Virus genome (UHGV): UHGV-1550212
DNA length: 64,000 nt
Direction: 5' to 3' (one strand)
From: a virus
Notes under the pieces: model-generated
Seen by the model: the letters and a program-made list of their open reading frames with translations, nothing else
Told to the model about the DNA's origin: nothing
Databases searched by the model: none
Made by a program: the position numbers and the translations under genes
In this document: positions 1 through 64,000 of the stretch, one piece after another
How the letters are laid out: each line of letters begins with the position of its first letter
Numbering within the stretch: the first letter of the stretch is position 1

Positions 1-200
1 ACAATATGACGTTTGGCTGCATCAATTGTTGCAAATTGCTCACGAGTCTTAAATGCATCAAGCATTGTGCTTATGACATACGCATGCTCACGTTGAATTA
101 TTGTGATATTGATGCCACCAATTGTTGCAGTCCATTGCATTGGCGCAGATAACTGCACATTGACAGATGCATCAATAGACTTGCGCAATGAATCAAACAT
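1..200 (-). CDS. hypothetical protein, partial (N-terminal 66 codons; continues beyond left edge)
   Basis: ATG at 200..198 followed by 66 sense codons with no stop before position 1; absent from ORF track because truncated. Confidence 0.3.
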   Translation of the reverse strand, partial: MFDSLRKSIDASVNVQLSAPMQWTATIGGINITIIQREHAYVISTMLDAFKTREQFATIDAAKRHI

Positions 201-224
201 GGTTGCTTGGGGGTGGGGGGGTCA

Positions 225-734
225 TCATAACATTATGAGTTGTTGACGTGCTTGCATCTGCTCAATGCAATCATCACCTGTTATGCACAAATACTGAGGC
301 AACTTGTCAAGTGAAATGAGCGTGCAAATGTATGGGTCAAAGAACTTATTTGTTGATGCAAGCAAATCGTAAAATAGACATGCTTGTTCTGCATCAAGTC
401 GAGTAACAACAAGTCTATTGTAGCCAGGCGCATCGAAACCACATTTAAGCAAATGTCTACCGACGCGTATGTCATTGCCCATTGTCAATGTTGCTACAAG
501 CATGCTGTCACATTCTACTGCAGGTTCTGAGTAGTGCCAGTTAATTGATGCATACGCAGTTAACACATACATGCCAGCAGTGACGTCCCATTCAGACTCT
601 GCAATAATTGCCCATGTGCGCTTACCATTGTGCTCAATTTCAACAAAATCACCCCTTGTATATGAATCTACAAGCTTTGCAGTTATCAGATACTGCAGTT
701 GTTCTATGCTATTGTATTTGATGCAAGTTTTCAT
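225..734 (-). CDS. hypothetical protein (169 aa)
   Basis: ORF track; no recognisable motif. Confidence 0.45.
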   Translation of the reverse strand: MKTCIKYNSIEQLQYLITAKLVDSYTRGDFVEIEHNGKRTWAIIAESEWDVTAGMYVLTAYASINWHYSEPAVECDSMLVATLTMGNDIRVGRHLLKCGFDAPGYNRLVVTRLDAEQACLFYDLLASTNKFFDPYICTLISLDKLPQYLCITGDDCIEQMQARQQLIML

Positions 735-1029
735 AATCTGTCAATATAAAGCATCGTACAAGTCTTGAAACGAGTCGTCTATGACCCGTCTCAACTCGTA
801 TCATATGCTTGGTGAATAGTGGACCTGCTGCTGTAACACAATGTCTGTCAAGGGCATTTAGTACTTTGTTCATTGCAATCAATGGGTGCAAATGACTATT
901 CGGCCAGCATTCTTCTGCAATGTATGTCAAAATGCCATCGCCATATGACACGACTGCGCATTTGTCTGCAACAAGATGCTTCTTAGCAATCTCTGCAACT
1001 TTCTGTGTAGAACAACACATCACAATCAA
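709..1029 (-). CDS. hypothetical protein (106 aa)
   Basis: ORF track; short start/stop overlaps with both neighbours as in compact phage operons. Confidence 0.35.
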   Translation of the reverse strand: MIVMCCSTQKVAEIAKKHLVADKCAVVSYGDGILTYIAEECWPNSHLHPLIAMNKVLNALDRHCVTAAGPLFTKHMIRVETGHRRLVSRLVRCFILTDYENLHQIQ

Positions 1030-3020
1030 TCATCTGCAGCATCACCATCGAAGCCCATTAGTACTTTGCGTACATGCGCATTGCCGCCGAGCCATGCATT
1101 GATTGCATCCCATGAGTCTTCTTTAGCGACTACTTGTTCGAGTACTGGCGCAGACATAATGTCTTCAAACTCTGTAGAAGTCAATGATGCAAGACCCTTC
1201 TTATGATTGACTTCCCAGTCTTTGCTGCCATTGAATTTGTCTGCGACTTTATTGTAATCATCATAGAAGTAGAACTTTCGCTCTTCACCAGTTTTGCGAT
1301 TGTTGCAAATGATGATTGGCGTGACTACGTTGTACACAAGGCCCATGTCAAATAACTCAGGCCAGAACTTATAGAAGAATAACTGCAGCAATGATGAAAT
1401 GCTGTAGCCATCAACATCAGCATCAGTCAAAATGCAAATCTTGCCATAGCGTAATTTGCGTGGGTCTGCTTTTTCATTGAATCGCAAGCCAAGCGACTGC
1501 ATCAAACCAGCAATTTCAGGCTTTTCTATGAGTTTCTTTGGATTGTCATAGTAGCAATTGCCGATTGACTTACCGCGAATGCAGTAGAAGCCTTGAGTAA
1601 GTGCATTTCGATTGACTCGAATACCTTGTGATGCAGAATCACCTTCTACAATGAATAGCATGCATTCATTACGATTTGTCTTTTGTGCAGCATCTACAAG
1701 TTTATTGACGTGAAACTGCTTTGTCTTGACTTCAAGTTTCTTATTGAGCTCCTTGGCTTCTTTGGCTTTCTCTTTCTCTTCTTCAATCTGTTTCTTGATT
1801 TTGCAGTCCATCAAGATGCGGTCAAGAATTTCAGTTTTTGTCAAGTACTTCTTGAGCTTATCTGAAATGAGAATTGGAAAGCCAAACTTTTGTGTTTTTG
1901 TAGCCAATTTATCTTTGACCTGCGCATCGAATTCAGGATTGGGGATTTTCCACATCGACAAAATTGACATGTGCTTAAATACGTCTTTCTTTGCAGGTTC
2001 AAACCCATATTTGTTTTTGATGTGACTAATCAAAAAGTCTGCGCATACATTCGCGATGAAGTCCATATGCGTGCCATAGTCACATCGAATTGAATTGACT
2101 ATTGCAAAGCTTTCAAAGAAGCCTGCTCTACTTGGACCAATCTCAAAACTGTAGTTTTCGTTTTCATCACCACGAAATTCTTGAGTATGTTCCCATAAGT
2201 CTTTGTATTCCCAGAAGTGTTTGAACTTGAACTCATAGTTTTCACCAGTGACTTCATTGTGCCATTCAACTACAAGTGGATTGTTTACATCGCAGCCCAT
2301 AACTGCGACTTCAATTGCTCGTGATAGCCACTTGTCTACAGTGTCATCTGGAATGTGGTCAAGCGGAGCTGCGTTAATCCACTCCCATCTGCCAAGGTCA
2401 AGATGAGCTTCGATGTATGTAAAATGTTCAGACTTACGGCATTTGCTGACTTTTGCCTCATCATGTCGCCCCATGTTGTCATACCAGCAAATTTCAAGTT
2501 TTTTGCCATCTTTTGCTGTAATGACTTTGAATGACTTAGACATCACATTGACAAGTGACGCGCCAAGACCATTTGTGCCAGACAATGCGCCGCGGTCAGC
2601 AACAAAATTTGAACCAGACCTCAATGAGCCAAATACCATCTGCGGTATGTACTCATTGTACTCTGGATGCATCACTACAGGAATGCCACCGTTGTCCCAT
2701 ACTGCAAGCTTGCCTGTTTTTGGGTTGACTGTGACAGATATGCGATTGACTACTTCTTGTGCATGACTTTGAATGTTACGTTGACGCTCATCAAAACTAT
2801 TATTGATGCACTCATTAAACATTGTATTCAAGCCAATTGACTGATATGTGTCATAGACACGTCGAATCGGTCTTTCAGCATCTTCATATGGACGATACAA
2901 CTCACATTCTTGTTCCGCAAGAAATTCAAGCGAACCTATGTACATGCCGGGCTTCAGTAGACAATGCTCGCGCGATGAAAGTTTTTTGAATTTTTCTGTC
3001 AGAGTGTTTATGTCAGACAT
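1026..3020 (-). CDS. type II DNA topoisomerase, ATPase + Toprim subunit (GyrB / T4 gp39-gp60-like)
   Basis: Bergerat ATPase N-box GLNTMFNECINNSFDE; Toprim motifs LFIVEGDSASQG and ILTDADVDG; likely start is ATG at 3020 (MSDINTL). Confidence 0.8.
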   Translation of the reverse strand: MSDINTLTEKFKKLSSREHCLLKPGMYIGSLEFLAEQECELYRPYEDAERPIRRVYDTYQSIGLNTMFNECINNSFDERQRNIQSHAQEVVNRISVTVNPKTGKLAVWDNGGIPVVMHPEYNEYIPQMVFGSLRSGSNFVADRGALSGTNGLGASLVNVMSKSFKVITAKDGKKLEICWYDNMGRHDEAKVSKCRKSEHFTYIEAHLDLGRWEWINAAPLDHIPDDTVDKWLSRAIEVAVMGCDVNNPLVVEWHNEVTGENYEFKFKHFWEYKDLWEHTQEFRGDENENYSFEIGPSRAGFFESFAIVNSIRCDYGTHMDFIANVCADFLISHIKNKYGFEPAKKDVFKHMSILSMWKIPNPEFDAQVKDKLATKTQKFGFPILISDKLKKYLTKTEILDRILMDCKIKKQIEEEKEKAKEAKELNKKLEVKTKQFHVNKLVDAAQKTNRNECMLFIVEGDSASQGIRVNRNALTQGFYCIRGKSIGNCYYDNPKKLIEKPEIAGLMQSLGLRFNEKADPRKLRYGKICILTDADVDGYSISSLLQLFFYKFWPELFDMGLVYNVVTPIIICNNRKTGEERKFYFYDDYNKVADKFNGSKDWEVNHKKGLASLTSTEFEDIMSAPVLEQVVAKEDSWDAINAWLGGNAHVRKVLMGFDGDAADD

Positions 3021-3051
3021 GTCTGTAAATTGAGATGTTTGTATATGTATA

Positions 3052-3059
3052 TTGTACAA
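3052..3059 (-). promoter_or_regulatory. TTGTACAA palindromic promoter-associated motif about 30 nt upstream of topoisomerase start
   Basis: same palindrome followed by AT-rich tract recurs upstream of many minus-strand genes. Confidence 0.4.
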
Positions 3060-3207
3060 CAAGAATGCAAAACTTGCACTGAAAATATACACATTTTCAC
3101 ATAACAGCAAGCATAATGCCAAGCAGCACTGCAAGACATATCAAACCTATGCCAAGAACAATAAAGTCCAGCATAGAATACGTGTCATTAGACTGTTTCA
3201 TAAGTAG

Positions 3208-4134
3208 TTATCGCAATTGATTCTTTGCAATGAATGCATTGATGTGCTCTGGCTTGCATACAGCACGATAGTAGAGTTCAAATACTCGTTTAGCAGATGG
3301 CAATTTGCATGCAGTCAAATCTTTATTTTGCATTATAACACCAGTGATGTACTTAATGTCATGTCGTTCAATGTCTGAACAATTATGCTTTGCAGCAAAT
3401 TCAAATGCTTGCTTGATAATTTTTGAACATTCTGCTGTGGTGCATTGCTGAAACGCTATGCAAAACTCTGCATAAGTGCTGCAGTCATTTTGCAGATGTA
3501 ATGCAACAGATGATTTCAACATTGATTCTGTTAAGTACTTTGGCAGCTTGCACAAAATTTTGACGTACTTGCACTTGTCATCTGTCACATGCACGTAGCC
3601 AGACACTGCAAGCATTCTAACATATCGAACAAGTTCTCTATGCTGTAGTGCTGTGCGCAGTATGACATTATTTTGCAGCAAAATTTCATTGTCAACTGTG
3701 CAGTTAAGTGGCAATGTGTTGTATGCTACTTTAAGATACGATAGCTTCGTTAATTGTTGTAAGCCATCATAGCCAACAAAATCTGCTGGCACAATCAGTG
3801 GCAGACTGCAAACGACTTGTCGATTATTTCTGTCAACAATTGTGATTGCTGGGTTTTGCAAGTCAAGCACAGATTTTGAGCAAAACACTTGCATGACACC
3901 TTGAACTGTGACAAATCCGAAGTTCTTGCACAATTGCATATTGCATGTACGAGCTTCTGCTGCGCTAATTGTTGCAATGGGCAACTGTTTGTCGCTACGC
4001 ACATGCATTGGAGCTGGCCATATTGGGTCAGCTCTCAATACAAGCACATGTTTATTGCAGTCATATATTGCAGCAAAATCTGCAAGATTGCTGATGTATC
4101 TTAAAGTAGTGTTACAAATCCCATTCATATGCAT
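3208..4134 (-). CDS. hypothetical protein
   Basis: ORF track 3208..4350; in-frame ATGs at 4134 and 4128 avoid long overlap with upstream gene. Confidence 0.45.
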   Translation of the reverse strand: MHMNGICNTTLRYISNLADFAAIYDCNKHVLVLRADPIWPAPMHVRSDKQLPIATISAAEARTCNMQLCKNFGFVTVQGVMQVFCSKSVLDLQNPAITIVDRNNRQVVCSLPLIVPADFVGYDGLQQLTKLSYLKVAYNTLPLNCTVDNEILLQNNVILRTALQHRELVRYVRMLAVSGYVHVTDDKCKYVKILCKLPKYLTESMLKSSVALHLQNDCSTYAEFCIAFQQCTTAECSKIIKQAFEFAAKHNCSDIERHDIKYITGVIMQNKDLTACKLPSAKRVFELYYRAVCKPEHINAFIAKNQLR

Positions 4135-4945
4135 TGTCTTGTACAGGTCCACTAATTTGAACATCGAGGCCAAAGCGCTCAAGATAGCCATCGCAGAAAT
4201 CAAGCCCATATTTGTTGCACTGTCTGAATGCATACTGGAACTTATCCAAGATTGCCCATAGATAAGGCTTTGAGCCTTCTGTGGGATATCCGCCCTTTCT
4301 GTAATGCCACCAGCGCATGATATCATGAAACTCCCAATCTTCTGCTTCACATTCTACTGTAAAGCAGTCATGATATTTTGCCATCTGAGGCCAGAGTTCA
4401 GTATTGATGCGTTGACGAGTTGCTGCGCAGTCATCAAGCAACTCAAGAAACTCTTCAGGCGCATCAATCATGGGCAGATTTGCTTCATTGACATCTATTT
4501 CTGCATCATTCGACAGCAGCTTTGTGATACGACCATTATGCTCCGCAATGTCCTCATAGACTTTTTTGCGCGTAGCATCCATAGTCGCAGTCCACTTCGT
4601 GCCCTCTTCAATTTTCGGAAGTTGCTTGTCTTTGTTTTCATTCCATTCAGGTGACTGGTCGAATATTGCCTTGCGACGAATATCGACAAGCTCCAAAAAG
4701 AAGGGCTTCGTCAACATAACAGTGTCACCCAGAATTTCTTTTGCTTGTTCAAAGCCCTCAATTTTGATTGAGTCTGCTGCAGCACAAATCTGCTCCTGAA
4801 TTTTGTCTGCAGCTTCAAGAATGATGCGAGCTTTTGTTTTGATGTCGTAAGATGCAGAATGTAAGCCAAGCTGCTCTGCAATTTCTACGGAATTTTGAAG
4901 ACGAGCCTGCATGGCTTCTTCATTGTTCTTCTTTCCTCGTGCCAT
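4112..4945 (-). CDS. hypothetical acidic protein (277 aa)
   Basis: ORF track; no motif recognised. Confidence 0.5.
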   Translation of the reverse strand: MARGKKNNEEAMQARLQNSVEIAEQLGLHSASYDIKTKARIILEAADKIQEQICAAADSIKIEGFEQAKEILGDTVMLTKPFFLELVDIRRKAIFDQSPEWNENKDKQLPKIEEGTKWTATMDATRKKVYEDIAEHNGRITKLLSNDAEIDVNEANLPMIDAPEEFLELLDDCAATRQRINTELWPQMAKYHDCFTVECEAEDWEFHDIMRWWHYRKGGYPTEGSKPYLWAILDKFQYAFRQCNKYGLDFCDGYLERFGLDVQISGPVQDNAYEWDL

Positions 4946-4960
4946 AATGTTATTGTTTTG

Positions 4961-5209
4961 CTATATGAGACTTGTTATGACTTCAAGCACATGTTCTTTT
5001 GAATAGCACTTATCAAACTTATGCTTGAAGTCAAATAGTGACTCAAGCTTTGTTAAGTACCATTGATTGTCATACTTGAACCAGACTCGAGCATTTGCCG
5101 AACATATTGCATGCATTGCAGCATTCTGGTCTTCTTCAGGATTACGCCACTTAGACCCAAAGTGATATTGCAATGTAATGCCGCATTTATGAATTTCGTG
5201 CAATTTCAT
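4961..5209 (-). CDS. hypothetical protein (82 aa)
   Basis: ORF track. Confidence 0.35.
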   Translation of the reverse strand: MKLHEIHKCGITLQYHFGSKWRNPEEDQNAAMHAICSANARVWFKYDNQWYLTKLESLFDFKHKFDKCYSKEHVLEVITSLI

Positions 5210-5218
5210 GTGTACTTG

Positions 5219-5473
5219 CTAAAATGTTAACTGTAATGACTTGATATTGCTGCATTCGATTTTTAACATGGCCAACTTGTCATGTGCAGCCATTGCGTCA
5301 TATTTGATGTTTGCAATTTCGAGCTTTTGTGCAATTTTGTATGCAGTGGCAGCATCAGTAGATATGCAGATGCAATTGCCAATGACTATATTTGCTGCAT
5401 CTGTTATGTTAACTTTGCATGCATTATCATTGTTATCAATGACTTCGATGCATTTGATTGAGTTAAAGTCCAT
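5219..5473 (-). CDS. hypothetical protein (84 aa)
   Basis: ORF track; ATG at 5473; TATAAATA on coding strand about 33 nt upstream. Confidence 0.4.
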   Translation of the reverse strand: MDFNSIKCIEVIDNNDNACKVNITDAANIVIGNCICISTDAATAYKIAQKLEIANIKYDAMAAHDKLAMLKIECSNIKSLQLTF

Positions 5474-5505
5474 ATTGCAGAGGTTTAGTATATTTGACTC
5501 TATAT

Positions 5506-5513
5506 TATTTATA
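5506..5513 (-). promoter_or_regulatory. T4-type late-promoter-like box (TATAAATA on minus strand)
   Basis: plus strand reads tatttata; embedded in a ~40-nt block shared with the region upstream of gene 19686..20558. Confidence 0.35.
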
Positions 5514-5677
5514 GATTAATACTACACACTTGCAGATTTTGCACTTAATTGATAAATAATTTGTAAACATTTTCACAAACTTTTAACAGCTCTTTCGCTT
5601 ATGAAAACTACTCAACTCTGGTTTGAACGCCAGCAGTCAATCGCGGGGGGGCTCTTCGTGCTCCTGATTACATAGAT

Positions 5678-6370
5678 GTGCGGTTTACGCTCGTAGATGA
5701 TATGAGCATACATTGTGCATATATGCCAAACATATATGTGTTTGCTGATGGCAATGAGTATGCAATATCTCCAATAGGTTCACAATCACTTGATTATGAC
5801 GGCTCATGTATTGTACGTATTACCAAGTCAGACTGGATTGAAATGTTTGGCGCTGGTGTTACACAAGGCAGACTTAAATTTGGCTATGGTACAAATGAGC
5901 TTGAATTTTGTGAATTGATAAGCACTGCAACTGCTGAAGTCAAATTCGTTATTGGTTATGAGCAAAACCAGTCTGTCACTGCAACATTTAGTGATTTGCT
6001 GCATAATCCACTTGTCGCAACAAACAACAATTCTGCACAAGCAACAATTACATATACATTTAGTCATGCGACATTTAGAACAGCAGCATTTACGATTATC
6101 GGTAATGTGACATTTATTCCAGGCGGTGATGTAAGTAAAACAGCTATAATTCTTGCGCCTAATTATAGTATAACAATTAAGTACACTACGTCATCAACGC
6201 CAAAACTATTTGAGCATTCAATGACATTTGAGCGTAACAATGAAATGCTTGAGTATGTTGGCACTGAAGTAGACAGACATGCGTATTGTCAAATGAGACG
6301 TAGAACTACGGGCTCAACTGTATATTGTCATGTGTATATTGATGATAGCATGCTTAATATGATGGATTGA
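5678..6370 (+). CDS. hypothetical Thr/Ser-rich protein (230 aa; non-ATG start in track, first ATG near 5702)
   Basis: ORF track; plus-strand gene in a minus-strand context, preceded by a G7 run. Confidence 0.4.
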   Translation: MRFTLVDDMSIHCAYMPNIYVFADGNEYAISPIGSQSLDYDGSCIVRITKSDWIEMFGAGVTQGRLKFGYGTNELEFCELISTATAEVKFVIGYEQNQSVTATFSDLLHNPLVATNNNSAQATITYTFSHATFRTAAFTIIGNVTFIPGGDVSKTAIILAPNYSITIKYTTSSTPKLFEHSMTFERNNEMLEYVGTEVDRHAYCQMRRRTTGSTVYCHVYIDDSMLNMMD

Positions 6371-6390
6371 TAGTTGTAATATTGCGCAAA

Positions 6391-6425
6391 AAGAAAGCCG
6401 AACTGAATTTCAGTTCGGCTTTCTT
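6391..6425. terminator. bidirectional rho-independent terminator hairpin
   Basis: perfect 15-bp stem aagaaagccgaactg / cagttcggctttctt with 5-nt loop, A-run before and T-run after; between convergent genes. Confidence 0.6.
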
Positions 6426-6446
6426 TTTGCATACGCTTATGCTATG

Positions 6447-9400
6447 TTAGAACAGAGCAATGATGTTGTCGACAAACATAAAGCATGCATGCAGCAATTC
6501 AGCTGTCGGCATCATCTCATATGCTTTGCCATCATACATGAATCGCACAGTGACAATGGGTGACACTTCATCTTTGAATGCAAGCACAGGAACATCTACA
6601 CCTGCAGTCAATTGCACTTCAACATCCTTGTCAGCTGCTACATCTTTAGCAATCACTGTAATATCTCGACAACGACCAGCAGCTACTGCATATCTAACAT
6701 TTGTCAATGTAGCAGACATGTCAGCAAGAGCTTGCATGATTTGTTGCTGAGTAAATTGCTCAACTGACTTCTTTGCAGCCTTGACAGCTTCGATATCTTG
6801 TGTGTTTGCAAGAATCAATGCTACCACTGCAGGGTCAGAAGTAGTCCACCAACGACCATCAATTGCAAGCCACAGTCGATTGCCATTGACGTCAATTGCA
6901 TATGCATATTGAGTGTTTGGCGCCAATGCGACTTTTCGAGTGTTCTTTAAGAACTCTGCCGCATCAGGAGCCGCAACAATGTTCTTGACAAATGACGGCA
7001 GCATTTCAGCTTCAAATGTTTGTGTAGCTTCAAAGACACCGCCATGTGCATCGTCATCAATTCTGCCTGCAAAGCGTTTGCAGATTTGAATGATTGTAGC
7101 CATGCCTACCGTTGAAACGACTTGACGTTTCATTGCAGGCATTTGCAGAGGCATTGTATCTTGCGCAATGTACAATGATGTCGTATTAATAGTGTCAAGT
7201 ACTCGTGCAATGTCTGCAGTATCAACAATTACAAACCAGTCGCCGTCATGGCAGACAATAAGTTGCTTGCTGTCATTTGCATATGTCAGCAATACTGCAA
7301 TGTCATTTTTGATTGAGATTGCAGGAATCCATGCTTGTTGCAGAGGTAAGTCAAGATTTGGTGTGCCGCATGGATAAAGCGCAGATGGCTGCATAATTGA
7401 GCGGCAATCAAAACCTATTGAACTTACAAGCTGCAGAACTTCGCCACGAATGCAAGCATTACTTTGATTCTGTGTCATGTCATATGCAAGCCAACTGCAA
7501 ATTGCTTTGATTGATGACACTGGAAATGCTACGCCAATTGTGCTGTATGCAATCTTGCCGTCTGCTGACAATGACTCATCAACTGCAATGCCAGCATCAT
7601 TGAACAATGACATATCAATTGAACAATGGAATTCGCCACCAGGCATTGGACCTGCAGCAATGCCATAGCCAGGACCAAGTGACAGCCATTCTTTCATTGC
7701 ATCTGAATTGTATGACGAGAACTTGTACAACACGTATGACTTATGCGGGTCACTAACTGACTTGCGAATCTCCATCTTGGCGCCTGCTTTCTTTGCAATT
7801 GCTTTAATGTTATCGGCGTGCTTCTTTGCCTCAGACTTATCAAATTTGCCTTCATCAAGTTGAGCAATCTTGCCAAGCGCATAAGCAGTCCATGCAATTG
7901 ACAATTGATTCAGCGCGCCAACTTCTGACCACGACTTTTCTGCAAACCATGAGCCAAGACCAGATTTGTCAAGAGTTTCTTTGCGTTCAGCTTTTGTTGC
8001 AGCATCCCACCACTTGCCTGTTGCAGGCAACACAACGTCTTTGATTTGCTCCTTGCGAAGCTCATTGACACCGATTTTGCCCTCATGAACATGCGCATTT
8101 GCATGATATGCTCTAAGAGCAGCCAATGCAGCATCATATGAGTCATAGTCTTGCGGCCAGAATTCCCCATTCTTGCCAATGATGCCCCATACGCCCTTTG
8201 ACTTTTCTTGTATGACAGAATCTTTGTCACCGGCAGCTTCATTGACAAATGCTGTGTTAAGATACGCAATGACATGCTGAAGCTCTTTGTCATCTGCAGA
8301 CTCATTGACATTCTTAGCGTAATCACCAAGAATTGATTCAACTTTGCCACGCAAATTGCTTGGCATATCATCAAGGTCAAGATTGCCATACTTCGTGACT
8401 TCTGGTTGAGACAATCCAAGCAATTTCAACACCTTATCACGGTACTTGTTTGCGAGCTTCTTCCAAATCCAGCGGAATGTTACAGCGCCAATCAGAAATT
8501 TGATGAGGCCCTCATCAAGTACATGCTGTTCACGCAAATATGACGTAATGCATGAACGTTGACCATCAGTCAAGTCAACCCACATTTTATCAAGCAATAT
8601 TGAATCTGGGTTGCTTGCAATGCCAGCACCACTGCGGTTGTACACATTCATTCTGTCAATTGCTGGTGTTGCGTCATTGTCCCACCAAGCTTGTGCATAT
8701 GAACATCCAGCAGGATTTGAGATTGCCTCATTAATGTACATGACATTGAAGATTTCGCAAAGACGCTTGCGGCATTCATGTGACATAACTTGCCATTGTT
8801 CGGCAATTTTGTCTTCTGACCACTGCAGCAACATGTCTGCAAATTCTTTACCTGCGCATTGCTCAACTACACCATGTTTTGAACGCCAATAATTGTCAGG
8901 CTCAATCTGCGCAATTGCATGAACAAATGAAGTCAGATTGTATGACGCAGATTCGCAAATGCAATGCTGTTCAATGTAGCTACGAACAGCAAGTGCAGTG
9001 TCTTCCGGCAAGTTGCTATATGGTGACTCATAGATGTTTGCTTGCTGATTGAGCATATGTGGAGCAACTTCTGCAATGATTTGCTTGCGAACATTCAATG
9101 GCCATGCATTCCATGAAGATTCTACAGATTCATCAAGATGCATGCCAATTGCATCCATAACTGCATCAGCATCTTTGCCCAACAGTTCGTCAAACAATTT
9201 GTCTACTACTGCAGTGTCATATCGCAAATTTGGCTGAGCTTTTGCAAGAGCATTCATCATTGCTTTGCGTTCTTGTTTTGACGCATTGTTCCATGTGCCA
9301 GCATACAATTCTGCTGTCGCGCTTTCACAGACAATATCTGCAGCAGCATATGCTTGCTTCATAATGTCCATGAAGATTGACTTCATTTTTGGATGCATCA

Positions 9401-9653
9401 CATGATACTTTTCATTGTAGATGTCAAGTACGCCATAAACATCTTTCAATGGTCGAATGCTTTCTGATGAGCCGAATGATGGCTTCAAAATTGAATTGCA
9501 TACACGTTCAACGGTGCCACGCATAAACTTGACATCACTTCGCTTGTCACTGATAGACATAAATGCATCAATGACAGACTTGATGGTGTCATCTGCAGCT
9601 TCATTAACAAAGCCTACTGGTCGACCGCCAAACTTGTTTGTTTGTGTTGTCAT
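6447..9653 (-). CDS. large hypothetical protein (1068 aa), candidate virion/internal head protein
   Basis: ORF track; N-terminus MTTQTNKFGGRPVGFVNE-AADD resembles a cleavable targeting peptide; second FVNE and a YINE inside. Confidence 0.5.
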   Translation of the reverse strand: MTTQTNKFGGRPVGFVNEAADDTIKSVIDAFMSISDKRSDVKFMRGTVERVCNSILKPSFGSSESIRPLKDVYGVLDIYNEKYHVMHPKMKSIFMDIMKQAYAAADIVCESATAELYAGTWNNASKQERKAMMNALAKAQPNLRYDTAVVDKLFDELLGKDADAVMDAIGMHLDESVESSWNAWPLNVRKQIIAEVAPHMLNQQANIYESPYSNLPEDTALAVRSYIEQHCICESASYNLTSFVHAIAQIEPDNYWRSKHGVVEQCAGKEFADMLLQWSEDKIAEQWQVMSHECRKRLCEIFNVMYINEAISNPAGCSYAQAWWDNDATPAIDRMNVYNRSGAGIASNPDSILLDKMWVDLTDGQRSCITSYLREQHVLDEGLIKFLIGAVTFRWIWKKLANKYRDKVLKLLGLSQPEVTKYGNLDLDDMPSNLRGKVESILGDYAKNVNESADDKELQHVIAYLNTAFVNEAAGDKDSVIQEKSKGVWGIIGKNGEFWPQDYDSYDAALAALRAYHANAHVHEGKIGVNELRKEQIKDVVLPATGKWWDAATKAERKETLDKSGLGSWFAEKSWSEVGALNQLSIAWTAYALGKIAQLDEGKFDKSEAKKHADNIKAIAKKAGAKMEIRKSVSDPHKSYVLYKFSSYNSDAMKEWLSLGPGYGIAAGPMPGGEFHCSIDMSLFNDAGIAVDESLSADGKIAYSTIGVAFPVSSIKAICSWLAYDMTQNQSNACIRGEVLQLVSSIGFDCRSIMQPSALYPCGTPNLDLPLQQAWIPAISIKNDIAVLLTYANDSKQLIVCHDGDWFVIVDTADIARVLDTINTTSLYIAQDTMPLQMPAMKRQVVSTVGMATIIQICKRFAGRIDDDAHGGVFEATQTFEAEMLPSFVKNIVAAPDAAEFLKNTRKVALAPNTQYAYAIDVNGNRLWLAIDGRWWTTSDPAVVALILANTQDIEAVKAAKKSVEQFTQQQIMQALADMSATLTNVRYAVAAGRCRDITVIAKDVAADKDVEVQLTAGVDVPVLAFKDEVSPIVTVRFMYDGKAYEMMPTAELLHACFMFVDNIIALF

Positions 9654-9712
9654 ATATCAACTATTTTGATTGTCAATCAATTGATTTGTTTGTTATATGT
9701 ATGCAACAATGC

Positions 9713-9748
9713 AAAATGAACCTGCAAATTTCTTCGCAGGTTCATTTT
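9713..9748 (-). terminator. terminator hairpin downstream of nrdJ
   Basis: 13-bp stem aaaatgaacctgc / gcaggttcatttt with flanking T-run on the transcribed strand. Confidence 0.5.
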
Positions 9749-9766
9749 TGAGCATGTCATGCAATA

Positions 9767-12700
9767 TCAATTACATGCTGAATGTCCGCAGTTGGTGCAT
9801 CGAACACAGCCATCAAACTTGACCATGTCACCGCCGCATTCAGGACACTTTGCATACATCTTTGAGCCATCTTGAATATGCAGTTTCAATGCGCGCCCAA
9901 TTGCTTTGCAGAATGTTCCGACAGATGCAAAGCTTTTTGCAGTTTGGTCGACAATTTCGCCAAGGTCAATGCCATTGCGAAGCATCGTTGAGTACAGTCG
10001 AGTAATTGTTTGCTGCTCGTCTGAACCAAGACGTTCTGAGATATTATCATAGTGCTGCAAGAATGACAAATTATCACCAAGCTTGTAGTGCTTCTTATCA
10101 GTCTTTGTGATTGTCGTTTGTTCAATGCCTTGCAACTTGTCGAATTCATCTTTGTCAAGTTCAAATGCAAAGATTTCATAAGGTCGACCGTCATCACAGC
10201 CTACAAGAATACACCACTTGCGCTTATACACTGACACGCAATACACTGCAGCAGGCAATACTGGTTTTCGTTTTGAGCGATGACCAGATTGCAAGATGTG
10301 CGACTTGTCTTTTGACTGCTTGTCATCTTTTACGAGAACACCTGCACGTGAGCCATCTCGATAAATTGTGCAGCCTTTGCAGCCAGATTTCCATGCAGTC
10401 AGATAAATTTCACGAACAAGCTCTTTTGTTGCAGAGTTTGGAATGTTGACCGTTACAGAAATTGACGAGTCAATGTATTTTTGCAATGCACCTTGCAATT
10501 TCACCTTGCCAATCCAGTCAACATCTTCAGTAGTTGCCTTGTAGTATGGTGATTGAATAAGCAATTCATCAATGACTGCTTGCGGAGCATTTGACAACCA
10601 AGCTTTGATGCGAGACATTTCTGCTTCTGACCATTCAATGCCAGTATCTTTGACAAGAGTAAATTTGCCATCGCCAAGCTGCACTCGTTTACAAATCCAC
10701 TGCATCAACGGATAATGAACTACAGCGTATTCAATGAACTTGTCACCAGTAGTCTCATCAATGAAGTTGATGTCGGCCTCATTATCAACTGCAGTTGGCT
10801 TACGACGACGTTTATGTAGTGGCATAAATACGGGCTCAATACCAGACGTTGTCTGAGTCATCAAAGCTGTAGTGCCTGTTGGTGCAATTGTGGTCGTGTT
10901 AATGTTTCGACGGCCAAATTGCTGATAAGTTTTGATGTGCTCATCATCAATCAGTTCAGATAGCATACGCTGGATGAACTTTGATTGCACATCTGTGTCA
11001 TAGTCAAATATTGCAAATGAGCCACGAATCTTTGCCAAGTCAATTGACGCTTCATAAGTCGCCTTTACAAGCCATTGTTGCATAGTGACTGCGAAGTCAA
11101 TTGACTCCTGCGAGCCATAACGCAAGCCAAGCATCGCCATTGCATCGCCAAGCGCAAGGAAGCCCATGCCATATCGACGAGTGTTTGTCAGTTTATCATA
11201 AACTTTGTGCCACAAGTCAAGTTCAGTCTTTTTGATGTCAAAGTCTTCTTTATCTGACCGAACCTTTGCAATGATTCGTTGCACTGCTTCAATTTCAAGC
11301 TGCACAAGGTCATCCATGATGACTGCACAGTCATATGTATCTTTGTAGAATGTCTCAAAGTCAAATGATGCATCAGCAGTCCAAGGATTAAGCACATATG
11401 CAGTCAAATTGCGATGCGACAAAATGCAGCTTGCATATGCAGCGAGAGGCTGTTCACCGCAATTTAGTGTATTGACTACTTGCTTGTCATTGACAGCAAT
11501 AAAGAAATTGTGGAAGTCTTCTACTGTGCCATTGTACACATCTGCTTTGTTCATGTGACGTGTTGCAACGACTTTGACAATTGCATCACCAGTAGTGTCA
11601 ATGTCTGCATATTTGCTGCAGTCACCTAACGCTGCGCAAGCATCACAGCAATATGCTTGTTCACGATTGTCATAAGAAACTTCGAATTCTTTACCACAGC
11701 ACTCGCATTGTTTGATAACTGTGTTTCGTTCTGTTTTTACAAGCTCGTCAGTCTTCAATGCAATTGATAGCTTATCTGCGCTTGGCATATCAATTGCCCA
11801 CAATGAGTCATTTGTTGCAAGGTCAATTGCATTCTTGAAATCGCCATTAGCAAGCCTGAACTCATGATTTGCTGTGCAATTGATGACATGGCCGTCATCA
11901 AGCACAATTTGAATGATTTGCGCATTATGTGCAGTCAATCTGGGTCGACGCATTGTGCGCACAACGAGCTTGCCATTAGAGTCAAGACAATATACTGGAA
12001 TGTCTTCACCACTATCAGCAAGCTCTTTGAATGTCTTCAAACCTGAGCCATCAGCAACAAGTACTTTTGTGTCACCTGTGAAGCATGGATTTGTTGAGCG
12101 CTCTTCATACATTTTGCCATATGCTTTCGAGTTCGACTCTTCCATGATACGGTCCCAGAAGAACACGCCGGGTTCTGCAGATGCCCATACGTTATCAACA
12201 ATTTTGTCAAACAATGCTTTTGCATCTGATGTCTTATGCAGCTCTTGGCCATTAGAGCCACGCCAAACATGCTCAAACTGTTGTTCTGCAAGCACTGCAC
12301 GCATAAATGCATCAGTAAGCTTGATTGAAATGTTTGCGCCTGTGATTTTCGTCAAGTCCTTTTTTGCATCAATGAACTTATCTGCGTCAGGATGCTCAAT
12401 TGACAATGACAACATCAATGCGCCACGCCTGCCATTTTGTGCAACTTCTTTTGTTGATGTTGAAAAACGTTCCATAAATGACACTACACCAGAAGTTGTA
12501 ATAGCACTGTTATGCACTTCTACGTCTTCTGGACGAATGTGCGACAAATCATGACCAACGCCACCACGACGCTTCATCAACTGAACTTGCTCTTCATCTG
12601 TTTTGAAGATGCCGCCATATGAATCTGCGTCATTGCCAATTACATAGCAATTTGACATTGACGTGTAACCGCCAAGACCAATACCAGCCATTGGAGAACC

Positions 12701-12988
12701 ACCAAGCACAAACCGCTTAAAAGGCTCAAGTAAATATGCAAGTCGTTCTTTTGACAATACACGTTTGCCTGTCTGTTCTTCAAATTGTGATTCGATGCGG
12801 TCAAATTCATTGACCCAGCGCTCATGCATATCAGACAATGAGTGTTCATACAAATTGTCTTTGTCATGATGCAAGTATTTTGACATGCATATGTCAGCAG
12901 CCATTGAATCGCCTGTAAATTCATGCGTCAGTGTAGTGTGCACTTCAGCATATTCAGGCGACCCAATTTGAATGGGATGTTTTGTCAT
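9767..12988 (-). CDS. nrdJ: class II (adenosylcobalamin-type) ribonucleotide reductase with intein and C-terminal zinc ribbon
   Basis: active-site motif STNP/CGEQPL interrupted by intein; C-terminal CPECGG...CVRCTNCGHSAC zinc-ribbon tail; ATG at 12988 (track start 13048 is TTG). Confidence 0.75.
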   Translation of the reverse strand: MTKHPIQIGSPEYAEVHTTLTHEFTGDSMAADICMSKYLHHDKDNLYEHSLSDMHERWVNEFDRIESQFEEQTGKRVLSKERLAYLLEPFKRFVLGGSPMAGIGLGGYTSMSNCYVIGNDADSYGGIFKTDEEQVQLMKRRGGVGHDLSHIRPEDVEVHNSAITTSGVVSFMERFSTSTKEVAQNGRRGALMLSLSIEHPDADKFIDAKKDLTKITGANISIKLTDAFMRAVLAEQQFEHVWRGSNGQELHKTSDAKALFDKIVDNVWASAEPGVFFWDRIMEESNSKAYGKMYEERSTNPCFTGDTKVLVADGSGLKTFKELADSGEDIPVYCLDSNGKLVVRTMRRPRLTAHNAQIIQIVLDDGHVINCTANHEFRLANGDFKNAIDLATNDSLWAIDMPSADKLSIALKTDELVKTERNTVIKQCECCGKEFEVSYDNREQAYCCDACAALGDCSKYADIDTTGDAIVKVVATRHMNKADVYNGTVEDFHNFFIAVNDKQVVNTLNCGEQPLAAYASCILSHRNLTAYVLNPWTADASFDFETFYKDTYDCAVIMDDLVQLEIEAVQRIIAKVRSDKEDFDIKKTELDLWHKVYDKLTNTRRYGMGFLALGDAMAMLGLRYGSQESIDFAVTMQQWLVKATYEASIDLAKIRGSFAIFDYDTDVQSKFIQRMLSELIDDEHIKTYQQFGRRNINTTTIAPTGTTALMTQTTSGIEPVFMPLHKRRRKPTAVDNEADINFIDETTGDKFIEYAVVHYPLMQWICKRVQLGDGKFTLVKDTGIEWSEAEMSRIKAWLSNAPQAVIDELLIQSPYYKATTEDVDWIGKVKLQGALQKYIDSSISVTVNIPNSATKELVREIYLTAWKSGCKGCTIYRDGSRAGVLVKDDKQSKDKSHILQSGHRSKRKPVLPAAVYCVSVYKRKWCILVGCDDGRPYEIFAFELDKDEFDKLQGIEQTTITKTDKKHYKLGDNLSFLQHYDNISERLGSDEQQTITRLYSTMLRNGIDLGEIVDQTAKSFASVGTFCKAIGRALKLHIQDGSKMYAKCPECGGDMVKFDGCVRCTNCGHSACN
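11462..12085 (-). mobile_element. intein (~208 aa) inside nrdJ at the NPC|GE active-site motif
   Basis: begins CFTGDTKVLV (block A), TANHEF (block B), VYNGTVEDFHNFFIAVND (block F), ends ...NTLN followed by Cys+1; Cys-rich CECCGK...CCDAC insert instead of a LAGLIDADG domain. Confidence 0.65.
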
Positions 12989-13030
12989 TGTAACAGTGCA
13001 TTTAAGTGTTTTAACTGTTTTATGTATAAA

Positions 13031-13038
13031 TTGTACAA
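13031..13038 (-). promoter_or_regulatory. TTGTACAA promoter-associated motif upstream of nrdJ
   Basis: about 45 nt upstream of ATG 12988, followed by TTTATACAT. Confidence 0.4.
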
Positions 13039-13058
13039 CAATGGGCAAAATTTTGCAT

Positions 13059-13104
13059 CAACTCAAAACAGCCAAGCAATTCATTGCTTGGCTGTTTTGA
13101 GTTG
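13059..13104. terminator. 46-bp perfect palindrome (22-bp arms, 2-nt spacer), likely terminator
   Basis: caactcaaaacagccaagcaat tc attgcttggctgttttgagttg. Confidence 0.5.
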
Positions 13105-13115
13105 ATGCGCACCTG

Positions 13116-13274
13116 CTATTTTACTTGAACAGCTTCTGCAAGAATGAAACTGCAATCTACTACATCATCTTCTTCGCATTTAGAATTGAAGTACTGCTGA
13201 GCATCCTTGGCATTGTCAAATGCTTCATACCATCGATGGTCAATGTAGTCTACTAATACAAGATAGTGTTTCAT
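13116..13274 (-). CDS. small hypothetical protein (52 aa, MKHYLVLVDYIDHRWYEAFDN...)
   Basis: ATG at 13274, TAG at 13116..13118; below ORF-track size cutoff; fills the gap between flanking genes. Confidence 0.3.
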   Translation of the reverse strand: MKHYLVLVDYIDHRWYEAFDNAKDAQQYFNSKCEEDDVVDCSFILAEAVQVK

Positions 13275-13296
13275 AGTTAGTTGCAGTTAGTTGTAG

Positions 13297-13752
13297 TTAT
13301 TGTGCTTTACCAGTGTAATAAGTGATTGCATCAATGTAAGGCTGTTCTTTAGACATTAGCCAATCAATGCCAAATACTGTATCTTGACGAAATCTTCGTT
13401 GTGCAATCATTTGAACTTCGATTGGCATATCTACGTCCTTGCCAAATCTGATTGTATTTGCAAGTTCTGTGATTGCATATCTGAGAATTGTGTCAGTACT
13501 CATTGTTAATGTGCTTTCCGGCAATTGCCAGTAACGTTCTTGGAATGCTCGATTTGCTGAGTAAGTCCAAAGTTCAAGTCTTGCATTTCTGCAATCATAT
13601 GAAACAATCAGACTTAATCCTTTTGTCCAGCAATGTGCTATCTTAATGATAGGGTTGTTGTCATTGATTGATGACATTGCTTGCAATCTTTCGAAATCTT
13701 TAACATATCTGTTATCATTCGAAAGCTGTTCCATTATTTCACCGTAAGTCAT
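13297..13752 (-). CDS. hypothetical protein (151 aa)
   Basis: ORF track; ATG preceded by conserved leader aacctctactaca shared with genes starting at 20558 and 62168. Confidence 0.5.
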   Translation of the reverse strand: MTYGEIMEQLSNDNRYVKDFERLQAMSSINDNNPIIKIAHCWTKGLSLIVSYDCRNARLELWTYSANRAFQERYWQLPESTLTMSTDTILRYAITELANTIRFGKDVDMPIEVQMIAQRRFRQDTVFGIDWLMSKEQPYIDAITYYTGKAQ

Positions 13753-13941
13753 TGTAGTAGAGGTTAAAATATATTAATATATAATAATTATACTACAAAG
13801 TTGTCAGATTTGCACCAGAATGTATAACAAGTTTGCATAAAAGTTTTACATAAAATGCAAACAAAACAAGCAGACTGCAATTGCAGCCTGCTTGCGCCAA
13901 AACAGAAAAAGATGATAACTTACTAACCCAAAAACCTAACT

Positions 13942-15483
13942 TTATCTACTTGCAGAATCCCGCATTGAAGTCATGACTTGCTCTTGAATTGTTATAGGCA
14001 TGATGTTGAAGTCTGACAATTCAGCAATGTCATCAACGTCAAGAGCTCTCAATGTATCTGTGGTGCAACAAGTCACAATGATTGACTTGCGAACAAACTC
14101 ATCTGCGACATTCCACAATAGTTGACAAATTGCTCGATTGTCAAGACAAATTTCATTAACTGTACGAACAAGACTGTACCATGCAGTCACATTGTTGCGT
14201 TTCAGAGTTTCAAGCATATATCGTGCAAGCCCAAAACCTGCTACATATAACCCAGTCTGTTTGTTGAATGACTCGATTGCGTATGCATCAAACAATGCTT
14301 CTGTCATCAAGGGCATTGCTGCAGTCATTCTGTAGTATCGATAGTCAACGCAGACAATTAGCCAGTTAACATATGAATTGACTGCATATGCATATGCCTT
14401 GAAGCCAAGGTCATTCAAGATTTTGCAAACAGCATTGTAAGTCGATTCATCAGCATTGCCAAAGTTTGCAAGCAACTTAACTTTCAGAATGTCTTCACCA
14501 ATTGCATTTCTTGTAGCAGTGAATGATGGCATACATGCAAAGCTTCTTTTGCAGATGTCTGTGATAAGTTGCTGTGCATCATTTACAAGTTGTCTTGCAG
14601 CCTCAGCACGTTTTTCAGACTGTGCTTGATATTTTGGTCGCAACTGTGATGAGCCAGTCGCAGCACCATATCGCATAGCAGCTTGCCAGTCCTTGAGATT
14701 ATTTTGCAATTCACGAACATAGTCTGCAGCAACCATTGCAGATGGAGTTCTTTGTTGCTCGATTAGTTTGTTGATGTTTGCAAGCACATCTGATGCAAAC
14801 ATATCTTTTGGCTTGACTCTTGCAATTTCAGCAAGCACTGCCGGTACACGAGCAATACCGCGAGGTTCATTTGAAACTACTACTGCATAGTCTACAAGTG
14901 CCTCACATACAAGCTGCTCATCAACAAAGTACTCAGGATTCTGCACAGCATCTTCAACAACTGCAATCAATGTTGCTCTACGATTGTCATCAGGTTTGTT
15001 GCCAAACAGCTCAATGTACAGCATGTCTGCTTGCTGGTCTGTCATTGAACCTGCGATGTCAATTGACTTTGCAAGTTTGTTAAGCAGTTCAGCTTGCTTA
15101 CTTGACAATCTGACTTTGTATGACGACTCTACGGCTTCTTTGACTGCTTTGAGTTTTCTATCAATGTCAAGGCTGCTTTCATTGACATTCATGCCGACAA
15201 TACTTGCAGCTTCAGTGTTAAATTGCTCAACAGTTTCTGCTGCAGTTATTGGCACTGACACAATAGATTGTTTTGCATTTGCTGCAAGCTGATTGAGTCG
15301 ATTGACTGCTTCAGAATCTTGCACAACTGCAAGATATCTTACGCACAGCTCATCAATCTGTGAAAGATAACTTTGGGTCATGTTTATCGAAAAAATGTTG
15401 TTTCTTGACGAATAGCTGTTGGATGCAATTTGCGGAAACACTTCGACATTTCTAAGTTCTGATGATGACAACAATGTTTCCAT
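13942..15483 (-). CDS. hypothetical protein (513 aa), possible virion protein
   Basis: ORF track; contains GMNVNE-SS motif. Confidence 0.45.
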   Translation of the reverse strand: METLLSSSELRNVEVFPQIASNSYSSRNNIFSINMTQSYLSQIDELCVRYLAVVQDSEAVNRLNQLAANAKQSIVSVPITAAETVEQFNTEAASIVGMNVNESSLDIDRKLKAVKEAVESSYKVRLSSKQAELLNKLAKSIDIAGSMTDQQADMLYIELFGNKPDDNRRATLIAVVEDAVQNPEYFVDEQLVCEALVDYAVVVSNEPRGIARVPAVLAEIARVKPKDMFASDVLANINKLIEQQRTPSAMVAADYVRELQNNLKDWQAAMRYGAATGSSQLRPKYQAQSEKRAEAARQLVNDAQQLITDICKRSFACMPSFTATRNAIGEDILKVKLLANFGNADESTYNAVCKILNDLGFKAYAYAVNSYVNWLIVCVDYRYYRMTAAMPLMTEALFDAYAIESFNKQTGLYVAGFGLARYMLETLKRNNVTAWYSLVRTVNEICLDNRAICQLLWNVADEFVRKSIIVTCCTTDTLRALDVDDIAELSDFNIMPITIQEQVMTSMRDSASR

Positions 15484-15495
15484 GTGATATGTATT

Positions 15496-16044
15496 TTAGC
15501 CTGCAAACTCATTGATTTTTAGGTCATTTGTCGTAACTGCAAAGCAATCAATGTGCAGCCATGTGACGTCTTTTTCTATACGACAACGATGCGGCAATTC
15601 ATCTGCATGCTCTTTAATGAGCTTTCGCATTTCTGCAGCAGTCATATCTGCAGACTGACAATCAATTGCTGCGCCATTACAATGAGCACTCAAATAAAGC
15701 TTGTTTGCAAGCGTTTTGTCTTTTGGAATTTGACAAATATTGCATCGTAAGCCACGTTGACTCATTGCGCCGCCTTTAGCCCAATTATTGACACATAACG
15801 GCACTTTCAGCACAAATTTGCGTAATGCAAGCAGCAAATCAAGCAGTTCTCTGTCAAGAAACTGCCAAGAATTATCGCCAAACTTGTCATAGCAGTGTTT
15901 GCATACAAGTTCTTTTATGCTGAAATATTGCTTAAGCTCTGCAATAACAGAGTCTCTTGAAGCACTTGCAATATCTGCAATGTTAGTTATGCTGTTGTTG
16001 CTGTTGTTCATGTTGTCTGTCAAGTTCTTTGCATTTGCACTCAT
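15496..16044 (-). CDS. peptidase M15-family endolysin (L-alanyl-D-glutamate / D-Ala-D-Ala peptidase-like)
   Basis: zinc-binding signature LSAHCNGAAIDC (SxHxxGxAxD) and WLHID; likely start at in-frame ATG 16044 or 16011. Confidence 0.6.
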   Translation of the reverse strand: MSANAKNLTDNMNNSNNSITNIADIASASRDSVIAELKQYFSIKELVCKHCYDKFGDNSWQFLDRELLDLLLALRKFVLKVPLCVNNWAKGGAMSQRGLRCNICQIPKDKTLANKLYLSAHCNGAAIDCQSADMTAAEMRKLIKEHADELPHRCRIEKDVTWLHIDCFAVTTNDLKINEFAG

Positions 16045-16294
16045 TTCGTTCACCCATGACTTTTGTAATACCTGCAGTTGCAAACATGCCTGCGACTGCG
16101 CCAATTATGCCTGCAACTGCGCCAAGTTGTTCAGTTGTTTTGCCAGTTGCTACGACTTCCCATATGATTGCAAAACAAACAACGAGTAATATAAAGATGC
16201 CTATAAAAGTCACAGCTACGACAAAAAATGATTTGACTGACACACCAGTGTCATTCGTCACTAAGTTGCGCATTGTAAATTTGTTGTTATTCAT
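15983..16294 (-). CDS. holin-like small membrane protein (103 aa)
   Basis: two hydrophobic helices (FFVVAVTFIGIFILLVVCFAII; LGAVAGIIGAVAGMFATAGI) and charged C-terminus; overlaps start of the M15 peptidase gene. Confidence 0.4.
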   Translation of the reverse strand: MNNNKFTMRNLVTNDTGVSVKSFFVVAVTFIGIFILLVVCFAIIWEVVATGKTTEQLGAVAGIIGAVAGMFATAGITKVMGERNECKCKELDRQHEQQQQQHN

Positions 16295-16398
16295 AGGGAT
16301 GGCGAACTGTACACATTGTGCATATTGTACACACTATATATTGTATGTGTTTGTATATGTATTTTAACAGGCATTAGCAAACAATACAAAAACAACAA

Positions 16399-16436
16399 AT
16401 GAAAGTGGCCCAGATGTATATCTGAGCCACTTTCAT
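16399..16436 (-). terminator. terminator hairpin
   Basis: 16-bp stem with one mismatch (atgaaagtggcccaga / tctgagccactttcat), T-rich 3' flank on minus strand. Confidence 0.45.
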
Positions 16437-16455
16437 TTATCGTATAGTCTGTTTA

Positions 16456-18111
16456 TTATGCAAGTAGTGTTTGCAGCATATAGCAGCCTTTTGCATATGC
16501 AACAATTGCTTTTGCAGGATTGTTCTTGATGTATGCAGGTAACTTGAGCCAAATCAATGACACAAGTACTTTCTGTCGCAGCGTCAAATCAAGTTCATCG
16601 ATATTGTAGCCAATGACTTTTGCTCTGACATCGCCATCAACATAATCGAATTGCTGATATGCTGACTGATTGAATGCATCATAGCCAGACAAGCCATACG
16701 CAAACTTTGCAATGTCATAATCGATGTCACCTGTCATCTTAACGTCACCAAAGTAGCCTCTTGGGTCAATGAACATGCATTTTGATGAATCTGCACTGAA
16801 CATCGTATTTGACGTATTCGGGTCACCATGAATGAATGACCAATTTTCGCATGCATAGTCAATTGAATCTTCTTGCGACAAGAAGAGTCTTAACTTGCTC
16901 ATCAGTTCATCGAATGGCATCAATGCAATGCCATTGAATGATTTGATGCCTGCTACAAGTGACTTGACTTCAGCATATCTTGCAATAGTAGTCTCAATGT
17001 ACTCTTTGCGCATTGCGTCAATCATTTGTTGTCTGCTAACGGGCCAAATCTCGTCATTGTCAAGATTGCTTGCATGCAATTCATTGATTGACTGCTTGAA
17101 TGTCGTCATGCAGCCGCGCGCAATTGCAGCATATCTACGCTCAATATCAACTTTATTGAGGAACTGATGCACAGTCACTCCGTTAATTTTCGACATTTTG
17201 ATGAAGTCTTCACCAGTTTCAAATATCGATGGAATGACTGTTGATTCTGCATTCATCGCATGACGATACCACTCTTGCTCTTTCTGAATGAGTGCCAAGC
17301 CTCGAGCATTTGTAGCAGATTTTGTAACAATATCGCCATCAATGCTAATGCTATTGAAATATCGCACTTCATTGTCACGTGCAGTCTTGACTGCTTCACT
17401 GACAAATACACCACGTTCACCATATGAATGACAACCAGCAATTTCATATCTGTCTACAAATGTAACGTTGGTCATCAAATCAGCAAAATCAGCATTGCTA
17501 TCATTGTGCTGCATATCAATGACATTGTTATGAAATGCTGCAGGTACATAGTATGCACCGACAATGCCACTATGATATGTTGACTCACATATGTGGTCAA
17601 GCATATATGATTCTGCATCTGCATATGAACCTACTTTGTTGTACACTTCTGCAGGAATAAGATGAAGTCTGCAATCAATATCATTTGACGTGCAGCAAGT
17701 TATGCAGCCAGTTTTGAATTTGTCAAGTGGCAATTCAATATCGCCAAGCCACACATCAGACCAATGATAGAATACATTGCATTCACCAATGTTGTTAGCA
17801 ATAAACATTGCTACATCTGCGCATGCTTTTGCTGAGCCATCAGCTTTGTCATGCACAATAGTTGACAATTTGATATCTGGCGCAAATGCTGCAGCATGTT
17901 CATGAATCATTGCTGCATGAGTGTCATTTGCACATGCAACAATGAATTCATCAAACTGTTGAGCATAGGATGTCAAAATCTTTGCGAGCACTGTTTGTTT
18001 GCCTGCATTTACAAGCGTTTTTGGAATGTAGTTATTACCAGTCATTGTTGACATGCGAGTGCCCAAACCACATGCAATGATTGCTAACACATTTGGATAT
18101 TGATGAGACAT
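16456..18111 (-). CDS. bifunctional sugar-phosphate nucleotidyltransferase / APH-ChoK-fold kinase
   Basis: N-terminal GLGTRM nucleotidyltransferase motif (LAIIACGLGTRMSTM); C-terminal kinase motifs FIHGDPNTSN and MFIDPRG...DIDYDIAKF; ATG at 18111. Confidence 0.7.
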   Translation of the reverse strand: MSHQYPNVLAIIACGLGTRMSTMTGNNYIPKTLVNAGKQTVLAKILTSYAQQFDEFIVACANDTHAAMIHEHAAAFAPDIKLSTIVHDKADGSAKACADVAMFIANNIGECNVFYHWSDVWLGDIELPLDKFKTGCITCCTSNDIDCRLHLIPAEVYNKVGSYADAESYMLDHICESTYHSGIVGAYYVPAAFHNNVIDMQHNDSNADFADLMTNVTFVDRYEIAGCHSYGERGVFVSEAVKTARDNEVRYFNSISIDGDIVTKSATNARGLALIQKEQEWYRHAMNAESTVIPSIFETGEDFIKMSKINGVTVHQFLNKVDIERRYAAIARGCMTTFKQSINELHASNLDNDEIWPVSRQQMIDAMRKEYIETTIARYAEVKSLVAGIKSFNGIALMPFDELMSKLRLFLSQEDSIDYACENWSFIHGDPNTSNTMFSADSSKCMFIDPRGYFGDVKMTGDIDYDIAKFAYGLSGYDAFNQSAYQQFDYVDGDVRAKVIGYNIDELDLTLRQKVLVSLIWLKLPAYIKNNPAKAIVAYAKGCYMLQTLLA

Positions 18112-18137
18112 TGTGTAGTGTTGCTTATATGAAAATA

Positions 18138-18145
18138 TTGTACAA
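18138..18145 (-). promoter_or_regulatory. TTGTACAA promoter-associated motif upstream of nucleotidyltransferase-kinase gene
   Basis: lies in a ~40-nt block nearly identical to 25369..25408. Confidence 0.4.
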
Positions 18146-18182
18146 CATGCATTGCAAATTTGCAATGATACAACATGCATTG

Positions 18183-18440
18183 CTATTTTGCAAGATGACA
18201 ATGCTTACGCCATACTGCAATTTCAACATCTGTAGCAAAATCAAAGTGCAAGCCATGCAATTGTTTCATGTCATATTGACGTCTTGCAATATACTTGTTG
18301 CCAACTCGCTCAACAACAGAACCAACTTCTACTACATTTTTAGAATGTCGTGGCTCATGTAATGGCACTCTGAATATGTATCTGCCATCTAATGTTGACA
18401 TTATATCACCATTGTCAATTATGCCTGTTTGCCTGCTCAT
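18183..18440 (-). CDS. hypothetical protein (85 aa)
   Basis: ORF track. Confidence 0.4.
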   Translation of the reverse strand: MSRQTGIIDNGDIMSTLDGRYIFRVPLHEPRHSKNVVEVGSVVERVGNKYIARRQYDMKQLHGLHFDFATDVEIAVWRKHCHLAK

Positions 18441-18455
18441 TGTTAAAGCATCAAG

Positions 18456-19130
18456 TTATTTTTGAATGTCTGCAAGTTCTGCTGCAATTCTATTGTATGC
18501 TAATATGTGCTTAATTGCGTCATCAAGCAGCTTGTTAAATTCAAGATACTGCTGCAGCACTTTGTCATTCTGCAATGACTGCTCAAGCGCAGCATAATCA
18601 CCTGCAAACGGGCGATTCATTGACAGACCAAAGTTCTTCGCGCATTTAGCATAAAAAGCATTGTACTCTGCAGCATCAATCGGTGTCGCGTCATGAGCAT
18701 TAAGCGCACTTTCACTGAGCAATGGGATTGTAAGTTTTCTGCAACGAGTAAACTCATCTTTGTCGACATACAGCACAGAACAACGAACGACATGGTCTTC
18801 TGCATTCATGCCGCCAGTCAACAAATCCATGTCCCAATCGAAGCAAATGTTGTAGATGTACAGCATCACAGTTCGATGTTTTTTGTAGACAAATTTCCAG
18901 TATCGAGACTTCTTGCATATATCTTTGATATGCTGCAAGTCATGCATAAATTTGTCATACGATATCGCATCAAAGCGAGGCAATGATTTGTTGTCAATGA
19001 ATGCGTTTGCTGCATCTGCACAACGTTTGAATTCTGCTTGATGCATATTTAGCTCTTCTGTGCGCTTTGCTACAAGTGCTTCATATTCTGCTTTTGCAAG
19101 TTCAAGTCTTGCTTCATACAAACTTTGCAT
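18456..19130 (-). CDS. hypothetical protein (224 aa)
   Basis: ORF track; N-terminal coiled-coil-like segment. Confidence 0.45.
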   Translation of the reverse strand: MQSLYEARLELAKAEYEALVAKRTEELNMHQAEFKRCADAANAFIDNKSLPRFDAISYDKFMHDLQHIKDICKKSRYWKFVYKKHRTVMLYIYNICFDWDMDLLTGGMNAEDHVVRCSVLYVDKDEFTRCRKLTIPLLSESALNAHDATPIDAAEYNAFYAKCAKNFGLSMNRPFAGDYAALEQSLQNDKVLQQYLEFNKLLDDAIKHILAYNRIAAELADIQK

Positions 19131-19155
19131 ATTTGTGTACGTTTATGAGTTTCTG

Positions 19156-19611
19156 TTAAAATTTGCCATCTGCTACTTGAAAGCATCGATAGCCAAGCTC
19201 TCGCCATTTAGCAACCATAGAATCACGGTCTTCAAGTATAAACGCGATTTGTTTCAGCTCATCTTCAGACAAGGCTTCTACAAGCAATTCAGGCTTGACA
19301 AGTGTATCATGACGTTTATCACCATCTTTTCGCATAAGAATTTGCGGATTGACGATTCTGCCATCTGTATGCTGTGCAAGCCAAATTTCTGTCATTTGTC
19401 TACAGCTTTCACGACGACCTGTGCAGAATATGATTCTGTAGCCAACTTGCTGCAAATCGCAAAGCAAGTCAAGCACAGTCATAATGGGCATGTCTTCATG
19501 ACAGTGTGCATAAAACGCATCCCAATCTTTGTTTGATTGTTGAAGATATTTTAGACGGTCGCCAACTTTTGAAATTGTTCCGTCAATGTCGCATATAATG
19601 ATATTTGCCAT
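19156..19611 (-). CDS. HAD-superfamily phosphatase
   Basis: motif I IIICDIDGTI (DxDGT), downstream Thr and acidic motifs; ATG at 19611. Confidence 0.6.
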   Translation of the reverse strand: MANIIICDIDGTISKVGDRLKYLQQSNKDWDAFYAHCHEDMPIMTVLDLLCDLQQVGYRIIFCTGRRESCRQMTEIWLAQHTDGRIVNPQILMRKDGDKRHDTLVKPELLVEALSEDELKQIAFILEDRDSMVAKWRELGYRCFQVADGKF

Positions 19612-19629
19612 GATGTGTATGCTTATGAA

Positions 19630-19656
19630 AGGAAGAGCTCAATTGAGCTCTTCCTG
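19630..19656 (-). terminator. terminator hairpin (palindrome aggaagagctcaattgagctcttcct)
   Basis: perfect inverted repeat with the same caattg loop as hairpins at 22852 and 35654. Confidence 0.55.
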
Positions 19657-19685
19657 ATAGTCAACTTGATAAACCTCTACGAAAA

Positions 19686-20558
19686 TCAAGCCTGACTACT
19701 TTTGTTGATTACGAGATACTTGTATCGTTCTTTGATTGTGATGTTCTTTGATTTTGCAGCCTCGATTTCTTTGCGTTCCTTGGAGGAATAGTTGAACTTG
19801 ATATAGTCGGAGAACAATTCGGGCTTATCTGCTACTTCATTGTTCTTGACTTCTTTTACAAGAGTTTGCTGAAACTCATTGATTGTAGTGAAACCGAGGA
19901 ATGACTGGAACTTGTTAAGCGGAAACAGCTTATCTGTGTTGTCCTCGAATGTCGGGAATTCGTCAGAATACGTAATTTCAATTTGGTCTACAAAATATCT
20001 GAGTTTTTCCCAGGGTTCCTTGCCAATGAGGAGAATGTTCTGATGGTCGAGTTTTTCCTCGAACATTTCCAGGAGACATTCGTATGATTTTACGAGACGA
20101 ACTCCAGGATATGTAATTGATGCAATTGAACGAGGTTTGTGAGTCGTCTTAACTTCTTTATTGTACGTTTCCTCGTCAATGCAATAGATGTATCGCTTAA
20201 CCTTGTCGTATTCTTTAGGAAGATAGTTGTTGTCAAGGAATTGCTTGTCAACTACAATGAAACTGAAAGGATAGAGTTCATTGAATCGTTGGCGAAGCTG
20301 TTCTGTTGCAAGGAAGAAATGCGAGCCATCTTTTGCTGCAAATTCCATATTTGAATTGCATCCTGCATATGCAATGTATCTGTTTCGCTTCCATTTGAGG
20401 AATCGACTTACCAGGTTCTTTTCGAAGATGTCCTTGTATTTGAAGTTAGTGTCCCAGTACTCCTTAACAATTCCATCTTGCATTTTTCTTGACAATTTTG
20501 AATTGTCTACCGGCCTATCAGTAAAAACTGAAGGTTTGTTTGCGTTGTATAATCCCAT
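19686..20558 (-). CDS. hypothetical protein (290 aa) with atypical C-ending codon usage
   Basis: ORF track; TATAAATA late-promoter-like box and conserved leader upstream; codon usage resembles the capsid gene rather than neighbours. Confidence 0.5.
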   Translation of the reverse strand: MGLYNANKPSVFTDRPVDNSKLSRKMQDGIVKEYWDTNFKYKDIFEKNLVSRFLKWKRNRYIAYAGCNSNMEFAAKDGSHFFLATEQLRQRFNELYPFSFIVVDKQFLDNNYLPKEYDKVKRYIYCIDEETYNKEVKTTHKPRSIASITYPGVRLVKSYECLLEMFEEKLDHQNILLIGKEPWEKLRYFVDQIEITYSDEFPTFEDNTDKLFPLNKFQSFLGFTTINEFQQTLVKEVKNNEVADKPELFSDYIKFNYSSKERKEIEAAKSKNITIKERYKYLVINKSSQA

Positions 20559-20653
20559 TGTAGTAGAGGTTTGTTAATTTATTATTTATAGATATATAAT
20601 ACTACGACAATGCAAATTTTGCACTGTCGTAGCATAAAAGTTTACACATTTTT

Positions 20654-21004
20654 TTACAAATGTGAGAACAACTTATTCGTAACTCGTTCAATTGCAAATT
20701 CAACACCATATTGCAATAACTGTTCAGTGCTAAATGACCTTGCTGCACGTGCAGGTGCTACAATATGCTTTGATTGCGCATACAAAATCCAAGTATCAGT
20801 TGGCCTGTCATAAGTAACTGTCAGTCTGTATGTTTGCAACACAAACTCTTGACTAAAGTGTTCTCTTCGCCAAAACTCTGGTTCTGCAATATGCAAATCA
20901 AACCAAGCAAACTCAAACAAGATTTGTTCGAGTTGACGTTGATGCTTGCGTTCAGCACGATATGTACCGCTGAACAGATACTTGATGATGTTCATCATTT
21001 GCAA
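20654..21004 (-). CDS. hypothetical protein (116 aa)
   Basis: ORF track. Confidence 0.4.
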   Translation of the reverse strand: MQMMNIIKYLFSGTYRAERKHQRQLEQILFEFAWFDLHIAEPEFWRREHFSQEFVLQTYRLTVTYDRPTDTWILYAQSKHIVAPARAARSFSTEQLLQYGVEFAIERVTNKLFSHL

Positions 21005-21711
21005 TCATTATGCTGAGTATGAATTGCGTTGCCCTGTGAATCCAAGCGAATCGCAGTTTGCATTGCGACTTCAGATTGTATTTGTTCTGCCACATAAGAC
21101 TTTCCGATGCCCCCGCCTGGATGTACTGCCCTGAACCTATCAAAATCTGTGCCCAGCTGCTCAGCAACAGACAGCATGATATTATCACCAACGAGCTGAG
21201 ATGCCAGCAGAGAATTCGTCGGAATTCGCGGATTGCGTGAGTCCTCATCAATTGCTGGCAATGACACAAGCAAATCTGCCCAAGCATTCATATCAGTGAC
21301 CTTGCCACCAGCAAAGTTGATGCCAATGATTTGGCAATTCGGTGCAAGCAATTCACGATGTTCACGAAGATATGTCATTGCAGTTGCAAGTTCAGATGTG
21401 TTGCCAGTTTTGCTGAATGCTACAATAACATCGTTGTTTCGAATCATGCCAAAGTCACCATGCATTGCATGCACTGCATCAAAGAATGATGCGTTCAATG
21501 ACAAGCAATAACATGTTGCAGCAAGTTTTTCACAGCAATGCACATTTTTACCAATGCCAGTGAACAACACTTTGCCATCAGACTTCAATGCATTTGCAAT
21601 GATATCTGCTGCAATACCAAGAACGTCATATTGCGCATCTGAAATATTGTTGTGCCATGCTACAAGCGATTCAACTGATGCAGCAATGCCTTTGTGTACA
21701 AGTGTTTTCAT
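20995..21711 (-). CDS. SIS-domain sugar-phosphate isomerase (KdsD/KpsF arabinose-5-phosphate isomerase-like, no CBS domains)
   Basis: GKVLFTGIGKN...KLAAT...FFDAVHAMHGDFGM...DVIVAFSKTGNTSEL matches the KdsD SIS pattern; ATG at 21711. Confidence 0.6.
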   Translation of the reverse strand: MKTLVHKGIAASVESLVAWHNNISDAQYDVLGIAADIIANALKSDGKVLFTGIGKNVHCCEKLAATCYCLSLNASFFDAVHAMHGDFGMIRNNDVIVAFSKTGNTSELATAMTYLREHRELLAPNCQIIGINFAGGKVTDMNAWADLLVSLPAIDEDSRNPRIPTNSLLASQLVGDNIMLSVAEQLGTDFDRFRAVHPGGGIGKSYVAEQIQSEVAMQTAIRLDSQGNAIHTQHNDCK

Positions 21712-21730
21712 TTTTGTGATGTTTGAAGGT

Positions 21731-22411
21731 TCAAAGAAACTTGAGTTTTGACAGCATTTCAGTGTCTTGTTCAGTGTTGATGCAGAGCTCTTGCATAACA
21801 TCAAGCAATGCAGACCATAATTGCTCATATGATTTGCCGTTGTTCATAACAACAGCGTCAACAAACAGCTCATCTATGTGTTGTTCACTTGAATGACTGA
21901 TGTTTTGCTTGACATCATCATTGACAATTTTAATGAGTTTGAAACCTCTTGAACGCAATGCGGTCGCTTCGTTTGGATATCGACAATCGCCAACACAAAT
22001 AAGTGCTTCATTATGACAATTGTCAAGTCGATACAGCAAACTGTTTACAAAGAAGTCTTCACCATACAGTTTCTTGAGCGCATCTGAAACATCAAGATGC
22101 ACATTGCGAATCGATGAACCTGCAAACTCTACAAAGTGTTTCTGTTTGAATGCATTGTTATGCAAGTCTTGCAAATTGTAGCCCAGTGTACTTGCAATAA
22201 ATGCTTTCAGTGGCTTTGCAAAGCACTCATATGCAAGATTGCAGCCACATGGCCAGTATGGATTTGCTTCAATTTGCTGCAAAGTTGATGTGTAAATGCC
22301 ATCAATTACAGTGAACTTGCATTTAGTCATGACTCGAATCATCGCCCAAGCCAAATCTTTGCCTACGCCTGCATGACCAACAAGCGCAATTTTTGTTATG
22401 TCATCATTCAT
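21731..22411 (-). CDS. P-loop nucleotide kinase-like protein (dNMP kinase-like)
   Basis: Walker A-like KIALVGHAGVGKD near N-terminus. Confidence 0.45.
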   Translation of the reverse strand: MNDDITKIALVGHAGVGKDLAWAMIRVMTKCKFTVIDGIYTSTLQQIEANPYWPCGCNLAYECFAKPLKAFIASTLGYNLQDLHNNAFKQKHFVEFAGSSIRNVHLDVSDALKKLYGEDFFVNSLLYRLDNCHNEALICVGDCRYPNEATALRSRGFKLIKIVNDDVKQNISHSSEQHIDELFVDAVVMNNGKSYEQLWSALLDVMQELCINTEQDTEMLSKLKFL

Positions 22412-22793
22412 TGCACCACTGTTTAAGAGTCACAAAATTGTTGAAGTCTGCATAAAAGTCATCACCACCGTTAAGCATTGCGACATTCTCAAGTTCATTG
22501 AGAATGATTTGCTTATCAATGACTATTGCAAGAGCGTCAAAGTCTTCTTTTGATTGCAAGTTAAGTAGCACAGGATGACCTTTGAGTCTTGTAGTTAATG
22601 TTGCTGGCAGTCTATGCACAGACTTCTTTTTCTTTGACTGCGTAGGATGTTTTGAGCGCTTTCTTGTAGCAGTCAGCTGAATATCATAATCAATTTCAAG
22701 CAAACCTGCATCTTGCATTACAAAATTGAGATTAACATGCACAGGATACTTTTGCTGAATGTCTATGAATTCTTGTAATTTGTCGTTTATCAT
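22404..22793 (-). CDS. hypothetical protein
   Basis: ORF track 22404..22886; probable start at in-frame ATG 22793 just downstream of a TTGTACCA motif and hairpin. Confidence 0.4.
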   Translation of the reverse strand: MINDKLQEFIDIQQKYPVHVNLNFVMQDAGLLEIDYDIQLTATRKRSKHPTQSKKKKSVHRLPATLTTRLKGHPVLLNLQSKEDFDALAIVIDKQIILNELENVAMLNGGDDFYADFNNFVTLKQWCNE

Positions 22794-22851
22794 TTGAAAT
22801 GCATTTGTATATGATAATTGTACCACGTATGCATCAACTTTGCACACAAAA

Positions 22852-22879
22852 CAAGACCAGCTCAATTGAGCTGGTCTTG
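22852..22879 (-). terminator. terminator hairpin (caagaccagctcaattgagctggtcttg)
   Basis: perfect palindrome; identical core to 35654..35681. Confidence 0.55.
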
Positions 22880-22897
22880 CGGTCATATGTAGACTTC

Positions 22898-23470
22898 TTA
22901 AAATTTGGATAGACTCGTAGTATCAAGCGATGCAATTGAATCAATGCGCAAAGAATCTGCTATAGGTGCGCAATCATCAATTGGGTGACTTGCAGGCTTA
23001 ACTTTGAGCATATACATTCTGCAGTTGCCAATATCTATAAGGGAACCAGAACGTGTCATATAATCACAGCCCAAAATGCCAACGACTTCATGACCAAGTG
23101 CTTTGCTAAGCTGAACTAAAATAGGCGAAATGTCATCAATAAACATGTCCAGCTCTACAGAGCCATTTGCGATAGTAATGTCTGCATCTATTGCATGAGA
23201 TACTTGAAGAGCCCCTGTGACATATGATAGTCGCTTAACTGAACGCTCTTTGCCAACCATGTCATGAGTAGCAACAAATGTGCTATCAATCAATGACAAT
23301 GACGCGCCAGTATCAAGCAAAAGCCATGCATCGACACCATTGACATTTGCATGTACAAATGGCAGGCTCTTCAAAACAATCGGTGACTGTGATTGCTGCA
23401 ATGCTTCATTGCACATTGTCAGCGTCATAATCGCAAGTAGCGATATAAGAAACAATTTGAATGCTTTCAT
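22898..23470 (-). CDS. secreted retropepsin-like aspartic protease
   Basis: N-terminal signal-peptide-like MKAFKLFLISLLAIMTLTMC; catalytic motif LLLDTGASLSLI. Confidence 0.55.
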   Translation of the reverse strand: MKAFKLFLISLLAIMTLTMCNEALQQSQSPIVLKSLPFVHANVNGVDAWLLLDTGASLSLIDSTFVATHDMVGKERSVKRLSYVTGALQVSHAIDADITIANGSVELDMFIDDISPILVQLSKALGHEVVGILGCDYMTRSGSLIDIGNCRMYMLKVKPASHPIDDCAPIADSLRIDSIASLDTTSLSKF

Positions 23471-23474
23471 AAGG

Positions 23475-25232
23475 CTACTCTGCTTTTGTTGCTTGCATCA
23501 GTTCAGCAAAGCTTACAGTGTAAGCATCTTCACCAACAGTCACATATGCAGCATCAACATTTGAGTCATTGCCTGTGTATGCAACCAAGGTGCCTGCTGG
23601 AATTTCTACACCGTCAATTGTTAGCATCGAATTGACAAGCTTGTATGTCTTGTTATCTTCGAAGTTCTCATTGACATATGCAGCAGCAATCATTGTTGAA
23701 CGTTTACGAGATTCATTGACAAAGCTTGCGCCAACAAGTTCTGACAGCTTCTTCTTTGTTGCTGCAGAGCATTTGTCATATGCAATGTCAATTGCGAGGT
23801 CTACATCACCAAGTTCCTTTGCAATGAGTTCATCAATCTGAGACAGCTTCTTGTCATCTTTGACAGCGACAAAATTCATTGCAAACTTGCGAGCGTTGTC
23901 TGACAATGATTCATCAATGTTCCACTGTTTCATCAATGTCTGCTTCAACACCTTGTCAAGTTCTGACCAGTCCTTATCTGCAAGAGTAGTTGCATCAAAG
24001 TCTTCATTGCTGAACTGCTTCAGCACTTTGACTTTGTCATCATGTGACAATGCTGACCACTTGTTTGCAGCGTCTTCAGCAGATTCAAGCAGAGGCTTGA
24101 TTGCATCTTTGAGTTCTTGCGGCCAAGTTTCAGGCGCTTTGAGCAGCATCTCAGATGAGTTGTACTCAAGCATGTCTGTCATGATTGCAAGCTTGACATT
24201 GTTAGCTTTCTCTTCAGGTGACAGAGCTTTGAATTTTTCAGCCCAGTCTTCAGATTCAGTCACGATTGATGCAGGCTTTGCAAAACCAGCAACAAAAACG
24301 AGCTTGTACATGATGTTCGTCATGAATGAGCAAGCTGCATCGATATCTGACTGAGTTGCTGCAGATTGAGCATCACGAATGTTGAGCAATGCCTGACGAA
24401 GAGACATAATGCCTACAACAGGGTCAGACCATGTCAATACAACTGAACTATCGATTGTGATGCCCTTGTCAAATCGCATATTTTCTGCAATGCGGTCAGC
24501 AAGTTCAGGCAGTTCAGTGTAGTACTGCTCAAGCGCTGCATGTGCAGCAGGAATTGAAACTTTTGCAGCATCAAATGCGTTGTTGATGTGCATAACATGC
24601 GCAGTTTGAATTGACTGCATCAACATCGACACTACTGCAGATTCTGTTGCAACATCATCTGTTGCAGCTTCATTAACAAATGACGCCATTGCATTTTGCA
24701 GCATGTATTGATGGTCTCGTACTGGCAACTCAACAATTTCAAAGCCTTCAAGAGACTTTGGCGAATCAGTTGCTGAACCTGCTTCAAGACACTTCTTTGA
24801 TGCATTGTCAATGACAAACCACATCTTTTGTGCTTTGAGTGCAATGTAAGTCTTGTCTTTTGATTGCTGAACAGTCATGTTGTCAAGAGCCAACGCACTG
24901 ATTGGCAAATTCTTGACTGCTGACTTGTCAAGTGCTTCATTGACTGCTACATTGTCATCACTCATTAACTGAGTATTTGCAGCAAATGTTGCAGAATCAA
25001 TGCTAAGCTCTTTGCCATCAGGCATAGAGAACTTAACTGCATCTGCAACATCAAGCACTTGCACCATGGCGCCTGCTTCGACTTTGTCATCACCAACAGC
25101 GAACTCAGTTACAACCTGATATGCCTTGTTAGCTTCAACAGTTTCAACAGACTCCATAATGAACTTTGCTGTACTGCAAGAGATTTTGTGCTTTTTCATG
25201 TTCATGTATGAATTTGAGTGTTTGTTGTTCAT
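23475..25232 (-). CDS. hypothetical acidic protein (585 aa), candidate head/internal protein
   Basis: ORF track; motifs SFVNE-A, SFVNE-S, YVNE-N, AVNE-A. Confidence 0.5.
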   Translation of the reverse strand: MNNKHSNSYMNMKKHKISCSTAKFIMESVETVEANKAYQVVTEFAVGDDKVEAGAMVQVLDVADAVKFSMPDGKELSIDSATFAANTQLMSDDNVAVNEALDKSAVKNLPISALALDNMTVQQSKDKTYIALKAQKMWFVIDNASKKCLEAGSATDSPKSLEGFEIVELPVRDHQYMLQNAMASFVNEAATDDVATESAVVSMLMQSIQTAHVMHINNAFDAAKVSIPAAHAALEQYYTELPELADRIAENMRFDKGITIDSSVVLTWSDPVVGIMSLRQALLNIRDAQSAATQSDIDAACSFMTNIMYKLVFVAGFAKPASIVTESEDWAEKFKALSPEEKANNVKLAIMTDMLEYNSSEMLLKAPETWPQELKDAIKPLLESAEDAANKWSALSHDDKVKVLKQFSNEDFDATTLADKDWSELDKVLKQTLMKQWNIDESLSDNARKFAMNFVAVKDDKKLSQIDELIAKELGDVDLAIDIAYDKCSAATKKKLSELVGASFVNESRKRSTMIAAAYVNENFEDNKTYKLVNSMLTIDGVEIPAGTLVAYTGNDSNVDAAYVTVGEDAYTVSFAELMQATKAE

Positions 25233-25368
25233 ATGATATGATATATATCAAGTGCAGCAATTGAACAGATTGCAAAAACAATGCTCAGACTGTAAAGTCT
25301 GAGCATTGAACGACTAAATTGTACATCTTCCACAATGATATAGAATCATTGTTAATATTGTATTGATA

Positions 25369-25453
25369 TTGTACAACATGCATTGCATATTTGCAATGAT
25401 ACAACATGCAAAATGCACTTGCACTTTGATGCAAAGTACTGCGTACACAACAT
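25369..25453 (-). promoter_or_regulatory. intergenic regulatory cassette: TTGTACAA motif plus 29-nt element duplicated at 26556..26584
   Basis: 25425..25453 tttgatgcaaagtactgcgtacacaacat is identical to 26556..26584; 25369..25408 nearly identical to 18138..18178. Confidence 0.45.
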
Positions 25454-25482
25454 GCATCGCGTATTTGCATTTTGACGCAATG

Positions 25483-26505
25483 TCATTGTTGTTTATGCCA
25501 GCCATATGATGCCTGACCAGCATCATACACTTCTACGAAGCCATGGTCGTACATAAAATCTTCATTACGAGTGCCCTTGCCCCCATTAGTGCCAAGAATA
25601 CGGTCTGCGCCATGCATAAGCAGCATATTATTTGTGACATGTTGCTTTGTCAGCATATTGAACCAGTGTTTGCTATATGACAAGCCAAGACCATCAAAGC
25701 CCAGCTTTGTGTACACACCACCGTCAAACTTGCTTAAATCACAATATGATAACACAGATTCAGGGTCATATGTCTTGATAAAGTGCTTAAAGATTCGTTC
25801 AGCACCACCAACAACTTTGGTTGCTGCACAAAGACGTAGCAATTCATATTGATAGCGCTTATTGTATCGTGGACGACCAAATGTCATAAGTTGATGAATG
25901 ACATAACCACCAAGCAACTCAAGTGGATGACCTTCAATCAACGCAAGATTGATAAAATTGCCTGAGCACTTGCCTTGCAAATGATGTTCAATCAAAAATT
26001 GATTTGCAGTATACTTGTCAATTTCAACAACTTTAAGCTTGCGAGCATATACAATCTTTGATTTGTCTACGATTTGATGCTTGATGTGATTGATAACTTT
26101 CTTGGCGTCATCCCAGTCCCACACATGAATGCAATGAAAGCCTGCTGATTTGGCGATGTCTGTTTTCTTTGCATGAATATCACAAGGCAAATGCGAATCT
26201 TTTGCATCATGCATAAACAGATGTTCAAATGAATGTGTGCTGTTATGTGAAAATGCAGGATTGATGTTAATGACAATATTGTCATGTCGAAAATCGAAGA
26301 CTTCATCGCCAATGACAAAGTTGCGCTCAAAATTTATACCGACATGTTTGAGTAACACTTGATGCCACACATCTTTATAGGCTGATTCAAGCTTGCTTAG
26401 CTCATCACAGTTTGCAATGTTTTTGTAACGTTGAATAGCAGCATCAAAGTCAAGATTGACTTCAGCGTAGTCTGCATTTTTATCGTAGTGAAATTTTGAG
26501 CTCAT
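25483..26505 (-). CDS. Vsr/DUF559-like nuclease-domain protein (paralog family; N-terminal nuclease module, extra C-terminal domain)
   Basis: NIVININPAFSHNS and GFHCIHVWDWDD match the family module; C-terminal GFVEVYDAGQ tail; ATG at 26505. Confidence 0.5.
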   Translation of the reverse strand: MSSKFHYDKNADYAEVNLDFDAAIQRYKNIANCDELSKLESAYKDVWHQVLLKHVGINFERNFVIGDEVFDFRHDNIVININPAFSHNSTHSFEHLFMHDAKDSHLPCDIHAKKTDIAKSAGFHCIHVWDWDDAKKVINHIKHQIVDKSKIVYARKLKVVEIDKYTANQFLIEHHLQGKCSGNFINLALIEGHPLELLGGYVIHQLMTFGRPRYNKRYQYELLRLCAATKVVGGAERIFKHFIKTYDPESVLSYCDLSKFDGGVYTKLGFDGLGLSYSKHWFNMLTKQHVTNNMLLMHGADRILGTNGGKGTRNEDFMYDHGFVEVYDAGQASYGWHKQQ

Positions 26506-26528
26506 GTGTATAATTTTGTATGAGATTA

Positions 26529-26536
26529 TTGTACAA
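26529..26536 (-). promoter_or_regulatory. TTGTACAA promoter-associated motif
   Basis: about 20 nt upstream of ATG 26505. Confidence 0.4.
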
Positions 26537-26612
26537 CATGCAAATGCATGTTGCATTTGATGCAAAGTACTGCGTACACAACATAAAGTACAAGTTTGTC
26601 TTTTGATAGACT

Positions 26613-27674
26613 TTACTTTGTATTGCTACGCGTCATTGTTAAATGACCGCAATCATACACATCAACTTCTGTTTTGCCAAGCATGCATGTATGACAATTT
26701 ATTTTGAAATCTGCTGCAGCGTAATCAGGATAGTTTAGTGGAGATTCTTTTGACAAATCAATTTCAATTGTGTCAGTAGTTTTAAGCTGTTCAGTACCTG
26801 CAATGATATCTGCAATAAGATTGATAACTTCTTCTTGTGAATCCCAATCAAACACAGTTATGCAACGATAGCCTACATCAAGTGCAAGTTTTGTTTTATT
26901 GTAATGGTATTGCGCACCAATAACATTGTTGTCTTTTGCTCGACCAGTTAAATATGCAAAACTAACAGTGCAGTTGTGCGTAACTGTTGGACAAATTTCT
27001 ATAAGTAACTTTGCAGGCTCATACTGCAAATCATATGTTTGATTATTGATGTTAAACTCGTACTGTGTATCAATTGCCAACTGTCGTAATAACGCATCAT
27101 GCCACATCATATTACATTTAGAAATTGTTTTGGATGACAATCTGCATTGAGGCAATTGACATGGCCAATCTACGCCGTACATTTGTTGTGTTGTTTGACG
27201 CATTTTGTTAACATCACCAAAATGATTGCCATATCGATGCTCTTTGGTTTTAAGCGACTGCTCAATATTGACATTGCCTACACAACCATAACGTTCAAGT
27301 TTTGTTGCAGCAGTTTTGCTAACATCACCATGTCCATTACCAAATTTGGCGACTTTAGTTGCAAGTATTTTATGACTTGGGCCAAATGCATTGCCATACA
27401 ATTCTTGTTTAGTCGCAAGCATTTTGTCGATATTACAACCAGCGCCATAAGTGTTATGCATAGTTTGCATACGCTGTCGAATAAATTTTGGCACAGATAA
27501 AGGACTTTCTACACCATATTTGCGTAAGCAACTGATTTTGCATGCGTACTTTTGCTTGATGACAGAATGTGCATTTCGACGTCCTATGTAAGTATTTTCT
27601 GATGTAGCAGCAAGCTCTGCATCTCTAAGAACTTCAAGTGCAGCAATTCGTGCTTCAATTTCTTCAGATGTCAT
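26613..27674 (-). CDS. RYG-repeat / Vsr-DUF559-like nuclease (putative free-standing homing endonuclease)
   Basis: seven ~21-aa tandem repeats each with R/K-Y-G (KYG, TYG, LYG, KFG, RYG, RYG, MYG); C-terminal LLIEICPTVTHNCT...GYRCITVFDWDS...VDVYDCGH. Confidence 0.55.
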   Translation of the reverse strand: MTSEEIEARIAALEVLRDAELAATSENTYIGRRNAHSVIKQKYACKISCLRKYGVESPLSVPKFIRQRMQTMHNTYGAGCNIDKMLATKQELYGNAFGPSHKILATKVAKFGNGHGDVSKTAATKLERYGCVGNVNIEQSLKTKEHRYGNHFGDVNKMRQTTQQMYGVDWPCQLPQCRLSSKTISKCNMMWHDALLRQLAIDTQYEFNINNQTYDLQYEPAKLLIEICPTVTHNCTVSFAYLTGRAKDNNVIGAQYHYNKTKLALDVGYRCITVFDWDSQEEVINLIADIIAGTEQLKTTDTIEIDLSKESPLNYPDYAAADFKINCHTCMLGKTEVDVYDCGHLTMTRSNTK

Positions 27675-27695
27675 TTTTTAATAGCATATTGATAA

Positions 27696-27703
27696 TTGTA
27701 CAA
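27696..27703 (-). promoter_or_regulatory. TTGTACAA promoter-associated motif
   Basis: 22 nt upstream of ATG 27674. Confidence 0.4.
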
Positions 27704-27760
27704 CATACAAATGCGTTTTGCATTTTTGATGTAGCAATTGCTTGCACAGTTTGCAAAAAA

Positions 27761-27791
27761 GAACCGCTTGCAATCTAATTGCAAGCGGTTC
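27761..27791 (-). terminator. rho-independent terminator downstream of the major capsid gene region
   Basis: 13-bp stem gaaccgcttgcaa / ttgcaagcggttc, 5-nt loop, followed by T6 on the minus strand. Confidence 0.6.
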
Positions 27792-27840
27792 AATGAATAC
27801 GTTTGTCAGAAACTGTCAATGTGTGCAATCGCTTGAAGAG

Positions 27841-27963
27841 TTAGCTGAACAGCTTGTTGATGCGATTGCTGCATTGGTGACTACCAAGCAGCCCATTGAA
27901 CATTGGATTCGACATCAACGTCTTTGTGGTTGTTGTTGAACTCACCAAGCCAGCAAGTATCAT
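27841..27963 (-). CDS. possible small ORF (40 aa) in capsid-gene 3' region
   Basis: ATG at 27963, TAA at 27841..27843; GC-rich codon usage like the capsid gene; weak. Confidence 0.2.
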   Translation of the reverse strand: MILAGLVSSTTTTKTLMSNPMFNGLLGSHQCSNRINKLFS

Positions 27964-28021
27964 TTAGCAAGTTTCCAAACTTAACGTACTTGTCGTTCCC
28001 CGGCTTGGGTGGCGCAGGTTG

Positions 28022-29737
28022 TCAAATCCAGCCGTAGTCGCTGTGGATAGCGAAGGTGAGATAAGCCAACTCGGGATACATACCCGTCTCCGCGAGAGCG
28101 TAATCCGACTCAATCAGCAACTTAGGTGCTGCTGTACCCTCAGCGGTTAATTCCACACTTGATGCAAGGTCATATGGCATGAATACACATCCCTGGTTGA
28201 CATTCTCTACGTCAACGCCGTCAGCAGTCTTGTTCGTACGAAGAACGAGAACAGTGTTATCGTTCAGCGGCTGCTTAGGATTGCAATAGATTTTAATGCC
28301 AGCCAAGTCACCTGCATAATACAGGTTCTTGTTGTCCTGTACCAGCGTATTGTCAAGAGCTGCAACAAAGTTCTTCTGAGCCTTAATTGCAACCAAGGCA
28401 ATCGTATTGACCACAGCAGCATCACCAGCACCGAAACGCGACAGGTTGCCAATGATTGTCGAAGCAGCCAGGATACGAGTTGCGATACGAGCCTGACGGG
28501 TAATCTGGTTCTCAGCCGAGCTGTTCGATTCAGCGTTAGGAACCATGCCGAACTCAGCCGTGCGGTCTACACCCATCTTGTCAACGAATGCAGGAGCCTG
28601 GAATTCCGAGAATGCCTTGGCAGTCGAACCAGCGTAGCCAATGTACAAGTTCAGGTTGTAGCCCTGAGCAGCCAACAGCTGAGCATGTGTCGTAACACCA
28701 AGTGCACGCATGCGCTTCAGACCATTGTCGTTGATTGACTGCGTGATTTCATTCTGCATTGCATTCTTGATGATTGCAACTGCATCCAAACCGCGAGCAC
28801 GGAGGTCCTTAACCTGGCGACGAGTCAGAGCACCCCAAGTCTGGTACGTCTTAACTTCGATAGCCTTTGAGAAGGTGCGGAGCTCCAGCATGTTCGGGTT
28901 GCCAGCCTCAGCCTCAGAACGAGACATTGGATTGCCGTCAAGGTCATCCATTGCAGCGAAGCCGTGGATGTGTTCGTCACCAGCCGAAACCAGGTCGAAC
29001 ATAACCTCAGTCATGCCAGTCAGCATGTCAGTTACAGCACCTGTAGCGTCAACCGAGTAGATTTTCGATGCAGCCATTGCAACATCAGCCAACGACTTGT
29101 CAGGAGCAACAGTCATTGCGCCACCAGCGCCAACGGTATATACGCCTTCATTGCGAACTACGAGGTAGCCTGCAACACGCGATACCTGTACGAACGTTAC
29201 CTTGGCAGCAAGCTCACCAGCAGCTGAACCGCCGATGTACAGAACTTGACCCTTCTTGAGGCCATGAACCATTGTCTGCGAAGCAACATTGTACAACTCC
29301 TTCCACTTGATGAGGAAGTAGCGAGGACCCTTGGCTGCGTTCAACTTGCCACCACCATACACGTAGTCTACATAGTCCAGCTGAACCAGCGGGCTGTATA
29401 CAGGAATGGCCGGGAGCAGGTCGAACAGAATCGTGTTGGCTGCGATGTTCATGTTCAGAGCCAGAACATTGGCAGCTACATCGATTGAACCACGCTTACG
29501 CGACGGGTCATGGAACTGTGCTTGCGTACCTGGGTCAGCAGGGAAAGCGACCGGACCTACGCCATTGAGATTCTGCGAATACGTCGACTCAAACGACTCG
29601 TTCATATACTGAACGTTCTGAGCGATTGATGCGAGCAGATACTTCTTAGCGGGCGAAAGCTTGGAGTCAAACGACTCATCAAGAACAGGGCCCCACTTTT
29701 TCAGCAATGCATCAATCTGTGTACGTTTTGCGTTCAT
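28022..29737 (-). CDS. major capsid protein (T4 gp23-like)
   Basis: N-terminus MNAKRTQIDALLKKWGPVLDE parallels the gp23 N-terminal pattern; 571 aa; markedly GC-rich C-ending codon usage; followed by a strong terminator. Confidence 0.7.
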   Translation of the reverse strand: MNAKRTQIDALLKKWGPVLDESFDSKLSPAKKYLLASIAQNVQYMNESFESTYSQNLNGVGPVAFPADPGTQAQFHDPSRKRGSIDVAANVLALNMNIAANTILFDLLPAIPVYSPLVQLDYVDYVYGGGKLNAAKGPRYFLIKWKELYNVASQTMVHGLKKGQVLYIGGSAAGELAAKVTFVQVSRVAGYLVVRNEGVYTVGAGGAMTVAPDKSLADVAMAASKIYSVDATGAVTDMLTGMTEVMFDLVSAGDEHIHGFAAMDDLDGNPMSRSEAEAGNPNMLELRTFSKAIEVKTYQTWGALTRRQVKDLRARGLDAVAIIKNAMQNEITQSINDNGLKRMRALGVTTHAQLLAAQGYNLNLYIGYAGSTAKAFSEFQAPAFVDKMGVDRTAEFGMVPNAESNSSAENQITRQARIATRILAASTIIGNLSRFGAGDAAVVNTIALVAIKAQKNFVAALDNTLVQDNKNLYYAGDLAGIKIYCNPKQPLNDNTVLVLRTNKTADGVDVENVNQGCVFMPYDLASSVELTAEGTAAPKLLIESDYALAETGMYPELAYLTFAIHSDYGWI

Positions 29738-29825
29738 GATTGAATTTGTTTGTTATTGAAAGTGAAACATATATTTCTGTATAATATGTATAGAACTACT
29801 GACATTGATTGAATTGTGAAAATGG

Positions 29826-31217
29826 TCATTTTTCAATCTTTTTGAGCAATGCATGACCACAATCATAGACTTCGACGAAGCCTGACGCAATCATTTGTTG
29901 CCTATCAAACCCATTGTCAAGTAGATGTTCCCATGTCTTTGTATTGTGCCAATGCAATTGAATTGATGATTTATCTGTACTAAGCTGCGGATTTTTTGAA
30001 AAGTCTGCACAGTCAATTTTGTCACCGTTAAGATGCTTACGAATGCATTCAATGACAGTGTCGTGGTCATCCCAGTCCCATATTGTTATGCATACATAGC
30101 CATGTTGTAATGCAATTTGTGTCTTGTCAAAATGACTATCATGTCTCTTTGGCCTATTACGCTTTGTGCGCTTAGTAATATATGCATATGAGTATGTTGA
30201 GTTATGCGAAAATGTTGGATTCACTTCAATCAACAATTTGCAATGTTCATTTTCATAATGCAAGTCATATGAAAAGCCAAGTAGCTTAACATCGTCATAA
30301 CTGCAATCAATGTTAAGCTCTTGTTGCAACTTATCATGCCAAAATTGATTTGGCTTAGATATTATGTTGCCTTGACTGTTTATGCAGTTAGAAGTCATAC
30401 ATGACCATGGCACGCCATAACGCTCAATGTTTGTTTTGTTTGCACTTGCTTGAATTTTTGACAATGGGCCCCATGGATGACCATACTTTGCACGCTTGAC
30501 ATCTGCACCACGTTTAGCAACTTCACGATAATCGCCATAACGCTCTTTTCTTGTAGCAAGCATTTTTGCAATATTGCCCGCGCCACGAGAGCCATATCTA
30601 AGCTCTTTAGTCTTTTGAGCTTTGGCGTAATCACCACAAAATGCATTGCCATATCGAGCAATTTTTGTTGCTTTCATTTTTTCAATGTTGCCTGCACCAG
30701 CATTGCCATAACGTTCAAGTTTTGTTTGCTTGGACAATTCAACATTGCCAAATTTGTTGCCATAACGCACTAATTTTGTTTCTTGTGAACGTTGACGTAT
30801 TTCTTGCACTTGTGCACAGTATTCTACGCCATAGCGTTTTAACATTGTTATTCGTTGATTATATGCACGTTTAATAGGTGCATGCGATGTTCGTTTTGGC
30901 CCATATTTAACAAACTCAGTAGATGCAAGTAATTCATCACGCTCACGTTCAAGTTCTGCAATTCGTTGTTGTATATGGACATCATACACAGGCTGCTCAG
31001 AAATGTCATCAATAGCTGTCGTTTCTAATTTAGCAAGTTTGCGTTTAAGAGCTTTTGTTGTTTGCGTGCAGCTCATTTTTATCAATGCATGTGCATGTCT
31101 GCCACAGTCAAGTACAATGTTAGGCTCATTTGCAAGGCGTTCATCACGTTTACATTCTGCAGCATGTATTGCATCAATAAGTTGTCGTCTCTTTACATTA
31201 TATTCGTCTTGTGTCAT
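29826..31217 (-). CDS. RYG-repeat / Vsr-DUF559-like nuclease (putative homing endonuclease)
   Basis: tandem repeats (KRYG, VRYG, ERYG, ARYG, LRYG, ERYG, AKYG, ERYG); C-terminal FSYDLHY...LLIEVNPTFSHNS...GYVCITIWDWDD...FVEVYDCGH. Confidence 0.55.
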   Translation of the reverse strand: MTQDEYNVKRRQLIDAIHAAECKRDERLANEPNIVLDCGRHAHALIKMSCTQTTKALKRKLAKLETTAIDDISEQPVYDVHIQQRIAELERERDELLASTEFVKYGPKRTSHAPIKRAYNQRITMLKRYGVEYCAQVQEIRQRSQETKLVRYGNKFGNVELSKQTKLERYGNAGAGNIEKMKATKIARYGNAFCGDYAKAQKTKELRYGSRGAGNIAKMLATRKERYGDYREVAKRGADVKRAKYGHPWGPLSKIQASANKTNIERYGVPWSCMTSNCINSQGNIISKPNQFWHDKLQQELNIDCSYDDVKLLGFSYDLHYENEHCKLLIEVNPTFSHNSTYSYAYITKRTKRNRPKRHDSHFDKTQIALQHGYVCITIWDWDDHDTVIECIRKHLNGDKIDCADFSKNPQLSTDKSSIQLHWHNTKTWEHLLDNGFDRQQMIASGFVEVYDCGHALLKKIEK

Positions 31218-31333
31218 AATTATCTGTGTTTAATTTATGTATACTATTGTATTGTAGCATTGACTACTTTGCGCATAACAAAAAAGAAGCCAAGTCATTT
31301 GACTTGGCTTTGAAATGTGTACTTGCAGTTGTA

Positions 31334-31909
31334 TTAGAACTGAGAACCGACAACTCGTGGCACTGCAAGTTCGCTCGTAAGAGTAACTTGGCAAGTGTAA
31401 ATGTCGTCACTATTCTTGTCATGTGAATCAACTGCGCTGATAGGACCCTTAGGGAATCCATTCTTGTACGACGTTACTCTCCAGGCTGTTCCAACCTGAT
31501 TATTTTCAACGAGAATCCAAGAACCTACATAGTTCTTCTTGAGACCCATGGCTCCCGTGAGAGGATTCCTGCGTTTAGCATTCCAACTTTGGAAAGCATT
31601 GTAAATCACAGGGTCATTGGTGTCTGGTCCATGCAAGTTCAGATTCATTGTGATAGTCAGGTTATGAATGTTGCTGACTGTCAATGCTGAGAACTGACGA
31701 GACTGATTTTGTGCAACTTTTTGTGAAACCACATCAGGCGCATTGTCAAGTGTGCCCAAACCTGAAATTGACTGAATTTGCTCATCAATTGTATCTGGAA
31801 TCACAACGCCTGTAGGTGGCATAAGTGTGAGCTCGAACAATGAACTGAACACGGGTTCAGCATATTCGGCAGTCACTTCGCTGTTTTTGATATGCGGTAA
31901 CTTCGGCAT
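31334..31909 (-). CDS. tail tube protein (gp19-like)
   Basis: 191 aa downstream of sheath gene; N-terminal LFELTLMPPTG and C-terminal IYTCQVTLTSELAV parallel gp19 patterns. Confidence 0.5.
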   Translation of the reverse strand: MPKLPHIKNSEVTAEYAEPVFSSLFELTLMPPTGVVIPDTIDEQIQSISGLGTLDNAPDVVSQKVAQNQSRQFSALTVSNIHNLTITMNLNLHGPDTNDPVIYNAFQSWNAKRRNPLTGAMGLKKNYVGSWILVENNQVGTAWRVTSYKNGFPKGPISAVDSHDKNSDDIYTCQVTLTSELAVPRVVGSQF

Positions 31910-31950
31910 GATTGTAATGTGTTATTAAATTGTTCTTGTTTTGTTATGCG

Positions 31951-32646
31951 TCATCGTACAGTGAATGAATTATCGTCATCTTCTGTAGTAGTTGGGTCAT
32001 CAATTACATCGTGGCCAATACCTGACATGGGCTCTGGCTCAGGTTCCGGTTCAGGTTCCGGTTCAGGTTCCGGTTCAGGCTCCGGTTCAGGTTCCGGTTC
32101 AGGTTCCGGTTCAGGTTCCGGTTCCGGTTCCGGTTCAGGTTCCGGTTCAGGTTCCGGCTTGGGCTTTGATGAATAGTTAAACATCTTGTGAATCCATTTG
32201 CACCACCATTTGTGACATGCATGTGCGCCATCATGATAATACGCTTGCAGCTCCATTGGAATTGCATGATATGCTTTGTCATGTGACATACCTTTGAATA
32301 TTCGCAAGTACACATAGCACAAGCAATATGCAATGTAGTACATAAGCGGTGATGCAAGCAGCCACCACCAGCTAAGCACATTGCATGCTGCAAGCACAAT
32401 AAGTACAAGCAACGTCGCAAGTGTTACAAAGATGAATTGCTTTGCATGCACAGCTTCATGCTTCAAGGTCTCAGAGTATCTGCTAAGTGTGTCATCATAT
32501 GACTTATCACTTCTTATGAAGCACATTGCACACAACGACATTGCATAATAATGTGAAAATGGAATGCATGGCTGGTCGATGACAAGCATTGGTCCAGCAA
32601 ACCACAGTCGCCACTGAGATTTATTTGGCAGTGTTGCAGTTTTCAT
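31951..32646 (-). CDS. membrane protein with HExxH motif and long (Pro-Glu)n repeat
   Basis: HEAVH motif next to two hydrophobic helices, then about 25 PE dipeptides and an acidic tail. Confidence 0.5.
32029..32160 (-). repeat. hexanucleotide tandem repeat (ggttcc/ggttca)n encoding (Pro-Glu)n
   Basis: about 22 near-perfect 6-bp units with a 12-bp super-period. Confidence 0.9.
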
Positions 32647-32709
32647 AAATGATGTTTATTGTTTGATGATGAAGACTGAAGAGCCGAAGCTCTTCAGTCT
32701 GTCAATTTG

Positions 32710-35547
32710 CTACTCAGCAGATGCACCTTGCAGTGACAATGTTGTACGATGTACGCCAATTCGAATGCCTTGAGCATTGATGATTTCAGTGTCAAGTACA
32801 ATGAATCCGCGAGCAATCGTTTCATCATCATTGTTGCTGCTATCGCAGACATTCGTGTACGAAACTGCGCCACCGGCTGCAACGATGCCATCCATGAAGT
32901 TGTCTGCTTTTGTTTTGACCTGCAAACGAACATTTGCAGTGTTTCGTTTGTACTGAGCAGACTTCAGATATGGCTCAATGTTGTCAGCGACATAGATGAG
33001 CAACTCAAGATTTTCAATGTAGCTGAATGCGCTGGTGTAAGCTACTTGTGCAGAACGAGATGTCAGCATTGTGATGACGCCTTGGTCTGAACGAGCGAGC
33101 ATGTTCCAACCTGCAGGTTCAAGGTCATCCATATCAGACCCTTCACCTTGCGAGACAATCATGTCAATGTCGGTTACACCAACACCAGACAGTGGCCACT
33201 CATCACCAGCAACGACGTCAAAGACATGCTTGCCTGCTTCTGTATGCTTTCTCATGAAGACATTCGACAAGATACCTGTTGCAGGAATCGTCATATCATC
33301 AATGCCATCATTGTAGCGAACATTGGCTACATATGTGATGAACGGTGCGCCATCAGTTTGACCTGCGAAGCTGAACAACTTGCTGTATGGTTTATCGGTG
33401 TTACCACCTGCAGCACAGTACTTAGACTCAATTGGGTCACCTGCATTGTCCTTAAAGTACGGGTCAGTTGAGCGGAACAAGTCATACTTGGTTGGCAGAG
33501 CAGAGAATGCGATTGCACGTTTTGAATCATTGCAAATCTTTGCAAACTCGTACTTTTGATTTGCTGCAATGTATGTCTTGAATGGGTCAACTACATAACG
33601 CCATTGACATTGATTGTGGTCCATCAAGCTACGATAAACGCCGCCTGAAATGAGAGCTTGCAGTACTTCTGTCTGACGTGCAGATGTGCCATCAACAAAT
33701 TGAGTTGCACGAAGAGCTACACCATGTAGATATGCGCCCTTGAAGAACTTAACTTGGTCAACAAGCTTCGTCAATGACCAAACAGACGCCTGCGAGGCGT
33801 ACTTCATCATTGAGCCATCTGCAAGTTCAAATTCGCCTTCAGCACCTGCAGCTTTGTATGCCAATGCACCAGTGAATTGATATTCAATCAGCACTTTGTT
33901 TTCTGCAAATGCGTCGTAGACATTCTTCTTCTCAAGCGGCGACAAATCAGCTTCAGTGATTGTGATTGGCATACCGCCATACTTGAGTGGCTTGTCTAAT
34001 GGCAGGCCATTTGAATCATATTCAACAAGGTCACCGCCATATGAAATTGTCTCACCTGCAGCTCTTGCTTTACGAGCTTTCGTTGATGAAGTTTCTGCAT
34101 CTGCAGACTCTTCGCCGCCAATTATGACTGTTGAGCCTTGTGGATAGATGAAGTTGCCCTTTGCATCCTGAGGGAATGCTACCTTTGCACCTGATTCGTT
34201 AGTGTACATTGGAATGCCGCCTTCCTTGCCAATGACAGGAACTGCGCGATATTCAGCTACAACTGCGCGACTTGTACAACGTACTGGCGAGCCATCTGCA
34301 CCAATAAAGATGTCGCCAAGCGAAATTGGCAACACTGGTGCAACAAATGAAGTCTTTGAAGCTTCACCTGGCTGCACAAATGGAACCATCACATTAACAA
34401 ACTCAGATGACACGAAGTCCTTGAGCTGTTCTTTTGTGATTGCGACATCTGTTGCTGTTGGCGTGCAGTCAATCTTTTCAGGATTGATGTCAGTTGACGG
34501 ACGAGCCATGCCAAGATATTGATGCGTAGCATCATCAGCAAACAGTGGACCTGCAGCGTCATCTACAGAAATGTAGTTCGAACCAAAGATGTCCACTGCA
34601 CGTTGGAAACGAGCATCTTCGATATCATTCGAATTGTAGAACTCGTCAACCTTGTCAGGGTCAATCTTACACATGATACCCGTCGTGTCTGACACTGCAT
34701 TCACAGCAGTTTCCAATGACAACTTGTTACCATTGATATCAAGCAAGTCAGGAATCAATGAGCCAGATACACGACCCATGTAGCCAGATGCAGCAAGCTT
34801 TGACAATGCCTCAGGACCATACATGCCATCAACTTGTGCACGGATACCATCCTTTGTGAAGTACTTGCCATATACAGTCGAACCTGCAAGTGACTCATAG
34901 TTCGTCAGCTTTTCAGAGAAGAACCAAACGTCAACCATATAGTCTGACACAAGGTCATTGCAATTCACGCCAGGCACATACATTGATGGGAAGCGGTCTT
35001 GAACTGACTTGATATCATAATCATAGCCAGTCAATGTCGTCGGCGTAATGAAGATTGTTGCAGACTTGTTTGTAAGTGTTGAGAAGTTGAGCAGTTGTAC
35101 AGGGTCAGTGCCAACTGCATTGAGCAGATTCAATGGCTCAGCTTTCCAGAAGTTTGATGTATCATAGACATCCTTAAATGGAACGTCTACAGGCGAGCCA
35201 TCTTCTCCTGAGCTGTTTGCAGCAAAAGTCACTCGTGACAACACATCGCTATCATTGAATGAGCGCAAGTTCAACACAAGAATTGGGCTTGTTGCAAGCA
35301 TTTGCTCTGCAATGAGACCAGCGAAACAGCCGGCACGCTCCAAACGCTTGTCACGTTGACCGAAAATTTCATGCAGCTGGTCTGCATCTTCAACAAGCGC
35401 GGCGCGATTGACCGGACCGTTCTTCCACTGGCCAGGCAGCAATCGAAGTGTTTGAGCGGGCAGTGAGTCAAGGCGACTTGCGTCAATGAACAGACGATAT
35501 GTCCCGACTGACTTGAACCGTTCAAATAAAGAAGTGTTATTTGCCAT
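32710..35547 (-). CDS. contractile tail sheath protein (gp18-like)
   Basis: N-terminal pattern PGQWKNGPVNRAALVEDADQLHEIFGQR parallels the gp18 W-GP...FG motif; large protein immediately upstream of tube gene; ATG at 35547. Confidence 0.65.
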   Translation of the reverse strand: MANNTSLFERFKSVGTYRLFIDASRLDSLPAQTLRLLPGQWKNGPVNRAALVEDADQLHEIFGQRDKRLERAGCFAGLIAEQMLATSPILVLNLRSFNDSDVLSRVTFAANSSGEDGSPVDVPFKDVYDTSNFWKAEPLNLLNAVGTDPVQLLNFSTLTNKSATIFITPTTLTGYDYDIKSVQDRFPSMYVPGVNCNDLVSDYMVDVWFFSEKLTNYESLAGSTVYGKYFTKDGIRAQVDGMYGPEALSKLAASGYMGRVSGSLIPDLLDINGNKLSLETAVNAVSDTTGIMCKIDPDKVDEFYNSNDIEDARFQRAVDIFGSNYISVDDAAGPLFADDATHQYLGMARPSTDINPEKIDCTPTATDVAITKEQLKDFVSSEFVNVMVPFVQPGEASKTSFVAPVLPISLGDIFIGADGSPVRCTSRAVVAEYRAVPVIGKEGGIPMYTNESGAKVAFPQDAKGNFIYPQGSTVIIGGEESADAETSSTKARKARAAGETISYGGDLVEYDSNGLPLDKPLKYGGMPITITEADLSPLEKKNVYDAFAENKVLIEYQFTGALAYKAAGAEGEFELADGSMMKYASQASVWSLTKLVDQVKFFKGAYLHGVALRATQFVDGTSARQTEVLQALISGGVYRSLMDHNQCQWRYVVDPFKTYIAANQKYEFAKICNDSKRAIAFSALPTKYDLFRSTDPYFKDNAGDPIESKYCAAGGNTDKPYSKLFSFAGQTDGAPFITYVANVRYNDGIDDMTIPATGILSNVFMRKHTEAGKHVFDVVAGDEWPLSGVGVTDIDMIVSQGEGSDMDDLEPAGWNMLARSDQGVITMLTSRSAQVAYTSAFSYIENLELLIYVADNIEPYLKSAQYKRNTANVRLQVKTKADNFMDGIVAAGGAVSYTNVCDSSNNDDETIARGFIVLDTEIINAQGIRIGVHRTTLSLQGASAE

Positions 35548-35653
35548 GTTCGTTATCGTATTTGTTGTAAATTGTGAAATGTTGCTTTGTTTGATTATAA
35601 CTTGATATATGTATGTATATGATGACATCAAACATGTTGTTGACCAAAATCAA

Positions 35654-35681
35654 AAAGACCAGCTCAATTGAGCTGGTCTTT
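35654..35681 (-). terminator. terminator hairpin (aaagaccagctcaattgagctggtcttt)
   Basis: perfect palindrome identical in core to 22852..22879. Confidence 0.55.
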
Positions 35682-35704
35682 CAAATGCTGTTTAACTGTC
35701 ATCA

Positions 35705-38700
35705 TTAGCCACGAATCAAGTCAACCAAGCGTTGCTGTTCAGGAGTCAATGAAGACTTTCCGCTGCCATCAATGTTTTCGTTAACGAAACCGACTGGCTG
35801 CTTAGTCGAATATGACTTGATTGCAGCCCAGTTACGTGAACGATAGAATGCTGCGACATCTGACTCATTTACGAAAGTGCGAACTGCTGCCTGAGTAGCA
35901 ATCAATGACTTCTGTTCAGGAGTCAAGCTTTCATAAATGTACTTGTATGCTGTTGGCATATGCTTCAGATACAATGGTGTATGGTCAATTGGCTGCAGGT
36001 TCTCATCCAAGACTGCTACACCAGCAGCATCATAGCGAGTTGCAAGCTGCTTTGTTTGACGACGCAATGCAGCAATTTCATGCTTGATGCTTGTCAAGCA
36101 TTCATCAGTTGCTTGTGCGCCAAGATATGTGCGAAGCATATCAGACAGCATCTTCTGATTTGCATCGGTCAAATCACCTGCAACTTCAATGCCAGTCAGC
36201 TGGCCATCTTTGCTGATGACTACAGAAATTGTAGAACCGTCGCGTTCAACTGTGCGGAAGTCAAAGTCATCGTATGACTTATCCTTAAGGACAGCTTCAC
36301 GAATATTGTCATCTACGCCTTCATTGACCATGCTCATGCATTCCTCAACATCTACGTCAAGTCCAAGCTCTTCTGCAGTTTCAGCAATCTTTTCTGCAAG
36401 CTGAGCTTTATTCTCAACTTTGTCAAGGTCTGCTGCATCTGATACAGCATCGACAAGTTCATCTGCCTGTGCACGAGTAATCGTTGAAGCATCAACAAGG
36501 CCATCAATGATTTGCTCTACATCTGCAGGTGTCGGCTTGTTGTCTTCTGCTGCTTCATTGATAAACTTGGCAGTCTTTGGCTTGTAGCTAAGCTTGCCCT
36601 CATTGACCATCTCATCCTGCAATTGTGCAGCGATGTATGCAATTAGCAATGACTTGTTGGCTTCAAGTTCATCGACTGCTTCAGCAGACTTTTGAGCTTT
36701 GATGAGTTCATCGTAAGCTGCTGCAACTTTGTCATCCATCGTAGACTTGTCAGGGTCAATGTTTTTGATGCATGTCTTGACAATATCATCCTGATAGAAC
36801 TTGTCAATGATTGATTTGTCTGTGTCAGAGTATGTTGCATATAACTTGTCTGCGACAATTGATTCATTGACAATCTTGCCTGGCTCAGATGCAGGAACAA
36901 GAGTCCACTTACCATCAACTTCTGCAACAATGCCTGAAGTCGATTCGCCATAAGTGACTGTTAGACGAGTGCCTGCTTCATTGTTGTCAATTGTGTTGAC
37001 GACTGCTTCGAATTCATTACCATCAGCGTCATAGATTTTGATGCTGTCACCGACAGCAGCTTCATCTACTGGTGCTTCGAAGAACTCTTTGACAAAGTTC
37101 TGAACATCAACGGGCAGACTGTCATATGGCTGTGATGCATAGTACTCTGAGTCAGCATCAAGGTAATTCTTTGAAAGCAGCCAAGCTTTTCGAGTAGCAA
37201 CATCTGCAGCATTCCAAGCATCGACTGACTCATCGCAGTCATCGACAAGTGCAAGATACTCATGGTCTTTCTTGTCATCAAAACGAAGAGTAATCTTTTG
37301 TTCGGGCTTGCCAGCAGGCCAAACTTCGACTTCAATTTCTGTAGTGCCTGCAACATTTTTGACTGTGCCTACAACAATCTTGTCGCCTTTGTTGATGCCA
37401 TTAGACATGTCGTATGGTGCTTCAATAGATTCATCTGTCGACTGAGCTCGAATTGCTGCAGCAATAGCATTACGAGATTCATTGTCGAACATCTCCCATG
37501 TAGCATTCGCAGCATCTTCTACACCAATCTTGTCTTTGCCAACCTGCTCAATCAACTGATTGCGGTCAGCTACTGAAGCATTGTACCACCAGTCTGCAGC
37601 AGTGTCAGATGCTTCATTGACAAATGCATTGAGCAATGCAGTCTGAACGTTATCAGGCAACTTGTCAAAGTCAACAAGCTCTACGTCATCTGCAATATTT
37701 GCTTGCTTTGCTGTTGCTTTACGGCCATCTGCATCAGACTTATTCCAGTCATCAATGAATGCCTGTTCAGCAGCAGATTCATCAAGCGCTTTGACAGTTT
37801 CATATCGACCGTCATACAGCATGTACTTATCGCCTTCTTTGATGGCTACAGACTCCTTGCCATTGTACTTGAATGACACTTTGTCACCATTGAAGCCGGT
37901 CAATTCAGCTGTGATTTTATCGCCATTCTTGTCATACACTTCAACTGTCTGCTCTTCATCAATGTTCAAGTGCTTCTTGAGTGCATCTACAAGTTCTTTG
38001 CCAAGAGCGTCTTCATTGTCATGGGCTTGCTGGAAGCAATCTTCATCTGACTTGTCAGGCTGAACAGCTTTCAATGCTGTTGCCCGATTAAGCATTGACA
38101 TCGTGCCCCAGATTGACATGAAGCTTTTGCCCTCATTGTCTTGTGCTTCGGCTTCGTCAATTGCATCAATGTCTTTCTCAAGCATTGCATGATGAGCAAT
38201 GTCGATGCCAGACCATTTCGTCTTTGCATTATATGGCAAACCAATATGCTTCGACAAAATTGACTGACGTTGGTCATCTGTGAATGAATCCCAAGCTTCG
38301 CCAAGTGTTGCATGCTTTGCTTCATCAGCAGCAAATTCTGTTTCAATCTTAAGTTTGTGGTCCTTGTCAATCAGTTGCCACTTGGCATTTGGACGATAGA
38401 ACTCAGACAATGACAGCTTGTCAAGAATGACTTTGCGTTCGTCATCTGACAATTCGTCCCACTTGTTGTCAGCAGATTCATCGATGTTGACGAGTTCTTT
38501 CTCAATGAGATTCTTGTCAAGCATTGCATCAATGATTGGCTGCTGGGCTTCTGCTGGAATGTCTTTGAACGACTTAATTGCAATGACAGCGTCTTTGTCA
38601 TCAACTTTAGCAGCTTCAACAATTTCTGTCTTCACTTCATCAGTCAAAGCGCCCCAAGCAGCATCGAGATAATCAAAGTTGAGAGCTTCATCACATTCAA

Positions 38701-39820
38701 CAATGCCATACTGCTTTGCAATGTCATTGTGCTTGTCAAGATTGCTGTTGAGTTCAGCTTCAATTGCTGCTTTGATGTCATCAATTGACTTATCTTCAAC
38801 TTCAAGCTCAAGAGCTTTTGCAAGTTCAGTCAATGCTGCATCATCAAGCTTGCTAATGTCATAAGGCTTAGCATCTTCATTTGTGAAGTCAATGCCAAGC
38901 AAAGACATTGCTTGCTTCTTGTTTTCTTCTGAGAGTGCATCGAATGCAGTTGCAAGACCGACATCGGTGTAGTCGCACCCAACTTCGTCAAGTAATGCTT
39001 CGACTTTCTGGATGTTTTCTACGCCAACTTCGTTAGCATCAGCATTGTTGTATGCCTCAACAAAACGTGATTGGTTTGTCATGGTAGTGAAATCTTCTAT
39101 TGATTCGTTTATGAGTTGCTGTTTGAGTGCATCCAATGATGCTGAGCCAATCAATGCATCAGGGAATAGCTTCTGCAACATACCTGTACGTGCAAGCTCA
39201 ATCAATTGGAGCATCAATGAGTTTGGCGAGTCTTCGTCATCTACAGATTCACAAATGAGAGTGTCTTTTGATTCATTAACTGAACCGACAAGATTGAACT
39301 CTGCATTCGAAAAGCCTGGCTGTGCAACCAAATCAAATGTCACGATTTTGAGAAGCTGAACTCTGCCAGTAGTTGGATTGACTACGCCAAGGGCGCGACT
39401 TGAAATGAACAATGGCGAACCTGCTGTAACAATTGCCCATGCAATGCGACCTGCAGGCGTATCAAGAATTGTAATGTAGCCTTCAAAACGTCGTTTTTCA
39501 GGATTCCATTCAATACTGTCCAATCTGTGGCTTACGTTTCCATAACGTACAGTACGTCGCTTAACATGTTCAAGTTCGCCAAGAAGTCGCTTTGCTTTAA
39601 TTGCAGGTTGCAATGCCTGTACTTGAGCAAAGTAATTCTCAAAGTCATACGTGCGCCCATTTTCGTTTTTCTGGTCCATGTATGCATACACGCCAAAAAG
39701 ACGACCAAGTGCGCCGCTTGGCACATGAGAATCTTCTGCTTCAACTACAAACTGACAATCTGCGCGGCTTTCAAGCATAAGTGAGGCTTCCCTGCCTTTG
39801 TACTTATATGACTTTGCCAT
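35705..39820 (-). CDS. prohead protease-like N-terminal domain fused to ~1200-aa acidic scaffold-like region
   Basis: N-terminal ~190 aa with GELEHVKRR and LFISSRALGVV (gp21-like His/Ser context); remainder highly acidic with nine aliphatic-N-E motifs; ATG at 39820. Confidence 0.5.
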   Translation of the reverse strand: MAKSYKYKGREASLMLESRADCQFVVEAEDSHVPSGALGRLFGVYAYMDQKNENGRTYDFENYFAQVQALQPAIKAKRLLGELEHVKRRTVRYGNVSHRLDSIEWNPEKRRFEGYITILDTPAGRIAWAIVTAGSPLFISSRALGVVNPTTGRVQLLKIVTFDLVAQPGFSNAEFNLVGSVNESKDTLICESVDDEDSPNSLMLQLIELARTGMLQKLFPDALIGSASLDALKQQLINESIEDFTTMTNQSRFVEAYNNADANEVGVENIQKVEALLDEVGCDYTDVGLATAFDALSEENKKQAMSLLGIDFTNEDAKPYDISKLDDAALTELAKALELEVEDKSIDDIKAAIEAELNSNLDKHNDIAKQYGIVECDEALNFDYLDAAWGALTDEVKTEIVEAAKVDDKDAVIAIKSFKDIPAEAQQPIIDAMLDKNLIEKELVNIDESADNKWDELSDDERKVILDKLSLSEFYRPNAKWQLIDKDHKLKIETEFAADEAKHATLGEAWDSFTDDQRQSILSKHIGLPYNAKTKWSGIDIAHHAMLEKDIDAIDEAEAQDNEGKSFMSIWGTMSMLNRATALKAVQPDKSDEDCFQQAHDNEDALGKELVDALKKHLNIDEEQTVEVYDKNGDKITAELTGFNGDKVSFKYNGKESVAIKEGDKYMLYDGRYETVKALDESAAEQAFIDDWNKSDADGRKATAKQANIADDVELVDFDKLPDNVQTALLNAFVNEASDTAADWWYNASVADRNQLIEQVGKDKIGVEDAANATWEMFDNESRNAIAAAIRAQSTDESIEAPYDMSNGINKGDKIVVGTVKNVAGTTEIEVEVWPAGKPEQKITLRFDDKKDHEYLALVDDCDESVDAWNAADVATRKAWLLSKNYLDADSEYYASQPYDSLPVDVQNFVKEFFEAPVDEAAVGDSIKIYDADGNEFEAVVNTIDNNEAGTRLTVTYGESTSGIVAEVDGKWTLVPASEPGKIVNESIVADKLYATYSDTDKSIIDKFYQDDIVKTCIKNIDPDKSTMDDKVAAAYDELIKAQKSAEAVDELEANKSLLIAYIAAQLQDEMVNEGKLSYKPKTAKFINEAAEDNKPTPADVEQIIDGLVDASTITRAQADELVDAVSDAADLDKVENKAQLAEKIAETAEELGLDVDVEECMSMVNEGVDDNIREAVLKDKSYDDFDFRTVERDGSTISVVISKDGQLTGIEVAGDLTDANQKMLSDMLRTYLGAQATDECLTSIKHEIAALRRQTKQLATRYDAAGVAVLDENLQPIDHTPLYLKHMPTAYKYIYESLTPEQKSLIATQAAVRTFVNESDVAAFYRSRNWAAIKSYSTKQPVGFVNENIDGSGKSSLTPEQQRLVDLIRG

Positions 39821-39953
39821 ATTTGAATTGTGTTTGAAAGTTTGCAAATTTTTGTTGTTATTGATTATATATGCAAGGCAGACTTGTGTGTTGAAAAATT
39901 GCAAAATTTCAGTTATGTGTACATAACAAAACCATCCAAATCAATTCAATTAT

Positions 39954-40622
39954 ATGTCAACAAACAATCATGGCAAGCTCAGATTGCTTGAGCTCAAAGA
40001 AGCACAGCCATATGACACGCTCAAAATTGGCATTGACGTATCAGTAGATGCTACTGGCATGTGCATGATATTTGGCAAAACTGTTGCGCTGTTCAAATTT
40101 ACGCCGCACTTGCCACCAGAAGATGACAGTTCAGATGATGTGAATTTTGTGCAGTTCAACAAAATCTATCTGCAAACATCATCTTCTGCAAGAGAACGCT
40201 CAAAAATGCATACTCGACACACACTTGCAAACAAGATTGTTGACGCGATTGATATGTTCATGCAGGAAATTTGGCCGAATAGCCCAGCAAACATTCAAAT
40301 TGTTACAGAAGGGTCTGCATATGGCTATGCCGCACACAACTCTAACAGCTTGGTAGAACTTGCTGAATTTAGAAGCGTGATTTTAGAAAGAGTCTATCAT
40401 CGTTGGCCACTCGGCACGCATCTAAGTCTTGACGTTATTGCGCCAAAATCATTGAAGAAACATGCAACCGGTGACGGCAAAGCAGACAAACTAAAGATGA
40501 TTGAAGCTGCAATTGCTAAGTTGACACACATTCATTGGGCAGGCAAAATTGACGATGAATGCGATGCATTGCATCTTTGTCTGTATGAGCCATTAAGCAA
40601 TCCTGAACCACGACTTTGGTGA
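39954..40622 (+). CDS. RuvC-like Holliday junction resolvase
   Basis: KIGIDVSVDATG (catalytic Asp region), IVTEGSAYG, KSLKKHATGDGKADKLKM and DECDALHLCLY parallel RuvC motifs. Confidence 0.55.
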   Translation: MSTNNHGKLRLLELKEAQPYDTLKIGIDVSVDATGMCMIFGKTVALFKFTPHLPPEDDSSDDVNFVQFNKIYLQTSSSARERSKMHTRHTLANKIVDAIDMFMQEIWPNSPANIQIVTEGSAYGYAAHNSNSLVELAEFRSVILERVYHRWPLGTHLSLDVIAPKSLKKHATGDGKADKLKMIEAAIAKLTHIHWAGKIDDECDALHLCLYEPLSNPEPRLW

Positions 40623-40788
40623 CATTACATCGTACAACATAAGTTTCATTTCAAAAACTCAATTCATATGCAAATCCCTCGTAACTGGGGGTGGGGCACA
40701 ACAAGCCCTCCAAGTCAAAGACGGCGCATTTGACATCACTGTGCGCTTTACATGTGAAAGCTCTACAGCTGCACAATATAAGTACATC

Positions 40789-41049
40789 ATGGTGCACATT
40801 GATGGCTTACATGCAGCAGGTCAATATGCATATCTTGGCGTATCATTGTCACAGACAGGCGTCATATACCATGCAAAGTGGACATCTGGTTCTGGTACAG
40901 GACCTCAAGGCCCATTTAAGCCAGGCACAATTATCAGATTTGGCTTGCACAATTCAGTGTCATCAACTACAACGCCTCGTGCAATGCAAGCAATAGAAGT
41001 TGACGCAAAGCAATTTGGGCAAAATTATGCTATATTGTTTCAGCTGTAG
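40789..41049 (+). CDS. hypothetical small protein (track ORF 40741..41049 with GTG start; first ATG at 40789)
   Basis: ORF track; preceded by GGGGGTGGGG run. Confidence 0.3.
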   Translation: MVHIDGLHAAGQYAYLGVSLSQTGVIYHAKWTSGSGTGPQGPFKPGTIIRFGLHNSVSSTTTPRAMQAIEVDAKQFGQNYAILFQL

Positions 41050-41092
41050 TATTGATTGCAATGGTATGCACTCGTTAACATAAGCATCAAAA

Positions 41093-41121
41093 AACTCCGA
41101 CAGAATTGTTCTGTCGGAGTT
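41093..41121. terminator. bidirectional terminator hairpin
   Basis: 13-bp stem aactccgacagaa / ttctgtcggagtt with A-run before and T-rich after; between convergent genes. Confidence 0.5.
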
Positions 41122-41167
41122 TGCTGTTGTAAACAGCTGTCTTAATGTTTTGCAATCTATAGCAAAT

Positions 41168-42961
41168 TCAATTTTGTGTTGCAACGTCATCAGTCTTGTT
41201 ATCAACTGGCTCATCGTCGACATGTGTATCAACATCAATGCCAGAAGCTGCAGCAAGTGAAACATCATTAGCGACGCCTTGTTGTTCAAGTTGTTGTTGA
41301 GCTTGCTTTGTTTGAATTGCGACAAGTCTTGCAGCTTCCATTGCAAGCTTAAGATTCTCTTGAAGTTCGATATCAAGCTGTTCAGCATTAGCTTGCATGT
41401 CTTCTTTGCTTAAGCCAAGATACTTGTTGATAAGCCAATTGCTTGAGAAGAATGGGCGTTCAGTATCAGACATGTTAAGTGAACGAACAAGTGAACTGCG
41501 AATGTCTTCGATTGTATGAATACGCTTCTGAAGCAATGTGAGCTCCATTTGCGTCTGGAAATGATTGTATCTATTGAATTTGAGTTTTAGCGCATTCAAA
41601 ACTTCATTGTCGCCAATGTAGTTATTGTTTTTGATGCACATCAAAACATACACAGGCTTCAATATGATTGCAATGCCAAATCTACGCATCAAAGCTGAAA
41701 TAAAGATTGCAAAACGACGCTCATCACGCTGAATTGACTCTTCAGAAACATTCCACATGCCACCGCCATCATCGAATCTGCTTAGAGGCAGCTTTGACAG
41801 ACGTTGTAAGTTATTGCGGAAATATGTGACTGCTGAAGTATCAGATAAGTCAGGCATGCCTGTGCCAATTGTTTGAATGTTGGGTTTGCCTGCATTAGTG
41901 TCAGCCATCCAAAATTCGCTATTGAAAGGCACAGATGCTTCGCCATTAACTTGGAGTTCGCCGGTTTGATTGTCGAATTCAATTTTTTCGTGGTACTTAT
42001 TCATTGCTTTACGCAATGTTTCCTGTGCAGCAGCTTTCAGTTTACCGCCAGTAGGAATTGTGATAAGTGAACGAAAACGAGAAGCTGTCGTAGCATATGC
42101 AATGCGACTTCGCTCCAAAATCCTGAGCAAGTTGAATGCACGAACAAGACGCTCAAAATATGACATAGACCCAACCATGTCATCGTTCCACTGCAAATAT
42201 GCTACTTGCGAATCAAGCAAGTTGATTTTTTCTGAGTTGTTAGACACAAATGCTGGTGCTTTGACATCAAACATTGTATGTGTCTTGAACATATCTTGTT
42301 GAGACTTATCATACTGCCAGAAGAACATTTCACCCTTCTTCATAGGCGTCAATGCAAATGCATTCAACTTTTTGATGCCAACAATATCAGTCGGCTCATC
42401 TGCATTATCAAACACAATCTCATAGCCAAGTCTGCCTCGTACAAGATATTCACGCAACAATGCTCTAACATCTTGTTTGCGAGGTTCAGAGTTCAACCCA
42501 TTGAATGCATACATCAAATAGACTTGCTTGAATGCATCCATAAAGTCATCTTTGATTGTCTGCTTTGCTGTGTCGTCTATCTCAAGTTTATCGATGTCAC
42601 AAAAATCAGGCTCGCAAAAGAAATTACTATCGGAATTGAACACGATGCACTCATCAATCATGCGGTCAAGAATGTCGTCGAGTTCCGGTTCTGCACTTAA
42701 GATGTCATATTTTTTGGCTCGAAGATAACTTGTCAATCCAAAAAGATTCTTTTTAGGTGACTCTTTCTGATTGAACACGTCATCAGTAGACAACACAACA
42801 ACTTCTTGGTCATTGATGTTATGCTCACCTGTATATGCTGCTTTCTCCAAATCTGCATCAGACCCAGACTTGTGCACATTCAATTGCTGCAATGGACTGT
42901 CTTTCGGAATTGAGCGTAATGCATCAGTTCCCAGATATGTTCGTTTGGTCTTTTTAGCCAT
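41168..42961 (-). CDS. portal protein (gp20-like), putative
   Basis: 597 aa, basic N-terminus and acidic C-terminal tail; segment KDDFMDAFKQVY...RALLREYLVRGRLGYEIV fits the portal pattern; located upstream of protease/scaffold. Confidence 0.5.
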   Translation of the reverse strand: MAKKTKRTYLGTDALRSIPKDSPLQQLNVHKSGSDADLEKAAYTGEHNINDQEVVVLSTDDVFNQKESPKKNLFGLTSYLRAKKYDILSAEPELDDILDRMIDECIVFNSDSNFFCEPDFCDIDKLEIDDTAKQTIKDDFMDAFKQVYLMYAFNGLNSEPRKQDVRALLREYLVRGRLGYEIVFDNADEPTDIVGIKKLNAFALTPMKKGEMFFWQYDKSQQDMFKTHTMFDVKAPAFVSNNSEKINLLDSQVAYLQWNDDMVGSMSYFERLVRAFNLLRILERSRIAYATTASRFRSLITIPTGGKLKAAAQETLRKAMNKYHEKIEFDNQTGELQVNGEASVPFNSEFWMADTNAGKPNIQTIGTGMPDLSDTSAVTYFRNNLQRLSKLPLSRFDDGGGMWNVSEESIQRDERRFAIFISALMRRFGIAIILKPVYVLMCIKNNNYIGDNEVLNALKLKFNRYNHFQTQMELTLLQKRIHTIEDIRSSLVRSLNMSDTERPFFSSNWLINKYLGLSKEDMQANAEQLDIELQENLKLAMEAARLVAIQTKQAQQQLEQQGVANDVSLAAASGIDVDTHVDDEPVDNKTDDVATQN

Positions 42962-42981
42962 TTTTGTATTGCTTTGAATAT

Positions 42982-44220
42982 CTATACACGTCTTGTCAAT
43001 TTGACATGACCGCAGTCATCTGCAAGCAGTTTAACATGACCGCAGTCATCTGCAAGCAGTTTAACATGACCGCAGTCATAAACTTTGACGAAGCCTGCAT
43101 CAATCATAGTTTGCTCATCATGATTGCAGTCAAGCACATGTGTATGAGTTTTCATATTGTACCAATGCAAGCCGATGTAAAAGTCAGTCTTGTGATATGC
43201 GTCAGTATATAATCGTGGGTCATCTATAGACAAATCAAGTTCGACGCAGTCAGCAGTCTGCAGTTGTTCTGTGTCAGTTAGCAATGATTTGACAAGCTTG
43301 ACTACAGCATCAAATGACATCCAATCAAATACAGTGATGCATCTATAGCCATGTTGCATAGCTGTGCAACATTTGTCAAAATGCGTAGTTGATGCAATTG
43401 GCTTGTTGACTGTAGAACGACCAGTAGCAAAATCAAATGCAAATGTGCTGTTATGCGTAAATGACGGATTGACATCAATTAGCAAATTGTCATATCGCAA
43501 ATCAAATGCGTAGCAATCTACGTCATGTTCATATTCAAAATCAACACCAGTATGCTCAAGTAGCATATCATGTAACAAGACGTTTGGCTTTGTAATGATT
43601 TTGCCATTTGCAAGTCTGCACTTCTGAGTTAAACAATGCCAAGGCACGCCATATCGTTCAAGTGTAGTGTTGCTAATCTTCTGCAAATTGCCAAAACCGC
43701 TGCCATAGCGTAATTGCTTTGTGACTGTTTGCTGTGCAACATTACCATTAGCATGACCAAACTTGTTGATGTTTGTTTGCTTGCGCTTAGCATTTGCAGT
43801 TGCAATATCAACAGATTCAAGTGACTCAAGAAATTTTGACATGTCGCCAAGCCCATTGCCATATAGTTGACGTTTAGTGTCAACAACTTTTGTCATGTTC
43901 CAGTGCTTGTAGCCATATCGAGCTTCTTTTGTCGCAAATGCTTTGTCATAGTTGCCAAAGCCTGCATGACCATATCGTTCAACTTTTGTTGCAGCAATTT
44001 TGTCTGAGACTTCTTTAAGCTGATGTTTGTATTCAACGCCAAACTTGCGCAAATTTGATATGCGAATGTTGAACACTCGTTTGACTTTTGTATGCGTAGA
44101 GCCTTTGTCAAGCTTTGCATATGGAATTTGTGCAAGTGCAGCGTCTCTTTCATCTTCAAGCTCTCTTATTCGAGCTTCAAGTGCATCACCAGCCAAAACT
44201 TCTATGCGTATAGTCTGCAT
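42982..44220 (-). CDS. RYG-repeat / Vsr-DUF559-like nuclease with C-terminal tandem decapeptide repeat
   Basis: N-terminal ALEARIRELEDERD coiled coil, RYG repeats, LLIDVNPSFTHNS...GYRCITVFDW...FVKVYDCGH; C-terminus DCGHVKLLAD repeated three times. Confidence 0.55.
   Translation of the reverse strand: MQTIRIEVLAGDALEARIRELEDERDAALAQIPYAKLDKGSTHTKVKRVFNIRISNLRKFGVEYKHQLKEVSDKIAATKVERYGHAGFGNYDKAFATKEARYGYKHWNMTKVVDTKRQLYGNGLGDMSKFLESLESVDIATANAKRKQTNINKFGHANGNVAQQTVTKQLRYGSGFGNLQKISNTTLERYGVPWHCLTQKCRLANGKIITKPNVLLHDMLLEHTGVDFEYEHDVDCYAFDLRYDNLLIDVNPSFTHNSTFAFDFATGRSTVNKPIASTTHFDKCCTAMQHGYRCITVFDWMSFDAVVKLVKSLLTDTEQLQTADCVELDLSIDDPRLYTDAYHKTDFYIGLHWYNMKTHTHVLDCNHDEQTMIDAGFVKVYDCGHVKLLADDCGHVKLLADDCGHVKLTRRV
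43001..43080 (-). repeat. 30-bp tandem direct repeat (about 2.7 copies) at the 3' end of the nuclease gene
   Basis: ttaacatgaccgcagtcatctgcaagcagt repeated. Confidence 0.85.
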
Positions 44221-44279
44221 TGCAATTTGTTGTCAAATCGCGAACTTCATATGTTGTCATTGACTCATTCATAGTCGCA

Positions 44280-45041
44280 TCAAATCATTCTGTTATCACT
44301 AACTGCAAAGTTGATATTGTTGTCTTTCAGATATTGCATGTATCGCTGAAAAATCTGGTCAGCTGTCAGTTTTTCATAATGATTCGATGGAATGAAGATT
44401 GCTTTAGACCAATCTTCATATTTGAACTCAATCAAGCCTGTCATTCGTGGTGGCAAATATGAACGAAATGCGAATGCTGCGCCATACTTTGTGACAAGTG
44501 AGCCAACTTGCTGCCATGTCATATGCACTGCAGTTTGTTCAGAACGATACATCTCGCCTTTGTATTTAGACGCAAATGCTTTGAAGACAGTCTCAATGAC
44601 AAGAAAACGAACTTCAAGAGGCAAGTGGTGCAAGTTTACACCCATGCTGACTACTGAGCCGTCCTTTGCAATATAATACGACAATGACAAAATTAACGGC
44701 GCGCAGTCGTACCAATCAAGTACATCTGCATGCTTTGGATTGTCATACACAAACATGTACAATTTCCCAGGTTCCATGTACTTTCTGCGAATCTGCACAT
44801 CAGGATTCGTAGCATATGATTTGAACCATGCAGCAGCTTCTCTACCACCGTTTGGCATTTTGTACCATGGATTGCTTCGAATTTCTTTGCCAAGGTCATA
44901 TTGACCGGACTTTACCAAACGATTGAATAATCGTTGTGCTGCAGTCAATATTGAACGTCCTACTGACTTCGCTTTGTCAATAAAAGACGTTTTTGCTTGT
45001 GTATCTAATGAATTAAACTTGGGCATATCTTTATGCAGCAA
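44280..45041 (-). CDS. hypothetical protein (253 aa)
   Basis: ORF track. Confidence 0.45.
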   Translation of the reverse strand: MLHKDMPKFNSLDTQAKTSFIDKAKSVGRSILTAAQRLFNRLVKSGQYDLGKEIRSNPWYKMPNGGREAAAWFKSYATNPDVQIRRKYMEPGKLYMFVYDNPKHADVLDWYDCAPLILSLSYYIAKDGSVVSMGVNLHHLPLEVRFLVIETVFKAFASKYKGEMYRSEQTAVHMTWQQVGSLVTKYGAAFAFRSYLPPRMTGLIEFKYEDWSKAIFIPSNHYEKLTADQIFQRYMQYLKDNNINFAVSDNRMI

Positions 45042-45187
45042 TTATTATCGTTTCGGCTTTGTGACTACATGCCAAGCATTGCATTCTTGACACCACACAG
45101 CTCTCTTTGCTTGTTTAGCGTTTAGCACTGCTTGCTTAGCTACTTCTGCATTTGCAGCAATCTTGTCATAGCATTTCTTTGAGCAAC

Positions 45188-45637
45188 TCATTTGAAGAAT
45201 CGTTCTGTAATGATTTTGAACTTGATATTTTGTTGTTTGCAGTATGCAATGGTGGCATTCCACTTCGCAACATTTTTGCGATATGTTTCTTTCGCATAAT
45301 TTGATGCTGACCGACTTGGACATTGTGTTTCATGCCACGGTTTCACTTCAACGATATATGTAGAATCTGCAGTTTTGAACAAAAAGTCAGGCCAATATGT
45401 ATGAGTTACGCCATCAAGCTCATATACAATTGGCAGAGTCTCAGATGACCAAGCAAGCACTTTTGAACTCATGTCACAAAGCTTGCAAAATCTGAATTCA
45501 AGTGAACTGCGGTATATGATTGTCTTGTCTGTCGCATCTTTGCCTTTGTACTTATCTGGGTTCATACATCTGTAGTAGCCTTGCTTATACGGTCCAGATT
45601 TGTTTGGCTTAAGTTGCTTAATGTTCATTGCAGTCAC
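45188..45637 (-). CDS. hypothetical protein with PD-(D/E)XK-like motif
   Basis: WPDFLF...YIVEVKP suggests a D...E-x-K nuclease core; weak. Confidence 0.35.
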   Translation of the reverse strand: MTAMNIKQLKPNKSGPYKQGYYRCMNPDKYKGKDATDKTIIYRSSLEFRFCKLCDMSSKVLAWSSETLPIVYELDGVTHTYWPDFLFKTADSTYIVEVKPWHETQCPSRSASNYAKETYRKNVAKWNATIAYCKQQNIKFKIITERFFK

Positions 45638-45879
45638 TCATTGTCAGGTTTGACGTCTTTGCAGCCAAACTTATGAACAGCATATTCAAGACCAAGTCGT
45701 TGCAATTCTGCAAATGTCTTGTCTTGTATGTATTCCTTTGGAAATCTGCCATGCCATTTGCCTATTGTAGGCGCACATTCTGAACACATTCGAGGCTTAT
45801 TTTGTAAACGTGCAGACCAATAATAGCCAAGCGCAGTATTTTCAATTGCGCCACACTTTTCACATACAAATAAAGGCAT
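45634..45879 (-). CDS. zinc-ribbon protein (81 aa)
   Basis: CEKCG...CSECAP (CxxC...CxxC). Confidence 0.4.
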   Translation of the reverse strand: MPLFVCEKCGAIENTALGYYWSARLQNKPRMCSECAPTIGKWHGRFPKEYIQDKTFAELQRLGLEYAVHKFGCKDVKPDNE

Positions 45880-45883
45880 GATG

Positions 45884-47263
45884 TCAACTGTTTACTTCCC
45901 ACATGTTATCAATATCAAGTACAGGCCACATTCTACGTTGAAGCTCAACTGTTTGTGACAGTTTGCCTGACTTTGTGTAGTTCCATTTCAATGCAGTGCT
46001 TATGTATTTGCCGCTCAATCGCAAGTTCTTTGCATTCTGAGATACGCTTGGCTGTCGCTTTGGCGAATCTGTTGCTTTCTCATCAGGTTTTGTTGGCTCT
46101 TCAAGCTTGTTCTTGATTGACCATATCTCAACGTTGAGTGTTTTGAATGCATATAGCTGGTTCAGTGTTCGTTGTAATGTGCACGACAAAATTACTCTAT
46201 CAAGCATGCCTTGAGACCAATCATACATTGCAGCAGCTTCATAAAAGTGCTCATGCACATTTGAGTGGTCTGGGTCTCGTTTAGCAAGTTGAATTGCAGT
46301 CTGCTCTGTGTAATCTGCAAAAGTGTCCCAAATCTTATCTGTAGATTCTTGTTTGATGACAGGCTGTGATGTTTGCGCGTATATGCTTTGTTCACCTAAA
46401 TTGTGCTGCATTGACACAACATTAACCGCTGATGGTCTGCGCATAGATGTTGAATTGTATGTCATGCCATATTTTGTGAATCTTGACATCCAATTTTCAC
46501 CATTGACATTGTTATTCAAGATGAGCTTTTGCGGCTTTGGTAATTCTTTGCCGTCAATGTTATCAATTGTTATTGTGTCATCAAGCGGAGTCTCTTCCAT
46601 TTCTGCAAACACATCAACAATCGTCAAACGATACCAAGGGTCAATGAATGCTTTGACAACTTTGTTTTTACCAAGCCACATATGTCGTAATACATGACGT
46701 TTAATGAAGCTTAGATATGTTTCATTGCATTGCAGCCATGTCATTTTGTCATCTGTGCCATCAATGTTTGTGACAAGTCCAAGACCTGTATCTTCGCAAA
46801 TCTTCTTTATGACATCAATGCTTGTCATGTCATCAAATGATTGAACCATTGTTTGCTTCAATGCATCATCGACAAACAAATGTGCAGAAATTCGAATGTT
46901 GCCATTGTCTTGTTCTGCATTATCAATCAAAAAGTCGGCTTTGATGACCTTAAATTCTGTGTCAGCAGTGTTGCCAATGTAAAGCGTTGCGATGTCATGC
47001 ACAAGCGGAAAGTCATTGAACATAAAGTTCGCATTGTCATTAAATGACAACTCAAACTGCGGCAAAAAATCTTTGCCATATGACAGCTCAAAGTACTGAA
47101 TTGACCCAAAGGGCACATTCGTGTTGCACACATACACAAGTGGCACAAGTTTACCTGCAGACTTCAGCACAGATTTTGTCGAGTCTTCATTGACAGGGTC
47201 ATAGTTGACCATTATGTCTCGCACTTCATCAATCAAAGTGCCCTTCAAAACTTCTTTGAGCAT
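45884..47263 (-). CDS. hypothetical protein (459 aa), possibly structural
   Basis: ORF track. Confidence 0.45.
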   Translation of the reverse strand: MLKEVLKGTLIDEVRDIMVNYDPVNEDSTKSVLKSAGKLVPLVYVCNTNVPFGSIQYFELSYGKDFLPQFELSFNDNANFMFNDFPLVHDIATLYIGNTADTEFKVIKADFLIDNAEQDNGNIRISAHLFVDDALKQTMVQSFDDMTSIDVIKKICEDTGLGLVTNIDGTDDKMTWLQCNETYLSFIKRHVLRHMWLGKNKVVKAFIDPWYRLTIVDVFAEMEETPLDDTITIDNIDGKELPKPQKLILNNNVNGENWMSRFTKYGMTYNSTSMRRPSAVNVVSMQHNLGEQSIYAQTSQPVIKQESTDKIWDTFADYTEQTAIQLAKRDPDHSNVHEHFYEAAAMYDWSQGMLDRVILSCTLQRTLNQLYAFKTLNVEIWSIKNKLEEPTKPDEKATDSPKRQPSVSQNAKNLRLSGKYISTALKWNYTKSGKLSQTVELQRRMWPVLDIDNMWEVNS

Positions 47264-47264
47264 G

Positions 47265-47729
47265 TCAGAAGATGATTTTGCCTGCTTGCTGATTGATAAT
47301 TACATGTGATGTGCTTCGCCTGTTTGCGACAATTGATGCATTAGATGCTTGTGCTTCAACTTTGTCTGTTGTAGTTTTATTGACTGTCTGTGGAACTGTT
47401 TTTGCATCTGCATTCTGCTTGTATGTCAGCACTGTTATGGCATCATATACAGAAGTCTCAGGCACAAGCAAGATGTCATTAGGCTCAAAATCAAATGGGG
47501 ACTTGCGATTGTTGAATGTCATCAATTGCTCAATGCCGCGTTTATGCGCGTATACGTACTCAGATAAGCCAATAGGATTTGCTGCATACACAGGATGCAC
47601 AAGAGCAACACCGCCGACACCGACAGTGTCAAATTGTCTTGATTGCGTAGCTGTTATGGGTTCATCTGAGTGCAATGTAACATTGTCAAGCAATGGCATT
47701 GCAACATCATCATAATTATCTGTGACCAT
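47265..47729 (-). CDS. hypothetical protein (154 aa)
   Basis: ORF track. Confidence 0.45.
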   Translation of the reverse strand: MVTDNYDDVAMPLLDNVTLHSDEPITATQSRQFDTVGVGGVALVHPVYAANPIGLSEYVYAHKRGIEQLMTFNNRKSPFDFEPNDILLVPETSVYDAITVLTYKQNADAKTVPQTVNKTTTDKVEAQASNASIVANRRSTSHVIINQQAGKIIF

Positions 47730-47781
47730 GGTAGATGTGGTTTATGCTTATGAGATTGAGACATGAAATTGAACATCAATG

Positions 47782-48405
47782 TTATGCATTGGCAATTTCA
47801 GATGGCATTCTGAACTTGATGTCATTATACACAAATGTCAATGTGAATGTCATCACGTTCTGGTCTACACGAGTTTTGTCATATGTGAGTTCTGAAATTG
47901 CAGAAAACACGACATCAATGAAGTCGATGCCAAACAATGGTTTCTTTGCACCGCCATATGTCGCTACAAATCTGCAGGGCTGAAAGTAGATAGTTTCGCG
48001 TTTATCGTTAGCGTATCTGAACAAACTCTCTAAGCAACAAAAATAGCTTAAACCACCATTCGTCAATCTGCATGTCACCTGGATTCGCTTATCAAGTGCT
48101 TGATGAATTGTCTTGCTGCCCTTATGAAACTGTGTAATTGACTTCTTCATGCCACTGTCATCAAGAACTTTATTGACATTCTGAGTAACAATTGGCATCG
48201 ATATGCCCATCAATGACACAGACTGAATTGAATCATGCAACAAGTCATTGATGTCATAAATGATTTGTGTTGGTTGTTGCACAAACACTTTATTGTAAGT
48301 ATCAGCAATATCTTGCGGAATCAAATCAATTGGCAAGTCAAAGCGAAACTGGTCTGACCGTGTATCGAGAATGAGCATATTTTTGATAATTTGTTTATGT
48401 ACCAT
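47782..48405 (-). CDS. hypothetical protein (207 aa)
   Basis: ORF track. Confidence 0.45.
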   Translation of the reverse strand: MVHKQIIKNMLILDTRSDQFRFDLPIDLIPQDIADTYNKVFVQQPTQIIYDINDLLHDSIQSVSLMGISMPIVTQNVNKVLDDSGMKKSITQFHKGSKTIHQALDKRIQVTCRLTNGGLSYFCCLESLFRYANDKRETIYFQPCRFVATYGGAKKPLFGIDFIDVVFSAISELTYDKTRVDQNVMTFTLTFVYNDIKFRMPSEIANA

Positions 48406-49604
48406 TAACTGTCATACGACCAGTGACCACAGTCATACACTGGCACAAATCCAGTGTCAAGCATTTCTTGCTCAATAAAGCCATCATCAAGCAAATGTTC
48501 ACCTGACTTCGTATTGACCCAATGCTTCTTAATTGTGCATTCATCAACCACAAAGGGATTAAGTGCATTGTCAGTGCAATCAATGAACACATTATTCAAA
48601 TGCGCGTCAATGACATGCAGCACAATTTCTGGGTTGTGCCAATCAAATATCATAAGTGGCGTGTAGCCACATACAATTGCAAGTTGTTGCTTCCACCAAT
48701 GATAGTTTGGCTGTTTTGCTTCTGCGGCATTTCGTTTAAAGCCATACACGCTATTATGAGTATGCGTCGGGTTAACGTCAATTAGCAGATTGCCATAATA
48801 CAGGTCATATGATGTTATGCCAACATCATGTTCAAACTCAAAATGCACACCAAGATGTTCTTCAATGTATGATTGCCACCATCTGTTTGGCGCAGATATG
48901 ATTTGCCCATTTGCTTGCATACATTTATTTGTCATGCAAAACCATGGCACACCGTAACGTTCCATACAGGTTTTTGAAATTGCAGCAAGCCATTCATCTT
49001 TGTCTCTATGCGGCCATGCATAACCATAACGCAGACGACATGTTTGTTGAGCTTTAGCAACGATTGGCGCTAAACGTTCACCGTATATTTCACGTTTAGT
49101 TGCGATGGCTTTGCGTGGATTAGTCCATCCAGCATCACCCCATCGCTCAAGCTTCGTTTGCTGAGATTTTTCAACAATCAGTTCAAGATTCTCACCATAT
49201 TTTTGACGACGAGTTTGCATTGCTGCAACATAATCTGTAATGCATCTATGGCCATACAAACGTTCTTTTGTCGCACTATGTGCTTTATCGCCATATGAAC
49301 TGCCGTAGCGTGCAACTTTAGTGGCAATTGTTTGCTTGATGTTGCCTGCTTTAGAACCATAACGAGCTTCTTTAGTTGCTACGCATTTTTGTTTGACTTC
49401 TGCTCTGTTCCAATTATGCTCAACGCCATGTTTACGAAGATGGCCAATTTTCATGTTGTACACGTTTTTGATATGACCATGAGATGTCTTACGTGGTGCA
49501 TATCGTACAAATGGTGTTTCTGCAAGCAACTTATCTCGTTCAGCTTCAAGCTCTTTAATTCGAGCTTCAAGAGCTTCACCAGTCAAATGCTCTACATGTT
49601 TCAT
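48405..49604 (-). CDS. RYG-repeat / Vsr-DUF559-like nuclease (putative homing endonuclease)
   Basis: N-terminal ALEARIKELEAERD, tandem RYG repeats, LLIDVNPTHTHNS...GYTPLMIFDWHN...FVPVYDCGH. Confidence 0.55.
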   Translation of the reverse strand: MKHVEHLTGEALEARIKELEAERDKLLAETPFVRYAPRKTSHGHIKNVYNMKIGHLRKHGVEHNWNRAEVKQKCVATKEARYGSKAGNIKQTIATKVARYGSSYGDKAHSATKERLYGHRCITDYVAAMQTRRQKYGENLELIVEKSQQTKLERWGDAGWTNPRKAIATKREIYGERLAPIVAKAQQTCRLRYGYAWPHRDKDEWLAAISKTCMERYGVPWFCMTNKCMQANGQIISAPNRWWQSYIEEHLGVHFEFEHDVGITSYDLYYGNLLIDVNPTHTHNSVYGFKRNAAEAKQPNYHWWKQQLAIVCGYTPLMIFDWHNPEIVLHVIDAHLNNVFIDCTDNALNPFVVDECTIKKHWVNTKSGEHLLDDGFIEQEMLDTGFVPVYDCGHWSYDS

Positions 49605-50089
49605 TCGTGTTTGCCAGTTTGAAATAACGAATCAATTGGGATGTGAATACCAGGTTTGGATTGAATGTTCCATCCGCGCGCCAAACCATTAAGTACGCAG
49701 CTCGTAAGGTAAGAAAACGCGTTTTGAGTTACTGTTGGGTCAAACATTTGCCACTTTGACGCCAAAATTAACATGGCTTCTGCTGCGACATCTGCTTGTA
49801 AGTCTTTGTCCCTGTAGTATAAACGTCTCTGCACATGTTTGATAAGCAACTCAAACATGTGTATAAGTTTATTTGACAGCTGTCCAGATACTTTGCATGC
49901 GCATATTTCTGCACAAAGTTCTTTGCTGTTGATGTAATAGTTTGATGGCTGACCTCGCTTCTTTGTGTTTGCAGCTTCTTCACGAAGTTGGTCTTCAAGT
50001 TGTGTCAACATGTCATCATCTGACACGTATTGAATATGCTTGTCTTCTGGTAGTTTAGATTCTATTGGTTGTAAGTTTTGCAGTGGCAT
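49601..50089 (-). CDS. late transcription sigma factor (T4 gp55-like), putative
   Basis: YYINSKELCAEI...AMLILASKWQ...NAFSYLTSCVLNGLARGW parallels gp55 conserved regions; ATG at 50089 downstream of TTGTACAA motif at 50119. Confidence 0.5.
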   Translation of the reverse strand: MPLQNLQPIESKLPEDKHIQYVSDDDMLTQLEDQLREEAANTKKRGQPSNYYINSKELCAEICACKVSGQLSNKLIHMFELLIKHVQRRLYYRDKDLQADVAAEAMLILASKWQMFDPTVTQNAFSYLTSCVLNGLARGWNIQSKPGIHIPIDSLFQTGKHE

Positions 50090-50153
50090 AGCAGTGAGCA
50101 TTAAAATTCCTATATAAATTGTACAACGCTTTGTGCACATTTGCAATCATAAA

Positions 50154-50181
50154 AAAGCTCAGCCAATTACGGCTGAGCTTT
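50154..50181 (-). terminator. terminator hairpin
   Basis: 11-bp stem aaagctcagcc / ggctgagcttt with A-run/T-run flanks. Confidence 0.5.
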
Positions 50182-50205
50182 CATTGAGATGCGTCTTGTC
50201 TGCCA

Positions 50206-51495
50206 CTATTCTTTTGGCAGAAGTTCAGCAATGCGTGACTGCAATTGCTCTTTCTGCTTCAAGTAGCTATCAAGAATTTGCTGATGAGCTGCATAGCCCT
50301 CTGATGTCGGGTCCATGCTCTGCATTGTTACTTGAACTGCAGCAATGTCTGATTCAACATTATTGAGCACTGTTTGATATGCATCAACTTGTGCAGATGC
50401 ACGAATTGCAGCTTTCATTGCAGTATCATAATGTTCACGCCACATTGACTTGATGCATTCGATTTCTGGTGTGCTTACAGAAATTGACTGCAATGCTGCA
50501 ATGAGTGCAACAATGCCGCCATACACTGTAATGATGCCAGACTGAGTATCAAGCATATTGAAGTGATTGCCATCAACTGCATATACAATGATAGGCGCAG
50601 ATTGCAGCTTAACTGAATTGTCGAGAACTGCAAGCTTTGTGAACTGCTGTGCTACTGCAATGACTGCATTGCAAATTGCCTCTGCAGTCTCAAATTCGCC
50701 AGCAACTTGCATGCTAACTTGATTGAGTTGCATATAAGTCTTGACTTTCTCAGCGAATTCAAGTGCAGTCATAACTTGTGAATCAAGCTCAACTGCATCT
50801 TGGCCAACAATGCGAACATGGCCGACAATTGTGTCAGCAAAGAATGCTTCAGTCTTTGGACAATACTGAACAAGTGATATTGCATTCATCAATGCGATAG
50901 ATTCTGCTGATGGCTCAGATGTTGTAGCATACAGCAAATTGCCATCAGACACAGTGAACCACTTGCCAACTACAGGCAGACCCATGATGTCACCTGCAAT
51001 AATTGCAAGCACATGCTGGCAATCACCTGTAGCAATGATGTGTTCGGGATTTGCTGCGTAGTAGATGTCTTTTGCCTGCTTAATGAGCGACTTCACCTCA
51101 GGGTACATGTCATAATTGTCAAGCACGCCATCAACTGCAATTGCTCGAATGATTGGCTCATCAGTTGATGCAACATCTACTGCATCTTCGATTGCTGACG
51201 CAGCCCTTTGCATATTTGCAGAGCCATCACTCATCAAATCCTCCATGACAAGTGATGCTTTGAAGCCAAAGCCATCTGCACCAATTGCTGTTTTCTGTGA
51301 TTTTGCAAATGCGCGTACAGCAGCATCTTTGCTATTTGCGGCGCTTTCCAAAATCAATGCAGCTTTTCGAAGAGTCAGACCAGACTTTTTGATTTGTGCA
51401 AGTGACTCATTGACAAAGTTTGCACCGCCAAAAGTCAATGCTTTGATGCCTTTGATACCTTGAACAAATGCATCAACGTTTACAGTATGTTTCAT
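50206..51495 (-). CDS. hypothetical head-associated protein (429 aa) with N-terminal propeptide-like segment
   Basis: N-terminus ...TFGGANFVNE-S carries the recurrent FVNE motif at residues 27-30. Confidence 0.45.
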   Translation of the reverse strand: MKHTVNVDAFVQGIKGIKALTFGGANFVNESLAQIKKSGLTLRKAALILESAANSKDAAVRAFAKSQKTAIGADGFGFKASLVMEDLMSDGSANMQRAASAIEDAVDVASTDEPIIRAIAVDGVLDNYDMYPEVKSLIKQAKDIYYAANPEHIIATGDCQHVLAIIAGDIMGLPVVGKWFTVSDGNLLYATTSEPSAESIALMNAISLVQYCPKTEAFFADTIVGHVRIVGQDAVELDSQVMTALEFAEKVKTYMQLNQVSMQVAGEFETAEAICNAVIAVAQQFTKLAVLDNSVKLQSAPIIVYAVDGNHFNMLDTQSGIITVYGGIVALIAALQSISVSTPEIECIKSMWREHYDTAMKAAIRASAQVDAYQTVLNNVESDIAAVQVTMQSMDPTSEGYAAHQQILDSYLKQKEQLQSRIAELLPKE

Positions 51496-51502
51496 AGTCT
51501 AC

Positions 51503-52993
51503 TTATGCCTTTTTAGATTTGCGCTTTGCGGCAACTACGACTTCTGCTACGATAGCTTCTACAGTAGCTTCAGTTACAACAGACTTGTCTGCAACTTTTA
51601 CAAGAGCTGCATGCAACTTGTAGTTGCCGACTTTGCTGAAAGTGCACTTGAATTCTGTTGTTGCGTTGTATTCTGCAGGTACTGCAAAACCACTGTCAGG
51701 ACCCCATACACCAGTGTCTTCAAATGTCCAAGACTGTCCTTGTGAATCTGTTGCAGCGAATGTCACATGACCATCTTCAGGTGCTTCTACAATTTCATAT
51801 TGCAGCTGAACGCCATCAACACCTGCTTTACCAACGACTTCAGTTGCAAGTGTTGCATTGATTGCAACTTCTGTTGTAGGCTGAATACTTGCAGGGACAT
51901 CTACAGAAATCTTGTATTCTGACACTTCAGGCTGAACTGGCTCAGCAACAACTACTGTAGACTCTGCTTCAACAACTACACTGTCATCAGCAACCTTGGC
52001 AAGAACTGCATGCAACTTGTATGCGCCTGCCTTGCTAAAGATTACAGTGAACTTTGTAGTTGCATTGTATTCTGCTGGAATGTCAAAGCCTACTGCAGGA
52101 CCCCAAGTTCCATTATCGACGAATGTGTATTCATTGCCAGTTGTGTCAGTAGCCTTGAATGTCACATGACCATCTTCAGGTGCTACGTCCACGCCATAAC
52201 GGAACTGAACTTTGTCAACGCCGACGTCGCCAACAGTCTTCGTTTTGAATGTTGCATCAAGCTCAACTTCAGTGTTTTCGATTATTGTTTCAGGTGCAGA
52301 CATTTCGAACTCGTACTCAGACACTGTTTGTGCAGCTTGTTCAAGTTTGATGTTCTTTGTCTTGTTTGAACTCATAGTCTCACGACCAGCATGGCTAATG
52401 TAGCCCTCTTTAGACACTTCCCATACAATTTCTTCGCCTGACAAAACAGTCAACGAATTGCGAACTTCGCCATTCATCTTGATAACTGCATCTGCAGGTT
52501 CTACATTAATTGTCAGTGTAGCTTTGCTAAGCTTAACAAGCTCCACTACTTGAATGACATCATGATTTGTGAGCGTGATTGTGCCCTCCTGAGATTCATA
52601 GCCCTCTTTCGACACTTCCCACTTAATTGGAATGCCTGCGGGCACATTCTCAAGCATCTTTGTAGCCTCACCATTGATTTCTACATGAGCATCTTCAGGC
52701 ACTGGCTGAATTGTGATGCTGAACTTGTCTTTACCAGGTTCAGGGTCTGGTCCGGGTCCTGGGTCATCACCAGTAATTGCAGGGATGATAGTGTTTTCGA
52801 TGACTTTCTGAGCTTCTGCAGTTGTGCCATAGAATTTGAGAGTTTTCTTGGCTTCTTCTACAGACATCTTCTCAAGATTATCTGCAAGATATGTCAGACC
52901 AGTGACTGCAGCAATTTTCTGCCGCATTTCTGGGCTAATGACTACACCAGTAGATTTGACTACTGGAGCAGCTTGTTTTTGTTTCTTTGCCAT
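51503..52993 (-). CDS. surface/decoration-type protein with PEGA-like and Ig-like domain duplications
   Basis: two ~60-aa PEGA-like repeats (...NGE...WEVSKEGY) and two ~100-aa repeats (APEDGHVTF.ATD...WGP..GF..PAEYNATT.F...SK.G.YKLHA); GPGPDPEPG linker; Lys-rich C-terminus; ATG at 52993. Confidence 0.5.
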   Translation of the reverse strand: MAKKQKQAAPVVKSTGVVISPEMRQKIAAVTGLTYLADNLEKMSVEEAKKTLKFYGTTAEAQKVIENTIIPAITGDDPGPGPDPEPGKDKFSITIQPVPEDAHVEINGEATKMLENVPAGIPIKWEVSKEGYESQEGTITLTNHDVIQVVELVKLSKATLTINVEPADAVIKMNGEVRNSLTVLSGEEIVWEVSKEGYISHAGRETMSSNKTKNIKLEQAAQTVSEYEFEMSAPETIIENTEVELDATFKTKTVGDVGVDKVQFRYGVDVAPEDGHVTFKATDTTGNEYTFVDNGTWGPAVGFDIPAEYNATTKFTVIFSKAGAYKLHAVLAKVADDSVVVEAESTVVVAEPVQPEVSEYKISVDVPASIQPTTEVAINATLATEVVGKAGVDGVQLQYEIVEAPEDGHVTFAATDSQGQSWTFEDTGVWGPDSGFAVPAEYNATTEFKCTFSKVGNYKLHAALVKVADKSVVTEATVEAIVAEVVVAAKRKSKKA

Positions 52994-53137
52994 AAGATAT
53001 TGTGAATTTGGTTGTTTATTCTTAACAAAATATGTACATACAGATGCAACAGATGATATGTCAGATACACAAAGCTGCATAAAATGACCAGACTTGCAAA
53101 TAAATTTAAGCAAGTCTGGTCATCAGTTTTGATTGCA

Positions 53138-54430
53138 CTACAACAATGACGGCACTCGTTGAGTTTCAAGTGGGTCGCTGACATTGATGCCTGTGTATGC
53201 AACAAGTCGTTGTATTGGGCCAAGTACGAGTTTTTCGAACATGAGTCGTTTGTTCATTGGCGGCACATCTGGCATATACTTCGGTGTCGGCATTTCGCCT
53301 GGTGCAAAGCCAAATGCATCGCAATATTGACGAGAGCCAATTGGTATATTTGACAAATCTGACTTTGCTCTGTCAACAAAGTAGTAGAACACTCGACCGC
53401 CTTCAATCAATGGGTATCGTGTTTCCAATCCATGTGCTTTGACAAGACAGTTATGCCAACAACATGCTCTATATTGAGGCAGTACACCTTTTGCTAACTG
53501 CCATTCACCATCATAGCTTAGCACATAGTCATGATACTTGTTTGCATTGACATATGCACAAAGTTTCTCCAAGTCTTGCTCGGCTTCAAAGCGTTTCCAT
53601 AATTTCTGTATGAGCTTTGGATATGTCGCAGAAGTTAATTCGCCTCTGAACATTTTCTTGAATGCATAATCAAGCATTTGTCTAACAAGCATTGACGAGC
53701 CTGTTTGAATAAGTTCGATGCCTTTGCCTTGAATGTGCTCAGTAGGGTCTTCGAATACTCGACCATCTACATATATTTGAGCCTTTAAGTACTTTTTCTT
53801 TTGGGCAAATAATGCAGTGTCAGAAATCGTTTCGAGGTCAAATAGCAAAATTGAATTGCCGTGGCGTTTTGCGAGGTCTGCTGCATATGCACCATTGAAT
53901 AACTCTTCCATACGATATTTGAATATCGCAAGAATCAAGTCATACCAATTTTTGCCTATGTAGCCAATTGATTTGACAGTTGGCTCAAAGTGAATGTACA
54001 AAGAGTCTGTATCAATGTACAACACTTTGTCTTCATAAGGCTCTTGCTTTGGCGACACAGACAAATCAAAATTGCCCTTCAATTGTGGGTCATTACGCAG
54101 CTTTTCATGCAATTCATAATCACACCACCACTTATTGTTGAGATAGTCATTTGCTACTCGTTCACCAAAGTGAATGAAGTTGCGGCCTTCAGCAGTAATT
54201 GATTCTGCAACTGCCATATTAAAGAAGTGATAGAAACGATTGCTTGTAGCGCCATATATTGAGTTTCGACAACATTTTGCTGAGACTTGCAGTCCTGCAT
54301 GCTTTAGTGATTCTTGCATTGCAAAATCTCTCAATTCAAATAGACGTTCAGTAGACAACTGGCTTAAATCACCAGTCAAATCTACTCCATCTATTTCAAT
54401 TTTTGACATATCTATCTGAGCTTCTGCCAT
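53138..54430 (-). CDS. family-B DNA polymerase, C-terminal (polymerase motifs B and C) fragment
   Basis: motif B KCCRNSIYGATS (KxxxNSxYG), motif C YIDTDSLYI (YxDTDS). Confidence 0.8.
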   Translation of the reverse strand: MAEAQIDMSKIEIDGVDLTGDLSQLSTERLFELRDFAMQESLKHAGLQVSAKCCRNSIYGATSNRFYHFFNMAVAESITAEGRNFIHFGERVANDYLNNKWWCDYELHEKLRNDPQLKGNFDLSVSPKQEPYEDKVLYIDTDSLYIHFEPTVKSIGYIGKNWYDLILAIFKYRMEELFNGAYAADLAKRHGNSILLFDLETISDTALFAQKKKYLKAQIYVDGRVFEDPTEHIQGKGIELIQTGSSMLVRQMLDYAFKKMFRGELTSATYPKLIQKLWKRFEAEQDLEKLCAYVNANKYHDYVLSYDGEWQLAKGVLPQYRACCWHNCLVKAHGLETRYPLIEGGRVFYYFVDRAKSDLSNIPIGSRQYCDAFGFAPGEMPTPKYMPDVPPMNKRLMFEKLVLGPIQRLVAYTGINVSDPLETQRVPSLL

Positions 54431-54571
54431 AAGTTGTTTATTTTTGATTAAATTGTACTACACATGTTGCAATTTTTGCAATACACATGTTAAACCAAAA
54501 TGCAGCAGCAGATGTTCTGCTGCTGCATCGGCAGGTATCTTCACAATTGTTTGAGTTGATTGCAATGCGAT

Positions 54572-55399
54572 TTAGAATGGCAGGTCGCCATCATCACCTA
54601 CAGCATCAAAATCAGCAGCAATGTCATATACCAACGTCATTGCGATTCGCAAATCACGTTTCTTAGATTTCAGACGCATGATGTCATGACCTGAATTGTT
54701 TGTGATGACTGAGCATTCAAACTCTTCATTGCCGTCGATGAATGACAGCATTGATTTGTGAATTGTGATTGGCGACAAATCTGACGGATATGACGAATCA
54801 ATCACATATTCAAAGTTGTTGTTCTTGGCAATTAGGCCTCGTTCAGTTGTGCGAATCTCAATGCCGGGCAGTTCCTTGTCACCTGTATTCAATGAGCCAT
54901 ACGATGACATGATGCCAAAGTGATTTGACGTCAAATCGAGCTTTCTCAGATTTGTTGTGCTATCAAACAGCATTGACATATCATTGTCAGACAGCTCAAA
55001 GTAGCCAAGTGATGGCATTGAACAAACCTGATTGATTTTGAGCTGATTGTTTGAGATTACAATGAGCTCTGCAATTGTATCTGTACCAATTTGTTTGACA
55101 TAGATTTCAATCATTGCATATGAGCCAAATGCAGCAAGTACTCGATTGTTGAATTGCGTGCCATTGTAAATAAGCGCCTTGACTGTGACATCTTTGAGTG
55201 TAGACTCATAATGTTCGCAAATGTCAAGCACATTAAGTGTCTGCGACTTTACAAAGCTACTATTGCCAGCATCAGTTCTGATTCGCTGGTCATTGAGTGA
55301 AAAGCTAAGCTTGCCATCGCATTTTAATGATGATGCAAACAATGCTCGCAGCATATCAATGTTTGCATTGCGTAACGTAATTTTGTTCAGATTTTCCAT
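54572..55399 (-). CDS. hypothetical protein with SSB-like acidic C-terminal tip
   Basis: C-terminus DFDAVGDDGDLPF resembles the bacterial SSB DDDIPF tip; no clear OB-fold recognised. Confidence 0.35.
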   Translation of the reverse strand: MENLNKITLRNANIDMLRALFASSLKCDGKLSFSLNDQRIRTDAGNSSFVKSQTLNVLDICEHYESTLKDVTVKALIYNGTQFNNRVLAAFGSYAMIEIYVKQIGTDTIAELIVISNNQLKINQVCSMPSLGYFELSDNDMSMLFDSTTNLRKLDLTSNHFGIMSSYGSLNTGDKELPGIEIRTTERGLIAKNNNFEYVIDSSYPSDLSPITIHKSMLSFIDGNEEFECSVITNNSGHDIMRLKSKKRDLRIAMTLVYDIAADFDAVGDDGDLPF

Positions 55400-55467
55400 C
55401 TTGTATCTATGTTGTTGATTTTCAATTTAATATATTGAACAACATTTGTTGACATTTTGCAACATTG

Positions 55468-55842
55468 TCATCGATTGTCGCCTGACCCATGCAATACACC
55501 TCGCAATTTTCGAGACTGCAGTTTCTGAATGTTAAGCTGACAAATGTCAGTTAAGCTGTAGCCCAAATCATGTGCAAGAGTTGCAGCATACCACATGACA
55601 TCGCTGAGCTCTTTTGCGATTTCCTTGCGAATGTCTTCATTATCAAAATCACCATTCTTGTCTCGAATGACTTTTTTGACTTTGTCTGCAACTTCGCCTG
55701 CTTCACCCGTTAAGCCAAGTGTTGGATAGATAATTGCAGCTGATTTAGGATATACTGCGCTATCAAGCGCAGCAGTCTGATATTCATCAATAGTTGAAAT
55801 CCAAGTGTGGTCGATTACGCCGTGTTCATCTCGTTTAAGCAT
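55468..55842 (-). CDS. MazG-like nucleoside triphosphate pyrophosphohydrolase
   Basis: LTGEAGEVADKVKK and ELSDVMWYAATLAHDLG all-alpha NTP-PPase motifs. Confidence 0.6.
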   Translation of the reverse strand: MLKRDEHGVIDHTWISTIDEYQTAALDSAVYPKSAAIIYPTLGLTGEAGEVADKVKKVIRDKNGDFDNEDIRKEIAKELSDVMWYAATLAHDLGYSLTDICQLNIQKLQSRKLRGVLHGSGDNR

Positions 55843-55843
55843 A

Positions 55844-56335
55844 TCATTTACGTTTTTGTTTGACTCTTAATCGTTTTTGCATAAATGCTCTTGTAGCTTC
55901 ACCAAAAGCCATCTCGTCTCGTTCGCCACCACAAAGCTTTGCAAGCTTATTGAATGTGTCTTGGTCAATCATTGTGTACGTTGAGTTGTTGACCACATGC
56001 AATGCAAACTGAATCAGCGGTGCGCCTGGCTGCAAGCAGAATGGCTCTTTACCTGCATTGTACACTGCAAGATGAATCTCGCCATGATAGTCTGAATCTA
56101 CAAACTCACTTGTTTTGATGATAAGATGATTTCGTGAAATGCCCGACTTATTGTAGGCAATCAATGCATGACCGGCAGGCACAAGTGCTTTGATGCCAGA
56201 TGGAATTGCAATGCCCTCACCAGGTTGCAGCATTGTTTGCACAAAATCATTGGGTATGCAAAAGTCCCATGCGCCAGATTCTGCTGTTGACTTAAAAGGA
56301 CTTTCTACATTTCTGCATTTTGCAAAGAATAACAT
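55844..56335 (-). CDS. dUTPase-like protein
   Basis: SGAWDF, YNKSGISRNH, FVDSDYHGEIHLAVYN parallel dUTPase motifs 1-3. Confidence 0.5.
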   Translation of the reverse strand: MLFFAKCRNVESPFKSTAESGAWDFCIPNDFVQTMLQPGEGIAIPSGIKALVPAGHALIAYNKSGISRNHLIIKTSEFVDSDYHGEIHLAVYNAGKEPFCLQPGAPLIQFALHVVNNSTYTMIDQDTFNKLAKLCGGERDEMAFGEATRAFMQKRLRVKQKRK

Positions 56336-56358
56336 ATTAAGTATGTGTTTGTATGTTG

Positions 56359-56709
56359 TTAGTACATTTCTCGTTTAACAAGAGCTTTGCGTTTTGAGCG
56401 TAGCCCTGCCCTATTACGTAATTCTACTGACCAATCACGAATCATTTGCCATGCAATCCCACCACGTTGAATACCACCGTGCTTGAACATTTCATTGCAA
56501 ATACCTTGAATAAACACCGCATCAGACTTTGTCAATGCGTCAACAATTTGACCATGGTTGTCTTCTGTCTTGACATCATTGCAAAGCTTAAGCTCATCTA
56601 CTGAAAGTTCGCCAAGCAGCTCATAGTAGTATATGAGAGCTTTGCGTGCGGCAATTGCTTTTCTTGAATTGCCAGAATAAGACAAAGTCACATGTTTGCT
56701 CATATTCAA
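56359..56709 (-). CDS. hypothetical protein (116 aa)
   Basis: ORF track. Confidence 0.4.
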   Translation of the reverse strand: MNMSKHVTLSYSGNSRKAIAARKALIYYYELLGELSVDELKLCNDVKTEDNHGQIVDALTKSDAVFIQGICNEMFKHGGIQRGGIAWQMIRDWSVELRNRAGLRSKRKALVKREMY

Positions 56710-56723
56710 TTATTGTTATGGTG

Positions 56724-58229
56724 TTACAATTTGATTGCGCCTCTACGAGCAAGCTCTTCTTCAATCAATCGAACATGATTGTTAGCATACCAAAATTGCA
56801 ATTTTTTGTGATAATTGCGAACGTTGCCAAGCTGTTCTTGAGTTTCTTTATACATTGAAGGCTCTCTGTTGTCATACAGACAATTGTTGACTGACACAAA
56901 GTAATTTGGGTCTGCTTTGTAATGCTCAATTTCATCAGGATTTGTTAAACGTCTAATAAAGTTGTCTGGTGAAATATTCGCCGAGCGCATACTTGACGGA
57001 TACAATGAGTTTGCGTCAACACAGACAACCATACGAGCCCAATGGTTAAATGGTTGCTTAACAAAGCCGCCCTCAAATGAATGTACTACATTCTCTGGGC
57101 CACCTTGAGCACATACAACTTTGCCGCCATATTTGTTGTATAAGTATGTCATCATGACGCCCTCAGATTGCTTAACTGGTCCTTGGCAGTGATTCATGTC
57201 AATATTTGTCATATTTGACAATGACATCACATTTGATATCAAGTCAGTTTTTGCAGCAATCATTGCATTGACCATAGTATCGACAGCATTGTATGCAATG
57301 AATGTGCATGGATGATACAAATACAGCTCTTTAAGTGTGCAATCATAGGGCAACTTACCTACGCCGAACATACGATGTGCAATGTAGTCAAGTCGCAATG
57401 ATTCCTTTTGCCACACTGAATAGTCGTATGTGTCCATGAGCTGCATGTAGTCATCAATGTACTTGTGATATGGCATACCATTGCCCCAGACAGTTCTGCC
57501 AACTGGAGATGCCAATGCTAAATCAATATTGTGCATTGCGCATCGATTTTTGACATAGATGTTATCGAAGTCATTGATGTTCCAGCCTGTCAATGCAGGA
57601 ATGTTTTTGAAGAGCTTAGTCACCCAAAAATGCAACAATTCATGCTCATTTGCATGTTGAAAAATTTTGACAGTTGGATGTTCTTTCAAATACGCAGCAA
57701 AGCAATGTTGACCCATATACTCTTGAATGATGCCATTGACAAACTCAAATGCATCATCCAATGTTGGGTTTTGTTTGCCGCAGCTTTTGCGCAAATCATC
57801 ATCATTCAACAAGTCAACAGTAGTCTGAATGACACAATTGCATTGTTCATCGCATGTACTTATTGCATTAATGGGCATTTCAGCTTTGTCAGGCTTTGGA
57901 AAGCCATTGCCAATTTCAGTCTCAATATCGTAAAAGTACAACTTTGGTCTACGATAAGCAAACAATTCAGCTTTGTCAGCTTCAGGCAATTCAAATAAGA
58001 ATTGCAGCAAGTCAAATTGATTGAATCGTTTTGCTGTGACTCGAGTCACTGGCAATTTACGCCAATCTTGAATATCTGCATATTGAGGCTCTACGTGGTC
58101 TGATATTTGCCACACTGGAAATTGATATGGCTGTTCACAGACTGGGTATGTTTTGATGTCAATGCCACCTTGCTCATTAACATATGAGACTTCAATGCCA
58201 TGTGACAAATATGCTACGTCAACAATCAT
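56724..58229 (-). CDS. family-B DNA polymerase, N-terminal (3'-5' exonuclease + motif A) fragment
   Basis: Exo I YFYDIETEIG, Exo II LTGWNINDFDNIY, polymerase motif A VDANSLYPSSM; ends with stop after motif A. Confidence 0.8.
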   Translation of the reverse strand: MIVDVAYLSHGIEVSYVNEQGGIDIKTYPVCEQPYQFPVWQISDHVEPQYADIQDWRKLPVTRVTAKRFNQFDLLQFLFELPEADKAELFAYRRPKLYFYDIETEIGNGFPKPDKAEMPINAISTCDEQCNCVIQTTVDLLNDDDLRKSCGKQNPTLDDAFEFVNGIIQEYMGQHCFAAYLKEHPTVKIFQHANEHELLHFWVTKLFKNIPALTGWNINDFDNIYVKNRCAMHNIDLALASPVGRTVWGNGMPYHKYIDDYMQLMDTYDYSVWQKESLRLDYIAHRMFGVGKLPYDCTLKELYLYHPCTFIAYNAVDTMVNAMIAAKTDLISNVMSLSNMTNIDMNHCQGPVKQSEGVMMTYLYNKYGGKVVCAQGGPENVVHSFEGGFVKQPFNHWARMVVCVDANSLYPSSMRSANISPDNFIRRLTNPDEIEHYKADPNYFVSVNNCLYDNREPSMYKETQEQLGNVRNYHKKLQFWYANNHVRLIEEELARRGAIKL

Positions 58230-58244
58230 ATATCATTATCTTTT

Positions 58245-58655
58245 TTAGAATAGAGATATTGTACAACAATTTGATTCAGGTTGCCATTCTACAATATGCG
58301 CATCAAAGTGTTTGTTAAGCCAATGTGCAAGTATGTGTCTATGACAAAATGCAGATAGTCTGCACCAACATAACAATACAATGTCTCGTTCGCCTGCAAG
58401 AATCTTTATGCGATGCAGCATCAAACTTATCTGTGACAATGCAGCGTCAAGTTTTGCTGCATATTGCTCTGCATATTGTGCATTGTCAAGCAAGCCTGCT
58501 TTATGCAAACGAACAAGTGACATGTAATCAGGCATGACGTCAGTCCATGTAAAATCTGCTATGAAGCCCTTAGGCTTTGTTGCAGACACTTGAACAAGAA
58601 ATGCGTTATCAGGCAGATGCCTGCATGCATAATATGAAGTTAAGATTCTTGTCAT
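58245..58655 (-). CDS. hypothetical protein (136 aa)
   Basis: ORF track. Confidence 0.4.
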   Translation of the reverse strand: MTRILTSYYACRHLPDNAFLVQVSATKPKGFIADFTWTDVMPDYMSLVRLHKAGLLDNAQYAEQYAAKLDAALSQISLMLHRIKILAGERDIVLLCWCRLSAFCHRHILAHWLNKHFDAHIVEWQPESNCCTISLF

Positions 58656-59575
58656 TCTACAATAATTGTTGCAAGTTTGTTAATTGGCTGTATGAACACA
58701 TCAAAACCCTTAACAGTGCCGAACGCGTTTCGTTTGACTGCATATAACATTGCAGTGTTCACATCATGCTTTGCATAACGAGTTTCAATGACTTGACTGA
58801 TGTAGCCTTTTGAGTCTCGAATGTATTCTATGCTTGTAGCAATTTTGTTTGCTTTGATAGAATTTACTGTTATCAATGCATCATTCTGACCATACGCATA
58901 TTGCATTGTTGCTGTAGATGGCTTTGCAGCATTTACACTTAACTGCTGAATGACTTGCATTTTGCGACCATGCGAATCATAGTAATATGTGAATGTGCAT
59001 GGAAACTTGCCAACCAAACTGTTCAAATGATGCAACTGCTCATAATGATAGCTGAACTGCACTACACTGCTATTAGATTCGCAAATGCTGCTTGGTCTAT
59101 AGTAGCCATTGAAGTACCCATACTGAATTGAGTATGTTTCAAAACGACCTCTACGATACAAACTCAACAAACTAAGCATATTCGTCGCTTCATCAATATG
59201 CAAGAACTTGATGTCTGCGCATGCATTGCTCTTGGCATAATCAGCTGCATTCCACTTATCAACGACTTTCCAAGAGTAGCATTTGATGCTTTGATTGCGC
59301 TCATTGACAAAGTGTATACCATTTGACTGCACCTTTACAATGTCATAGCAATTCAAATGCCCATTACTGTCAATGAATTTTTGCAGCCAATTTAAAGCCA
59401 TGATGTTTGTTGCAAATGTCTGTGCAAATGCAATTTGGCCATCTGCAAATGCTGCAGTGTATGTCTTGTTCTTATCGTAGATTGGCAATGTCGCATCTGC
59501 ATATGATGCTGCTACAAATGCATAGCCAATCACATTATTCTCAGAACTCAAATTAGAGTGTCTTAACTGTTCCAT
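58652..59575 (-). CDS. hypothetical protein (307 aa)
   Basis: ORF track. Confidence 0.45.
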   Translation of the reverse strand: MEQLRHSNLSSENNVIGYAFVAASYADATLPIYDKNKTYTAAFADGQIAFAQTFATNIMALNWLQKFIDSNGHLNCYDIVKVQSNGIHFVNERNQSIKCYSWKVVDKWNAADYAKSNACADIKFLHIDEATNMLSLLSLYRRGRFETYSIQYGYFNGYYRPSSICESNSSVVQFSYHYEQLHHLNSLVGKFPCTFTYYYDSHGRKMQVIQQLSVNAAKPSTATMQYAYGQNDALITVNSIKANKIATSIEYIRDSKGYISQVIETRYAKHDVNTAMLYAVKRNAFGTVKGFDVFIQPINKLATIIVE

Positions 59576-59772
59576 GTGCCATTACGCTTACGACGTTCAA
59601 TTTCTGCTTCAACGTCATCAATGTCGTGATTTATTTGAGCAAGACGAATGTCATTGTCGTACTCTTTAAGCAATTGTTCAAACAAATCTTCTTTGAACTG
59701 CTTCAAACGTTCATTTGAAAATGCTCTTACATTCATATCAAAGTCTACAGTCTTTTTCAAGTTTCTTGTCAT
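59563..59772 (-). CDS. hypothetical small protein (69 aa)
   Basis: ORF track; charged, helical-looking. Confidence 0.3.
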   Translation of the reverse strand: MTRNLKKTVDFDMNVRAFSNERLKQFKEDLFEQLLKEYDNDIRLAQINHDIDDVEAEIERRKRNGTWNS

Positions 59773-60307
59773 TTATGACTGCATTCAACAAATAATTGAC
59801 ATGCTTACATGAATGACGATACATAAAGCCTGGGCAATCACAATATGCTTGCATTGATTCAGGATATAACACAAGTACATGTGAATTGCCTCGTGAGCCA
59901 AAGACCTTGTACTTGACTGGCGCTGTTGGCATGCCAATCAAATTGTTAATGTCTTGTGAATGCCTGATATTATGCAGTTGTTTAAGTGAAACCCAGTGTT
60001 CTGCGGCTTCAGTAGCAGACATCAAATCAATGCCAAATGCTTGTTTGTATTGTTGTTTGCAAAACAATTGCCATTTGTGTGCATATACAGAGTTCTTTTG
60101 CAGCATCTCTTTATGCAACAAATACTCTTCAATGTATCTTGGCTGCCAACGAGTTGACCATGACACAAATTCAGGCACAAACTGAATGTCTTCAAGAGTT
60201 GTGCCTGCTGGTACAGAATGCCAAGCATCACCTGTGCATGCATAAGTACCGGTCGTTGTTACAATTATTGCCGGATTACATTTGCCAATGATTTGAATCT
60301 TGTCCAT
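59738..60307 (-). CDS. SWIM zinc-finger protein
   Basis: CDCPGFMYRHSCKH matches CxCxnCxH; TTGTACAA motif 45 nt upstream. Confidence 0.45.
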   Translation of the reverse strand: MDKIQIIGKCNPAIIVTTTGTYACTGDAWHSVPAGTTLEDIQFVPEFVSWSTRWQPRYIEEYLLHKEMLQKNSVYAHKWQLFCKQQYKQAFGIDLMSATEAAEHWVSLKQLHNIRHSQDINNLIGMPTAPVKYKVFGSRGNSHVLVLYPESMQAYCDCPGFMYRHSCKHVNYLLNAVINDKKLEKDCRL

Positions 60308-60519
60308 CTTATTTATGATTTGATGTCTTGTTATATTATTATATGTTGATATTGTACAACGCTAAGTGTCATTTTGCACTATCGCCGCCAATTTTTATTG
60401 ATGGCGTTGCAAACAATGCAAGCAAACACCAGCCACTTTTAGTAACTGCACAAGCAACTGCTATTGCAGCAAAGAAGCTTGCATAAATGATTGCTGCAGC
60501 AAGCCAACTTGTTTTATCG

Positions 60520-60810
60520 CTACATTTGTTGTTCGATGAGTTCTCCATTGATAATGTCTTTTCTGATGTAAACGCCCTTTAATGTTGGATGCTGCTGTAC
60601 AAATGTCATGTGACCAATAACATGCACTTTGTGATTTTTGGGCAGTACAATGCCATACTCGAATATGGCATGAGTATCTGTAAATCGTAACAGTTTTACT
60701 GGAGATGTAACACAATTGACGAAGTATAGCTTGCCAACTTGCGCATCTGCTGCTTTGATTTTGTCTTTCATTGTTATGCAATTTGAGTGCTGGCGTATTT
60801 TACTAGCCAA
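60520..60810 (-). CDS. hypothetical protein (96 aa)
   Basis: ORF track; preferred over the overlapping alternative frame 60461..60781. Confidence 0.3.
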   Translation of the reverse strand: MASKIRQHSNCITMKDKIKAADAQVGKLYFVNCVTSPVKLLRFTDTHAIFEYGIVLPKNHKVHVIGHMTFVQQHPTLKGVYIRKDIINGELIEQQM

Positions 60811-61052
60811 GCGTACACGTCATAATGAAAAATCTTCACATAATGTGGCATGCTAAAGCATTCACCGCAGCTACAATGAGCGTCAATATTACCTGTAATG
60901 ACATTGTACGTCAGCCGAACAATTTCATATGACTCAGAACCCATTTGACAATGCTGCTTAATGTCAATTGTTCTGCCAAATCGCTTACGAAACCATATTA
61001 CAAGCTGAGCATACAACTCATCAACGTTTGATGTCATTGAGCAATCTTTCAT
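60774..61052 (-). CDS. hypothetical protein (92 aa)
   Basis: ORF track. Confidence 0.3.
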   Translation of the reverse strand: MKDCSMTSNVDELYAQLVIWFRKRFGRTIDIKQHCQMGSESYEIVRLTYNVITGNIDAHCSCGECFSMPHYVKIFHYDVYAWLVKYASTQIA

Positions 61053-61524
61053 ATGCGCAAGGATATTCAGGATTTGTCAGTATATGTTTGATGAACTGTT
61101 TAAGCTGCATTTTGCTGTCGAATGCTTGAACTGCAGGCTTGCCAACAAATTTGAGATATTTAATTGCTTCTTTAGCAAATTTGCCTGCAGAATTGCTGTC
61201 AAGCATTATGTATGATGTCAGAGTATCAATCATAAAAATGCTTCGCCAACTTGGTGCGCCGCAAATGACTTCTACTGCATTTCTGTTAGGAATGCGTCGT
61301 ACACGCACATTAAGAATAGTCATCAAGTCATTCCAAGATGCATCTCTGCATGTACATGGCTGCAAGTTCCGCTGACGTGTCATATGACACCAATACAAAA
61401 TTGTGTTTGCAGGCAATTCTGCTCGTTCAGCTTTGCTAAGCTTATGGCCATCTGCTGCATAGACTGCTTGTCTGCTAATTTGAACAGAGCTAAGCTTGCC
61501 TCGTTTGTGCGTAACTGCTACCAT
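61021..61524 (-). CDS. hypothetical protein (167 aa)
   Basis: ORF track. Confidence 0.4.
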   Translation of the reverse strand: MVAVTHKRGKLSSVQISRQAVYAADGHKLSKAERAELPANTILYWCHMTRQRNLQPCTCRDASWNDLMTILNVRVRRIPNRNAVEVICGAPSWRSIFMIDTLTSYIMLDSNSAGKFAKEAIKYLKFVGKPAVQAFDSKMQLKQFIKHILTNPEYPCAYERLLNDIKR

Positions 61525-61916
61525 GTCTTTGCGTAGTTAATGAGCTGCTTAATATCACAGAATACAGGATTGTCGTACGCAGACTTGTTGTAATCGAAGA
61601 TGACACAAATGTTGTTGCCAAGCAATCTGCAGTTGCCATAGATTTTTGCAATCTTTGTGTTACGTTTATTGTCAACGCAAATATTGATTGCTCGTACTTT
61701 CATGACATCAAGCCACTGACCAGTACATTCATTCTGAACTGCAGATGGTTCACAAGTTGGCAATGCAAGCACATATGTCTTACCACTGTCAAGTCGTTCA
61801 ATGACTTCACCATGATATTGAGGTTCAAGAATGTTGATGCCATTGACATCAGGATTTGCTGTTCGTAATGCAACTTTCAATTCTTCTGTAGTTGCGTTGT
61901 AATTTATTCTGTACAT
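61518..61916 (-). CDS. hypothetical protein (132 aa)
   Basis: ORF track. Confidence 0.4.
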   Translation of the reverse strand: MYRINYNATTEELKVALRTANPDVNGINILEPQYHGEVIERLDSGKTYVLALPTCEPSAVQNECTGQWLDVMKVRAINICVDNKRNTKIAKIYGNCRLLGNNICVIFDYNKSAYDNPVFCDIKQLINYAKTW

Positions 61917-61931
61917 ATCTATTGATATTTG

Positions 61932-62168
61932 TTATTCGAAATCCGTGTCATCTGCATTTTCATTAGGGTCATAGATAAGCCATACAAATGCTGCACAGCC
62001 AAGTATGAATAAGCCTCCGCCAATGATTGTCGTAAAAACCGAACCAATCCAATGCTTCATAATATCACCGAGCGGATTCAATGTTTCATAGCCAATCATA
62101 AATGCGACAAATACAACTATTATTGCTGCTATTGCTTTGTTTGTGGTATTTCGTTTTATTGTTGCCAT
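61932..62168 (-). CDS. small membrane protein (78 aa, two predicted TM helices)
   Basis: ATG at 62168 preceded by conserved leader aacctctactaca; hydrophobic segments AIAAIIVVFVAFMIGY and VFTTIIGGGLFILGCAAFVWLI. Confidence 0.4.
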   Translation of the reverse strand: MATIKRNTTNKAIAAIIVVFVAFMIGYETLNPLGDIMKHWIGSVFTTIIGGGLFILGCAAFVWLIYDPNENADDTDFE

Positions 62169-62291
62169 TGTAGTAGAGGTTTGTTGTGTTCTGTATATTA
62201 TGTTCGAATATATGAGGACATATATTATATATAGATATATTACAACACGCAAATCATTTTTGCACACTTTTATAAACCAAATTTCACAAAA

Positions 62292-62597
62292 ATGCAAACA
62301 CAAGAAGTTTTAGATGCAATTGACATGTCGCAGTCAGCTCGCAATTATGCGCTTGGCACTGTATGCGATGCAGAAGAGCATGAAGATGCTGTTGAAGCAG
62401 TTATCGAAGATTACATGCAAGGCGCAAGAGAAATGTACGTCAAGCTGACTACATTTGTCAATGTTAATGATGCAGTGCCTGCAAACAACTACCCAGTCAT
62501 TGCAAAGCTTGCAAATGACTCATATGCAGTTGCAACGTTTGAAAATGACATGTGGTCTGTCGACAACGTAGTTGCATGGCGCAAGTTGCACATTTAA
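62292..62597 (+). CDS. hypothetical acidic protein (101 aa)
   Basis: ORF track; plus strand, divergent from 62168 gene. Confidence 0.4.
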   Translation: MQTQEVLDAIDMSQSARNYALGTVCDAEEHEDAVEAVIEDYMQGAREMYVKLTTFVNVNDAVPANNYPVIAKLANDSYAVATFENDMWSVDNVVAWRKLHI

Positions 62598-62609
62598 GCC
62601 CTACAGCAC

Positions 62610-62642
62610 AAAAAAAGTCCGAGCATTGCTCGGACTTTTTTT
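62610..62642. terminator. bidirectional terminator hairpin
   Basis: stem aaaaaaagtccgagca / gctcggacttttttt between convergent genes. Confidence 0.55.
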
Positions 62643-62659
62643 GTTGTGCATTGATTGGC

Positions 62660-64000
62660 CTATCGAACAATCGATGTAATTGATGCTACTGGTATCGTAC
62701 CAATGATTGATGTAGTTGAGCGGAAGTCTGCATAGACTTTAATGTCAAATGTGAACTCCTTGCCACCAATGTAGCATATGAAATTCATTGTTTTTGTGTA
62801 TGACAGCTTATTTTGCTGAGCATTGCTATCAATATCAGATGAACCAACTGCATCAGTCATACGAGCTTGGAACAGCAATGGTATCAACAATGCATTATTT
62901 TCGCCAGGCTTAACTACATAAGCTGCAGAATCAGTGCTATTCGAAACTTGCATTTGATTGACTGCAGTTGGATTCAACAACAAGAATGCACCACGACTAT
63001 TTGCACCAACTGCATAGACATCATTGTCTGTGAATGCACATTTAGGTGCGTTTTCTGCAGTAAGTTCAAGTGGCAGAATCTGCTGATACTTTGATTTGAT
63101 GACAGAATTGAACTTAGCAAGCTCTGCAAATGCTGCAGTCAATGTTGCTTTTGTTTGTTCATTCTTATTTGCTGAGTATGCAATCCATGCTGGATGCTGA
63201 ACAGACATCAGATTGTATGCATCTGGTGATACTGTCGACTTCAATGCGATTGCTTCATAATCATCGCCATTCTTATGAACGAACTTGCGATTTGCTGCTT
63301 GTGCAGAAGTATCAATGTTTTGTGTTTCTACAGTAGACGATGATGGTGTTTCTGCAGCAACGTACAGCTTTTCTGTGCCTGCTACGTTTTTCAAGCCAGC
63401 ATACAATGTTTGACCCATGTATTGACGAGTGCCATACGGTGCTAAGATGTCATTGCTGTCATATGCATCGCTGTTAAGTACAACAGGTACGTCATAGACA
63501 TCTGCGAAATCTTGCAGCTTGTCTGTAATATGCTGTGACAAGTCGCCATGATATCGTGGGTACAATGAGATGTTTTCTGCACCAATGTTGTAGAACTTCA
63601 ACCAATATTGTCGAGTAAGCACTTTGCCATAGTTGTCTGCTGAAGTGATGTCAAACTTATCTGCATAAGTGCCTGCAAACAAAACATTGCTTGACCCATT
63701 CAGAATTTCTGTTTGATTGCCCTCATCATCTACAATTGCGACTCGAAGCATTGAGCCTTGATTCAAAATGATGTCTTTGAGCTGCGCAACTTCATTGCTA
63801 AGCGACAGTAGTTTTTCATATGTAGTCACTTTTGCAAGCTCTGATGTGAAGAAGCCTGATGCAATGTTTTGAGCATTGTGGGCGTAGTAGATGTTGTTTT
63901 CTGAGAATGCATCTGCAATATGCTTGATAAGTCCTTTGTTCTCAAGCATATTTTCAAGAGCCACATTTTGCTTATCAATTGCAAGTTCATCTTTAAGCGT
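62660..64000 (-). CDS. hypothetical protein, partial (5' end beyond right edge)
   Basis: track start at 63964 is GTG; reading frame stays open to position 64000, so the true start is outside the window. Confidence 0.5.
   Translation of the reverse strand, partial: TLKDELAIDKQNVALENMLENKGLIKHIADAFSENNIYYAHNAQNIASGFFTSELAKVTTYEKLLSLSNEVAQLKDIILNQGSMLRVAIVDDEGNQTEILNGSSNVLFAGTYADKFDITSADNYGKVLTRQYWLKFYNIGAENISLYPRYHGDLSQHITDKLQDFADVYDVPVVLNSDAYDSNDILAPYGTRQYMGQTLYAGLKNVAGTEKLYVAAETPSSSTVETQNIDTSAQAANRKFVHKNGDDYEAIALKSTVSPDAYNLMSVQHPAWIAYSANKNEQTKATLTAAFAELAKFNSVIKSKYQQILPLELTAENAPKCAFTDNDVYAVGANSRGAFLLLNPTAVNQMQVSNSTDSAAYVVKPGENNALLIPLLFQARMTDAVGSSDIDSNAQQNKLSYTKTMNFICYIGGKEFTFDIKVYADFRSTTSIIGTIPVASITSIVR

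Follow-up and report, generated by a model that had tools for sequence, protein, structure and literature searches.

Among described proteins, those closest to the one analyzed here belong to the same family: PHROG 15610 and the crAss-like "putative Zincin superfamily protease" (AXH74547.1 of crAssphage ctbg_1; gp117 of Bacteroides phage BS-TP1). Within ~105-145 aa they combine a beta-sheet, an HExxHxxQ motif, a hairpin with an SWWW turn, and an AY..FE.EAY helix, all of which recur in our protein, and their genes occupy early, replication, or nucleotide-metabolism regions. Unlike our protein, they have no C-terminal extension, retain E73, E110, and E134 (our numbering), and are not encoded at a tail junction. 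We found no experimental work on PHROG 15610-type proteins, and the literature on crAss-like phages, zincins, and HExxH yielded nothing on an HExxHxxQ-hairpin family; as far as we found, the family has neither a Pfam or NCBIfam model nor an experimental study and has been seen only as PHROG 15610.

Other systems offer points of comparison. HExxHxxQ with a later Glu (HExxHxxQ-E) is the signature of the PVC-metallopeptidase/DUF4157 domain (eCIS_core, PF13699), for which beta-strands are predicted, then a His helix and, further on, a Glu helix (PMC3482391). The eCIS loci that DUF4157 marks as a core component are themselves defined by sheath and gp19-like tube genes, and the domain precedes long linkers and variable C-termini (PMC8213781); in AlgoCIS, DUF4157 proteins are tube-lumen cargo (PMC8894135). 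HtpX-type M48 and BlaR1-type M56 peptidases place a cytoplasm-facing HExxH site next to the membrane, and in HtpX, judging from the E. coli sequence and general knowledge, HExxH and the Glu ligand are split by a two-helix hairpin. The HExxH motif is also known in non-peptidase enzymes (PMC13434306).

The window is the whole stretch of DNA that was analyzed, 64,000 nucleotides of virus genome UHGV-1550212. An earlier, sequence-only reading had noted a 231-aa ORF between tail sheath and tail tube genes, and the ORF was recovered at exactly those coordinates on the minus strand. The locus features are as follows.

31951..32646, minus strand: HExxH membrane protein gene; complete ORF with ATG start, 231 aa plus stop, backed by homologs and N-domain dN/dS
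32710..35631, minus strand: tail sheath gene; phrog_34521 (E 2e-112), with weak matches to PF17482 and to T4 gp18 chain 9mkb in PDB (E 0.005)
31334..31909, minus strand: putative tail tube gene, 191 aa; phrog_32623 (function unknown), position, size, synteny, and hhalign against T4 gp19
32670..32704, minus strand: RNA hairpin with a 12-bp stem and UUCG loop and without a U-tract, between the sheath stop codon and the HExxH ORF
31287..31310, minus strand: intrinsic-terminator-like hairpin and T-run downstream of the tube gene
31919..32176, plus strand: antisense "GS-repeat" ORF, a shadow of the repeat and not a gene

The ORF is a genuine gene under purifying selection. Its N-terminal domain has a dN/dS of 0.055-0.24 against close relatives; the value of 0.055, obtained against the related phage L001 (26 synonymous and 7 non-synonymous changes), is comparable to those of the sheath (0.04) and tube (0.05-0.07). 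Because it is the minus-strand frame that shows both the homology to the family and the bias toward synonymous divergence, the GS ORF is a shadow, as had been suggested.

With respect to the neighbors, the sheath assignment stands on phrog_34521. The sheath ORF as listed starts with TTG, alignment with the sheath of the related phage L079 begins at residue 29, and the true start is likely the ATG at ~35547. The other neighbor is a putative tube gene by its position, size, and synteny and by an hhalign match of its product to T4 gp19 (E 0.002, prob 14%, collinear to the C-terminus); in MA9V-2, PAU, and PTm1, its counterpart comes after the sheath gene. While the sheath is trailed only by the RNA hairpin, the first true terminator of the sheath-HExxH-tube run follows the tube gene, and the terminator-like structure at 31287..31310 probably ends the transcription unit. 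The HExxH gene, in the same orientation as both neighbors, is probably a late gene co-transcribed with them.

The core domain was resolved into seven elements.

32512..32610, minus strand: four-stranded beta-sheet, aa 13-45, including a conserved IPF motif (P29, F30); AF2 with MSA
32437..32460, minus strand: HEAVHAKQ, the HExxHxxQ signature, aa 63-70; read from sequence and conserved in 333 homologs
32374..32436, minus strand: transmembrane helix 1, aa 71-91, continuous with the HExxH helix; hydropathy up to 2.66, AF2 helix 59-87 at pLDDT >90
32362..32373, minus strand: SWWW turn between the membrane helices, aa 92-95, predicted periplasmic; W94 and W95 79-84% conserved in long forms
32296..32361, minus strand: transmembrane helix 2, aa 96-117, containing the invariant Y107; hydropathy and AF2
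32236..32274, minus strand: "glutamate helix" region, aa 125-137, with Y126 and E132; family consensus AY.NISFE.EAY, AF2 helices 122-128 and 130-137
32176..32235, minus strand: His/Cys-rich amphipathic helix, aa 138-157, specific to the tail-junction subfamily; AF2 helix 144-157

With an MSA, AF2 returned a model at pLDDT 80.5 and pTM 0.75 in the order beta-sheet (strands 13-17, 20-25, 35-38, and 41-45), HExxH helix, hairpin, and Glu helix; the single-sequence model was poor (pLDDT 53). The sequence-only reading had described HEAVH beside two hydrophobic helices and had called for membrane and fold prediction. HEAVH lies at residues 63-67. Kyte-Doolittle analysis (hydrophobic helices at ~71-91 and ~96-117) and AF2 (helices 59-87 and 93-117) agree with that description and further specify a two-helix membrane hairpin directly after HExxH, with the beta-sheet before it. 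The inter-helix loop is without Lys or Arg in 204 of 214 long-form members, each flank averages ~3 such residues, and a signal peptide is absent from the N-terminal domain. This positive-inside pattern predicts an N-in/C-in topology with the SWWW turn in the periplasm. E132, 98-100% conserved on the helix C-terminal to the hairpin, is a candidate third metal ligand in the model. A Cys-rich segment comparable to the aa 138-157 helix also occurs in the family member P0004.

Our protein has a close homolog at 96% identity and 98 representative clusters at E < 1e-3, and a family profile search gathered 425 relatives. Short-form candidates number at least 8,000 and phage long forms several hundred; members come from Bacteroidota and the phages that infect them, among them human gut phages of the crAss-like and Lak groups, and this widespread family still has no Pfam or NCBIfam model. 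The form on Bacteroidota chromosomes is ~108 aa long and lacks the hairpin, its genes standing alone and distant from any contractile injection system (CIS); Bacteroidota phages carry a ~135-145-aa form in which the hairpin is inserted; the hairpin was found in phage members only. Searches of GenBank phages by blastn and tblastn with the region and our protein gave no match, and tblastn with another family member as query reached 118 phage records. The match of our protein to PHROG 15610 "protease" (E 2.3e-7, 31.9 bits) aligns residues 20-74 with profile positions 1-47 of 105, and BS-TP1 gp117, a relative detected by tblastn, is annotated from the same PHROG. Homologs are labeled "protease" or "putative Zincin superfamily protease" in GenBank, and short forms are labeled "DUF4157" or "Peptidase M56 domain-containing" in UniRef.

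Conservation was scored over 333 homologs (214 long and 119 short forms). The sequence-only reading had named lack of conservation of the HExxH residues as the point on which it would fall, and the opposite was found. HEAVH alone might be a chance occurrence, yet H63, E64, H67, and Q70 are 99-100% conserved in both forms. Y107 (100%), Y126, and E132 (98-100%) are likewise kept in our protein, and P29 is 84-87% conserved. Three Glu that are otherwise 78-100% conserved are substituted in our protein (E73F, E110C, and E134Q, the last at a position 96-100% conserved in the family), and P0004 has also lost all three. Catalysis by our protein is uncertain because of these losses.

As expected of clan MA gluzincins, HExxH is conserved and lies on a helix (AF2 helix 59-87; 333 homologs), and the order of HExxH (H63/H67), membrane helices (71-91 and 96-117), and E132 matches that of HtpX. 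The family is much smaller than M48 and M56 proteins, however, and lacks both the M48 ExxAD-type motif context and sensor domains. The HMM comparison proposed earlier, against M48, M50, and SprT-like peptidases, found no match, nor did any other curated Pfam or NCBIfam peptidase model match our protein or the ~115 family members scanned. PF01435 (M48) was without a match in our protein and 115 relatives; hhalign against single HtpX and a four-paralog E. coli M48 profile aligned the motif or nothing, the latter profile giving 12 columns at prob 0.1%; and neither HMM searches nor hhalign detected profile similarity to M48 or M56 beyond the motif. Scanning 66 members with NCBIfam and PADLOC yielded nothing beyond noise, and phmmer and hmmsearch against PDB with the protein and profiles A2 and A7 gave chance matches only (antitrypsin, a zinc finger, and a ciliate oxidase subunit). 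No significant structural match to a solved zincin was obtained, and BlaR1, the top Foldseek match, was itself not significant. Of the earlier proposal of a zinc-metallopeptidase-like membrane core, then, the membrane protein with a conserved HExxH stands, and the peptidase part finds no family HMM match and meets the loss of three Glu.

One further enzymatic reading is that HExxH, the Gln, and the carboxylates form a non-zinc or two-metal site of a non-peptidase enzyme at the membrane surface, such as a hydroxylase or lipid-modifying enzyme. The family conserves E73, E110, E132, E134, Y107, and Y126 besides HExxH, a motif shared, as noted above, with non-protease enzymes, and FA_desaturase gives weak matches to our protein and seven other members. 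We give this reading only a slim chance, with the desaturase matches far under threshold (15 bits against a 29.7 cut-off), no set of three His boxes in the family, and three of the four carboxylates absent from our protein. A desaturase-like His-box enzyme in particular was rejected, the matches being sub-threshold and the extra His not conserved.

The second half of the protein consists of a repeat and a tail.

32029..32166, minus strand: KPKP(EP)21 tract, aa 161-206, a length-variable spacer encoded by a (GAA CCK)n hexamer repeat
31954..32028, minus strand: acidic C-terminal tail of 25 aa, aa 207-231, near-identical in four alleles

Glu/Lys X-Pro dipeptide tracts form extended, stiff spacers, for example the (EP)n(KP)n rod of TonB and the EP repeats of trypanosome procyclin. 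The likeness of our tract to these is compositional, not homologous. Trypan_PARP scores below threshold (40 bits against a 100-bit cut-off) owing to the EP tract, TonB_C does not match our protein, and, relative to the TonB rod, our tract is much longer, predicted cytoplasmic, and without the TonB C-terminal domain. A TonB-like periplasmic rod was rejected on the predicted N-in/C-in topology, the N-terminal domain without a signal peptide, and composition as the one feature in common.

The tract had been described as ~25 PE units at 32029..32160; it is present but consists of KPKP plus (EP)21, or 23 X-Pro units (46 aa), and extends to 32166. TRF reports it at 32039..32157 (period 12, 9.9 copies, 96% matches, score 224) as the strongest array in the window. 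The expectation that its length could vary is borne out by four near-identical phages, which carry 12, 17, 23 (the window), and 32 X-Pro units and in every case keep the frame; the tract of the P0004 lineage varies as well (5-9 units). As the repeat unit is 6 nt, the length changes by whole X-Pro units with the frame intact, and phase-variable on/off switching was rejected because such a unit never shifts frame. The acidic tail noted earlier after the repeat is also confirmed, and the four alleles share it apart from two substitutions, M207E (L010) and N226K (the other three alleles). Similarly patterned acidic tails occur in P0004 and in an 85-aa form from L011, although tail homology across lineages was rejected as not significant (184 of 1,000 shuffles reach the observed score).

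Together, these features lead us to propose, with confidence evenly balanced, a zincin-like late protein, most likely a metallopeptidase or an adaptor, that is tethered to the membrane, faces the cytoplasm, and has a rigid spacer tuned by slippage. It would be a small inner-membrane protein with the beta-sheet and HExxHxxQ helix at the cytoplasmic face, the helix running directly into the two-helix hairpin with its short Trp-rich outer turn. Back in the cytoplasm, the helix with the invariant E132 would pack against the first part, so that a zincin-like (gluzincin-type) metal site may be held against the membrane. In a clade of gut jumbo myophages, the family gene has settled at the sheath-tube junction and gained its long C-terminal extension, in which KPKP(EP)21 may form a stiff polyproline-II-like rod of ~14 nm that keeps the conserved acidic peptide of 25 residues at a distance from the membrane. 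Replication slippage on the 6-nt repeat would alter rod length over the 12 to 32 X-Pro units seen. Late in infection, the protein may act on a membrane-proximal cytoplasmic target, with the C-terminal peptide to bind and the spacer to fix how far it reaches. The gene itself, its family, the conserved residues, the hairpin, the repeat polymorphism, and the synteny are directly supported; topology, metal binding, proteolysis, rod geometry, and partner binding are inferences.

The comparison of related phages at the junction, which had also been called for, places the HExxH gene or a remnant of it between sheath and tube in three sub-lineages of the gut jumbo phage clade (the window, L010, L001, L025, and L079, plus the L011-type remnant), while more distant relatives have other genes or nothing there. 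The earlier description of the gene as inserted is therefore misleading: a gene common to three sub-lineages is not a recent insertion, and a recent moron was rejected on the same ground. In the L079 phage, whose sheath and tube are 49% and 62% identical to those of the window, the homolog between them (E 7e-21) carries a coiled coil and a shorter, variable X-Pro tract. L011, L023, and L024 (tube 66% identical) instead carry a hairpin-only version in the same slot; this 85-aa form has the hairpin and acidic tail with the whole HExxH domain deleted, and three independent contigs carry it intact and with the same sequence. In L011 it starts MKRS, in keeping with the predicted topology. The homology of its hairpin is significant, as 0 of 1,000 shuffles reached the score of 90.

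As the L011-type lineage lost the HExxH domain yet kept the gene, the function of the locus may not require catalysis. The zincin-like domain could accordingly be a pseudo-enzyme, no longer catalytic, with the hairpin, spacer, and acidic peptide anchoring or sequestering a partner at the membrane, possibly a host protein or an intermediate of phage assembly. This fits the three Glu lost in both our protein and P0004, the intact hairpin-plus-tail form, and a spacer built in two ways, as a coiled coil with a short X-Pro tract or as a long X-Pro tract; two designs in two lineages suggest that reach, not chemistry, is under selection. We nevertheless regard it as unlikely. H63, E64, H67, Q70, Y107, Y126, and E132 are all kept in both the window lineage and P0004 at 24% identity (BLASTP), N-domain dN/dS is low, and the tail similarity between lineages falls short of significance in the shuffling test.

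The 85-aa form also resembles a class II holin, with two transmembrane domains, a predicted N-in/C-in topology, and a charged C-terminus. In a lysis-timing or superinfection-exclusion protein (holin, antiholin, or Imm-like), the hairpin would be the active part and the cytoplasmic domains would regulate it, as might suit a hairpin confined to phage members and putative late co-expression with structural genes. We consider this very improbable, since no holin family in Pfam or PHROGs matches, the hairpin belongs to a family with a strongly conserved enzyme-like core, and the C-terminus is acidic rather than basic.

Position at the junction raises a different comparison, with the DUF4157/PVC-metallopeptidases of eCIS. 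A phage counterpart tied to the contractile tail would process or load a tube-lumen or ejected protein, or would itself be carried or ejected; we rate this as improbable. Our protein has the DUF4157-type signature (HEAVHAKQ plus E132, with Q70 99% conserved) and, like the PVC-metallopeptidase, is predicted to place beta-strands before a His helix and then a Glu helix (PMC3482391). It lies between sheath and tube in three sub-lineages, the two genes by which DUF4157-marked eCIS loci are defined (PMC8213781), and a lumen role has precedent in AlgoCIS (PMC8894135). Linkers and variable C-termini are a further likeness, and UniRef labels some short forms DUF4157. By hhalign, short-form profile A7 against a Pfam-verified DUF4157 profile, A8, reached prob 22% (E 1e-3, 22 columns), compared with 0.1% for M48.

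Against this, PF13699 matched neither our protein, 115 relatives, nor the UniRef-labeled short forms at E <= 1-10, whereas true DUF4157 proteins run as positive controls scored 77-98 bits (1e-21 to 1e-28). Family HMMs scored < 10 bits against true DUF4157 proteins by hmmsearch, long-form profile A3 reached only prob 6.5% against A8, and the hhalign matches cover 16-22 columns limited to the motif. DUF4157 proteins lack the membrane hairpin, which predicts insertion into the membrane of the producer cell and not packaging, and they usually carry toxin domains. Linkage to sheath and tube holds for the gut jumbo clade and not for the bacterial short forms or the other phage members (crAss-like, Lak-related, and others); most phage members of the family lie outside tail modules, in early or replication regions.

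We think it doubtful that the HExxHxxQ-E protein at the junction is a phage-borne relative of DUF4157 serving the contractile tail with its X-Pro rod as a molecular ruler, and similarly hold little expectation of a tail role such as processing, loading, or membrane-delivering a tail-borne protein. If the link were true, it would point to phage ancestry of the eCIS domain and provide a simple, two-gene-flanked system in which to learn its role; a motif-level link, if real, would matter for a question still open in the biology of contractile injection systems. Otherwise, the gene adds only modestly to what is known, as an accessory membrane protein of an uncultured phage. The clade supplies three natural "experiments" (a variable spacer in near-identical phages, a coiled-coil sister, and a hairpin-only form) that together indicate which parts are under selection.

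Finally, the RNA hairpin 3' of the sheath gene is stable (dG -22.4 kcal/mol, z -6.6); L010 also has a hairpin at this position, as does L011, where its sequence differs.

The 231-aa membrane protein encoded between the tail sheath and tail tube genes belongs to a large HExxHxxQ...E family that has no curated model, within which it is divergent and extended; its gene is a resident of this junction in a clade of gut jumbo phages. The sequence-only reading had rightly described its ORF, HExxH motif, hydrophobic helices, repeat and acidic tail; its cautious interpretation also held for the most part. The gene and its product comprise the following features.

31951..32646, minus strand: ORF of the HExxH membrane protein, 231 aa
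Residues 63-70: HEAVHAKQ
Residues ~71-91 and ~96-117: two strongly hydrophobic helices
Residues 161-206: KPKP(EP)21, encoded by the repeat at 32029..32166, minus strand
C-terminal end, after KPKP(EP)21: acidic tail of 25 residues
32670..32704, minus strand: stable hairpin between the sheath stop codon and the ORF

The ORF is a real gene. Upstream, at a distance of 63 nt, lies the gene for a 973-aa tail sheath protein (phrog_34521, E 2e-112), which matches T4 gp18 from the PDB weakly; a 191-aa gene follows after a gap of 41 nt. We take the latter to be the tail tube from position, synteny and a collinear but weak hhalign match to T4 gp19 (E 0.002, probability 14%). The same sheath-X-tube arrangement surrounds a 96% identical homolog, P0001, on an ENA contig. 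An exhaustive HMMER search returned 98 cluster representatives at E < 1e-3, and a family profile search found 425 proteins. Across the N-terminal 160 codons, dN/dS against close relatives ranges from 0.055 (26 synonymous and 7 non-synonymous changes) to 0.24, comparable with the 0.04-0.07 of the neighbouring sheath and tube genes. The plus-strand GS-repeat ORF is, as first suggested, an antisense shadow of the repeat.

In an alignment of the window protein, 214 phage-type homologs and 119 of the bacterial type, H63, E64, H67, Q70, Y107, Y126 and E132 are 98-100% conserved, and strong conservation extends to E73, E110, E134, A135, Y136, Y142 and R146. The family consensus reads ..IPF.GY.A....F.R....NHE.IH..QQ.E [hairpin with SWWW turn] FY.WYG.EYLIR....AY.NISFE.EAY.NE..L.YL..R. 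A form of ~135-145 aa with a two-helix hairpin occurs in phages of Bacteroidota (crAss-like phages, Lak megaphages, and phages of Riemerella, Bacteroides, Phocaeicola and Parabacteroides). In phages outside the present clade, the gene belongs to early or replication regions and adjoins a gp32-like SSB, thymidine kinase, dUTPase or integrase gene. A hairpin-less form of ~108 aa, with at least 8,000 candidate members, is encoded outside prophages by a stand-alone gene on the chromosomes of Flavobacterium, Gillisia, Spirosoma and other Bacteroidota. The hairpin is thus an insertion typical of the phage versions.

The short form is extremely common in Flavobacteriia and Cytophagia but lacks Pfam coverage, and UniRef names it inconsistently ("DUF4157" or "Peptidase M56 domain-containing"). 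In Flavobacterium covae (L046, 4974..5327) and Spirosoma telluris (L049, 4866..5219) it adjoins urocanase or transporter genes. Four contigs carry family members with in-frame TAG codons: at codons 42 and 116 in L027 and L028 (match at 5001-5390), and at codon 45 in L031 and L032 (match at 5001-5339). One TAG in each falls exactly on the invariant Gln of HExxHxxQ, the second in L027 and L028 lying further on; these sequences indicate TAG-to-Gln recoded gut phages. As these contigs were assigned to MAGs named Bacteroides, Clostridium, Bacilli and Sphaerochaeta, they are probably phage DNA mis-binned with bacterial genomes. On two others, L005 and L006, the family member, P0015, is followed at ~3 kb by a diversity-generating retroelement (bAvd, reverse transcriptase and Lcl_C-type target protein).

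Formal tests for a place in a named peptidase family either failed or gave equivocal results. Pfam, NCBIfam and PADLOC gave zero matches for the window protein or ~115 relatives, and PDB sequence searches matched neither the protein nor its family. Its sole library match is PHROG 15610, "protease" (E 2e-7); GenBank annotators have named homologs "protease" or "putative Zincin superfamily protease". Against an E. coli M48 profile, hhalign aligned 12 motif columns only (probability 0.1%). The motif pattern matches that described by Zhang et al. for the PVC-metallopeptidase, now Pfam DUF4157/eCIS_core (PMC3482391, section 13). Extracellular contractile injection systems (eCIS) have DUF4157, a domain without known role, as a core marker (PMC8213781), and in AlgoCIS such proteins are tube-lumen cargo (PMC8894135). 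We compared the family with DUF4157 domains found on viral contigs by motif search and confirmed with Pfam at 77-98 bits. The short-form profile aligned over 22 columns (probability 22%, E 1e-3) and the long form reached 6.5%, while hmmsearch with the family HMMs scored all verified DUF4157 proteins below 10 bits. By these scores the family resembles DUF4157 more than M48, with a likeness limited to the motif; DUF4157 membership is not established. A 196-aa viral ORF on L070 (IMGVR_UViG_3300028625_000007, around 6324..6349, minus strand) barely exceeds the PF13699 threshold at 24 bits. Its HELTHVMQQ followed by IWWEKYLKR...LEQEAEAY resembles by eye the family's IWYGLEYLIR...FEREAY and could be an intermediate, a reading without statistical support from hmmsearch or hhalign.

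AF2 with an MSA gave a confident model of the window protein (pLDDT 80.5, pTM 0.75): four beta-strands (13-45), a long HExxH helix running on as TM1, TM2, two short helices with Y126 and E132, and an amphipathic helix. The modelled sheet, His helix and later Glu helix form a zincin arrangement of elements. Of 214 members, 204 have no K/R in the loop between the two membrane helices, whereas each flank averages about three. This clear-cut positive-inside pattern predicts that the two termini and the putative metal site are cytoplasmic. The protein is predicted to be anchored in the inner membrane with a cytoplasmic orientation.

Major capsid and tube proteins place the window among jumbo myophages of Bacteroidota, with Chryseobacterium MA9V, Tenacibaculum PTm1, Sphingomonas PAU and Lak phages. 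The nearest contigs are metagenomic; one, L023, is labelled human gut, and a 175-kb IMG/VR contig encodes a tube protein with 98% identity to that of the window. The present gene occupies the sheath-tube junction in three closer sub-lineages; in the distant cultured relatives the slot is empty (MA9V-2) or holds an unrelated 366-aa protein (PAU) or two unrelated small proteins (PTm1). The first sub-lineage comprises the window, L010, L001 and L025. The second, L079 (sheath 49% and tube 62% identical to the window's), encodes the 255-aa homolog P0004 (E 7e-21) between sheath and tube genes beside two other ORFs. The third (L011, L023 and L024; tube 66% identical) has an intact 85-aa ORF consisting of hairpin and acidic tail only, with neither HExxH domain nor repeat; its hairpin alignment score of 90 was reached by 0 of 1000 shuffles.

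The window protein and P0004 have both lost E73, E110 and E134. In each, the Glu helix is followed by a helix rich in Cys and His, and the C-terminus is drawn out into a long extension with an acidic peptide at its end. The best-supported mechanism is a putative membrane-tethered zincin-like peptidase or adaptor. A non-catalytic tether is a serious rival, given the three lost glutamates and the hairpin-only sister form. A functional tie to the contractile tail, which would be analogous to DUF4157 in eCIS, is a more novel but less probable reading.

The repeat, first counted as ~25 Pro-Glu units, is present as 23 X-Pro units, KPKP(EP)21, and is the strongest tandem array in the window (TRF: period 12, 9.9 copies, 96% matches, score 224). 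Its suspected length variation is borne out by four alleles of 12 to 32 units, from phages otherwise 96-99% identical in protein sequence, with the repeat flanks kept in all four.

X-Pro alleles (K, KP; e, EP)
L001: 12 units, KKeeeeKeKeee
L025: 17 units, KKeeeeKeeeeeeeeee
Window: 23 units, KK then e x21
L010: 32 units, KKeKeK then e x26

The variation is length tuning. On/off switching is ruled out because the 6-nt unit never moves the frame. In the P0004 lineage, a predicted coiled coil of ~75 residues precedes a shorter X-Pro tract, which varies as well, cluster members having 5 to 9 units. Tracts of alternating X-Pro, like the (EP)n(KP)n of TonB, are stiff and extended. By analogy, the window protein carries a slippage-variable, presumably rigid spacer before its conserved acidic end; at ~0.3 nm per residue, the spacer would be about 7 to 20 nm long in the different alleles.

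The hairpin at 32670..32704, directly behind the sheath stop codon, is very stable, with a 12-bp stem and UUCG loop (dG -22.4, z -6.6). Its position is conserved in relatives and its sequence is not: it recurs at the same site in L010 (~5156..5183) and, with a different sequence, in L011 (5647..5681). It lacks a U-tract, and a terminator-like site combining a T-run with a G+C-rich stem occurs only after the tube gene (31310..31287), from which we infer that sheath-X-tube is one late transcription unit. Possibly the hairpin is an mRNA-stability or attenuation element, which would stabilise the sheath message or reduce expression downstream. In our reading the ORF has no Shine-Dalgarno sequence in front of it, as would be expected with a Bacteroidota host.

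Finally, the following features lie elsewhere in the window.

25483..26565, 26613..27674 and 29826..31217, all minus strand: homing-endonuclease-like paralogs
28022..29737: gp23-like major capsid gene, flanked by these three paralogs
35705..39904, minus strand: 1399-aa ORF with a match to prohead maturation protease (phrog_207, E 4e-32) over its first ~350 residues
41168..42961: portal gene, adjoining ORF 42982..44220 (minus strand)
43000..43079: 30-nt tandem repeat inside that ORF (2.7 copies, 98% matches)

Two of the homing-endonuclease-like trio match DUF7487, those at 25483..26565 and 29826..31217 match phrog_3339, and one is located between the genes for tube and capsid; several mobile-looking insertions are thus present in the structural module. 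The remaining ~1000 residues of the 1399-aa ORF are very acidic, and it is possibly a protease-scaffold fusion. A TnsA-like endonuclease gene (PF08722) adjoins the terminase gene in L079 (2220..3389, minus strand), another mobile-element-type gene in the structural region of this jumbo-phage clade.

Follow-up and report, generated by a model that had tools for sequence, protein, structure and literature searches.

Results

The window analysed here is a 64-kb stretch of DNA, equal to 36% of an uncultured phage genome of about 176 kb whose assembly apparently derives from a human-gut metagenome. On its minus strand, positions 35705-39820 form a single unbroken ORF of 1371 amino acids counted from an ATG, located between the portal and capsid genes of a head module (Table 1). 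A preliminary description of this DNA had proposed that the gene fuses a prohead protease to a long acidic, scaffold-like region, and the fusion is confirmed in that the protease domain and ~1190 acidic residues lie in one polypeptide. A longer start, the TTG at 39904 in the mechanical ORF list (1399 aa, also the JGI call), was rejected because homologues align from the position equivalent to the ATG. A scan for promoter-like [TC]ATA[CT]ATA[TA] motifs gave no match within the gene, and no evidence of an internal promoter was found. Internal starts are not predictable here because genes in the window do not have Shine-Dalgarno sequences; Met247, directly past the second candidate cleavage site (E239), is kept in 81% of relatives. 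The repeat TTTGCAAnnTTTCAA located 5′ of the gene was considered as a general promoter motif and discarded, with 18 matches against 13 expected.

Table 1. Positions in the window of the 1371-aa gene, its parts and two head-module neighbours. Arrows mark candidate cleavage points.
Feature	Coordinates	Strand	Remarks
T4-type portal protein, upstream neighbour in head module	41168..42961	-	Pfam Portal_T4, E 4e-59
Whole gene, 1371-aa putative protease-polyprotein	35705..39820	-	Stop codon 35705-35707
T4 gp21-type (MEROPS S77) prohead serine protease domain, residues 1-183	39272..39820	-	Ends at candidate release site VNE183↓S184
LMLE17↓S18, candidate N-terminal autocleavage site	39770..39781	-	Hydrophobic-x-E kept here across clade
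His85, putative catalytic histidine	39566..39568	-	Invariant in 12 diverse clade members
Ser140 (ISSRA), putative catalytic serine	39401..39403	-	Invariant; aligns with SR(G/A)xG motif of T4 gp21
Asp163, putative third member of catalytic triad	39332..39334	-	Invariant in 12 diverse clade members
INE239↓S candidate site, end of 56-residue linker past protease	39104..39112	-	VTE, VCE or missing in distant relatives
Variable acidic middle, residues 240-986, net charge about -89	36863..39103	-	Domain models and relatives
VNE736↓A candidate site	37613..37621	-	Only in subset of relatives with this cassette
VNE986↓S candidate site	36863..36871	-	V/L-x-E-S in 26/26 aligned relatives
Conserved C-terminal region, residues 987-1371	35708..36862	-	Family alignment, 39-70% identity
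VNE1074↓G candidate site	36599..36607	-	V/I-x-E in 26/26 relatives
INE1089↓A candidate site	36554..36562	-	I/V-(N/D)-E-(A/S) in 26/26 relatives
VNE1167↓G candidate site	36320..36328	-	V, N and E invariant in 26/26 relatives
C-terminal module, residues 1285-1371 (MPxAYKxIxESLTxEQ...TFVNE...RNW...)	35708..35968	-	Candidate anchor to capsid protein or portal
VNE1319↓S candidate site, within C-terminal module	35864..35872	-	N and E invariant; P3 V in 25/26, I in 1/26
VNE1348↓N candidate site, 23 residues before C-terminus	35777..35785	-	V/I-(N/T)-E in all relatives
Major capsid protein N-terminus, candidate propeptide sites VLDE21↓S and YMNE47↓S	29597..29683	-	Gene 28022-29737

The assignment of the first 183 residues to the gp21-type proteases is supported by sequence profile, fold and catalytic residues. 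The 1371-aa protein matches PHROG 207 'head maturation protease' (E 5e-32) but stays below the gathering cut-off of Pfam PF03420 (E 8.4e-5; 22.6 bits against 27), a family for which many close homologues carry a precomputed match. A clade profile of the protease domain alone reaches T4 gp21 (PDB 5jbl, E 1.3e-8), and fold comparison shows the gp21/assemblin fold; searches of PDB sequences with the full protein and with a 13-sequence full-length profile gave nothing significant for any part. Both stretches highlighted earlier, GELEHVKRR (81-89) and LFISSRALGVV (137-147), are present, and in the clade profile alignment H85 and S140 line up with the gp21 motifs GELxH and SRGxG. A His/Ser/Asp triad is reported for T4 gp21 and SPN3US gp245 (PMC5694885). 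The threshold of the related family MEROPS S80 / Pfam PF20034 (phiKZ gp175) was missed (14.1 bits against 23.4), but it is passed by one distant subfamily (P0040-P0051), and some family members carry a precomputed PF20034 match. Clade counterparts of the candidate site at E17 read SLILE↓S, SMLFE↓A and LLIIE↓R.

The same single ORF, with lengths of 1316-1661 aa, occurs in 51 metagenome proteins of 33-100% identity and is intact in more than 50 independent assemblies; this family is recorded in metagenomes only. When 17 kb of the window were compared by megablast with 50,697 phage records, no match was found, so this collection holds no close cultured relative. A profile search with the protease domain returned mostly proteins of 190-310 aa, many from short contigs, which indicates the usual stand-alone length and is no census of fusions. 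Extensions of 350-1450 residues on this protease are found throughout a clade of large phages that includes cultured members: Chryseobacterium phages MA9V-1 (ORF151, a long gp21-type fusion of 4,044 nt = 1347 aa) and MA9V-2 (MA9V2_209, 1207 aa, 16 [VIL]NE motifs), Flavobacterium phage MaF61 (ORF140, 1404 aa, 13 motifs), Tenacibaculum phage pT24 (BPT24_140, 527 aa, seven motifs), and also a Prevotella Lak phage in which ORF-finding revealed an unannotated 584-aa fusion. The cultured-phage fusions have the same architecture, namely a protease domain, a hydrophobic-N-E↓S candidate release site and an acidic, [VIL]NE-rich extension, and their sole annotation is 'prohead core protein serine protease' or 'prohead scaffold'. 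The capsid proteins of the long-fusion phages and the window phage are 26-37% identical, whereas the extensions cannot be aligned with that of the window protein except for the last ~80 residues. We found no discussion of this long-extension architecture in the literature, and the MA9V papers make no comment on these genes.

No other ORF in the window is as acidic as the 1371-aa one, which has 19.3% D+E and a net charge of -120, in line with the strong acidity described earlier. The description of the extension as low-complexity does not hold, given that SEG masks just 63 of 1371 residues and that the 40-residue Shannon entropy (3.64-3.66 bits) is the same as that of the capsid protein. AlphaFold depicts a string of small folded domains, both helical and beta, in AF2 models of moderate confidence (pLDDT 57-60). 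The extension as modelled is modular, with many domains and exchangeable cassettes, and no low-complexity filler. Its middle part, residues 240-986, which includes the candidate sites FVNE736 and IVNE986, contains eight putative helix motifs of the type W-x2-[L/F/M]-[S/T]-D-x2-[R/K], located only with a hand-built regular expression, and three small beta domains (about 625-668, 814-848 and 926-975). Foldseek searches of BFVD and PDB showed a weak, non-significant likeness of these beta domains to SH3/Tudor/Hfq-like barrels; for the 1188-residue C-terminal model as a whole there was no match at E <= 0.001.

In this middle part, six unrelated cassettes of 59-165 aa are variably present among relatives whose identity elsewhere exceeds 80%; each is a unique sequence and not a duplication, and none has a match in a Pfam search. 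Up to 224 of the 236 residues between 501 and 736 are missing in distant relatives. A reading of the extension as a tandem-repeat array was rejected, since self-BLAST detects no internal repeats in the 1371-aa protein. The region 987-1371 has at most three gapped positions per segment across the family. Its terminal module is the sole part of the extension also detectable in the proteins of MA9V-2 (residues 1109-1192) and pT24 (448-492, 42% identity). A search with residues 1168-1371 against 1.84 billion representatives gave ten matches, among which the five strong full-length ones align at their own C-termini.

The nine aliphatic-N-E motifs reported in the preliminary description are exact: SVNE183, LINE239, FVNE736, IVNE986, MVNE1074, FINE1089, MVNE1167, FVNE1319 and FVNE1348. 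By chance 1.24 +/- 1.1 [VIL]NE motifs are expected, and none of 20,000 composition-preserving shuffles reaches nine. The longer pattern hydrophobic-[VIL]NE-[SAGN] occurs eight times against 0.10 expected, and forms with residues other than N, [VILMF]xE[SAG], are enriched as well (14 versus 6.3 expected, p = 0.005). Seven of eight sites fall in linkers with pLDDT below 50, and such linkers account for 43% of residues (p = 0.013). At the six C-terminal sites, P3 is V, I or L and P1 is E in 26/26 relatives with identities down to 35%, whereas P2 drifts among N, T, D and C; fixed P3 and P1 with a drifting P2 would be the pattern expected of a T4-like (L/I)-x-E specificity. E239 belongs to a less conserved site. 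The candidate release site right behind the protease domain is kept clade-wide (LINE↓S in MA9V-2, RINE↓S in Lak, RVNE↓A in LR756500). In other ORFs of the window, [VIL]NE is concentrated in a few and is often close to the N-terminus. Some of these ORFs bear the motif after a short N-terminal peptide, resembling T4 capsid-targeting sequences (PMC5694885).

Comparable motifs stand at the start of the capsid protein, where the aligned counterparts of VLDE21↓S and YMNE47↓S are KLNE↓S and ALME↓N in Sphingomonas phage PAU, FINE↓A and FLNE↓S in MA9V-2, and LITE↓S and NILE↓S in pT24. Two aligned hydrophobic-x-E sites are common to the capsid proteins of four clade members.

Discussion

The fold, the catalytic residues, the enrichment and conservation of the motifs, their location in linkers, the acidity, the modularity and the synteny of this gene all emerge from computation, and we consider it probable that the gene encodes a self-cleaving protease-scaffold (core) polyprotein. 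The proteases of T4, phiKZ and SPN3US all cleave after Glu (PMC5694885), and the motif enrichment, conservation and linker placement suggest that the protease domain has the same putative activity at hydrophobic-x-E. The earlier proposal that the protein processes itself at aliphatic-N-E motifs has gained strong in silico support from enrichment, positional conservation, linkers and the capsid propeptide motifs. Under this model, a gp21-type serine protease (H85/S140/D163) would be translated in one piece with ~1190 acidic residues, in which small helical and beta domains follow one another like beads on a string. This chain would co-assemble within the procapsid, one protease per scaffold chain, and be anchored via the conserved C-terminal module. 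After closure of the shell, the protease would cut after Glu at hydrophobic-[V/I/L]-(N>T/D/C)-E↓(S/A/G/N). The first cut would free the protease at E183, possibly at E17 as well; the C-terminal anchor would next be detached at E1319 and E1348, and the remainder chopped at inter-domain linkers. The acidic fragments would leave and so make room for DNA. The same specificity may trim the capsid protein at its N-terminus, and likewise the targeting peptides with which a few other head proteins begin.

The putative scaffold identity of the extension agrees with the acidity, the gene position and the lack of another scaffold-like ORF or scaffold-family match in the 64-kb window, but homology does not bear it out, as residues 184-1371 gave no match in Pfam, PHROG, PDB or BFVD and resemble neither T4 gp22 nor any known scaffold in sequence or structure. 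Gene order offers further support. PAU, which belongs to the same clade (major capsid protein 35% identical, homologous protease), has the order portal, protease, scaffold, capsid, with gp151 (protease, 246 aa) and gp152 (scaffolding, 277 aa) as separate genes; no similarity of gp152 to the window extension could be detected (E 0.025). The separate scaffold gene of PAU and T4-like phages occupies the slot directly before the capsid gene; in MA9V-2 and pT24 the fused gene fills that slot. Elsewhere in the ~176-kb genome, of which the window covers 64 kb, a separate scaffold gene could still exist.

A fusion of protease and scaffold is not unique, and the window protein takes a principle already known to an unusual size. 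In P2 gpO and in the nested lambda genes C/Nu3, enzyme and scaffold are encoded in a common reading frame and their product processes itself, although these involve unrelated protease families, measure about 280-440 aa and have no multi-cassette middles. Herpes proteases cleave Ala↓Ser, motifs unlike those of the window protein. Herpesviruses follow the same protease-scaffold logic (PMC11565193). In HSV UL26 (assemblin; UL26.5 is the nested scaffold-only gene), the same protease fold is N-terminal to a scaffold in one ORF, the order proposed for the window protein. The candidate sites of the latter at E183 (release) and at E1319 and E1348 (near the C-terminus) are conserved or invariant. The window extension differs in being three to four times longer, with eight or more internal sites and variable cassettes. 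Moreover, in herpesviruses an internal promoter drives scaffold-only product to a tenfold excess, whereas no internal promoter-like motif was found in the window gene. A 1:1 ratio of protease to scaffold would be unusual, considering the ~10 times more scaffold-only product in herpesviruses and the about 100 gp21 to 576 gp22 in T4 (PMC5694885, PMC11565193). T4 gp21 (MEROPS S77, PDB 5JBL) is a stand-alone protease, as are S77 relatives of typically 195-212 aa, and the T4 core proteins gp22, gp67 and gp68 are separate, small and in large excess, in contrast to the one 1371-aa chain of the window phage. P2 is strongly Asn-biased in the window protein compared with T4 gp21, and its extension has no homology to T4 gp22.

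The variable middle raises an alternative. Loss and gain of cassettes are tolerated there, which fits a spacer and equally fits dispensable cargo. Instead of an assembly scaffold, the extension might be a series of small passenger proteins carried into the procapsid by the protease and freed at linker motifs. They would then stay in the head, as internal proteins or for ejection, much like the internal proteins of T4 or the inner-body and ejection proteins of phiKZ and SPN3US, with the variable cassettes as host-specific accessory or anti-defence payloads. This is unlikely but credible, in view of the six unrelated, non-duplicated cassettes of 59-165 aa that distinguish near-identical phages (>80-98% elsewhere), the predicted small folded units between cleavage-motif linkers, and the motif-bearing N-terminal peptides of other window ORFs that recall T4 capsid-targeting sequences (PMC5694885). 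However, the 497-residue block 240-736 has no [VIL]NE site, such that most cassettes would not be individually freed unless weaker x-E sites are used. No cassette has a Pfam match, nothing matches by fold, and the conserved part 987-1371 is without any variability. Every large predicted fragment is also strongly acidic (-6 to -60), which is unfavourable beside packaged DNA, whereas T4 internal proteins are basic. The specific version in which the middle is a swappable cassette array, by which closely related phages would equip their capsids with different small acidic proteins, to be released at the linkers and delivered with the DNA, we regard as doubtful; if true, the capsid protease gene would double as a hypervariable payload locus, for example for counter-defence or host-takeover factors.

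Alternatively, the extension could be an oversized targeting or regulatory propeptide that delivers and restrains the enzyme and is then removed, with the role of true scaffold falling to the N-terminal region of the capsid protein itself or to another protein whose gene lies outside the window. The precedent comes from phiKZ gp175 and SPN3US gp245 (MEROPS S80), which are divergent relatives of gp21 from large myoviruses. They cleave after Glu at short x-x-E motifs and remove their own C-terminal region by autocleavage (at AQE-203 in gp245), the removed part being inferred to target the protease into the prohead; no gp22 counterpart is confirmed in phiKZ/SPN3US (PMC5694885). The conserved candidate site immediately behind the protease domain and the coverage of 36% of the genome by the window are compatible with such a role. 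We find it improbable all the same, because ~1190 residues, eight or more internal sites and a net charge of -120 far exceed targeting needs, because MA9V-2 and pT24 have no gene between fusion and capsid gene, and because the 64-kb window contains no scaffold-family match. The S80 C-terminal propeptide of gp245 is probably just tens of residues long (figures in PMC5694885), and P3 is A/S/G in the phiKZ group but aliphatic in the window protein. Finally, it is very improbable that the N-E motifs have a structural role, for example capping helices or marking the domain boundaries of a repeated module, in a protein that stays intact, perhaps as an inner-body or decoration component: E1319 does lie within a moderately confident helix-rich module, but the motif recurs between mutually unrelated domains (self-BLAST without repeats), follows protease-subsite logic with P3 and P1 conserved and P2 variable, appears at capsid-protein N-termini and in unrelated ORFs, and directly follows a protease domain of the Glu-cutting type.

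Whichever role the cassettes have, their variation among near-identical phages is unexpected in a core assembly gene. The predicted consensus hydrophobic-[V/I/L]-N-E↓S/A/G can be used to forecast the mature termini of head proteins in these genomes, and the cultured relatives MA9V-1, MA9V-2 and MaF61 make the present proposals directly testable. For the clade that includes PAU, Lak and the Tenacibaculum and Chryseobacterium phages, the C-terminal extension of the protease itself is a candidate for the scaffold. If so, phages and herpesviruses would have in common not only the protease fold but also the design of a fused protease-scaffold gene.

Genomic setting of the fusion gene

The window belongs to a large myovirus whose minus-strand structural genes run in the order portal, fusion gene (a T4 gp21-type protease joined to a long acidic extension, residues 184-1371), tail sheath, two small ORFs, a homing-endonuclease-like gene and major capsid protein. 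Further up are genes for head closure, for a DNA end protector, for a head-fibre-like protein and for a late sigma factor resembling gp55. A comparison with 50,697 phage records gave no relative at the DNA level. For the capsid protein, identity is 26-37% to its counterparts in phages of Chryseobacterium (MA9V-1/-2), Sphingomonas (PAU), Tenacibaculum (PTm1/pT24) and Flavobacterium (MaF61), in Lak phages and in some uncultured phages (460-735 kb). An identical fusion protein is also present on ENA metagenome contigs of 129-176 kb, where the sample label (ZEEV15, SAMEA3664939) suggests a human gut origin. A longer version from a mechanical ORF list, starting at a TTG (35705-39904, 1399 aa), was rejected. 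Homologues begin at the position equivalent to the ATG (MAKSYKYKG... in the window, MSNKRITYKG... and MAKHITYQG... in the clade alignment), and the gene is therefore assigned as tabulated.

Features of the window discussed in the text
Feature	Position	Strand	Remark
Fusion gene	35705-39820	-	ATG at 39820, 1371 aa
T4-type portal	41168-42961	-	precedes fusion gene
Tail sheath	32710-35550	-	946 aa; after fusion gene
Major capsid protein	28022-29737	-	beyond homing-endonuclease-like gene
RuvC-like gene	39954-40622	+	strand opposite to that of fusion gene
1068-aa ORF	6447-9653	-	candidate head protein or substrate
429-aa ORF	50206-51495	-	candidate head protein or substrate
Head-fibre-like gene	51503-53080		Pfam Head_fiber_dimeric, E 6e-21
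585-aa ORF	23475-25232	-	Dps/ferritin-like domain
231-aa ORF	31951-32646	-	between sheath and probable tube gene
Homing/HNH-endonuclease-like gene	25483-26556	-
Homing/HNH-endonuclease-like gene	26613-27674	-
Homing/HNH-endonuclease-like gene	29826-31217	-
Homing/HNH-endonuclease-like gene	42982-44220	-
Family-B DNA polymerase ORF	53138-54430	-
Family-B DNA polymerase ORF	56724-58229	-
gp55-like late sigma factor	49601-50140

Several other features of the region deserve mention. G+C content is 0.49 across the capsid gene (28001-30000) versus ~0.40 for the rest of the window. The structural module is broken up by four homing/HNH-endonuclease-like genes; ORFs of 353 and 412 aa among these have repeated 'RYG..GfGN' motifs in common, and at the end of the 412-aa ORF DCGHVKLLAD is repeated three times in perfect tandem, running into the sequence immediately upstream of the portal gene. 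The 231-aa ORF combines hydrophobic, membrane-like segments with an acidic repetitive tail and weakly matches Pfam Tmemb_185A and Trypan_PARP (residues 161-208), an unexpected make-up for a gene placed in the tail module. The DNA polymerase gene is in two parts, matching positions 111-489 (501-aa ORF) and 504-842 (430-aa ORF) of the 856 in PHROG 262; the ~2.3 kb between them contain three ORFs, of which one is dUTPase-like.

Two promoter-like classes precede minus-strand genes; the genes here are without Shine-Dalgarno sequences. The first, TTGCA-N(~15)-TGTTGTACAAT(A/T), is sigma-70-like with an extended -10 and sits upstream of replication and nucleotide-metabolism genes (1026, 9767, 26613, 53138, 54572, 56724 and 59738). 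The second, [TC]ATA[CT]ATA[TA], recalls the T4 late promoter TATAAATA and lies 26-65 nt upstream of a gene in seven of ten minus-strand occurrences; its genes include the fusion, sheath, capsid and 1068-aa ORF, but also ribonucleotide reductase and topoisomerase.

A gp21-type protease with an acidic extension

The preliminary description likened the N terminus to a prohead protease, and profile searches bear this out. PHROG 207 ('head maturation protease') matches the domain with E 5e-32, a profile of 12 diverse members of the clade (PAU, Lak, Tenacibaculum and Chryseobacterium large phages) matches the T4 gp21 structure 5jbl with E 1.3e-8, and H85, S140 and D163 are invariant in the alignment of these 12, so that a protease fold is indeed recognised; Pfam Peptidase_S77 scores 22.6 bits against residues 43-157, under its curated threshold of 27. 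A His/Ser/Asp triad has been reported for gp21 and its giant-phage relatives (PMC5694885). The identification as a gp21-type protease thus stands. Because stand-alone S77 proteases are typically 195-212 aa, the fusion is some six to seven times the usual size.

The His and Ser contexts first read from the sequence are present exactly as listed, as are all nine aliphatic-N-E motifs (SVNE183, LINE239, FVNE736, IVNE986, MVNE1074, FINE1089, MVNE1167, FVNE1319 and FVNE1348). The claimed acidity is also real: Asp (147) and Glu (118) make up 19.3% of the residues, the net charge is -120, and no other ORF product in the 64-kb window is as acidic. What does not hold is the description of the remainder as low-complexity, since no more than 63 residues are masked by SEG and the capsid protein has the same local entropy.

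The 1188-residue extension is instead modular, judging from alignments and from an AlphaFold model that places helical bundles and four small beta domains on low-confidence linkers (pLDDT 57.5, pTM 0.25). No sequence or fold search recognises any of its domains. A short linker (184-239) joins the protease to the next site. The zone that follows, residues 240-986, is variable, contains eight W-x2-L-S/T-D-x2-R-like helices and includes a stretch (501-736) of which up to 224 of 236 residues are missing in distant relatives. Relatives that are otherwise 80-98% identical range from 1316 to 1575 aa in total length because six different cassettes of 59-165 aa, unrelated to one another, are present or absent at fixed positions. 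Residues 987-1371, by contrast with this variable zone, show at most three gapped positions per segment across all families, at 39-70% identity. Of the whole extension, only the last ~85 residues (MPxAYKxIxESLTxEQ...TFVNE...RNW...) can also be recognised at the C termini of the MA9V-2 and pT24 proteins, and a search of 1.84 billion representatives with residues 1168-1371 gave 10 hits, the five full-length strong ones matching at their C-terminal ends.

The N-E motifs as predicted cleavage sites

In the fusion protein [VIL]NE occurs nine times versus 1.24 expected, a count reached in 0 of 20,000 shuffles, and hydrophobic-[VIL]-N-E-[SAGN] eight times versus 0.10; variants lacking Asn, [VILMF]xE[SAG], are enriched too (14 versus 6.3, p = 0.005). 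Across 26 aligned family members, with identities as low as 35%, six sites within the C-terminal 385 residues keep their position. At these sites P3 (V, I or L) and P1 (E) are kept in 26/26, while P2 drifts from N to T, D, C or S; P1' is occupied by S, A, G or N, except that four relatives have His at one site. Such a pattern is the signature of protease subsites. It agrees with the specificities reported for T4, which recognises (L/I)-x-E, and for phiKZ and SPN3US, which recognise x-x-E; in all three the cut follows Glu (PMC5694885). Of the eight sites that come after the protease, seven fall in segments of the C-terminal model with pLDDT below 50, which make up 43% of residues (p = 0.013). 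The release site directly after the protease, VNE183↓S (the arrow marks the candidate cut point), is kept across the wider clade (LINE↓S in MA9V-2, RINE↓S in Lak, RVNE↓A in LR756500), and a second hydrophobic-x-E site near residue 17 is also conserved. From these predicted sites we infer actual cleavage.

Independent support for this specificity comes from putative substrates: in the window phage, PAU, MA9V-2 and pT24, the capsid proteins have two aligned N-terminal sites in common (in that order, VLDE↓S, KLNE↓S, FINE↓A, LITE↓S and YMNE↓S, ALME↓N, FLNE↓S, NILE↓S). Outside the fusion [VIL]NE is rare, with 20 occurrences in 18,225 residues of the window, grouped in few ORFs and often behind a short N-terminal peptide, as in the 1068-aa ORF (GFVNE19↓A, with further sites around residues 307, 449 and 470) and the 429-aa ORF (NFVNE31↓S). 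This arrangement resembles T4 capsid-targeting sequences, and both products are candidates for internal head proteins or for substrates of the protease. Next to the 429-aa ORF lies the head-fibre-like gene. In the 585-aa ORF, the motif (AVNE↓A 97-100, FVNE↓A 186-189, FVNE↓S 505-508 and YVNE↓N 520-523) occurs on either side of a domain of Dps/ferritin-like type (PHROG 858, E 5e-10; Pfam DUF5856, residues ~197-311), and its product may be processed by the protease and carried within the capsid.

One metagenome locus (ENA ERZ28563254 scaffold_3549, 6001-6872; ~99% identical), equivalent to window ~39270, has lost one nucleotide from the A-run in GAA TCA AAA GAC, straight after the release site, which splits off a 192-aa protease-only ORF. 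This could be an assembly error near the contig end or a natural variant parting protease from extension.

Comparison with known systems

Sphingomonas phage PAU has separate genes for protease (246 aa) and scaffold (277 aa). Fused versions are common within the clade. Annotated records exist for Tenacibaculum pT24 (527 aa), Chryseobacterium MA9V-2 (1207 aa) and MA9V-1 (1347 aa, also in the paper's table) and Flavobacterium MaF61 (1404 aa); ORF-finding revealed unannotated ones in a Prevotella Lak phage (584 aa) and the uncultured LR756500 (632 aa). Asp plus Glu amount to 17-22% in pT24, Lak, LR756500 and MaF61 and 16% in MA9V-2, and [VIL]NE counts are 16 in MA9V-2, 13 in MaF61, 7 in pT24, 6 in Lak and only 2 in LR756500. 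In MA9V-2 and pT24 the fused gene lies immediately upstream of the capsid gene, a slot filled by the scaffold gene in PAU and T4-like phages. The MA9V papers list or annotate the fused gene without comment, and our literature searches found no description of the fused architecture.

A separate group of proteins (P0052-P0058) comprises S77 fusions of 806-1123 aa on 240-268-kb phage contigs, with 8-10 [VIL]NE[SA] motifs and PT-repeat segments, a sign that in large phages the origin or diversification of long, self-cleavable extensions has happened repeatedly.

Among phages, the closest precedent is found in phiKZ gp175 and SPN3US gp245, which process their own C-terminal region (PMC5694885). Conceptually nearest is the herpesvirus protease-scaffold fusion, whose protease has the same fold: fusion co-incorporates the enzyme with its substrate, and a scaffold-only isoform is present in ~tenfold excess (PMC11565193).

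A possible role in head maturation

Taking together the computational observations on fold, catalytic residues, motif statistics, conservation, modularity and synteny, we think it probable that the product is a combined enzyme-and-core polyprotein that dices itself during maturation. It would enter the assembling procapsid as protease and core subunit in one, with the variable acidic middle as a space-filling core and the conserved C-terminal region, above all the terminal module with invariant sites E1319 and E1348, as the best candidate for contact with the shell or portal. Once the shell is complete, the protease would release itself at E183 (perhaps also E17), sever the anchor, dice the chain at its linkers, and trim both the capsid protein and other head proteins' targeting peptides. 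Predicted fragment sizes are about 20, 6, 55, 28, 10, 9, 17 and 3 kDa. Copy numbers quoted for T4 (576 gp22, ~1000 internal proteins and ~100 gp21; PMC5694885) serve to gauge plausibility: we estimate that with 100-200 copies of a chain of 150 kDa the core would reach a mass of similar order, 15-30 MDa.

Alternatively, the protein could be a cargo polyprotein whose cleavage frees small proteins for retention in the head or for ejection. Its main support is the cassette polymorphism; against it, every large fragment is acidic, block 240-736 is without strong internal sites and no function is recognisable. We regard it as unlikely. Still less likely is an oversized targeting propeptide, in which the extension would only deliver and restrain the protease and the true scaffold would be encoded elsewhere, in the other 64% of the genome. 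That the N-E motifs are structural and the protein stays uncut is very improbable.

The initial proposal of a self-processing protease-scaffold fusion is thus largely right as an enzyme-and-core polyprotein, with the scaffold role a probable one, although the arrangement is not unique, as other clade members carry similar fusions. The gene is an oversized, modular version of a known design, and cultured relatives (MA9V-1/-2 and MaF61) are available in which this design can be tested.

Follow-up and report, generated by a model that had tools for sequence, protein, structure and literature searches.

The resolvase gene and its surroundings

Within the 64,000-nucleotide stretch of viral DNA analyzed here (the window), a gene with an ATG start occupies positions 39954 to 40622 of the plus strand and is predicted to encode a RuvC-family Holliday-junction resolvase of 222 amino acids (aa). 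The first-pass annotation had described a plus-strand open reading frame (ORF) of this length with four RuvC-like motifs, and we reproduced its coordinates and motifs exactly (LKIGIDVSVD, VTEGSAYGY, KKHATGDGKADK, and IDDECDALHLCLY are all found in the translation). The gene had also been placed on the opposite strand between portal and scaffold genes, and its two neighbors, both on the minus strand, bear this out. On one side, a T4 gp20-type portal gene (41168..42961, 597 aa; Pfam Portal_T4, E = 4e-59) converges on RuvC. On the other, a gene for a 1,371-aa fusion of an S77-like prohead protease with an acidic, scaffold-like region (35705..39820, ATG at 39820) diverges from it. The first ~320 residues of the fusion match prohead proteases (PHROG 207, E = 5e-32; weak match to Pfam S77), and the remaining ~1,050 form the long, acidic, scaffold-like part. 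Nearly all other gene-like ORFs of at least 110 aa in the window lie on the minus strand. The sole other sizeable plus-strand ORF (5678-6370, 230 aa, GTG start), at best a putative gene, has a marginal PHROG match only (E = 0.005). Three strain variants (L006, L007, and L015; ~90 to 97% nucleotide identity) carry the same inverted arrangement with hypervariable flanks. Because it recurs in these three independent assemblies, the opposite-strand position of RuvC is not an assembly artifact, and the ORF is full length in all four independent assemblies.

An AT-rich spacer of 133 bp (39821..39953) separates the divergent start codons of the protease-scaffold gene and RuvC. It contains two near-palindromic 19-nt repeats (39834-39852 and 39891-39909), the second of which falls in a protease upstream region that is conserved in a sister species (L008, see below). 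As a genome-wide motif, the repeat (TTGAAAnnTTGCAAAwTTT) was rejected, with 7 matches in the window against 3.5 ± 1.9 expected. A putative plus-strand sigma-70-like element for RuvC (TTGCAA at 39899-39904, TACATA at 39920-39925) is a weak version of a pattern found upstream of several genes, including the DNA polymerase parts [(T/G)TGCAA, 17 nt, TACAAT]; with its 15-nt spacer, it makes a weak candidate promoter. A generic scan for sigma-70 promoters and terminators found no RuvC promoter above background and also missed the long hairpin described below. The ~40 nt before the RuvC ATG, including the -10-like TGTGTACATAAC, are conserved in the four strains. The -10-like element is kept in four of four strains, among them L006 and L007, in which an insertion carrying a homing-endonuclease-like (HEG-like) gene replaces everything 5' of 39916. 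This 1.25-kb insertion stands in place of window positions 39900-39915. Its product has 401 aa; in L006, the coding sequence is divided between two ORFs. The pre-start sequence of RuvC, CAATTCAATTAT-ATG, resembles the leaders of the protease, major capsid protein (MCP), and portal genes. Elsewhere in the window, the motif (T/G)TGCAA, 17 nt, TA(C/T)AAT lies upstream of minus-strand starts at 60307, 55399, 54430, 27674, 20558, and 13752, often preceded by GTTG or GTAG. It may mark promoters of an early or middle class and would point to a host that uses canonical sigma-70 promoters.

Downstream of RuvC and co-oriented with it lies a small hypervariable ORF (40668..41049, plus strand) with a run of G residues close to codon 8. 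The run reads GGGGGTGGGG in the window (~40687-40696) and GGGGGAGGGG in L015 (gene copy at 10791-11066), 10 nt with a broken frame; the ORF is intact in L007 (8715-9068; 12 G, 117 aa), and L006 is without the gene. Slippage-based phase variation, decay, or a homopolymer assembly error could each account for the difference. Overall, the segment from the RuvC stop to the portal stop is different in every strain. A stem-loop with a perfect 14-bp stem, flanked by an A-run and a U-run (41092..41122; dG of -27 kcal/mol; z of -6.9 and -6.1 on the two strands), is conserved in four of four strains between the converging RuvC and portal genes, where it is a probable bidirectional intrinsic terminator for both transcripts. 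An Rfam scan of 39400-41400 returned sub-threshold chance matches only. The portal C terminus itself varies, ending in DDVATQN in the window and differently in L006, L007, and L015 (DDEPAKASQI in L007). An ORF of 40 to 63 aa ending in TTQN or ATQN follows the portal gene in L007 and L015, and a 62-aa gene is called there in L006. A deletion of ~244 bp in the window (41168-41200 versus L007:9189-9444) appears to have fused the portal gene to the tail of that ORF.

To judge from its genes, the DNA comes from a jumbo phage that resembles PAU, PTm1, and MA9V. Its head module is of the T4 type, but the phage does not belong to the T4 relatives proper. The nearest known phages by portal (28 to 33% identity) are Chryseobacterium MA9V-1/2, Sphingomonas PAU, Tenacibaculum PTm1/PTm5, and the Lak megaphages. 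At the DNA level, megablast found nothing similar to the region among 50,697 phage genomes (INPHARED), and pT24 was the only match in a tblastn search of phage genomes. Strain variant L015 sits on a 175,564-bp IMG/VR contig, which also holds locus L016 (see below). The window further encodes a tail sheath, the MCP, gp2-like and gp4-like proteins, and the large subunit of topoisomerase II. Two genes share out its family-B DNA polymerase, one encoding the N-terminal part (501 aa, 56724-58229) and one the C-terminal part (430 aa, 53138-54430); both are on the minus strand and ~2.3 kb apart, with four small ORFs between them.

The structural module is also scattered with HEG-like genes, which are present, absent, or swapped between strains that are 90 to 97% identical. 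This family (350 to 460 aa; phrog_3339, weak DUF7487; repeated RYG..GN units; 33 to 50% mutual identity) has four paralogues in the window, all on the minus strand: a 412-aa gene at 42982..44220 and phrog_3339-like copies at 26613-27674, 29826-31217, and 48405-49604. An HNH gene (25483-26565, minus) was counted alongside them. At the 3' end of the 412-aa gene, just upstream of the portal start, a 30-bp tandem repeat (43000-43079; 2.7 copies, 98% identity) encodes DCGHVKLLAD three times.

Relationship of the protein to RuvC

The protein had been called a RuvC-like resolvase, and profile matches, acidic residues, and an RNase H-like fold now agree on that assignment. Neither outcome that the first-pass annotation had named as refuting it, the lack of a predicted RNase H-like fold or poorly conserved catalytic acidic residues, was obtained. 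Residues 25 to 210 match PHROG 159 ("RuvC-like Holliday junction resolvase") with an E value of 2e-13. Pfam RuvC (PF02075) matches the C-terminal half only, at 22.2 bits, exactly its gathering cutoff; 34 of 57 homologues match it individually (best E = 5e-11). RuvC entries in the PDB were reached by a profile of the 57-sequence family (E = 3e-4), and PDB sequence searches with the single protein (phmmer) or a 6-sequence profile gave no match. Across the 57-sequence alignment, the invariant columns are G26, D28, S30, E119, K168, G175, K179, D201, and D204. The catalytic residues D28, E119, D201, and D204 are invariant in the 6- and 57-sequence alignments alike, and we take their equivalents in Escherichia coli RuvC to be the acidic tetrad D7, E66, D138, and D141. 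D201 and D204 align with the D..D of Pseudomonas aeruginosa RuvC. The lysines K168 and K179, 11 residues apart within a K...G.G.A.K motif, have E. coli counterparts in K107 and K118, and HMMER aligned this motif to P. aeruginosa and Deinococcus radiodurans RuvC (VKQ..G.G.A.K of 6LW3 and 7W8D). Both the RuvC-specific lysine pair and the GxGxAxK motif are invariant.

Structure prediction points the same way. An earlier AlphaFold2 model built from six sequences was mediocre (pLDDT 75.5) and is superseded by a monomer model from the 57-sequence alignment (pLDDT 92.9, pTM 0.90), in which an RNase H-like fold with RuvC topology is predicted. Foldseek supports the RuvC assignment. In a ranking of structural matches, the top six are true junction resolvases, and terminases, Cas9, and IscB fall well below. 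In the monomer model, a 30-residue helix (77-106) is placed where the dimer-interface helix of RuvC sits. Parts specific to the subfamily, namely an N-terminal extension (residues 1 to 22), an acidic insertion (~50-76) in which PP.DD is invariant, and a likewise invariant EPRLW tail at the C terminus, are all confidently modeled. On these alignments and this model, we identify the product, encoded by an uncultured jumbo phage, as a bona fide Holliday-junction resolvase of the RuvC type with its catalytic site intact. YqgF/RuvX, which gave neither the best profile nor the best fold match, was rejected as its family, and membership among terminase large-subunit nucleases was rejected since terminases are not the best fold match.

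The subfamily is a divergent one. Compared with bacterial RuvC (E. coli, P. aeruginosa, and Thermus thermophilus; PF02075), the phage protein is 10 to 21% identical and ~50 to 70 residues longer owing to the N-terminal extension, the acidic insertion, which follows strand 3, and the EPRLW tail. Known phage RuvCs include that of Lactococcus phage bIL67 (PDB 4KTW) and the PHROG 159 resolvases, among them gp114 of Tenacibaculum phage pT24; relative to these, the window protein belongs to a very divergent subfamily. A word-indexed search of 5.8 billion proteins found six clusters of close relatives (57 to 100% identity), all metagenomic and all from the same phage group. An exhaustive profile search of 1.84 billion representatives gave one 50%-identity cluster at E < 1e-30 and 278 distant relatives at E < 1e-3; among the 150 of these listed, most are 160 to 260 aa long. 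One of the 57 family members weakly matches Pox_A22. Poxvirus A22, mitochondrial Ydc2/Cce1, and chloroplast MOC1 form separate viral and eukaryotic branches with no detectable sequence similarity to the window protein. The present sequences extend the RuvC-like resolvases of phages by a divergent subfamily with good support.

The gene is also clearly under purifying selection. Relative to L006, L007, and L015, RuvC has accumulated 34 to 41 synonymous and 2 nonsynonymous substitutions (dN/dS ~0.012, versus 0.058 for the portal gene), indicating a working gene. A decaying or silent relic, left on the wrong strand after a rearrangement, would fit the weak promoter-like signal and the neighboring small ORF that is frame-broken in two strains. 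However, RuvC is held tighter than the portal gene, its catalytic residues are all intact, its ORF is full length in every assembly, and the conserved upstream ~40 nt include the -10-like element. The substitution pattern effectively refutes the relic reading, which we regard as scarcely credible.

A second alternative is that the RuvC fold serves another job here, as a stand-alone packaging nuclease of the terminase type, a host-DNA-degrading or antidefense nuclease, or a selfish homing nuclease. Against recruitment of this kind stand the structural ranking, in which true junction resolvases come far ahead of terminases, Cas9, and IscB; the invariant lysine pair and GxGxAxK motif; and the genomic context of most relatives, in which the orthologue lies beside SSB and helicase genes, not packaging genes. 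RuvC also lacks presence/absence polymorphism among strains, unlike the surrounding HEG-like genes. We consider this alternative very improbable and retain the junction resolvase reading. As specific forms of it, a free-standing homing endonuclease was rejected on the presence of RuvC in four of four strains and the sister species and on its dN/dS of 0.012, and a split terminase nuclease was rejected on fold ranking and orthologue contexts. TerL was not recognized among the window ORFs scanned.

Gene order in relatives and history of the locus

To reconstruct how RuvC came to lie between portal and protease, we compared gene orders in relatives at increasing distance. Two sister-species contigs (L008 and L009; identity to the window of 80 to 82% for RuvC, 77% for portal, 87% for gp2, and 82% for the C-terminal part of the sheath) carry these genes on a single strand: gp2 comes first, then the portal gene and, after a gap of 24 bp, RuvC, which is followed by a hairpin with a T-run, the upstream region of the protease, and the protease gene itself. 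RuvC is probably cotranscribed with the portal gene in these contigs. When L008 is turned to put its RuvC on the plus strand, that gene matches the window in the forward direction and the L008 region upstream of the protease (2960-3018) matches 39909-39851 in the reverse direction, a combination that is the signature of a single-gene inversion. Around the inverted RuvC, a search for long inverted repeats found only short, weak ones, of which the best (25 nt at 76%) corresponds to the similar leaders before the two start codons.

In an outgroup contig (L090; identity of 60% for portal, 74% for MCP, and 61% for gp2), the protease-scaffold gene follows the portal gene after 200 bp, and no RuvC-family ORF was detected in 14.8 kb even at an E value of ≤1. 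We read this portal-protease junction as the empty site. The same slot is filled by unrelated genes in PAU, PTm1, and MA9V-2; PAU gp148 and PTm1 ORF-299, which are of similar size and follow the portal gene, were considered as cryptic RuvC homologues and rejected (both match phrog_2859; hhalign probability, ~0).

More distant RuvC orthologues (57 to 62% identical; L001 to L005 and L010) are co-oriented with, and just upstream of, genes for a gp32-like SSB and a ResIII/DEAD helicase. An order of RuvC, a few genes, and helicase is shared by pT24 and eight additional viral contigs that were anchored on the helicase. In pT24 and most relatives, RuvC lies upstream of SSB and helicase genes, whereas the window gene is inverted between portal and protease. 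The corresponding replication module of the window's own species is captured by L016, on the contig of strain variant L015. L016 is syntenic with L004, sharing a homologue of a 274-aa gene (55%), gp32 (63%), helicase (53%), thioredoxin, and four more genes, and a 378-aa ORF (7499-8635) fills the position of RuvC and the next gene, of 182 aa. This ORF matches phrog_3339 ("homing endonuclease," E = 4e-10) and is 37 to 50% identical to the four window paralogues and 45% identical to the L007 gene inserted beside RuvC.

These gene orders suggest that RuvC most likely changed place within its own lineage and was flipped afterward, with the polarity of the move a matter of parsimony over a handful of metagenomic contigs in which the L090 and L004-type loci may come from different lineages. 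RuvC would earlier have resided in the replication/recombination module, ahead of the genes for the gp32-like SSB and the helicase. In the common ancestor of the window phage and the L008 clade, it would have come to sit after the portal gene and before the prohead protease gene, in the orientation of the portal gene and probably cotranscribed with it. In the window's species, RuvC alone would then have been inverted, becoming its own short plus-strand unit that ends at the putative bidirectional terminator shared with the portal gene.

The first-pass annotation had instead taken the position and strand of the gene to suggest module exchange with other phage lineages. An origin of RuvC in some unrelated phage lineage, with import among the head genes, would fit its orientation opposite its neighbors and the hypervariable DNA that flanks it, joined in some strains by a mobile HEG-like gene, and the HEG-like gene in the old slot makes loss followed by reacquisition formally possible. 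However, RuvC identity tracks that of core genes at two depths, with 80 to 82% for RuvC versus 77% (portal) and 87% (gp2) in L008/L009, and 62% for RuvC versus 63% (gp32) and 53% (helicase) in L004-type contigs. RuvC and helicase give the same order of relatedness, with the L004 type nearer than the L001 type. The GC content of RuvC is indistinguishable from that of its neighbors (0.41 to 0.44), and the only six close clusters among 5.8 billion proteins all belong to this phage group. Because RuvC divergence follows that of neighboring core genes and its GC content matches, foreign import is unsupported, and we consider it quite improbable. The explanation we favor, with high confidence, is that the gene is the phage's own RuvC-type resolvase, which would descend vertically within a clade of uncultured jumbo phages and was most likely relocated behind the portal gene and then inverted; it builds on the fold, the conserved catalytic residues, purifying selection, and the gene orders of relatives. 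Contigs at three depths of relatedness capture the empty site, the co-oriented insertion by the portal gene, and the inverted state, a natural example of single essential genes being shuffled between early and late modules.

The tail sheath gene is placed between the protease-scaffold and major capsid genes in both the window (32710-35631) and L008 (8792-12013). In L090 (8073-14650), the protease is followed by a 178-aa gene and then the MCP gene, with no sheath there. We read the sheath position as a second clade-specific rearrangement.

Predicted role and the homing-endonuclease-like genes

Large phages with recombination-dependent replication need an enzyme that debranches concatemers. We infer the enzymatic activity and packaging role of RuvC, and likewise its expression timing. 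By homology, its product would be a Holliday-junction resolvase that works as a dimer with Mg2+ and places symmetric nicks in two strands of the four-way junction. It would remove branches from the intermediates of recombination-dependent replication, leaving concatemers that are fit for packaging. The role is probably that of T4 endonuclease VII (gp49), which debranches replicated and recombined DNA before and during packaging, but gp49 has an unrelated His-Me/HNH-type zinc fold, making RuvC here an analogue and not a homologue; the RuvC ORF product has no Pfam or PHROGs match to the endonuclease VII family, and its predicted fold is RNase H-like instead. T4 gp49 binds the portal protein gp20, and the resolvase gene of the window is the neighbor of the portal gene. 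Since portal-bound gp49 frees packaging motors stalled on Y- or X-DNA (PMC9958956), a resolvase gene beside the portal gene is functionally sensible.

Most jumbo phages of groups 1 and 3 have been reported to encode RuvC-like resolvases (Iyer et al., PMC7824862), and the distributions of T4-type endonuclease VII and RuvC among jumbo phages are nearly complementary (PMC7824862). RuvC rather than endonuclease VII is therefore expected here, and the window confirms that jumbo phages of this group use it. An enzyme of this type is already known to be common in jumbo phages; unusual are only its probable relocation and flip in this lineage. The analysis covered the ~64-kb window and 42 kb of the strain's 175-kb contig, so a second resolvase, such as endonuclease VII or RusA, may lie elsewhere in the genome; no RuvA or RuvB genes were seen in these regions. 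Phage and poxvirus RuvC homologues have been reported without RuvB coupling (PMC7824862).

A more ambitious reading is that the move behind the portal gene reflects functional coupling, with the enzyme serving as a portal-associated debranching factor, like T4 gp49 with gp20, that docks through its N-terminal strand and EPRLW tail, and with the HEG family having evicted the gene and driven the inversion. We consider this combined scenario unlikely. The conserved terminal extensions are also present in orthologues beside gp32, which argues against a tie between them and the new location. If true, the scenario would be a documented case of selfish endonucleases rewiring the expression class of an essential phage gene.

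For the relocation and inversion themselves, HEG-like genes would be a plausible driver. Members of the family lie beside RuvC in L006 and L007 (L007:6715-7920) and in the replication-module RuvC slot of L016, that is, beside the new slot and in the vacated one, and this colocation, together with their presence/absence polymorphism, makes their involvement plausible. The main value of the locus is a cleanly reconstructed gene-order history amid HEG-like genes; it raises no new mechanistic question. In a lineage with 62%-identical RuvC, a 360-aa gene with a TnsA/Hjc-like endonuclease domain directly follows RuvC (L005:8720-9802) and is absent from the near-identical contig L004, which suggests that the RuvC neighborhood is a recurrent homing site.

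Follow-up and report, generated by a model that had tools for sequence, protein, structure and literature searches.

The window analysed here, 64,000 nucleotides (64 kb) of the UHGV virus genome UHGV-1550212, is part of a large T4-like phage which is uncultured. It carries genes for a gp20-type portal, a prohead-protease-like protein and the large subunit of topoisomerase II (Table 1), and nearly all of its genes lie on the minus strand. There are two plus-strand islands, one formed by the ORF at 5601/5702-6370, the other by a gene for a RuvC-like resolvase and the small ORF at 40668/40741-41049 that follows it. The tract-bearing site in the second island (site C) is located between the portal and the prohead-protease genes. 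No Shine-Dalgarno motif was found at any gene start in the window, the regions upstream of its genes are rich in A, C and T, and the leaders are G-poor. As Shine-Dalgarno motifs are absent and the leaders contain little G, G-runs do not serve as ordinary translation signals in this window. The cultured phages that are closest by portal (about 30% identity) infect Chryseobacterium and Tenacibaculum, both members of Flavobacteriia, and this, together with the lack of Shine-Dalgarno motifs, suggests that the host probably belongs to Bacteroidota.

Scans of the window for Rfam families and tRNAs gave 0 matches, megablast against GenBank phages and a search of GTDB genomes found no relatives, and a scan of JGI metagenomes gave relatives at 42% identity or less only. 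A DNA pattern search of IMG/VR returned only the contig that was already known. The relatives of site C discussed below are contigs from IMG/VR, ENA and Logan with an identical RuvC or homologous cassette proteins.

Table 1. Features of the window at and around the three G-tracts (sites A, B and C)
Feature	Position	Strand	Remarks
Site A tract, GGGGGTGGGGGGG	209-221	-	C7AC5 on the sense strand; between the stop of gene 225-734 and ATG 200
TTATGATGA	222-230	-	stop TGA 227-225 of gene 225-734, overlapped by ATG 228-226 and ATG 225-223
Constant leader B	5601-5665	+	from ATG 5601; MKTTQLWFERQQSIAGG(G)ALRAP; identity with the unrelated L003 cassette stops at 5665
Site B tract, GGGGGGG	5645-5651	+	G7; codons 15-17 of accessory ORF; out of frame in the window, G8 in frame
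Variable body B	5651-6370	+	frame GCT CTT CGT ...; 239 open codons from tract to stop
GCTCC	5660-5664	+	8 nt downstream of site B tract; candidate pairing partner
Premature TAG	5673-5675	+	closes the 24-codon ATG-5601 frame in the G7 phase
Terminator hairpin B, bidirectional	6386-6430		perfect palindrome, 22-nt arms; 3' identity breakpoint 6387
RuvC-like resolvase gene	39954-40622	+	conserved upstream neighbour of cassette C
Constant leader C	40668-40713	+	from ATG 40668; identity with relatives stops at 40713
CCCTC	40676-40680	+	6 nt upstream of site C tract; candidate partner of the first G-block
Site C tract, GGGGGTGGGG	40687-40696	+	10 nt, interrupted (G5TG4); codons 7-10 of accessory ORF; out of frame in the window
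Variable body C	40697-41049	+	frame of 40741; open from tract to stop 41047-41049; 117 codons
CCCTCC	40706-40711	+	9 nt downstream of site C tract; candidate partner of the second G-block
Premature TGA	40731-40733	+	closes the 21-codon ATG-40668 frame in the tract phase of the window
Terminator hairpin C, bidirectional	41085-41129		stem CTCCGACAGAA/TTCTGTCGGAG with A- and T-tracts; perfect
gp20-type portal	41168-42961	-	window gene
Prohead-protease-like ORF			window gene; 1399 aa
Topoisomerase II large subunit			window gene

Rarity and position of the G-tracts

The three tracts lie exactly where the first-pass annotation, which was made from the letters of the DNA, had placed them, and on the plus strand of the window runs of five or more G are confined to these sites. 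Runs of at least five C occur in two cases, both of them C5 and both within genes. The G+C content of the window is 41%, and the dinucleotides GG and CC are both depleted (0.45 and 0.62 times the expectation, respectively). G-runs had been called rare in this genome, and we compared their counts with those in 200 first-order Markov simulations of the window. Four runs of G5 or longer were observed against a simulated mean of 0.75, two of G7 or longer against 0.015, and two tracts of the form G4+NG4+ against none across all the simulations. The abundance of G-tracts is far above chance and the excess is limited to three loci.

The proposed siting at strand-switch junctions holds for site B, which lies at a divergent junction, but neither for site C, found between two plus-strand genes, nor for site A, found between two minus-strand genes. 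Sites B and C had also been regarded as lying upstream of their ORFs. Both turned out to lie inside them, the true starts being ATG 5601 and ATG 40668, so the intergenic or upstream regulatory role that had been considered for these tracts has to be abandoned. No motif of four G3+ runs with loops of 1-7 nt was predicted on either strand of the window, which speaks against the G-quadruplex suggested earlier. The sequence GTGCG[GC]TTTAC, taken for a start context shared by the two plus-strand ORFs, is real and is present in exactly two copies in the window (5678 and 40741), one in each cassette body; it is not a start context, as it encodes V-R-F-T inside the bodies and is missing from other alleles, and the GTG codons are not conserved. 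The codon at GTG 5678 is GTA in L022 and GTC in L003; the internal ATG 5702-5704, by contrast, is conserved in all site B alleles, and thus GTG 5678 is not a start. Among the relatives of site C, GTG 40741 is likewise not conserved.

Tract length and reading frame

At site C the tract starts 19 nt past ATG 40668 and follows CGTA(A/G)CT, within a leader whose coding sequence is MQIPRNWG(G)GAQQALQ (also given as MQIPRNWGGGAQQALQ). In the window, the frame of this ATG reads MQIPRNWGWGTTSPPSQRRRI and then stops, and the frame of the body reads ...GGGAQQALQVKDGAFDITVRFTCE..., which means that the gene is in an off-frame state. Addition of two G or removal of one gives an intact ORF of 126-127 aa spanning 40668-41049. 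The source annotation of body C (P0013, 102 aa, 'hypothetical protein', started at GTG 40741) is a shortened gene call; possible internal starts of this body are GTG 40741 and ATG 40789. In ten independent metagenome contigs of different samples, the window included, the tract is 7, 9, 9, 10, 10, 11, 11, 12, 12 and 12 nt long, and the leader ATG is joined to the body only at lengths divisible by three, i.e. 9 and 12 nt. These in-frame alleles are G9 in L060 and L061 (124 aa, P0012) and G12 in L045 and L046 (117 aa, P0025) and in L062 (118 aa, P0016). Their products would begin MQIPRNWGGGA... or MQIPRNWGGGAQQAL..., and gene callers do start the G9 and G12 genes at the leader ATG. Out of frame are G7 (L065), the two interrupted 10-nt tracts (G5TG4 in the window and G5AG4 in L001) and G11 (L063 and L064); the 7-, 10- and 11-nt alleles truncate the product at 20-28 aa. 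In-frame alleles make up 5/10, which is no enrichment over the chance share of 1/3. The flanks diverge at 1.5% of sites, while the tract differs in 86% of contig pairs. One more contig (L048) stops 12 nt short of the tract.

The same leader C is common to three unrelated bodies, represented by P0012 and the window, by P0025 and L001, and by P0016. The third of these contains no internal Met, and hence the leader ATG is the sole ATG start of P0016. P0029 and P0031 have another upstream ATG, in the frame that matches a 10-nt tract; these alternative starts resemble the arrangement of lic1 in Haemophilus influenzae, where multiple ATGs lie upstream of the repeats.

A similar picture emerged at site B, where the tract starts 44 nt past ATG 5601. 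In the window (G7) the frame of this ATG reads MKTTQLWFERQQSIAGG continued by LFVLLIT and a stop, the body frame reads ...GGALRAPDYIDVRFTLVDDMSIH..., and the gene is in an off-frame state. Six DNA alleles were obtained: G6 in L022 and L024, G7 in the window and L023, GGGTGGG in L003 and G8 in L067. G8 is the only one in frame; G6, G7 and GGGTGGG are out, and the products of G6 and G7 amount to 21-24 aa. The G8 allele encodes a 256-aa ORF beginning MKTTQLWFERQQSIAGGALRAPDYIDVRFTLVDDM, and the same protein occurs in two ENA contigs (P0022 and P0023, beginning MKTTQLWFERQQSIAGGALRAP); a leader-containing protein from G8 phages would begin MKTTQLWFERQQSIAGGA... The 256-aa product is exactly what is predicted from the window when one G is added. 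As at site C, the in-frame share (2/7 sampled alleles) shows no enrichment over the chance value of 1/3.

Site A is organised in a different manner. On the sense strand the order is TTATGATGA, the tract and AAGCAACC-ATG(200), and four alleles were found: C7AC5 of 13 nt (window), C8 (L022), C6 (L003) and CCACCCACCCCC of 12 nt (L067). The interruption, a T on the plus strand, is common to the window and L067. The ATG that overlaps the stop codon shares its frame with the downstream gene when the tract measures 6 or 12 nt, but not when it measures 8 or 13 nt; in L067 the downstream gene is called from this overlapping ATG, with 299 aa. The downstream gene can start at ATG 200 whatever the length of the tract, and the frames of both annotated genes are unaffected. 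We regard ATG 228-226 and ATG 225-223 as possible coupled starts for the downstream gene, and the effect of tract length at site A is probably a 7-8-aa N-terminal extension or translational coupling.

In every out-of-frame allele the reading frame of the body stays open all the way between tract and normal stop, over 239-241 codons at site B and 107-117 at site C. For well-diverged pairs, dN/dS of the bodies is 0.2-0.5 at B and 0.4-0.7 at C (0.54-0.70 for the body C of the window against the L060 and L065 alleles). As they are open throughout and show dN/dS of 0.2-0.7, the out-of-frame bodies are not decaying pseudogenes. Identical bodies in different samples share the tract length (G12 twice, G9 twice) and bodies that are 2-4% apart usually differ in it, which argues that tract lengths, as read from these assemblies, are real, heritable and fast-evolving. 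The first-pass annotation had named slippage or phase variation and sequencing error among the possible meanings of the runs. The former suggestion is supported, since tract length varies among near-identical relatives and toggles the frame of the tract-bearing genes. Sequencing error is an unlikely source, as equal lengths recur across independent samples, namely G12 in ERZ28616342 and ERZ27279839, G9 in ERZ27240671 and SRR12137097, G11 in SRR33022432 and ERZ28576867, and G8 in two ENA contigs, and several tracts carry an interrupting substitution. It needs to be mentioned that all tract lengths were taken from consensus contigs, and that exactness in any single assembly is not guaranteed from contigs alone. 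The interrupted tracts are clustered in two JGI/IMG assemblies (4/6 vs 1/15, p = 0.011), which may reflect either the lineage or the pipeline. In a more distant relative (L002), a G6 run splits another accessory ORF, and G5 restores that ORF.

Cassette exchange and its boundaries

When the window was aligned with a 175-kb IMG/VR contig, to which it is 95-97% identical at the nucleotide level, identity was broken between 5665 and 6387 and between about 40713 and 41057, that is, exactly around the two plus-strand ORFs. Body B is replaced in that contig by an unrelated ORF of 216 aa, so that two unrelated bodies are known at this site, and body C is replaced by an allele of 28% identity. In two further genomes (L044 and L047) site C is empty, and terminator hairpin C stands directly after RuvC. 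Whatever the body type, the 5' junction falls at a fixed point, which at C follows ...AQQALQ and at B ...ALRAP, and each leader consequently encodes a constant N-terminus of 16-22 aa. The replacement junctions directly follow CCCTCC at site C and GCTCC at site B. CCCTC occurs 17 times and CCCTCC twice per 64 kb, and the joint probability of the bracketing seen at site C is about 2e-5.

The proteins encoded by the cassettes gave no Pfam or PHROG match, and an exhaustive HMMER search with a cassette protein returned its own cluster and one fragment only, i.e. the homologs are clade-restricted. AlphaFold (AF2) models had pLDDT of 36-38, too low for a fold search. By these searches, the cassette bodies are ORFans. 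The B and C proteins could not be treated as paralogs, as BLASTP was not significant and hhalign gave a probability of 0.08. Non-templated addition by a reverse transcriptase was considered as an origin of the G-runs and rejected, for the tract is found within the conserved leader, at a depth of 15-25 nt, and not at the junction. Both leaders end in GG, but the spacing of the conserved hydrophobic and acidic positions of double-glycine bacteriocin-type leaders does not fit.

Proposed contingency-type tracts and their relation to known systems

The ORFs of sites B and C each contain a homopolymer of some 7 nt or longer; its length is polymorphic in near-identical genomes and toggles the full-length ORF, and the off alleles are intact and under selection. 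These tracts are switches that sit inside exchangeable accessory genes, and not upstream signals at strand-switch junctions; the switching itself may be rapid and reversible. We propose, with a probability of roughly three in four, that the G-runs are hypermutable homopolymer tracts of the contingency type, located in small accessory genes of a T4-like phage. According to this proposal, the tracts would sit within the first 7-17 codons of accessory genes on the opposite strand, and each such gene would consist of a constant leader (start codon, short N-terminal peptide, poly-G encoding Gly-Gly(-Gly) and about five further codons), a short G/C stem-loop with the tract as its G arm, an interchangeable ORFan body and a bidirectional terminator. 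Strand slippage during replication may add or remove G's at the tract, and the leader ATG would share the frame of the body at tract lengths of 9 or 12 nt (C) or 8 nt (B) alone. Such gains and losses may be reversible within a phage population and might serve as an adaptive form of bet-hedging. Site A would add one more such tract, placed on the opposite strand, whose length would set only whether the stop-overlapping ATG is in frame. The T in the site C tract of the window should slow further slippage, and the tracts interrupted by T or A (window, L001 and L003) would be locked rather than switching. Internal starts (ATG 5702 at B; GTG 40741 or ATG 40789 at C) could yield most of the body regardless of the tract.

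The motifs around the tracts call for another explanation to be weighed. Promoter-early stem-loop (PeSL) cassettes of T4-type phages carry poly-G/poly-C stem-loops which flank ORFans and are proposed recombination handles (PMC2839356, PMC4122927). A PeSL-like element, in which the tract would mainly be the G arm of a DNA or RNA stem-loop bounding swappable cassettes, would attenuate transcription or promote recombination, and the frame effects would be incidental. This idea accommodates the rare CCCTC that brackets the site C tract and the GCTCC after the site B tract, the 5' junctions that come right after these motifs at the same point in three C and two B body types, the terminators at which the cassettes end, and the genomes with an empty site. 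Local hairpins are indeed predicted at the leaders. However, their folds do not surpass those of dinucleotide shuffles (z = -0.56 and -0.07), their stems comprise only 5-6 bp with G-U pairs included, and the one at site B is absent in the GGGTGGG allele. In a scan with the sigma-70 consensus, promoter-like sites were not above shuffles, a scan for terminators was equally uninformative, and the promoter type of the host is probably not sigma-70-like. Moreover, the tract is downstream of the start codon and not in the stop-to-ATG spacer that defines PeSLs, and the complete, selected ORFs that run from the leader ATG at in-frame lengths would be left unexplained. We therefore find it unlikely that such an element is the main meaning of the tracts, and a PeSL-like feature is best seen as complementary to the contingency-type tract rather than as an alternative to it.

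It might also be assumed that the tract is neutral, a slippage-prone stretch of a 5' UTR or upstream ORF, that the proteins are always made from ATG 5702, GTG 40741 or ATG 40789, and that neither the leader ORFs nor the length of the tract matter. The presence of ATG 5702 in all site B alleles, the choice of internal starts by gene callers for out-of-frame alleles, the lack of an excess of in-frame alleles and the site A length changes that spare both annotated genes would all fit. What makes this quite improbable is that the type-3 body lacks an internal Met, that neither GTG 40741 nor GTG 5678 is conserved, that no allele or body type has a stop in the 15-17 codons from the tract to the internal start, and that the leader peptide stays the same, with its junction at a fixed point, whichever of the unrelated bodies follows; nor are long G-runs expected to arise or persist neutrally where GG is at 0.45 times its expectation. 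Programmed recoding, by which ribosomal frameshifting or transcriptional slippage would make the out-of-frame arrangement functional, may be suggested by site B, where G GGG GGG fits the X XXY YYZ heptamer in the leader frame. Long homopolymers allow slippage of RNA polymerase, and some rescue of out-of-frame alleles is plausible. Yet the offset is not conserved (the C alleles are found in all three phases, and B needs +1 for G7 or +2 for G6), GGGTGGG, G5TG4 and G5AG4 are poor slippery sites, and the in-frame alleles need no recoding, all of which leaves little credit for this possibility. Least of all do we believe in a sequencing or assembly artefact at G homopolymers, or in a G-quadruplex or pausing signal. 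Some platforms do make errors at poly-G, L048 ends just before the tract, and interrupted tracts cluster in JGI assemblies, but the recurrence of G8, G9, G11 and G12 in independent samples and pipelines, the site A interruption shared by the window and L067, and the absence of a canonical G4 motif from both strands make this group of explanations barely conceivable.

An extension of the contingency-type explanation is more speculative, and we hold it to be doubtful at present: the leader, the poly-G and the cassette might form a modular system in which effectors are switched stochastically and independently, with the stem-loop doubling as a recombination handle. If this were true, the leader might be a virion-targeting or export signal on ORFan effectors, for example anti-defence or injected proteins, and rapidly exchangeable accessory proteins would be expressed in many combinations within one phage population. 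A system of this sort, in a lineage infecting Bacteroidota, would match for phages what contingency loci are for bacteria, with integron- or PeSL-like shuffling added.

Among phages, the nearest parallel is found in those of Campylobacter (Fletchervirus and Firehammervirus), for which hypermutable polyG tracts and a phase-variable receptor-binding protein are described (Sorensen et al. 2021, Cell Rep 35:109214, as cited in PMC10579305 and PMC10877375). As far as these citing articles present the system, it shares with ours a phage-encoded G homopolymer inside a coding sequence, whose length shifts the frame, and a large myovirus-type genome with a T4-like head module. By the same accounts, the Campylobacter-phage tracts create expression variants in the phage population, whereas here we infer switching from contigs, and they reside in receptor-binding-protein genes of phages whose host is itself polyG phase-variable, whereas our genes are small opposite-strand ORFans. 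Neither site B nor site C belongs to a tail-fibre module. Unlike in the Campylobacter phages, the tract is here part of a constant N-terminal leader, behind which the bodies are interchangeable, and the clade, whose nearest cultured relatives infect Flavobacteriia, is a lineage unrelated to those phages. Simple-sequence contingency loci of bacteria, with homopolymers in Neisseria, Haemophilus, Campylobacter and Bordetella (PMC5084427, PMC1891110, PMC2831843), likewise have a homopolymer near the 5' end of the ORF, close relatives in and out of frame, and intact off ORFs; those loci are bacterial, while the ones described here are encoded by a lytic-type phage.

As in PeSL cassettes, ORFans are inserted, deleted and replaced here between nearly identical phages and have their own terminators. 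A PeSL, however, sits between an upstream stop and a downstream Shine-Dalgarno/ATG and includes a sigma-70 promoter, while here the tract is inside the ORF, there is no Shine-Dalgarno motif and the stems are shorter, and by location these loci are not members of the PeSL group. Another likeness, which is architectural only, is to the T4 internal proteins, where a short constant N-terminal leader is placed on variable, non-essential bodies; the place of site C next to the portal and prohead-protease genes adds to this likeness, but the genes of the T4 internal proteins have no homopolymer switch. A relation of the leaders to the T4 capsid-targeting sequence (MKTYQEFIAE, with an (L/I)-x-E protease site) was rejected: leader B (MKTTQLWFER) matches it at 4/10 residues (M1, K2, T3 and Q5) and has W-F-E in place of L/I-x-E, and leader C, which is without Glu, bears no resemblance to it.

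Homopolymer phase variation is a classic form of bacterial bet-hedging, and in phages it is documented essentially only for the receptor-binding genes of Campylobacter phages. What is probably the same device is seen here at three loci, in an uncultured T4-like lineage unrelated to those phages and in many samples of natural populations, and it is coupled to the swapping of ORFans behind a constant leader. In such genomes gene callers mis-annotate out-of-phase genes, giving them internal GTG or ATG starts or leaving 'intergenic' G-runs. If the switching is confirmed, phage-encoded contingency loci would be more widespread than thought, and the proteins that they control would be small, fast-evolving phage proteins likely acting at the phage-host interface.

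Sequences around and within the poly-G cassettes

Cassette C, the small plus-strand ORF with a poly-G tract downstream of the RuvC-like gene, is flanked by an imperfect direct repeat. Both copies are kept in L044 and L047, two related genomes which lack this cassette between RuvC and the terminator, and there ATGCACAT alone separates them; the repeat may be a footprint of cassette insertion or deletion, or a handle for it. The interchangeable bodies of cassette C and of cassette B (the other plus-strand poly-G ORF) each carry one of exactly two copies of GTGCG[GC]TTTAC found in the 64 kb (5678-5688 in B and 40741-40751 in C), which in both encodes V-R-F-T. Despite this common motif, no homology could be detected between the two cassette protein families. 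A poly-G run also splits an accessory ORF of L002, a relative with 59% portal identity, and G5 in place of G6 restores this reading frame; the window has no homolog of this ORF.

Features of the window and of related phage contigs (window coordinates unless a contig is named)
Feature	Position	Strand	Remarks
Motif AACCTCTACTACA, exact copies	13753-13765, 20559-20571, 62169-62181	minus	
12-nt tandem repeat (TCAGGTTCCGGT)	32039-32157		9.9 copies, 96% matches
Imperfect direct repeat (AACATAAG..CAAAAA(A)CTC)	40636-40662 and 41077-41098		flanks cassette C
Prohead-protease-like ORF, 1399 aa	35705-39904	minus	Peptidase_S77, phrog_207
412-aa ORF	42982-44220	minus	adjoins portal gene
Ribonucleotide reductase large-subunit gene	9767-13048; L022 12070-15291; L067 12170-16156		
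Extra 302-aa gene	L022 4155-5126, vs window ~3034-3065		beside topoisomerase gene; faint Phage_endo_I match
Accessory ORF split by G6 run	L002 4531-5062; G6 at 4600-4605		ATG 4531 gives MSYNSKYSGNQVQNSLDWIAEAGGG...

Gene order and gene content among relatives

Portal, RuvC and protease genes all point the same way in L050 and L051, relatives whose RuvC is 80% identical; in the lineage of the window, by contrast, RuvC (39954-40622) and the cassette run in inverted orientation to portal and protease. The homology of the prohead-protease-like ORF to Peptidase_S77 and phrog_207 spans only residues ~39-349, the other ~1000 residues being without annotation; its versions in relatives are 1345-1589 aa long. 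The 412-aa ORF, probably a mobile endonuclease gene, is missing from the 97%-identical L001 (an indel of ~1.2 kb) and has weak PHROG matches to homing endonucleases and a weak match to DUF7487.

The ribonucleotide reductase large subunit also differs in size between close relatives, with 1093 aa in the window, 1073 aa in L022 and 1328 aa in L067. Combined with Intein_splicing and HNH_3 matches in relatives, this variation suggests that the intein or homing-endonuclease content of the gene is variable among them. The extra 302-aa gene is present in L022, a 179-kb relative, and absent in the window.

Repeated motifs and dinucleotide composition

At ≤2 mismatches, AACCTCTACTACA occurs in 7 copies (3 of them exact) against 0.6 expected, and in at least two cases an ATG lies directly 3' of it. 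The motif may represent a conserved element of leaders or promoter-proximal regions, perhaps for late genes. The 12-nt tandem repeat falls within the minus-strand ORF 31951-32646, where it would encode a short-period peptide repeat.

Across the whole window GG and CC are strongly depleted, at 0.45x and 0.62x of expectation, respectively. The same holds for L001-L003 and L022-L024, while the ratios are near 1 in other T4-like relatives (L004-L021); the depletion is confined to the window's phage clade. Codon or restriction-site avoidance may be among its causes, and purging of slippage-prone runs may be another.
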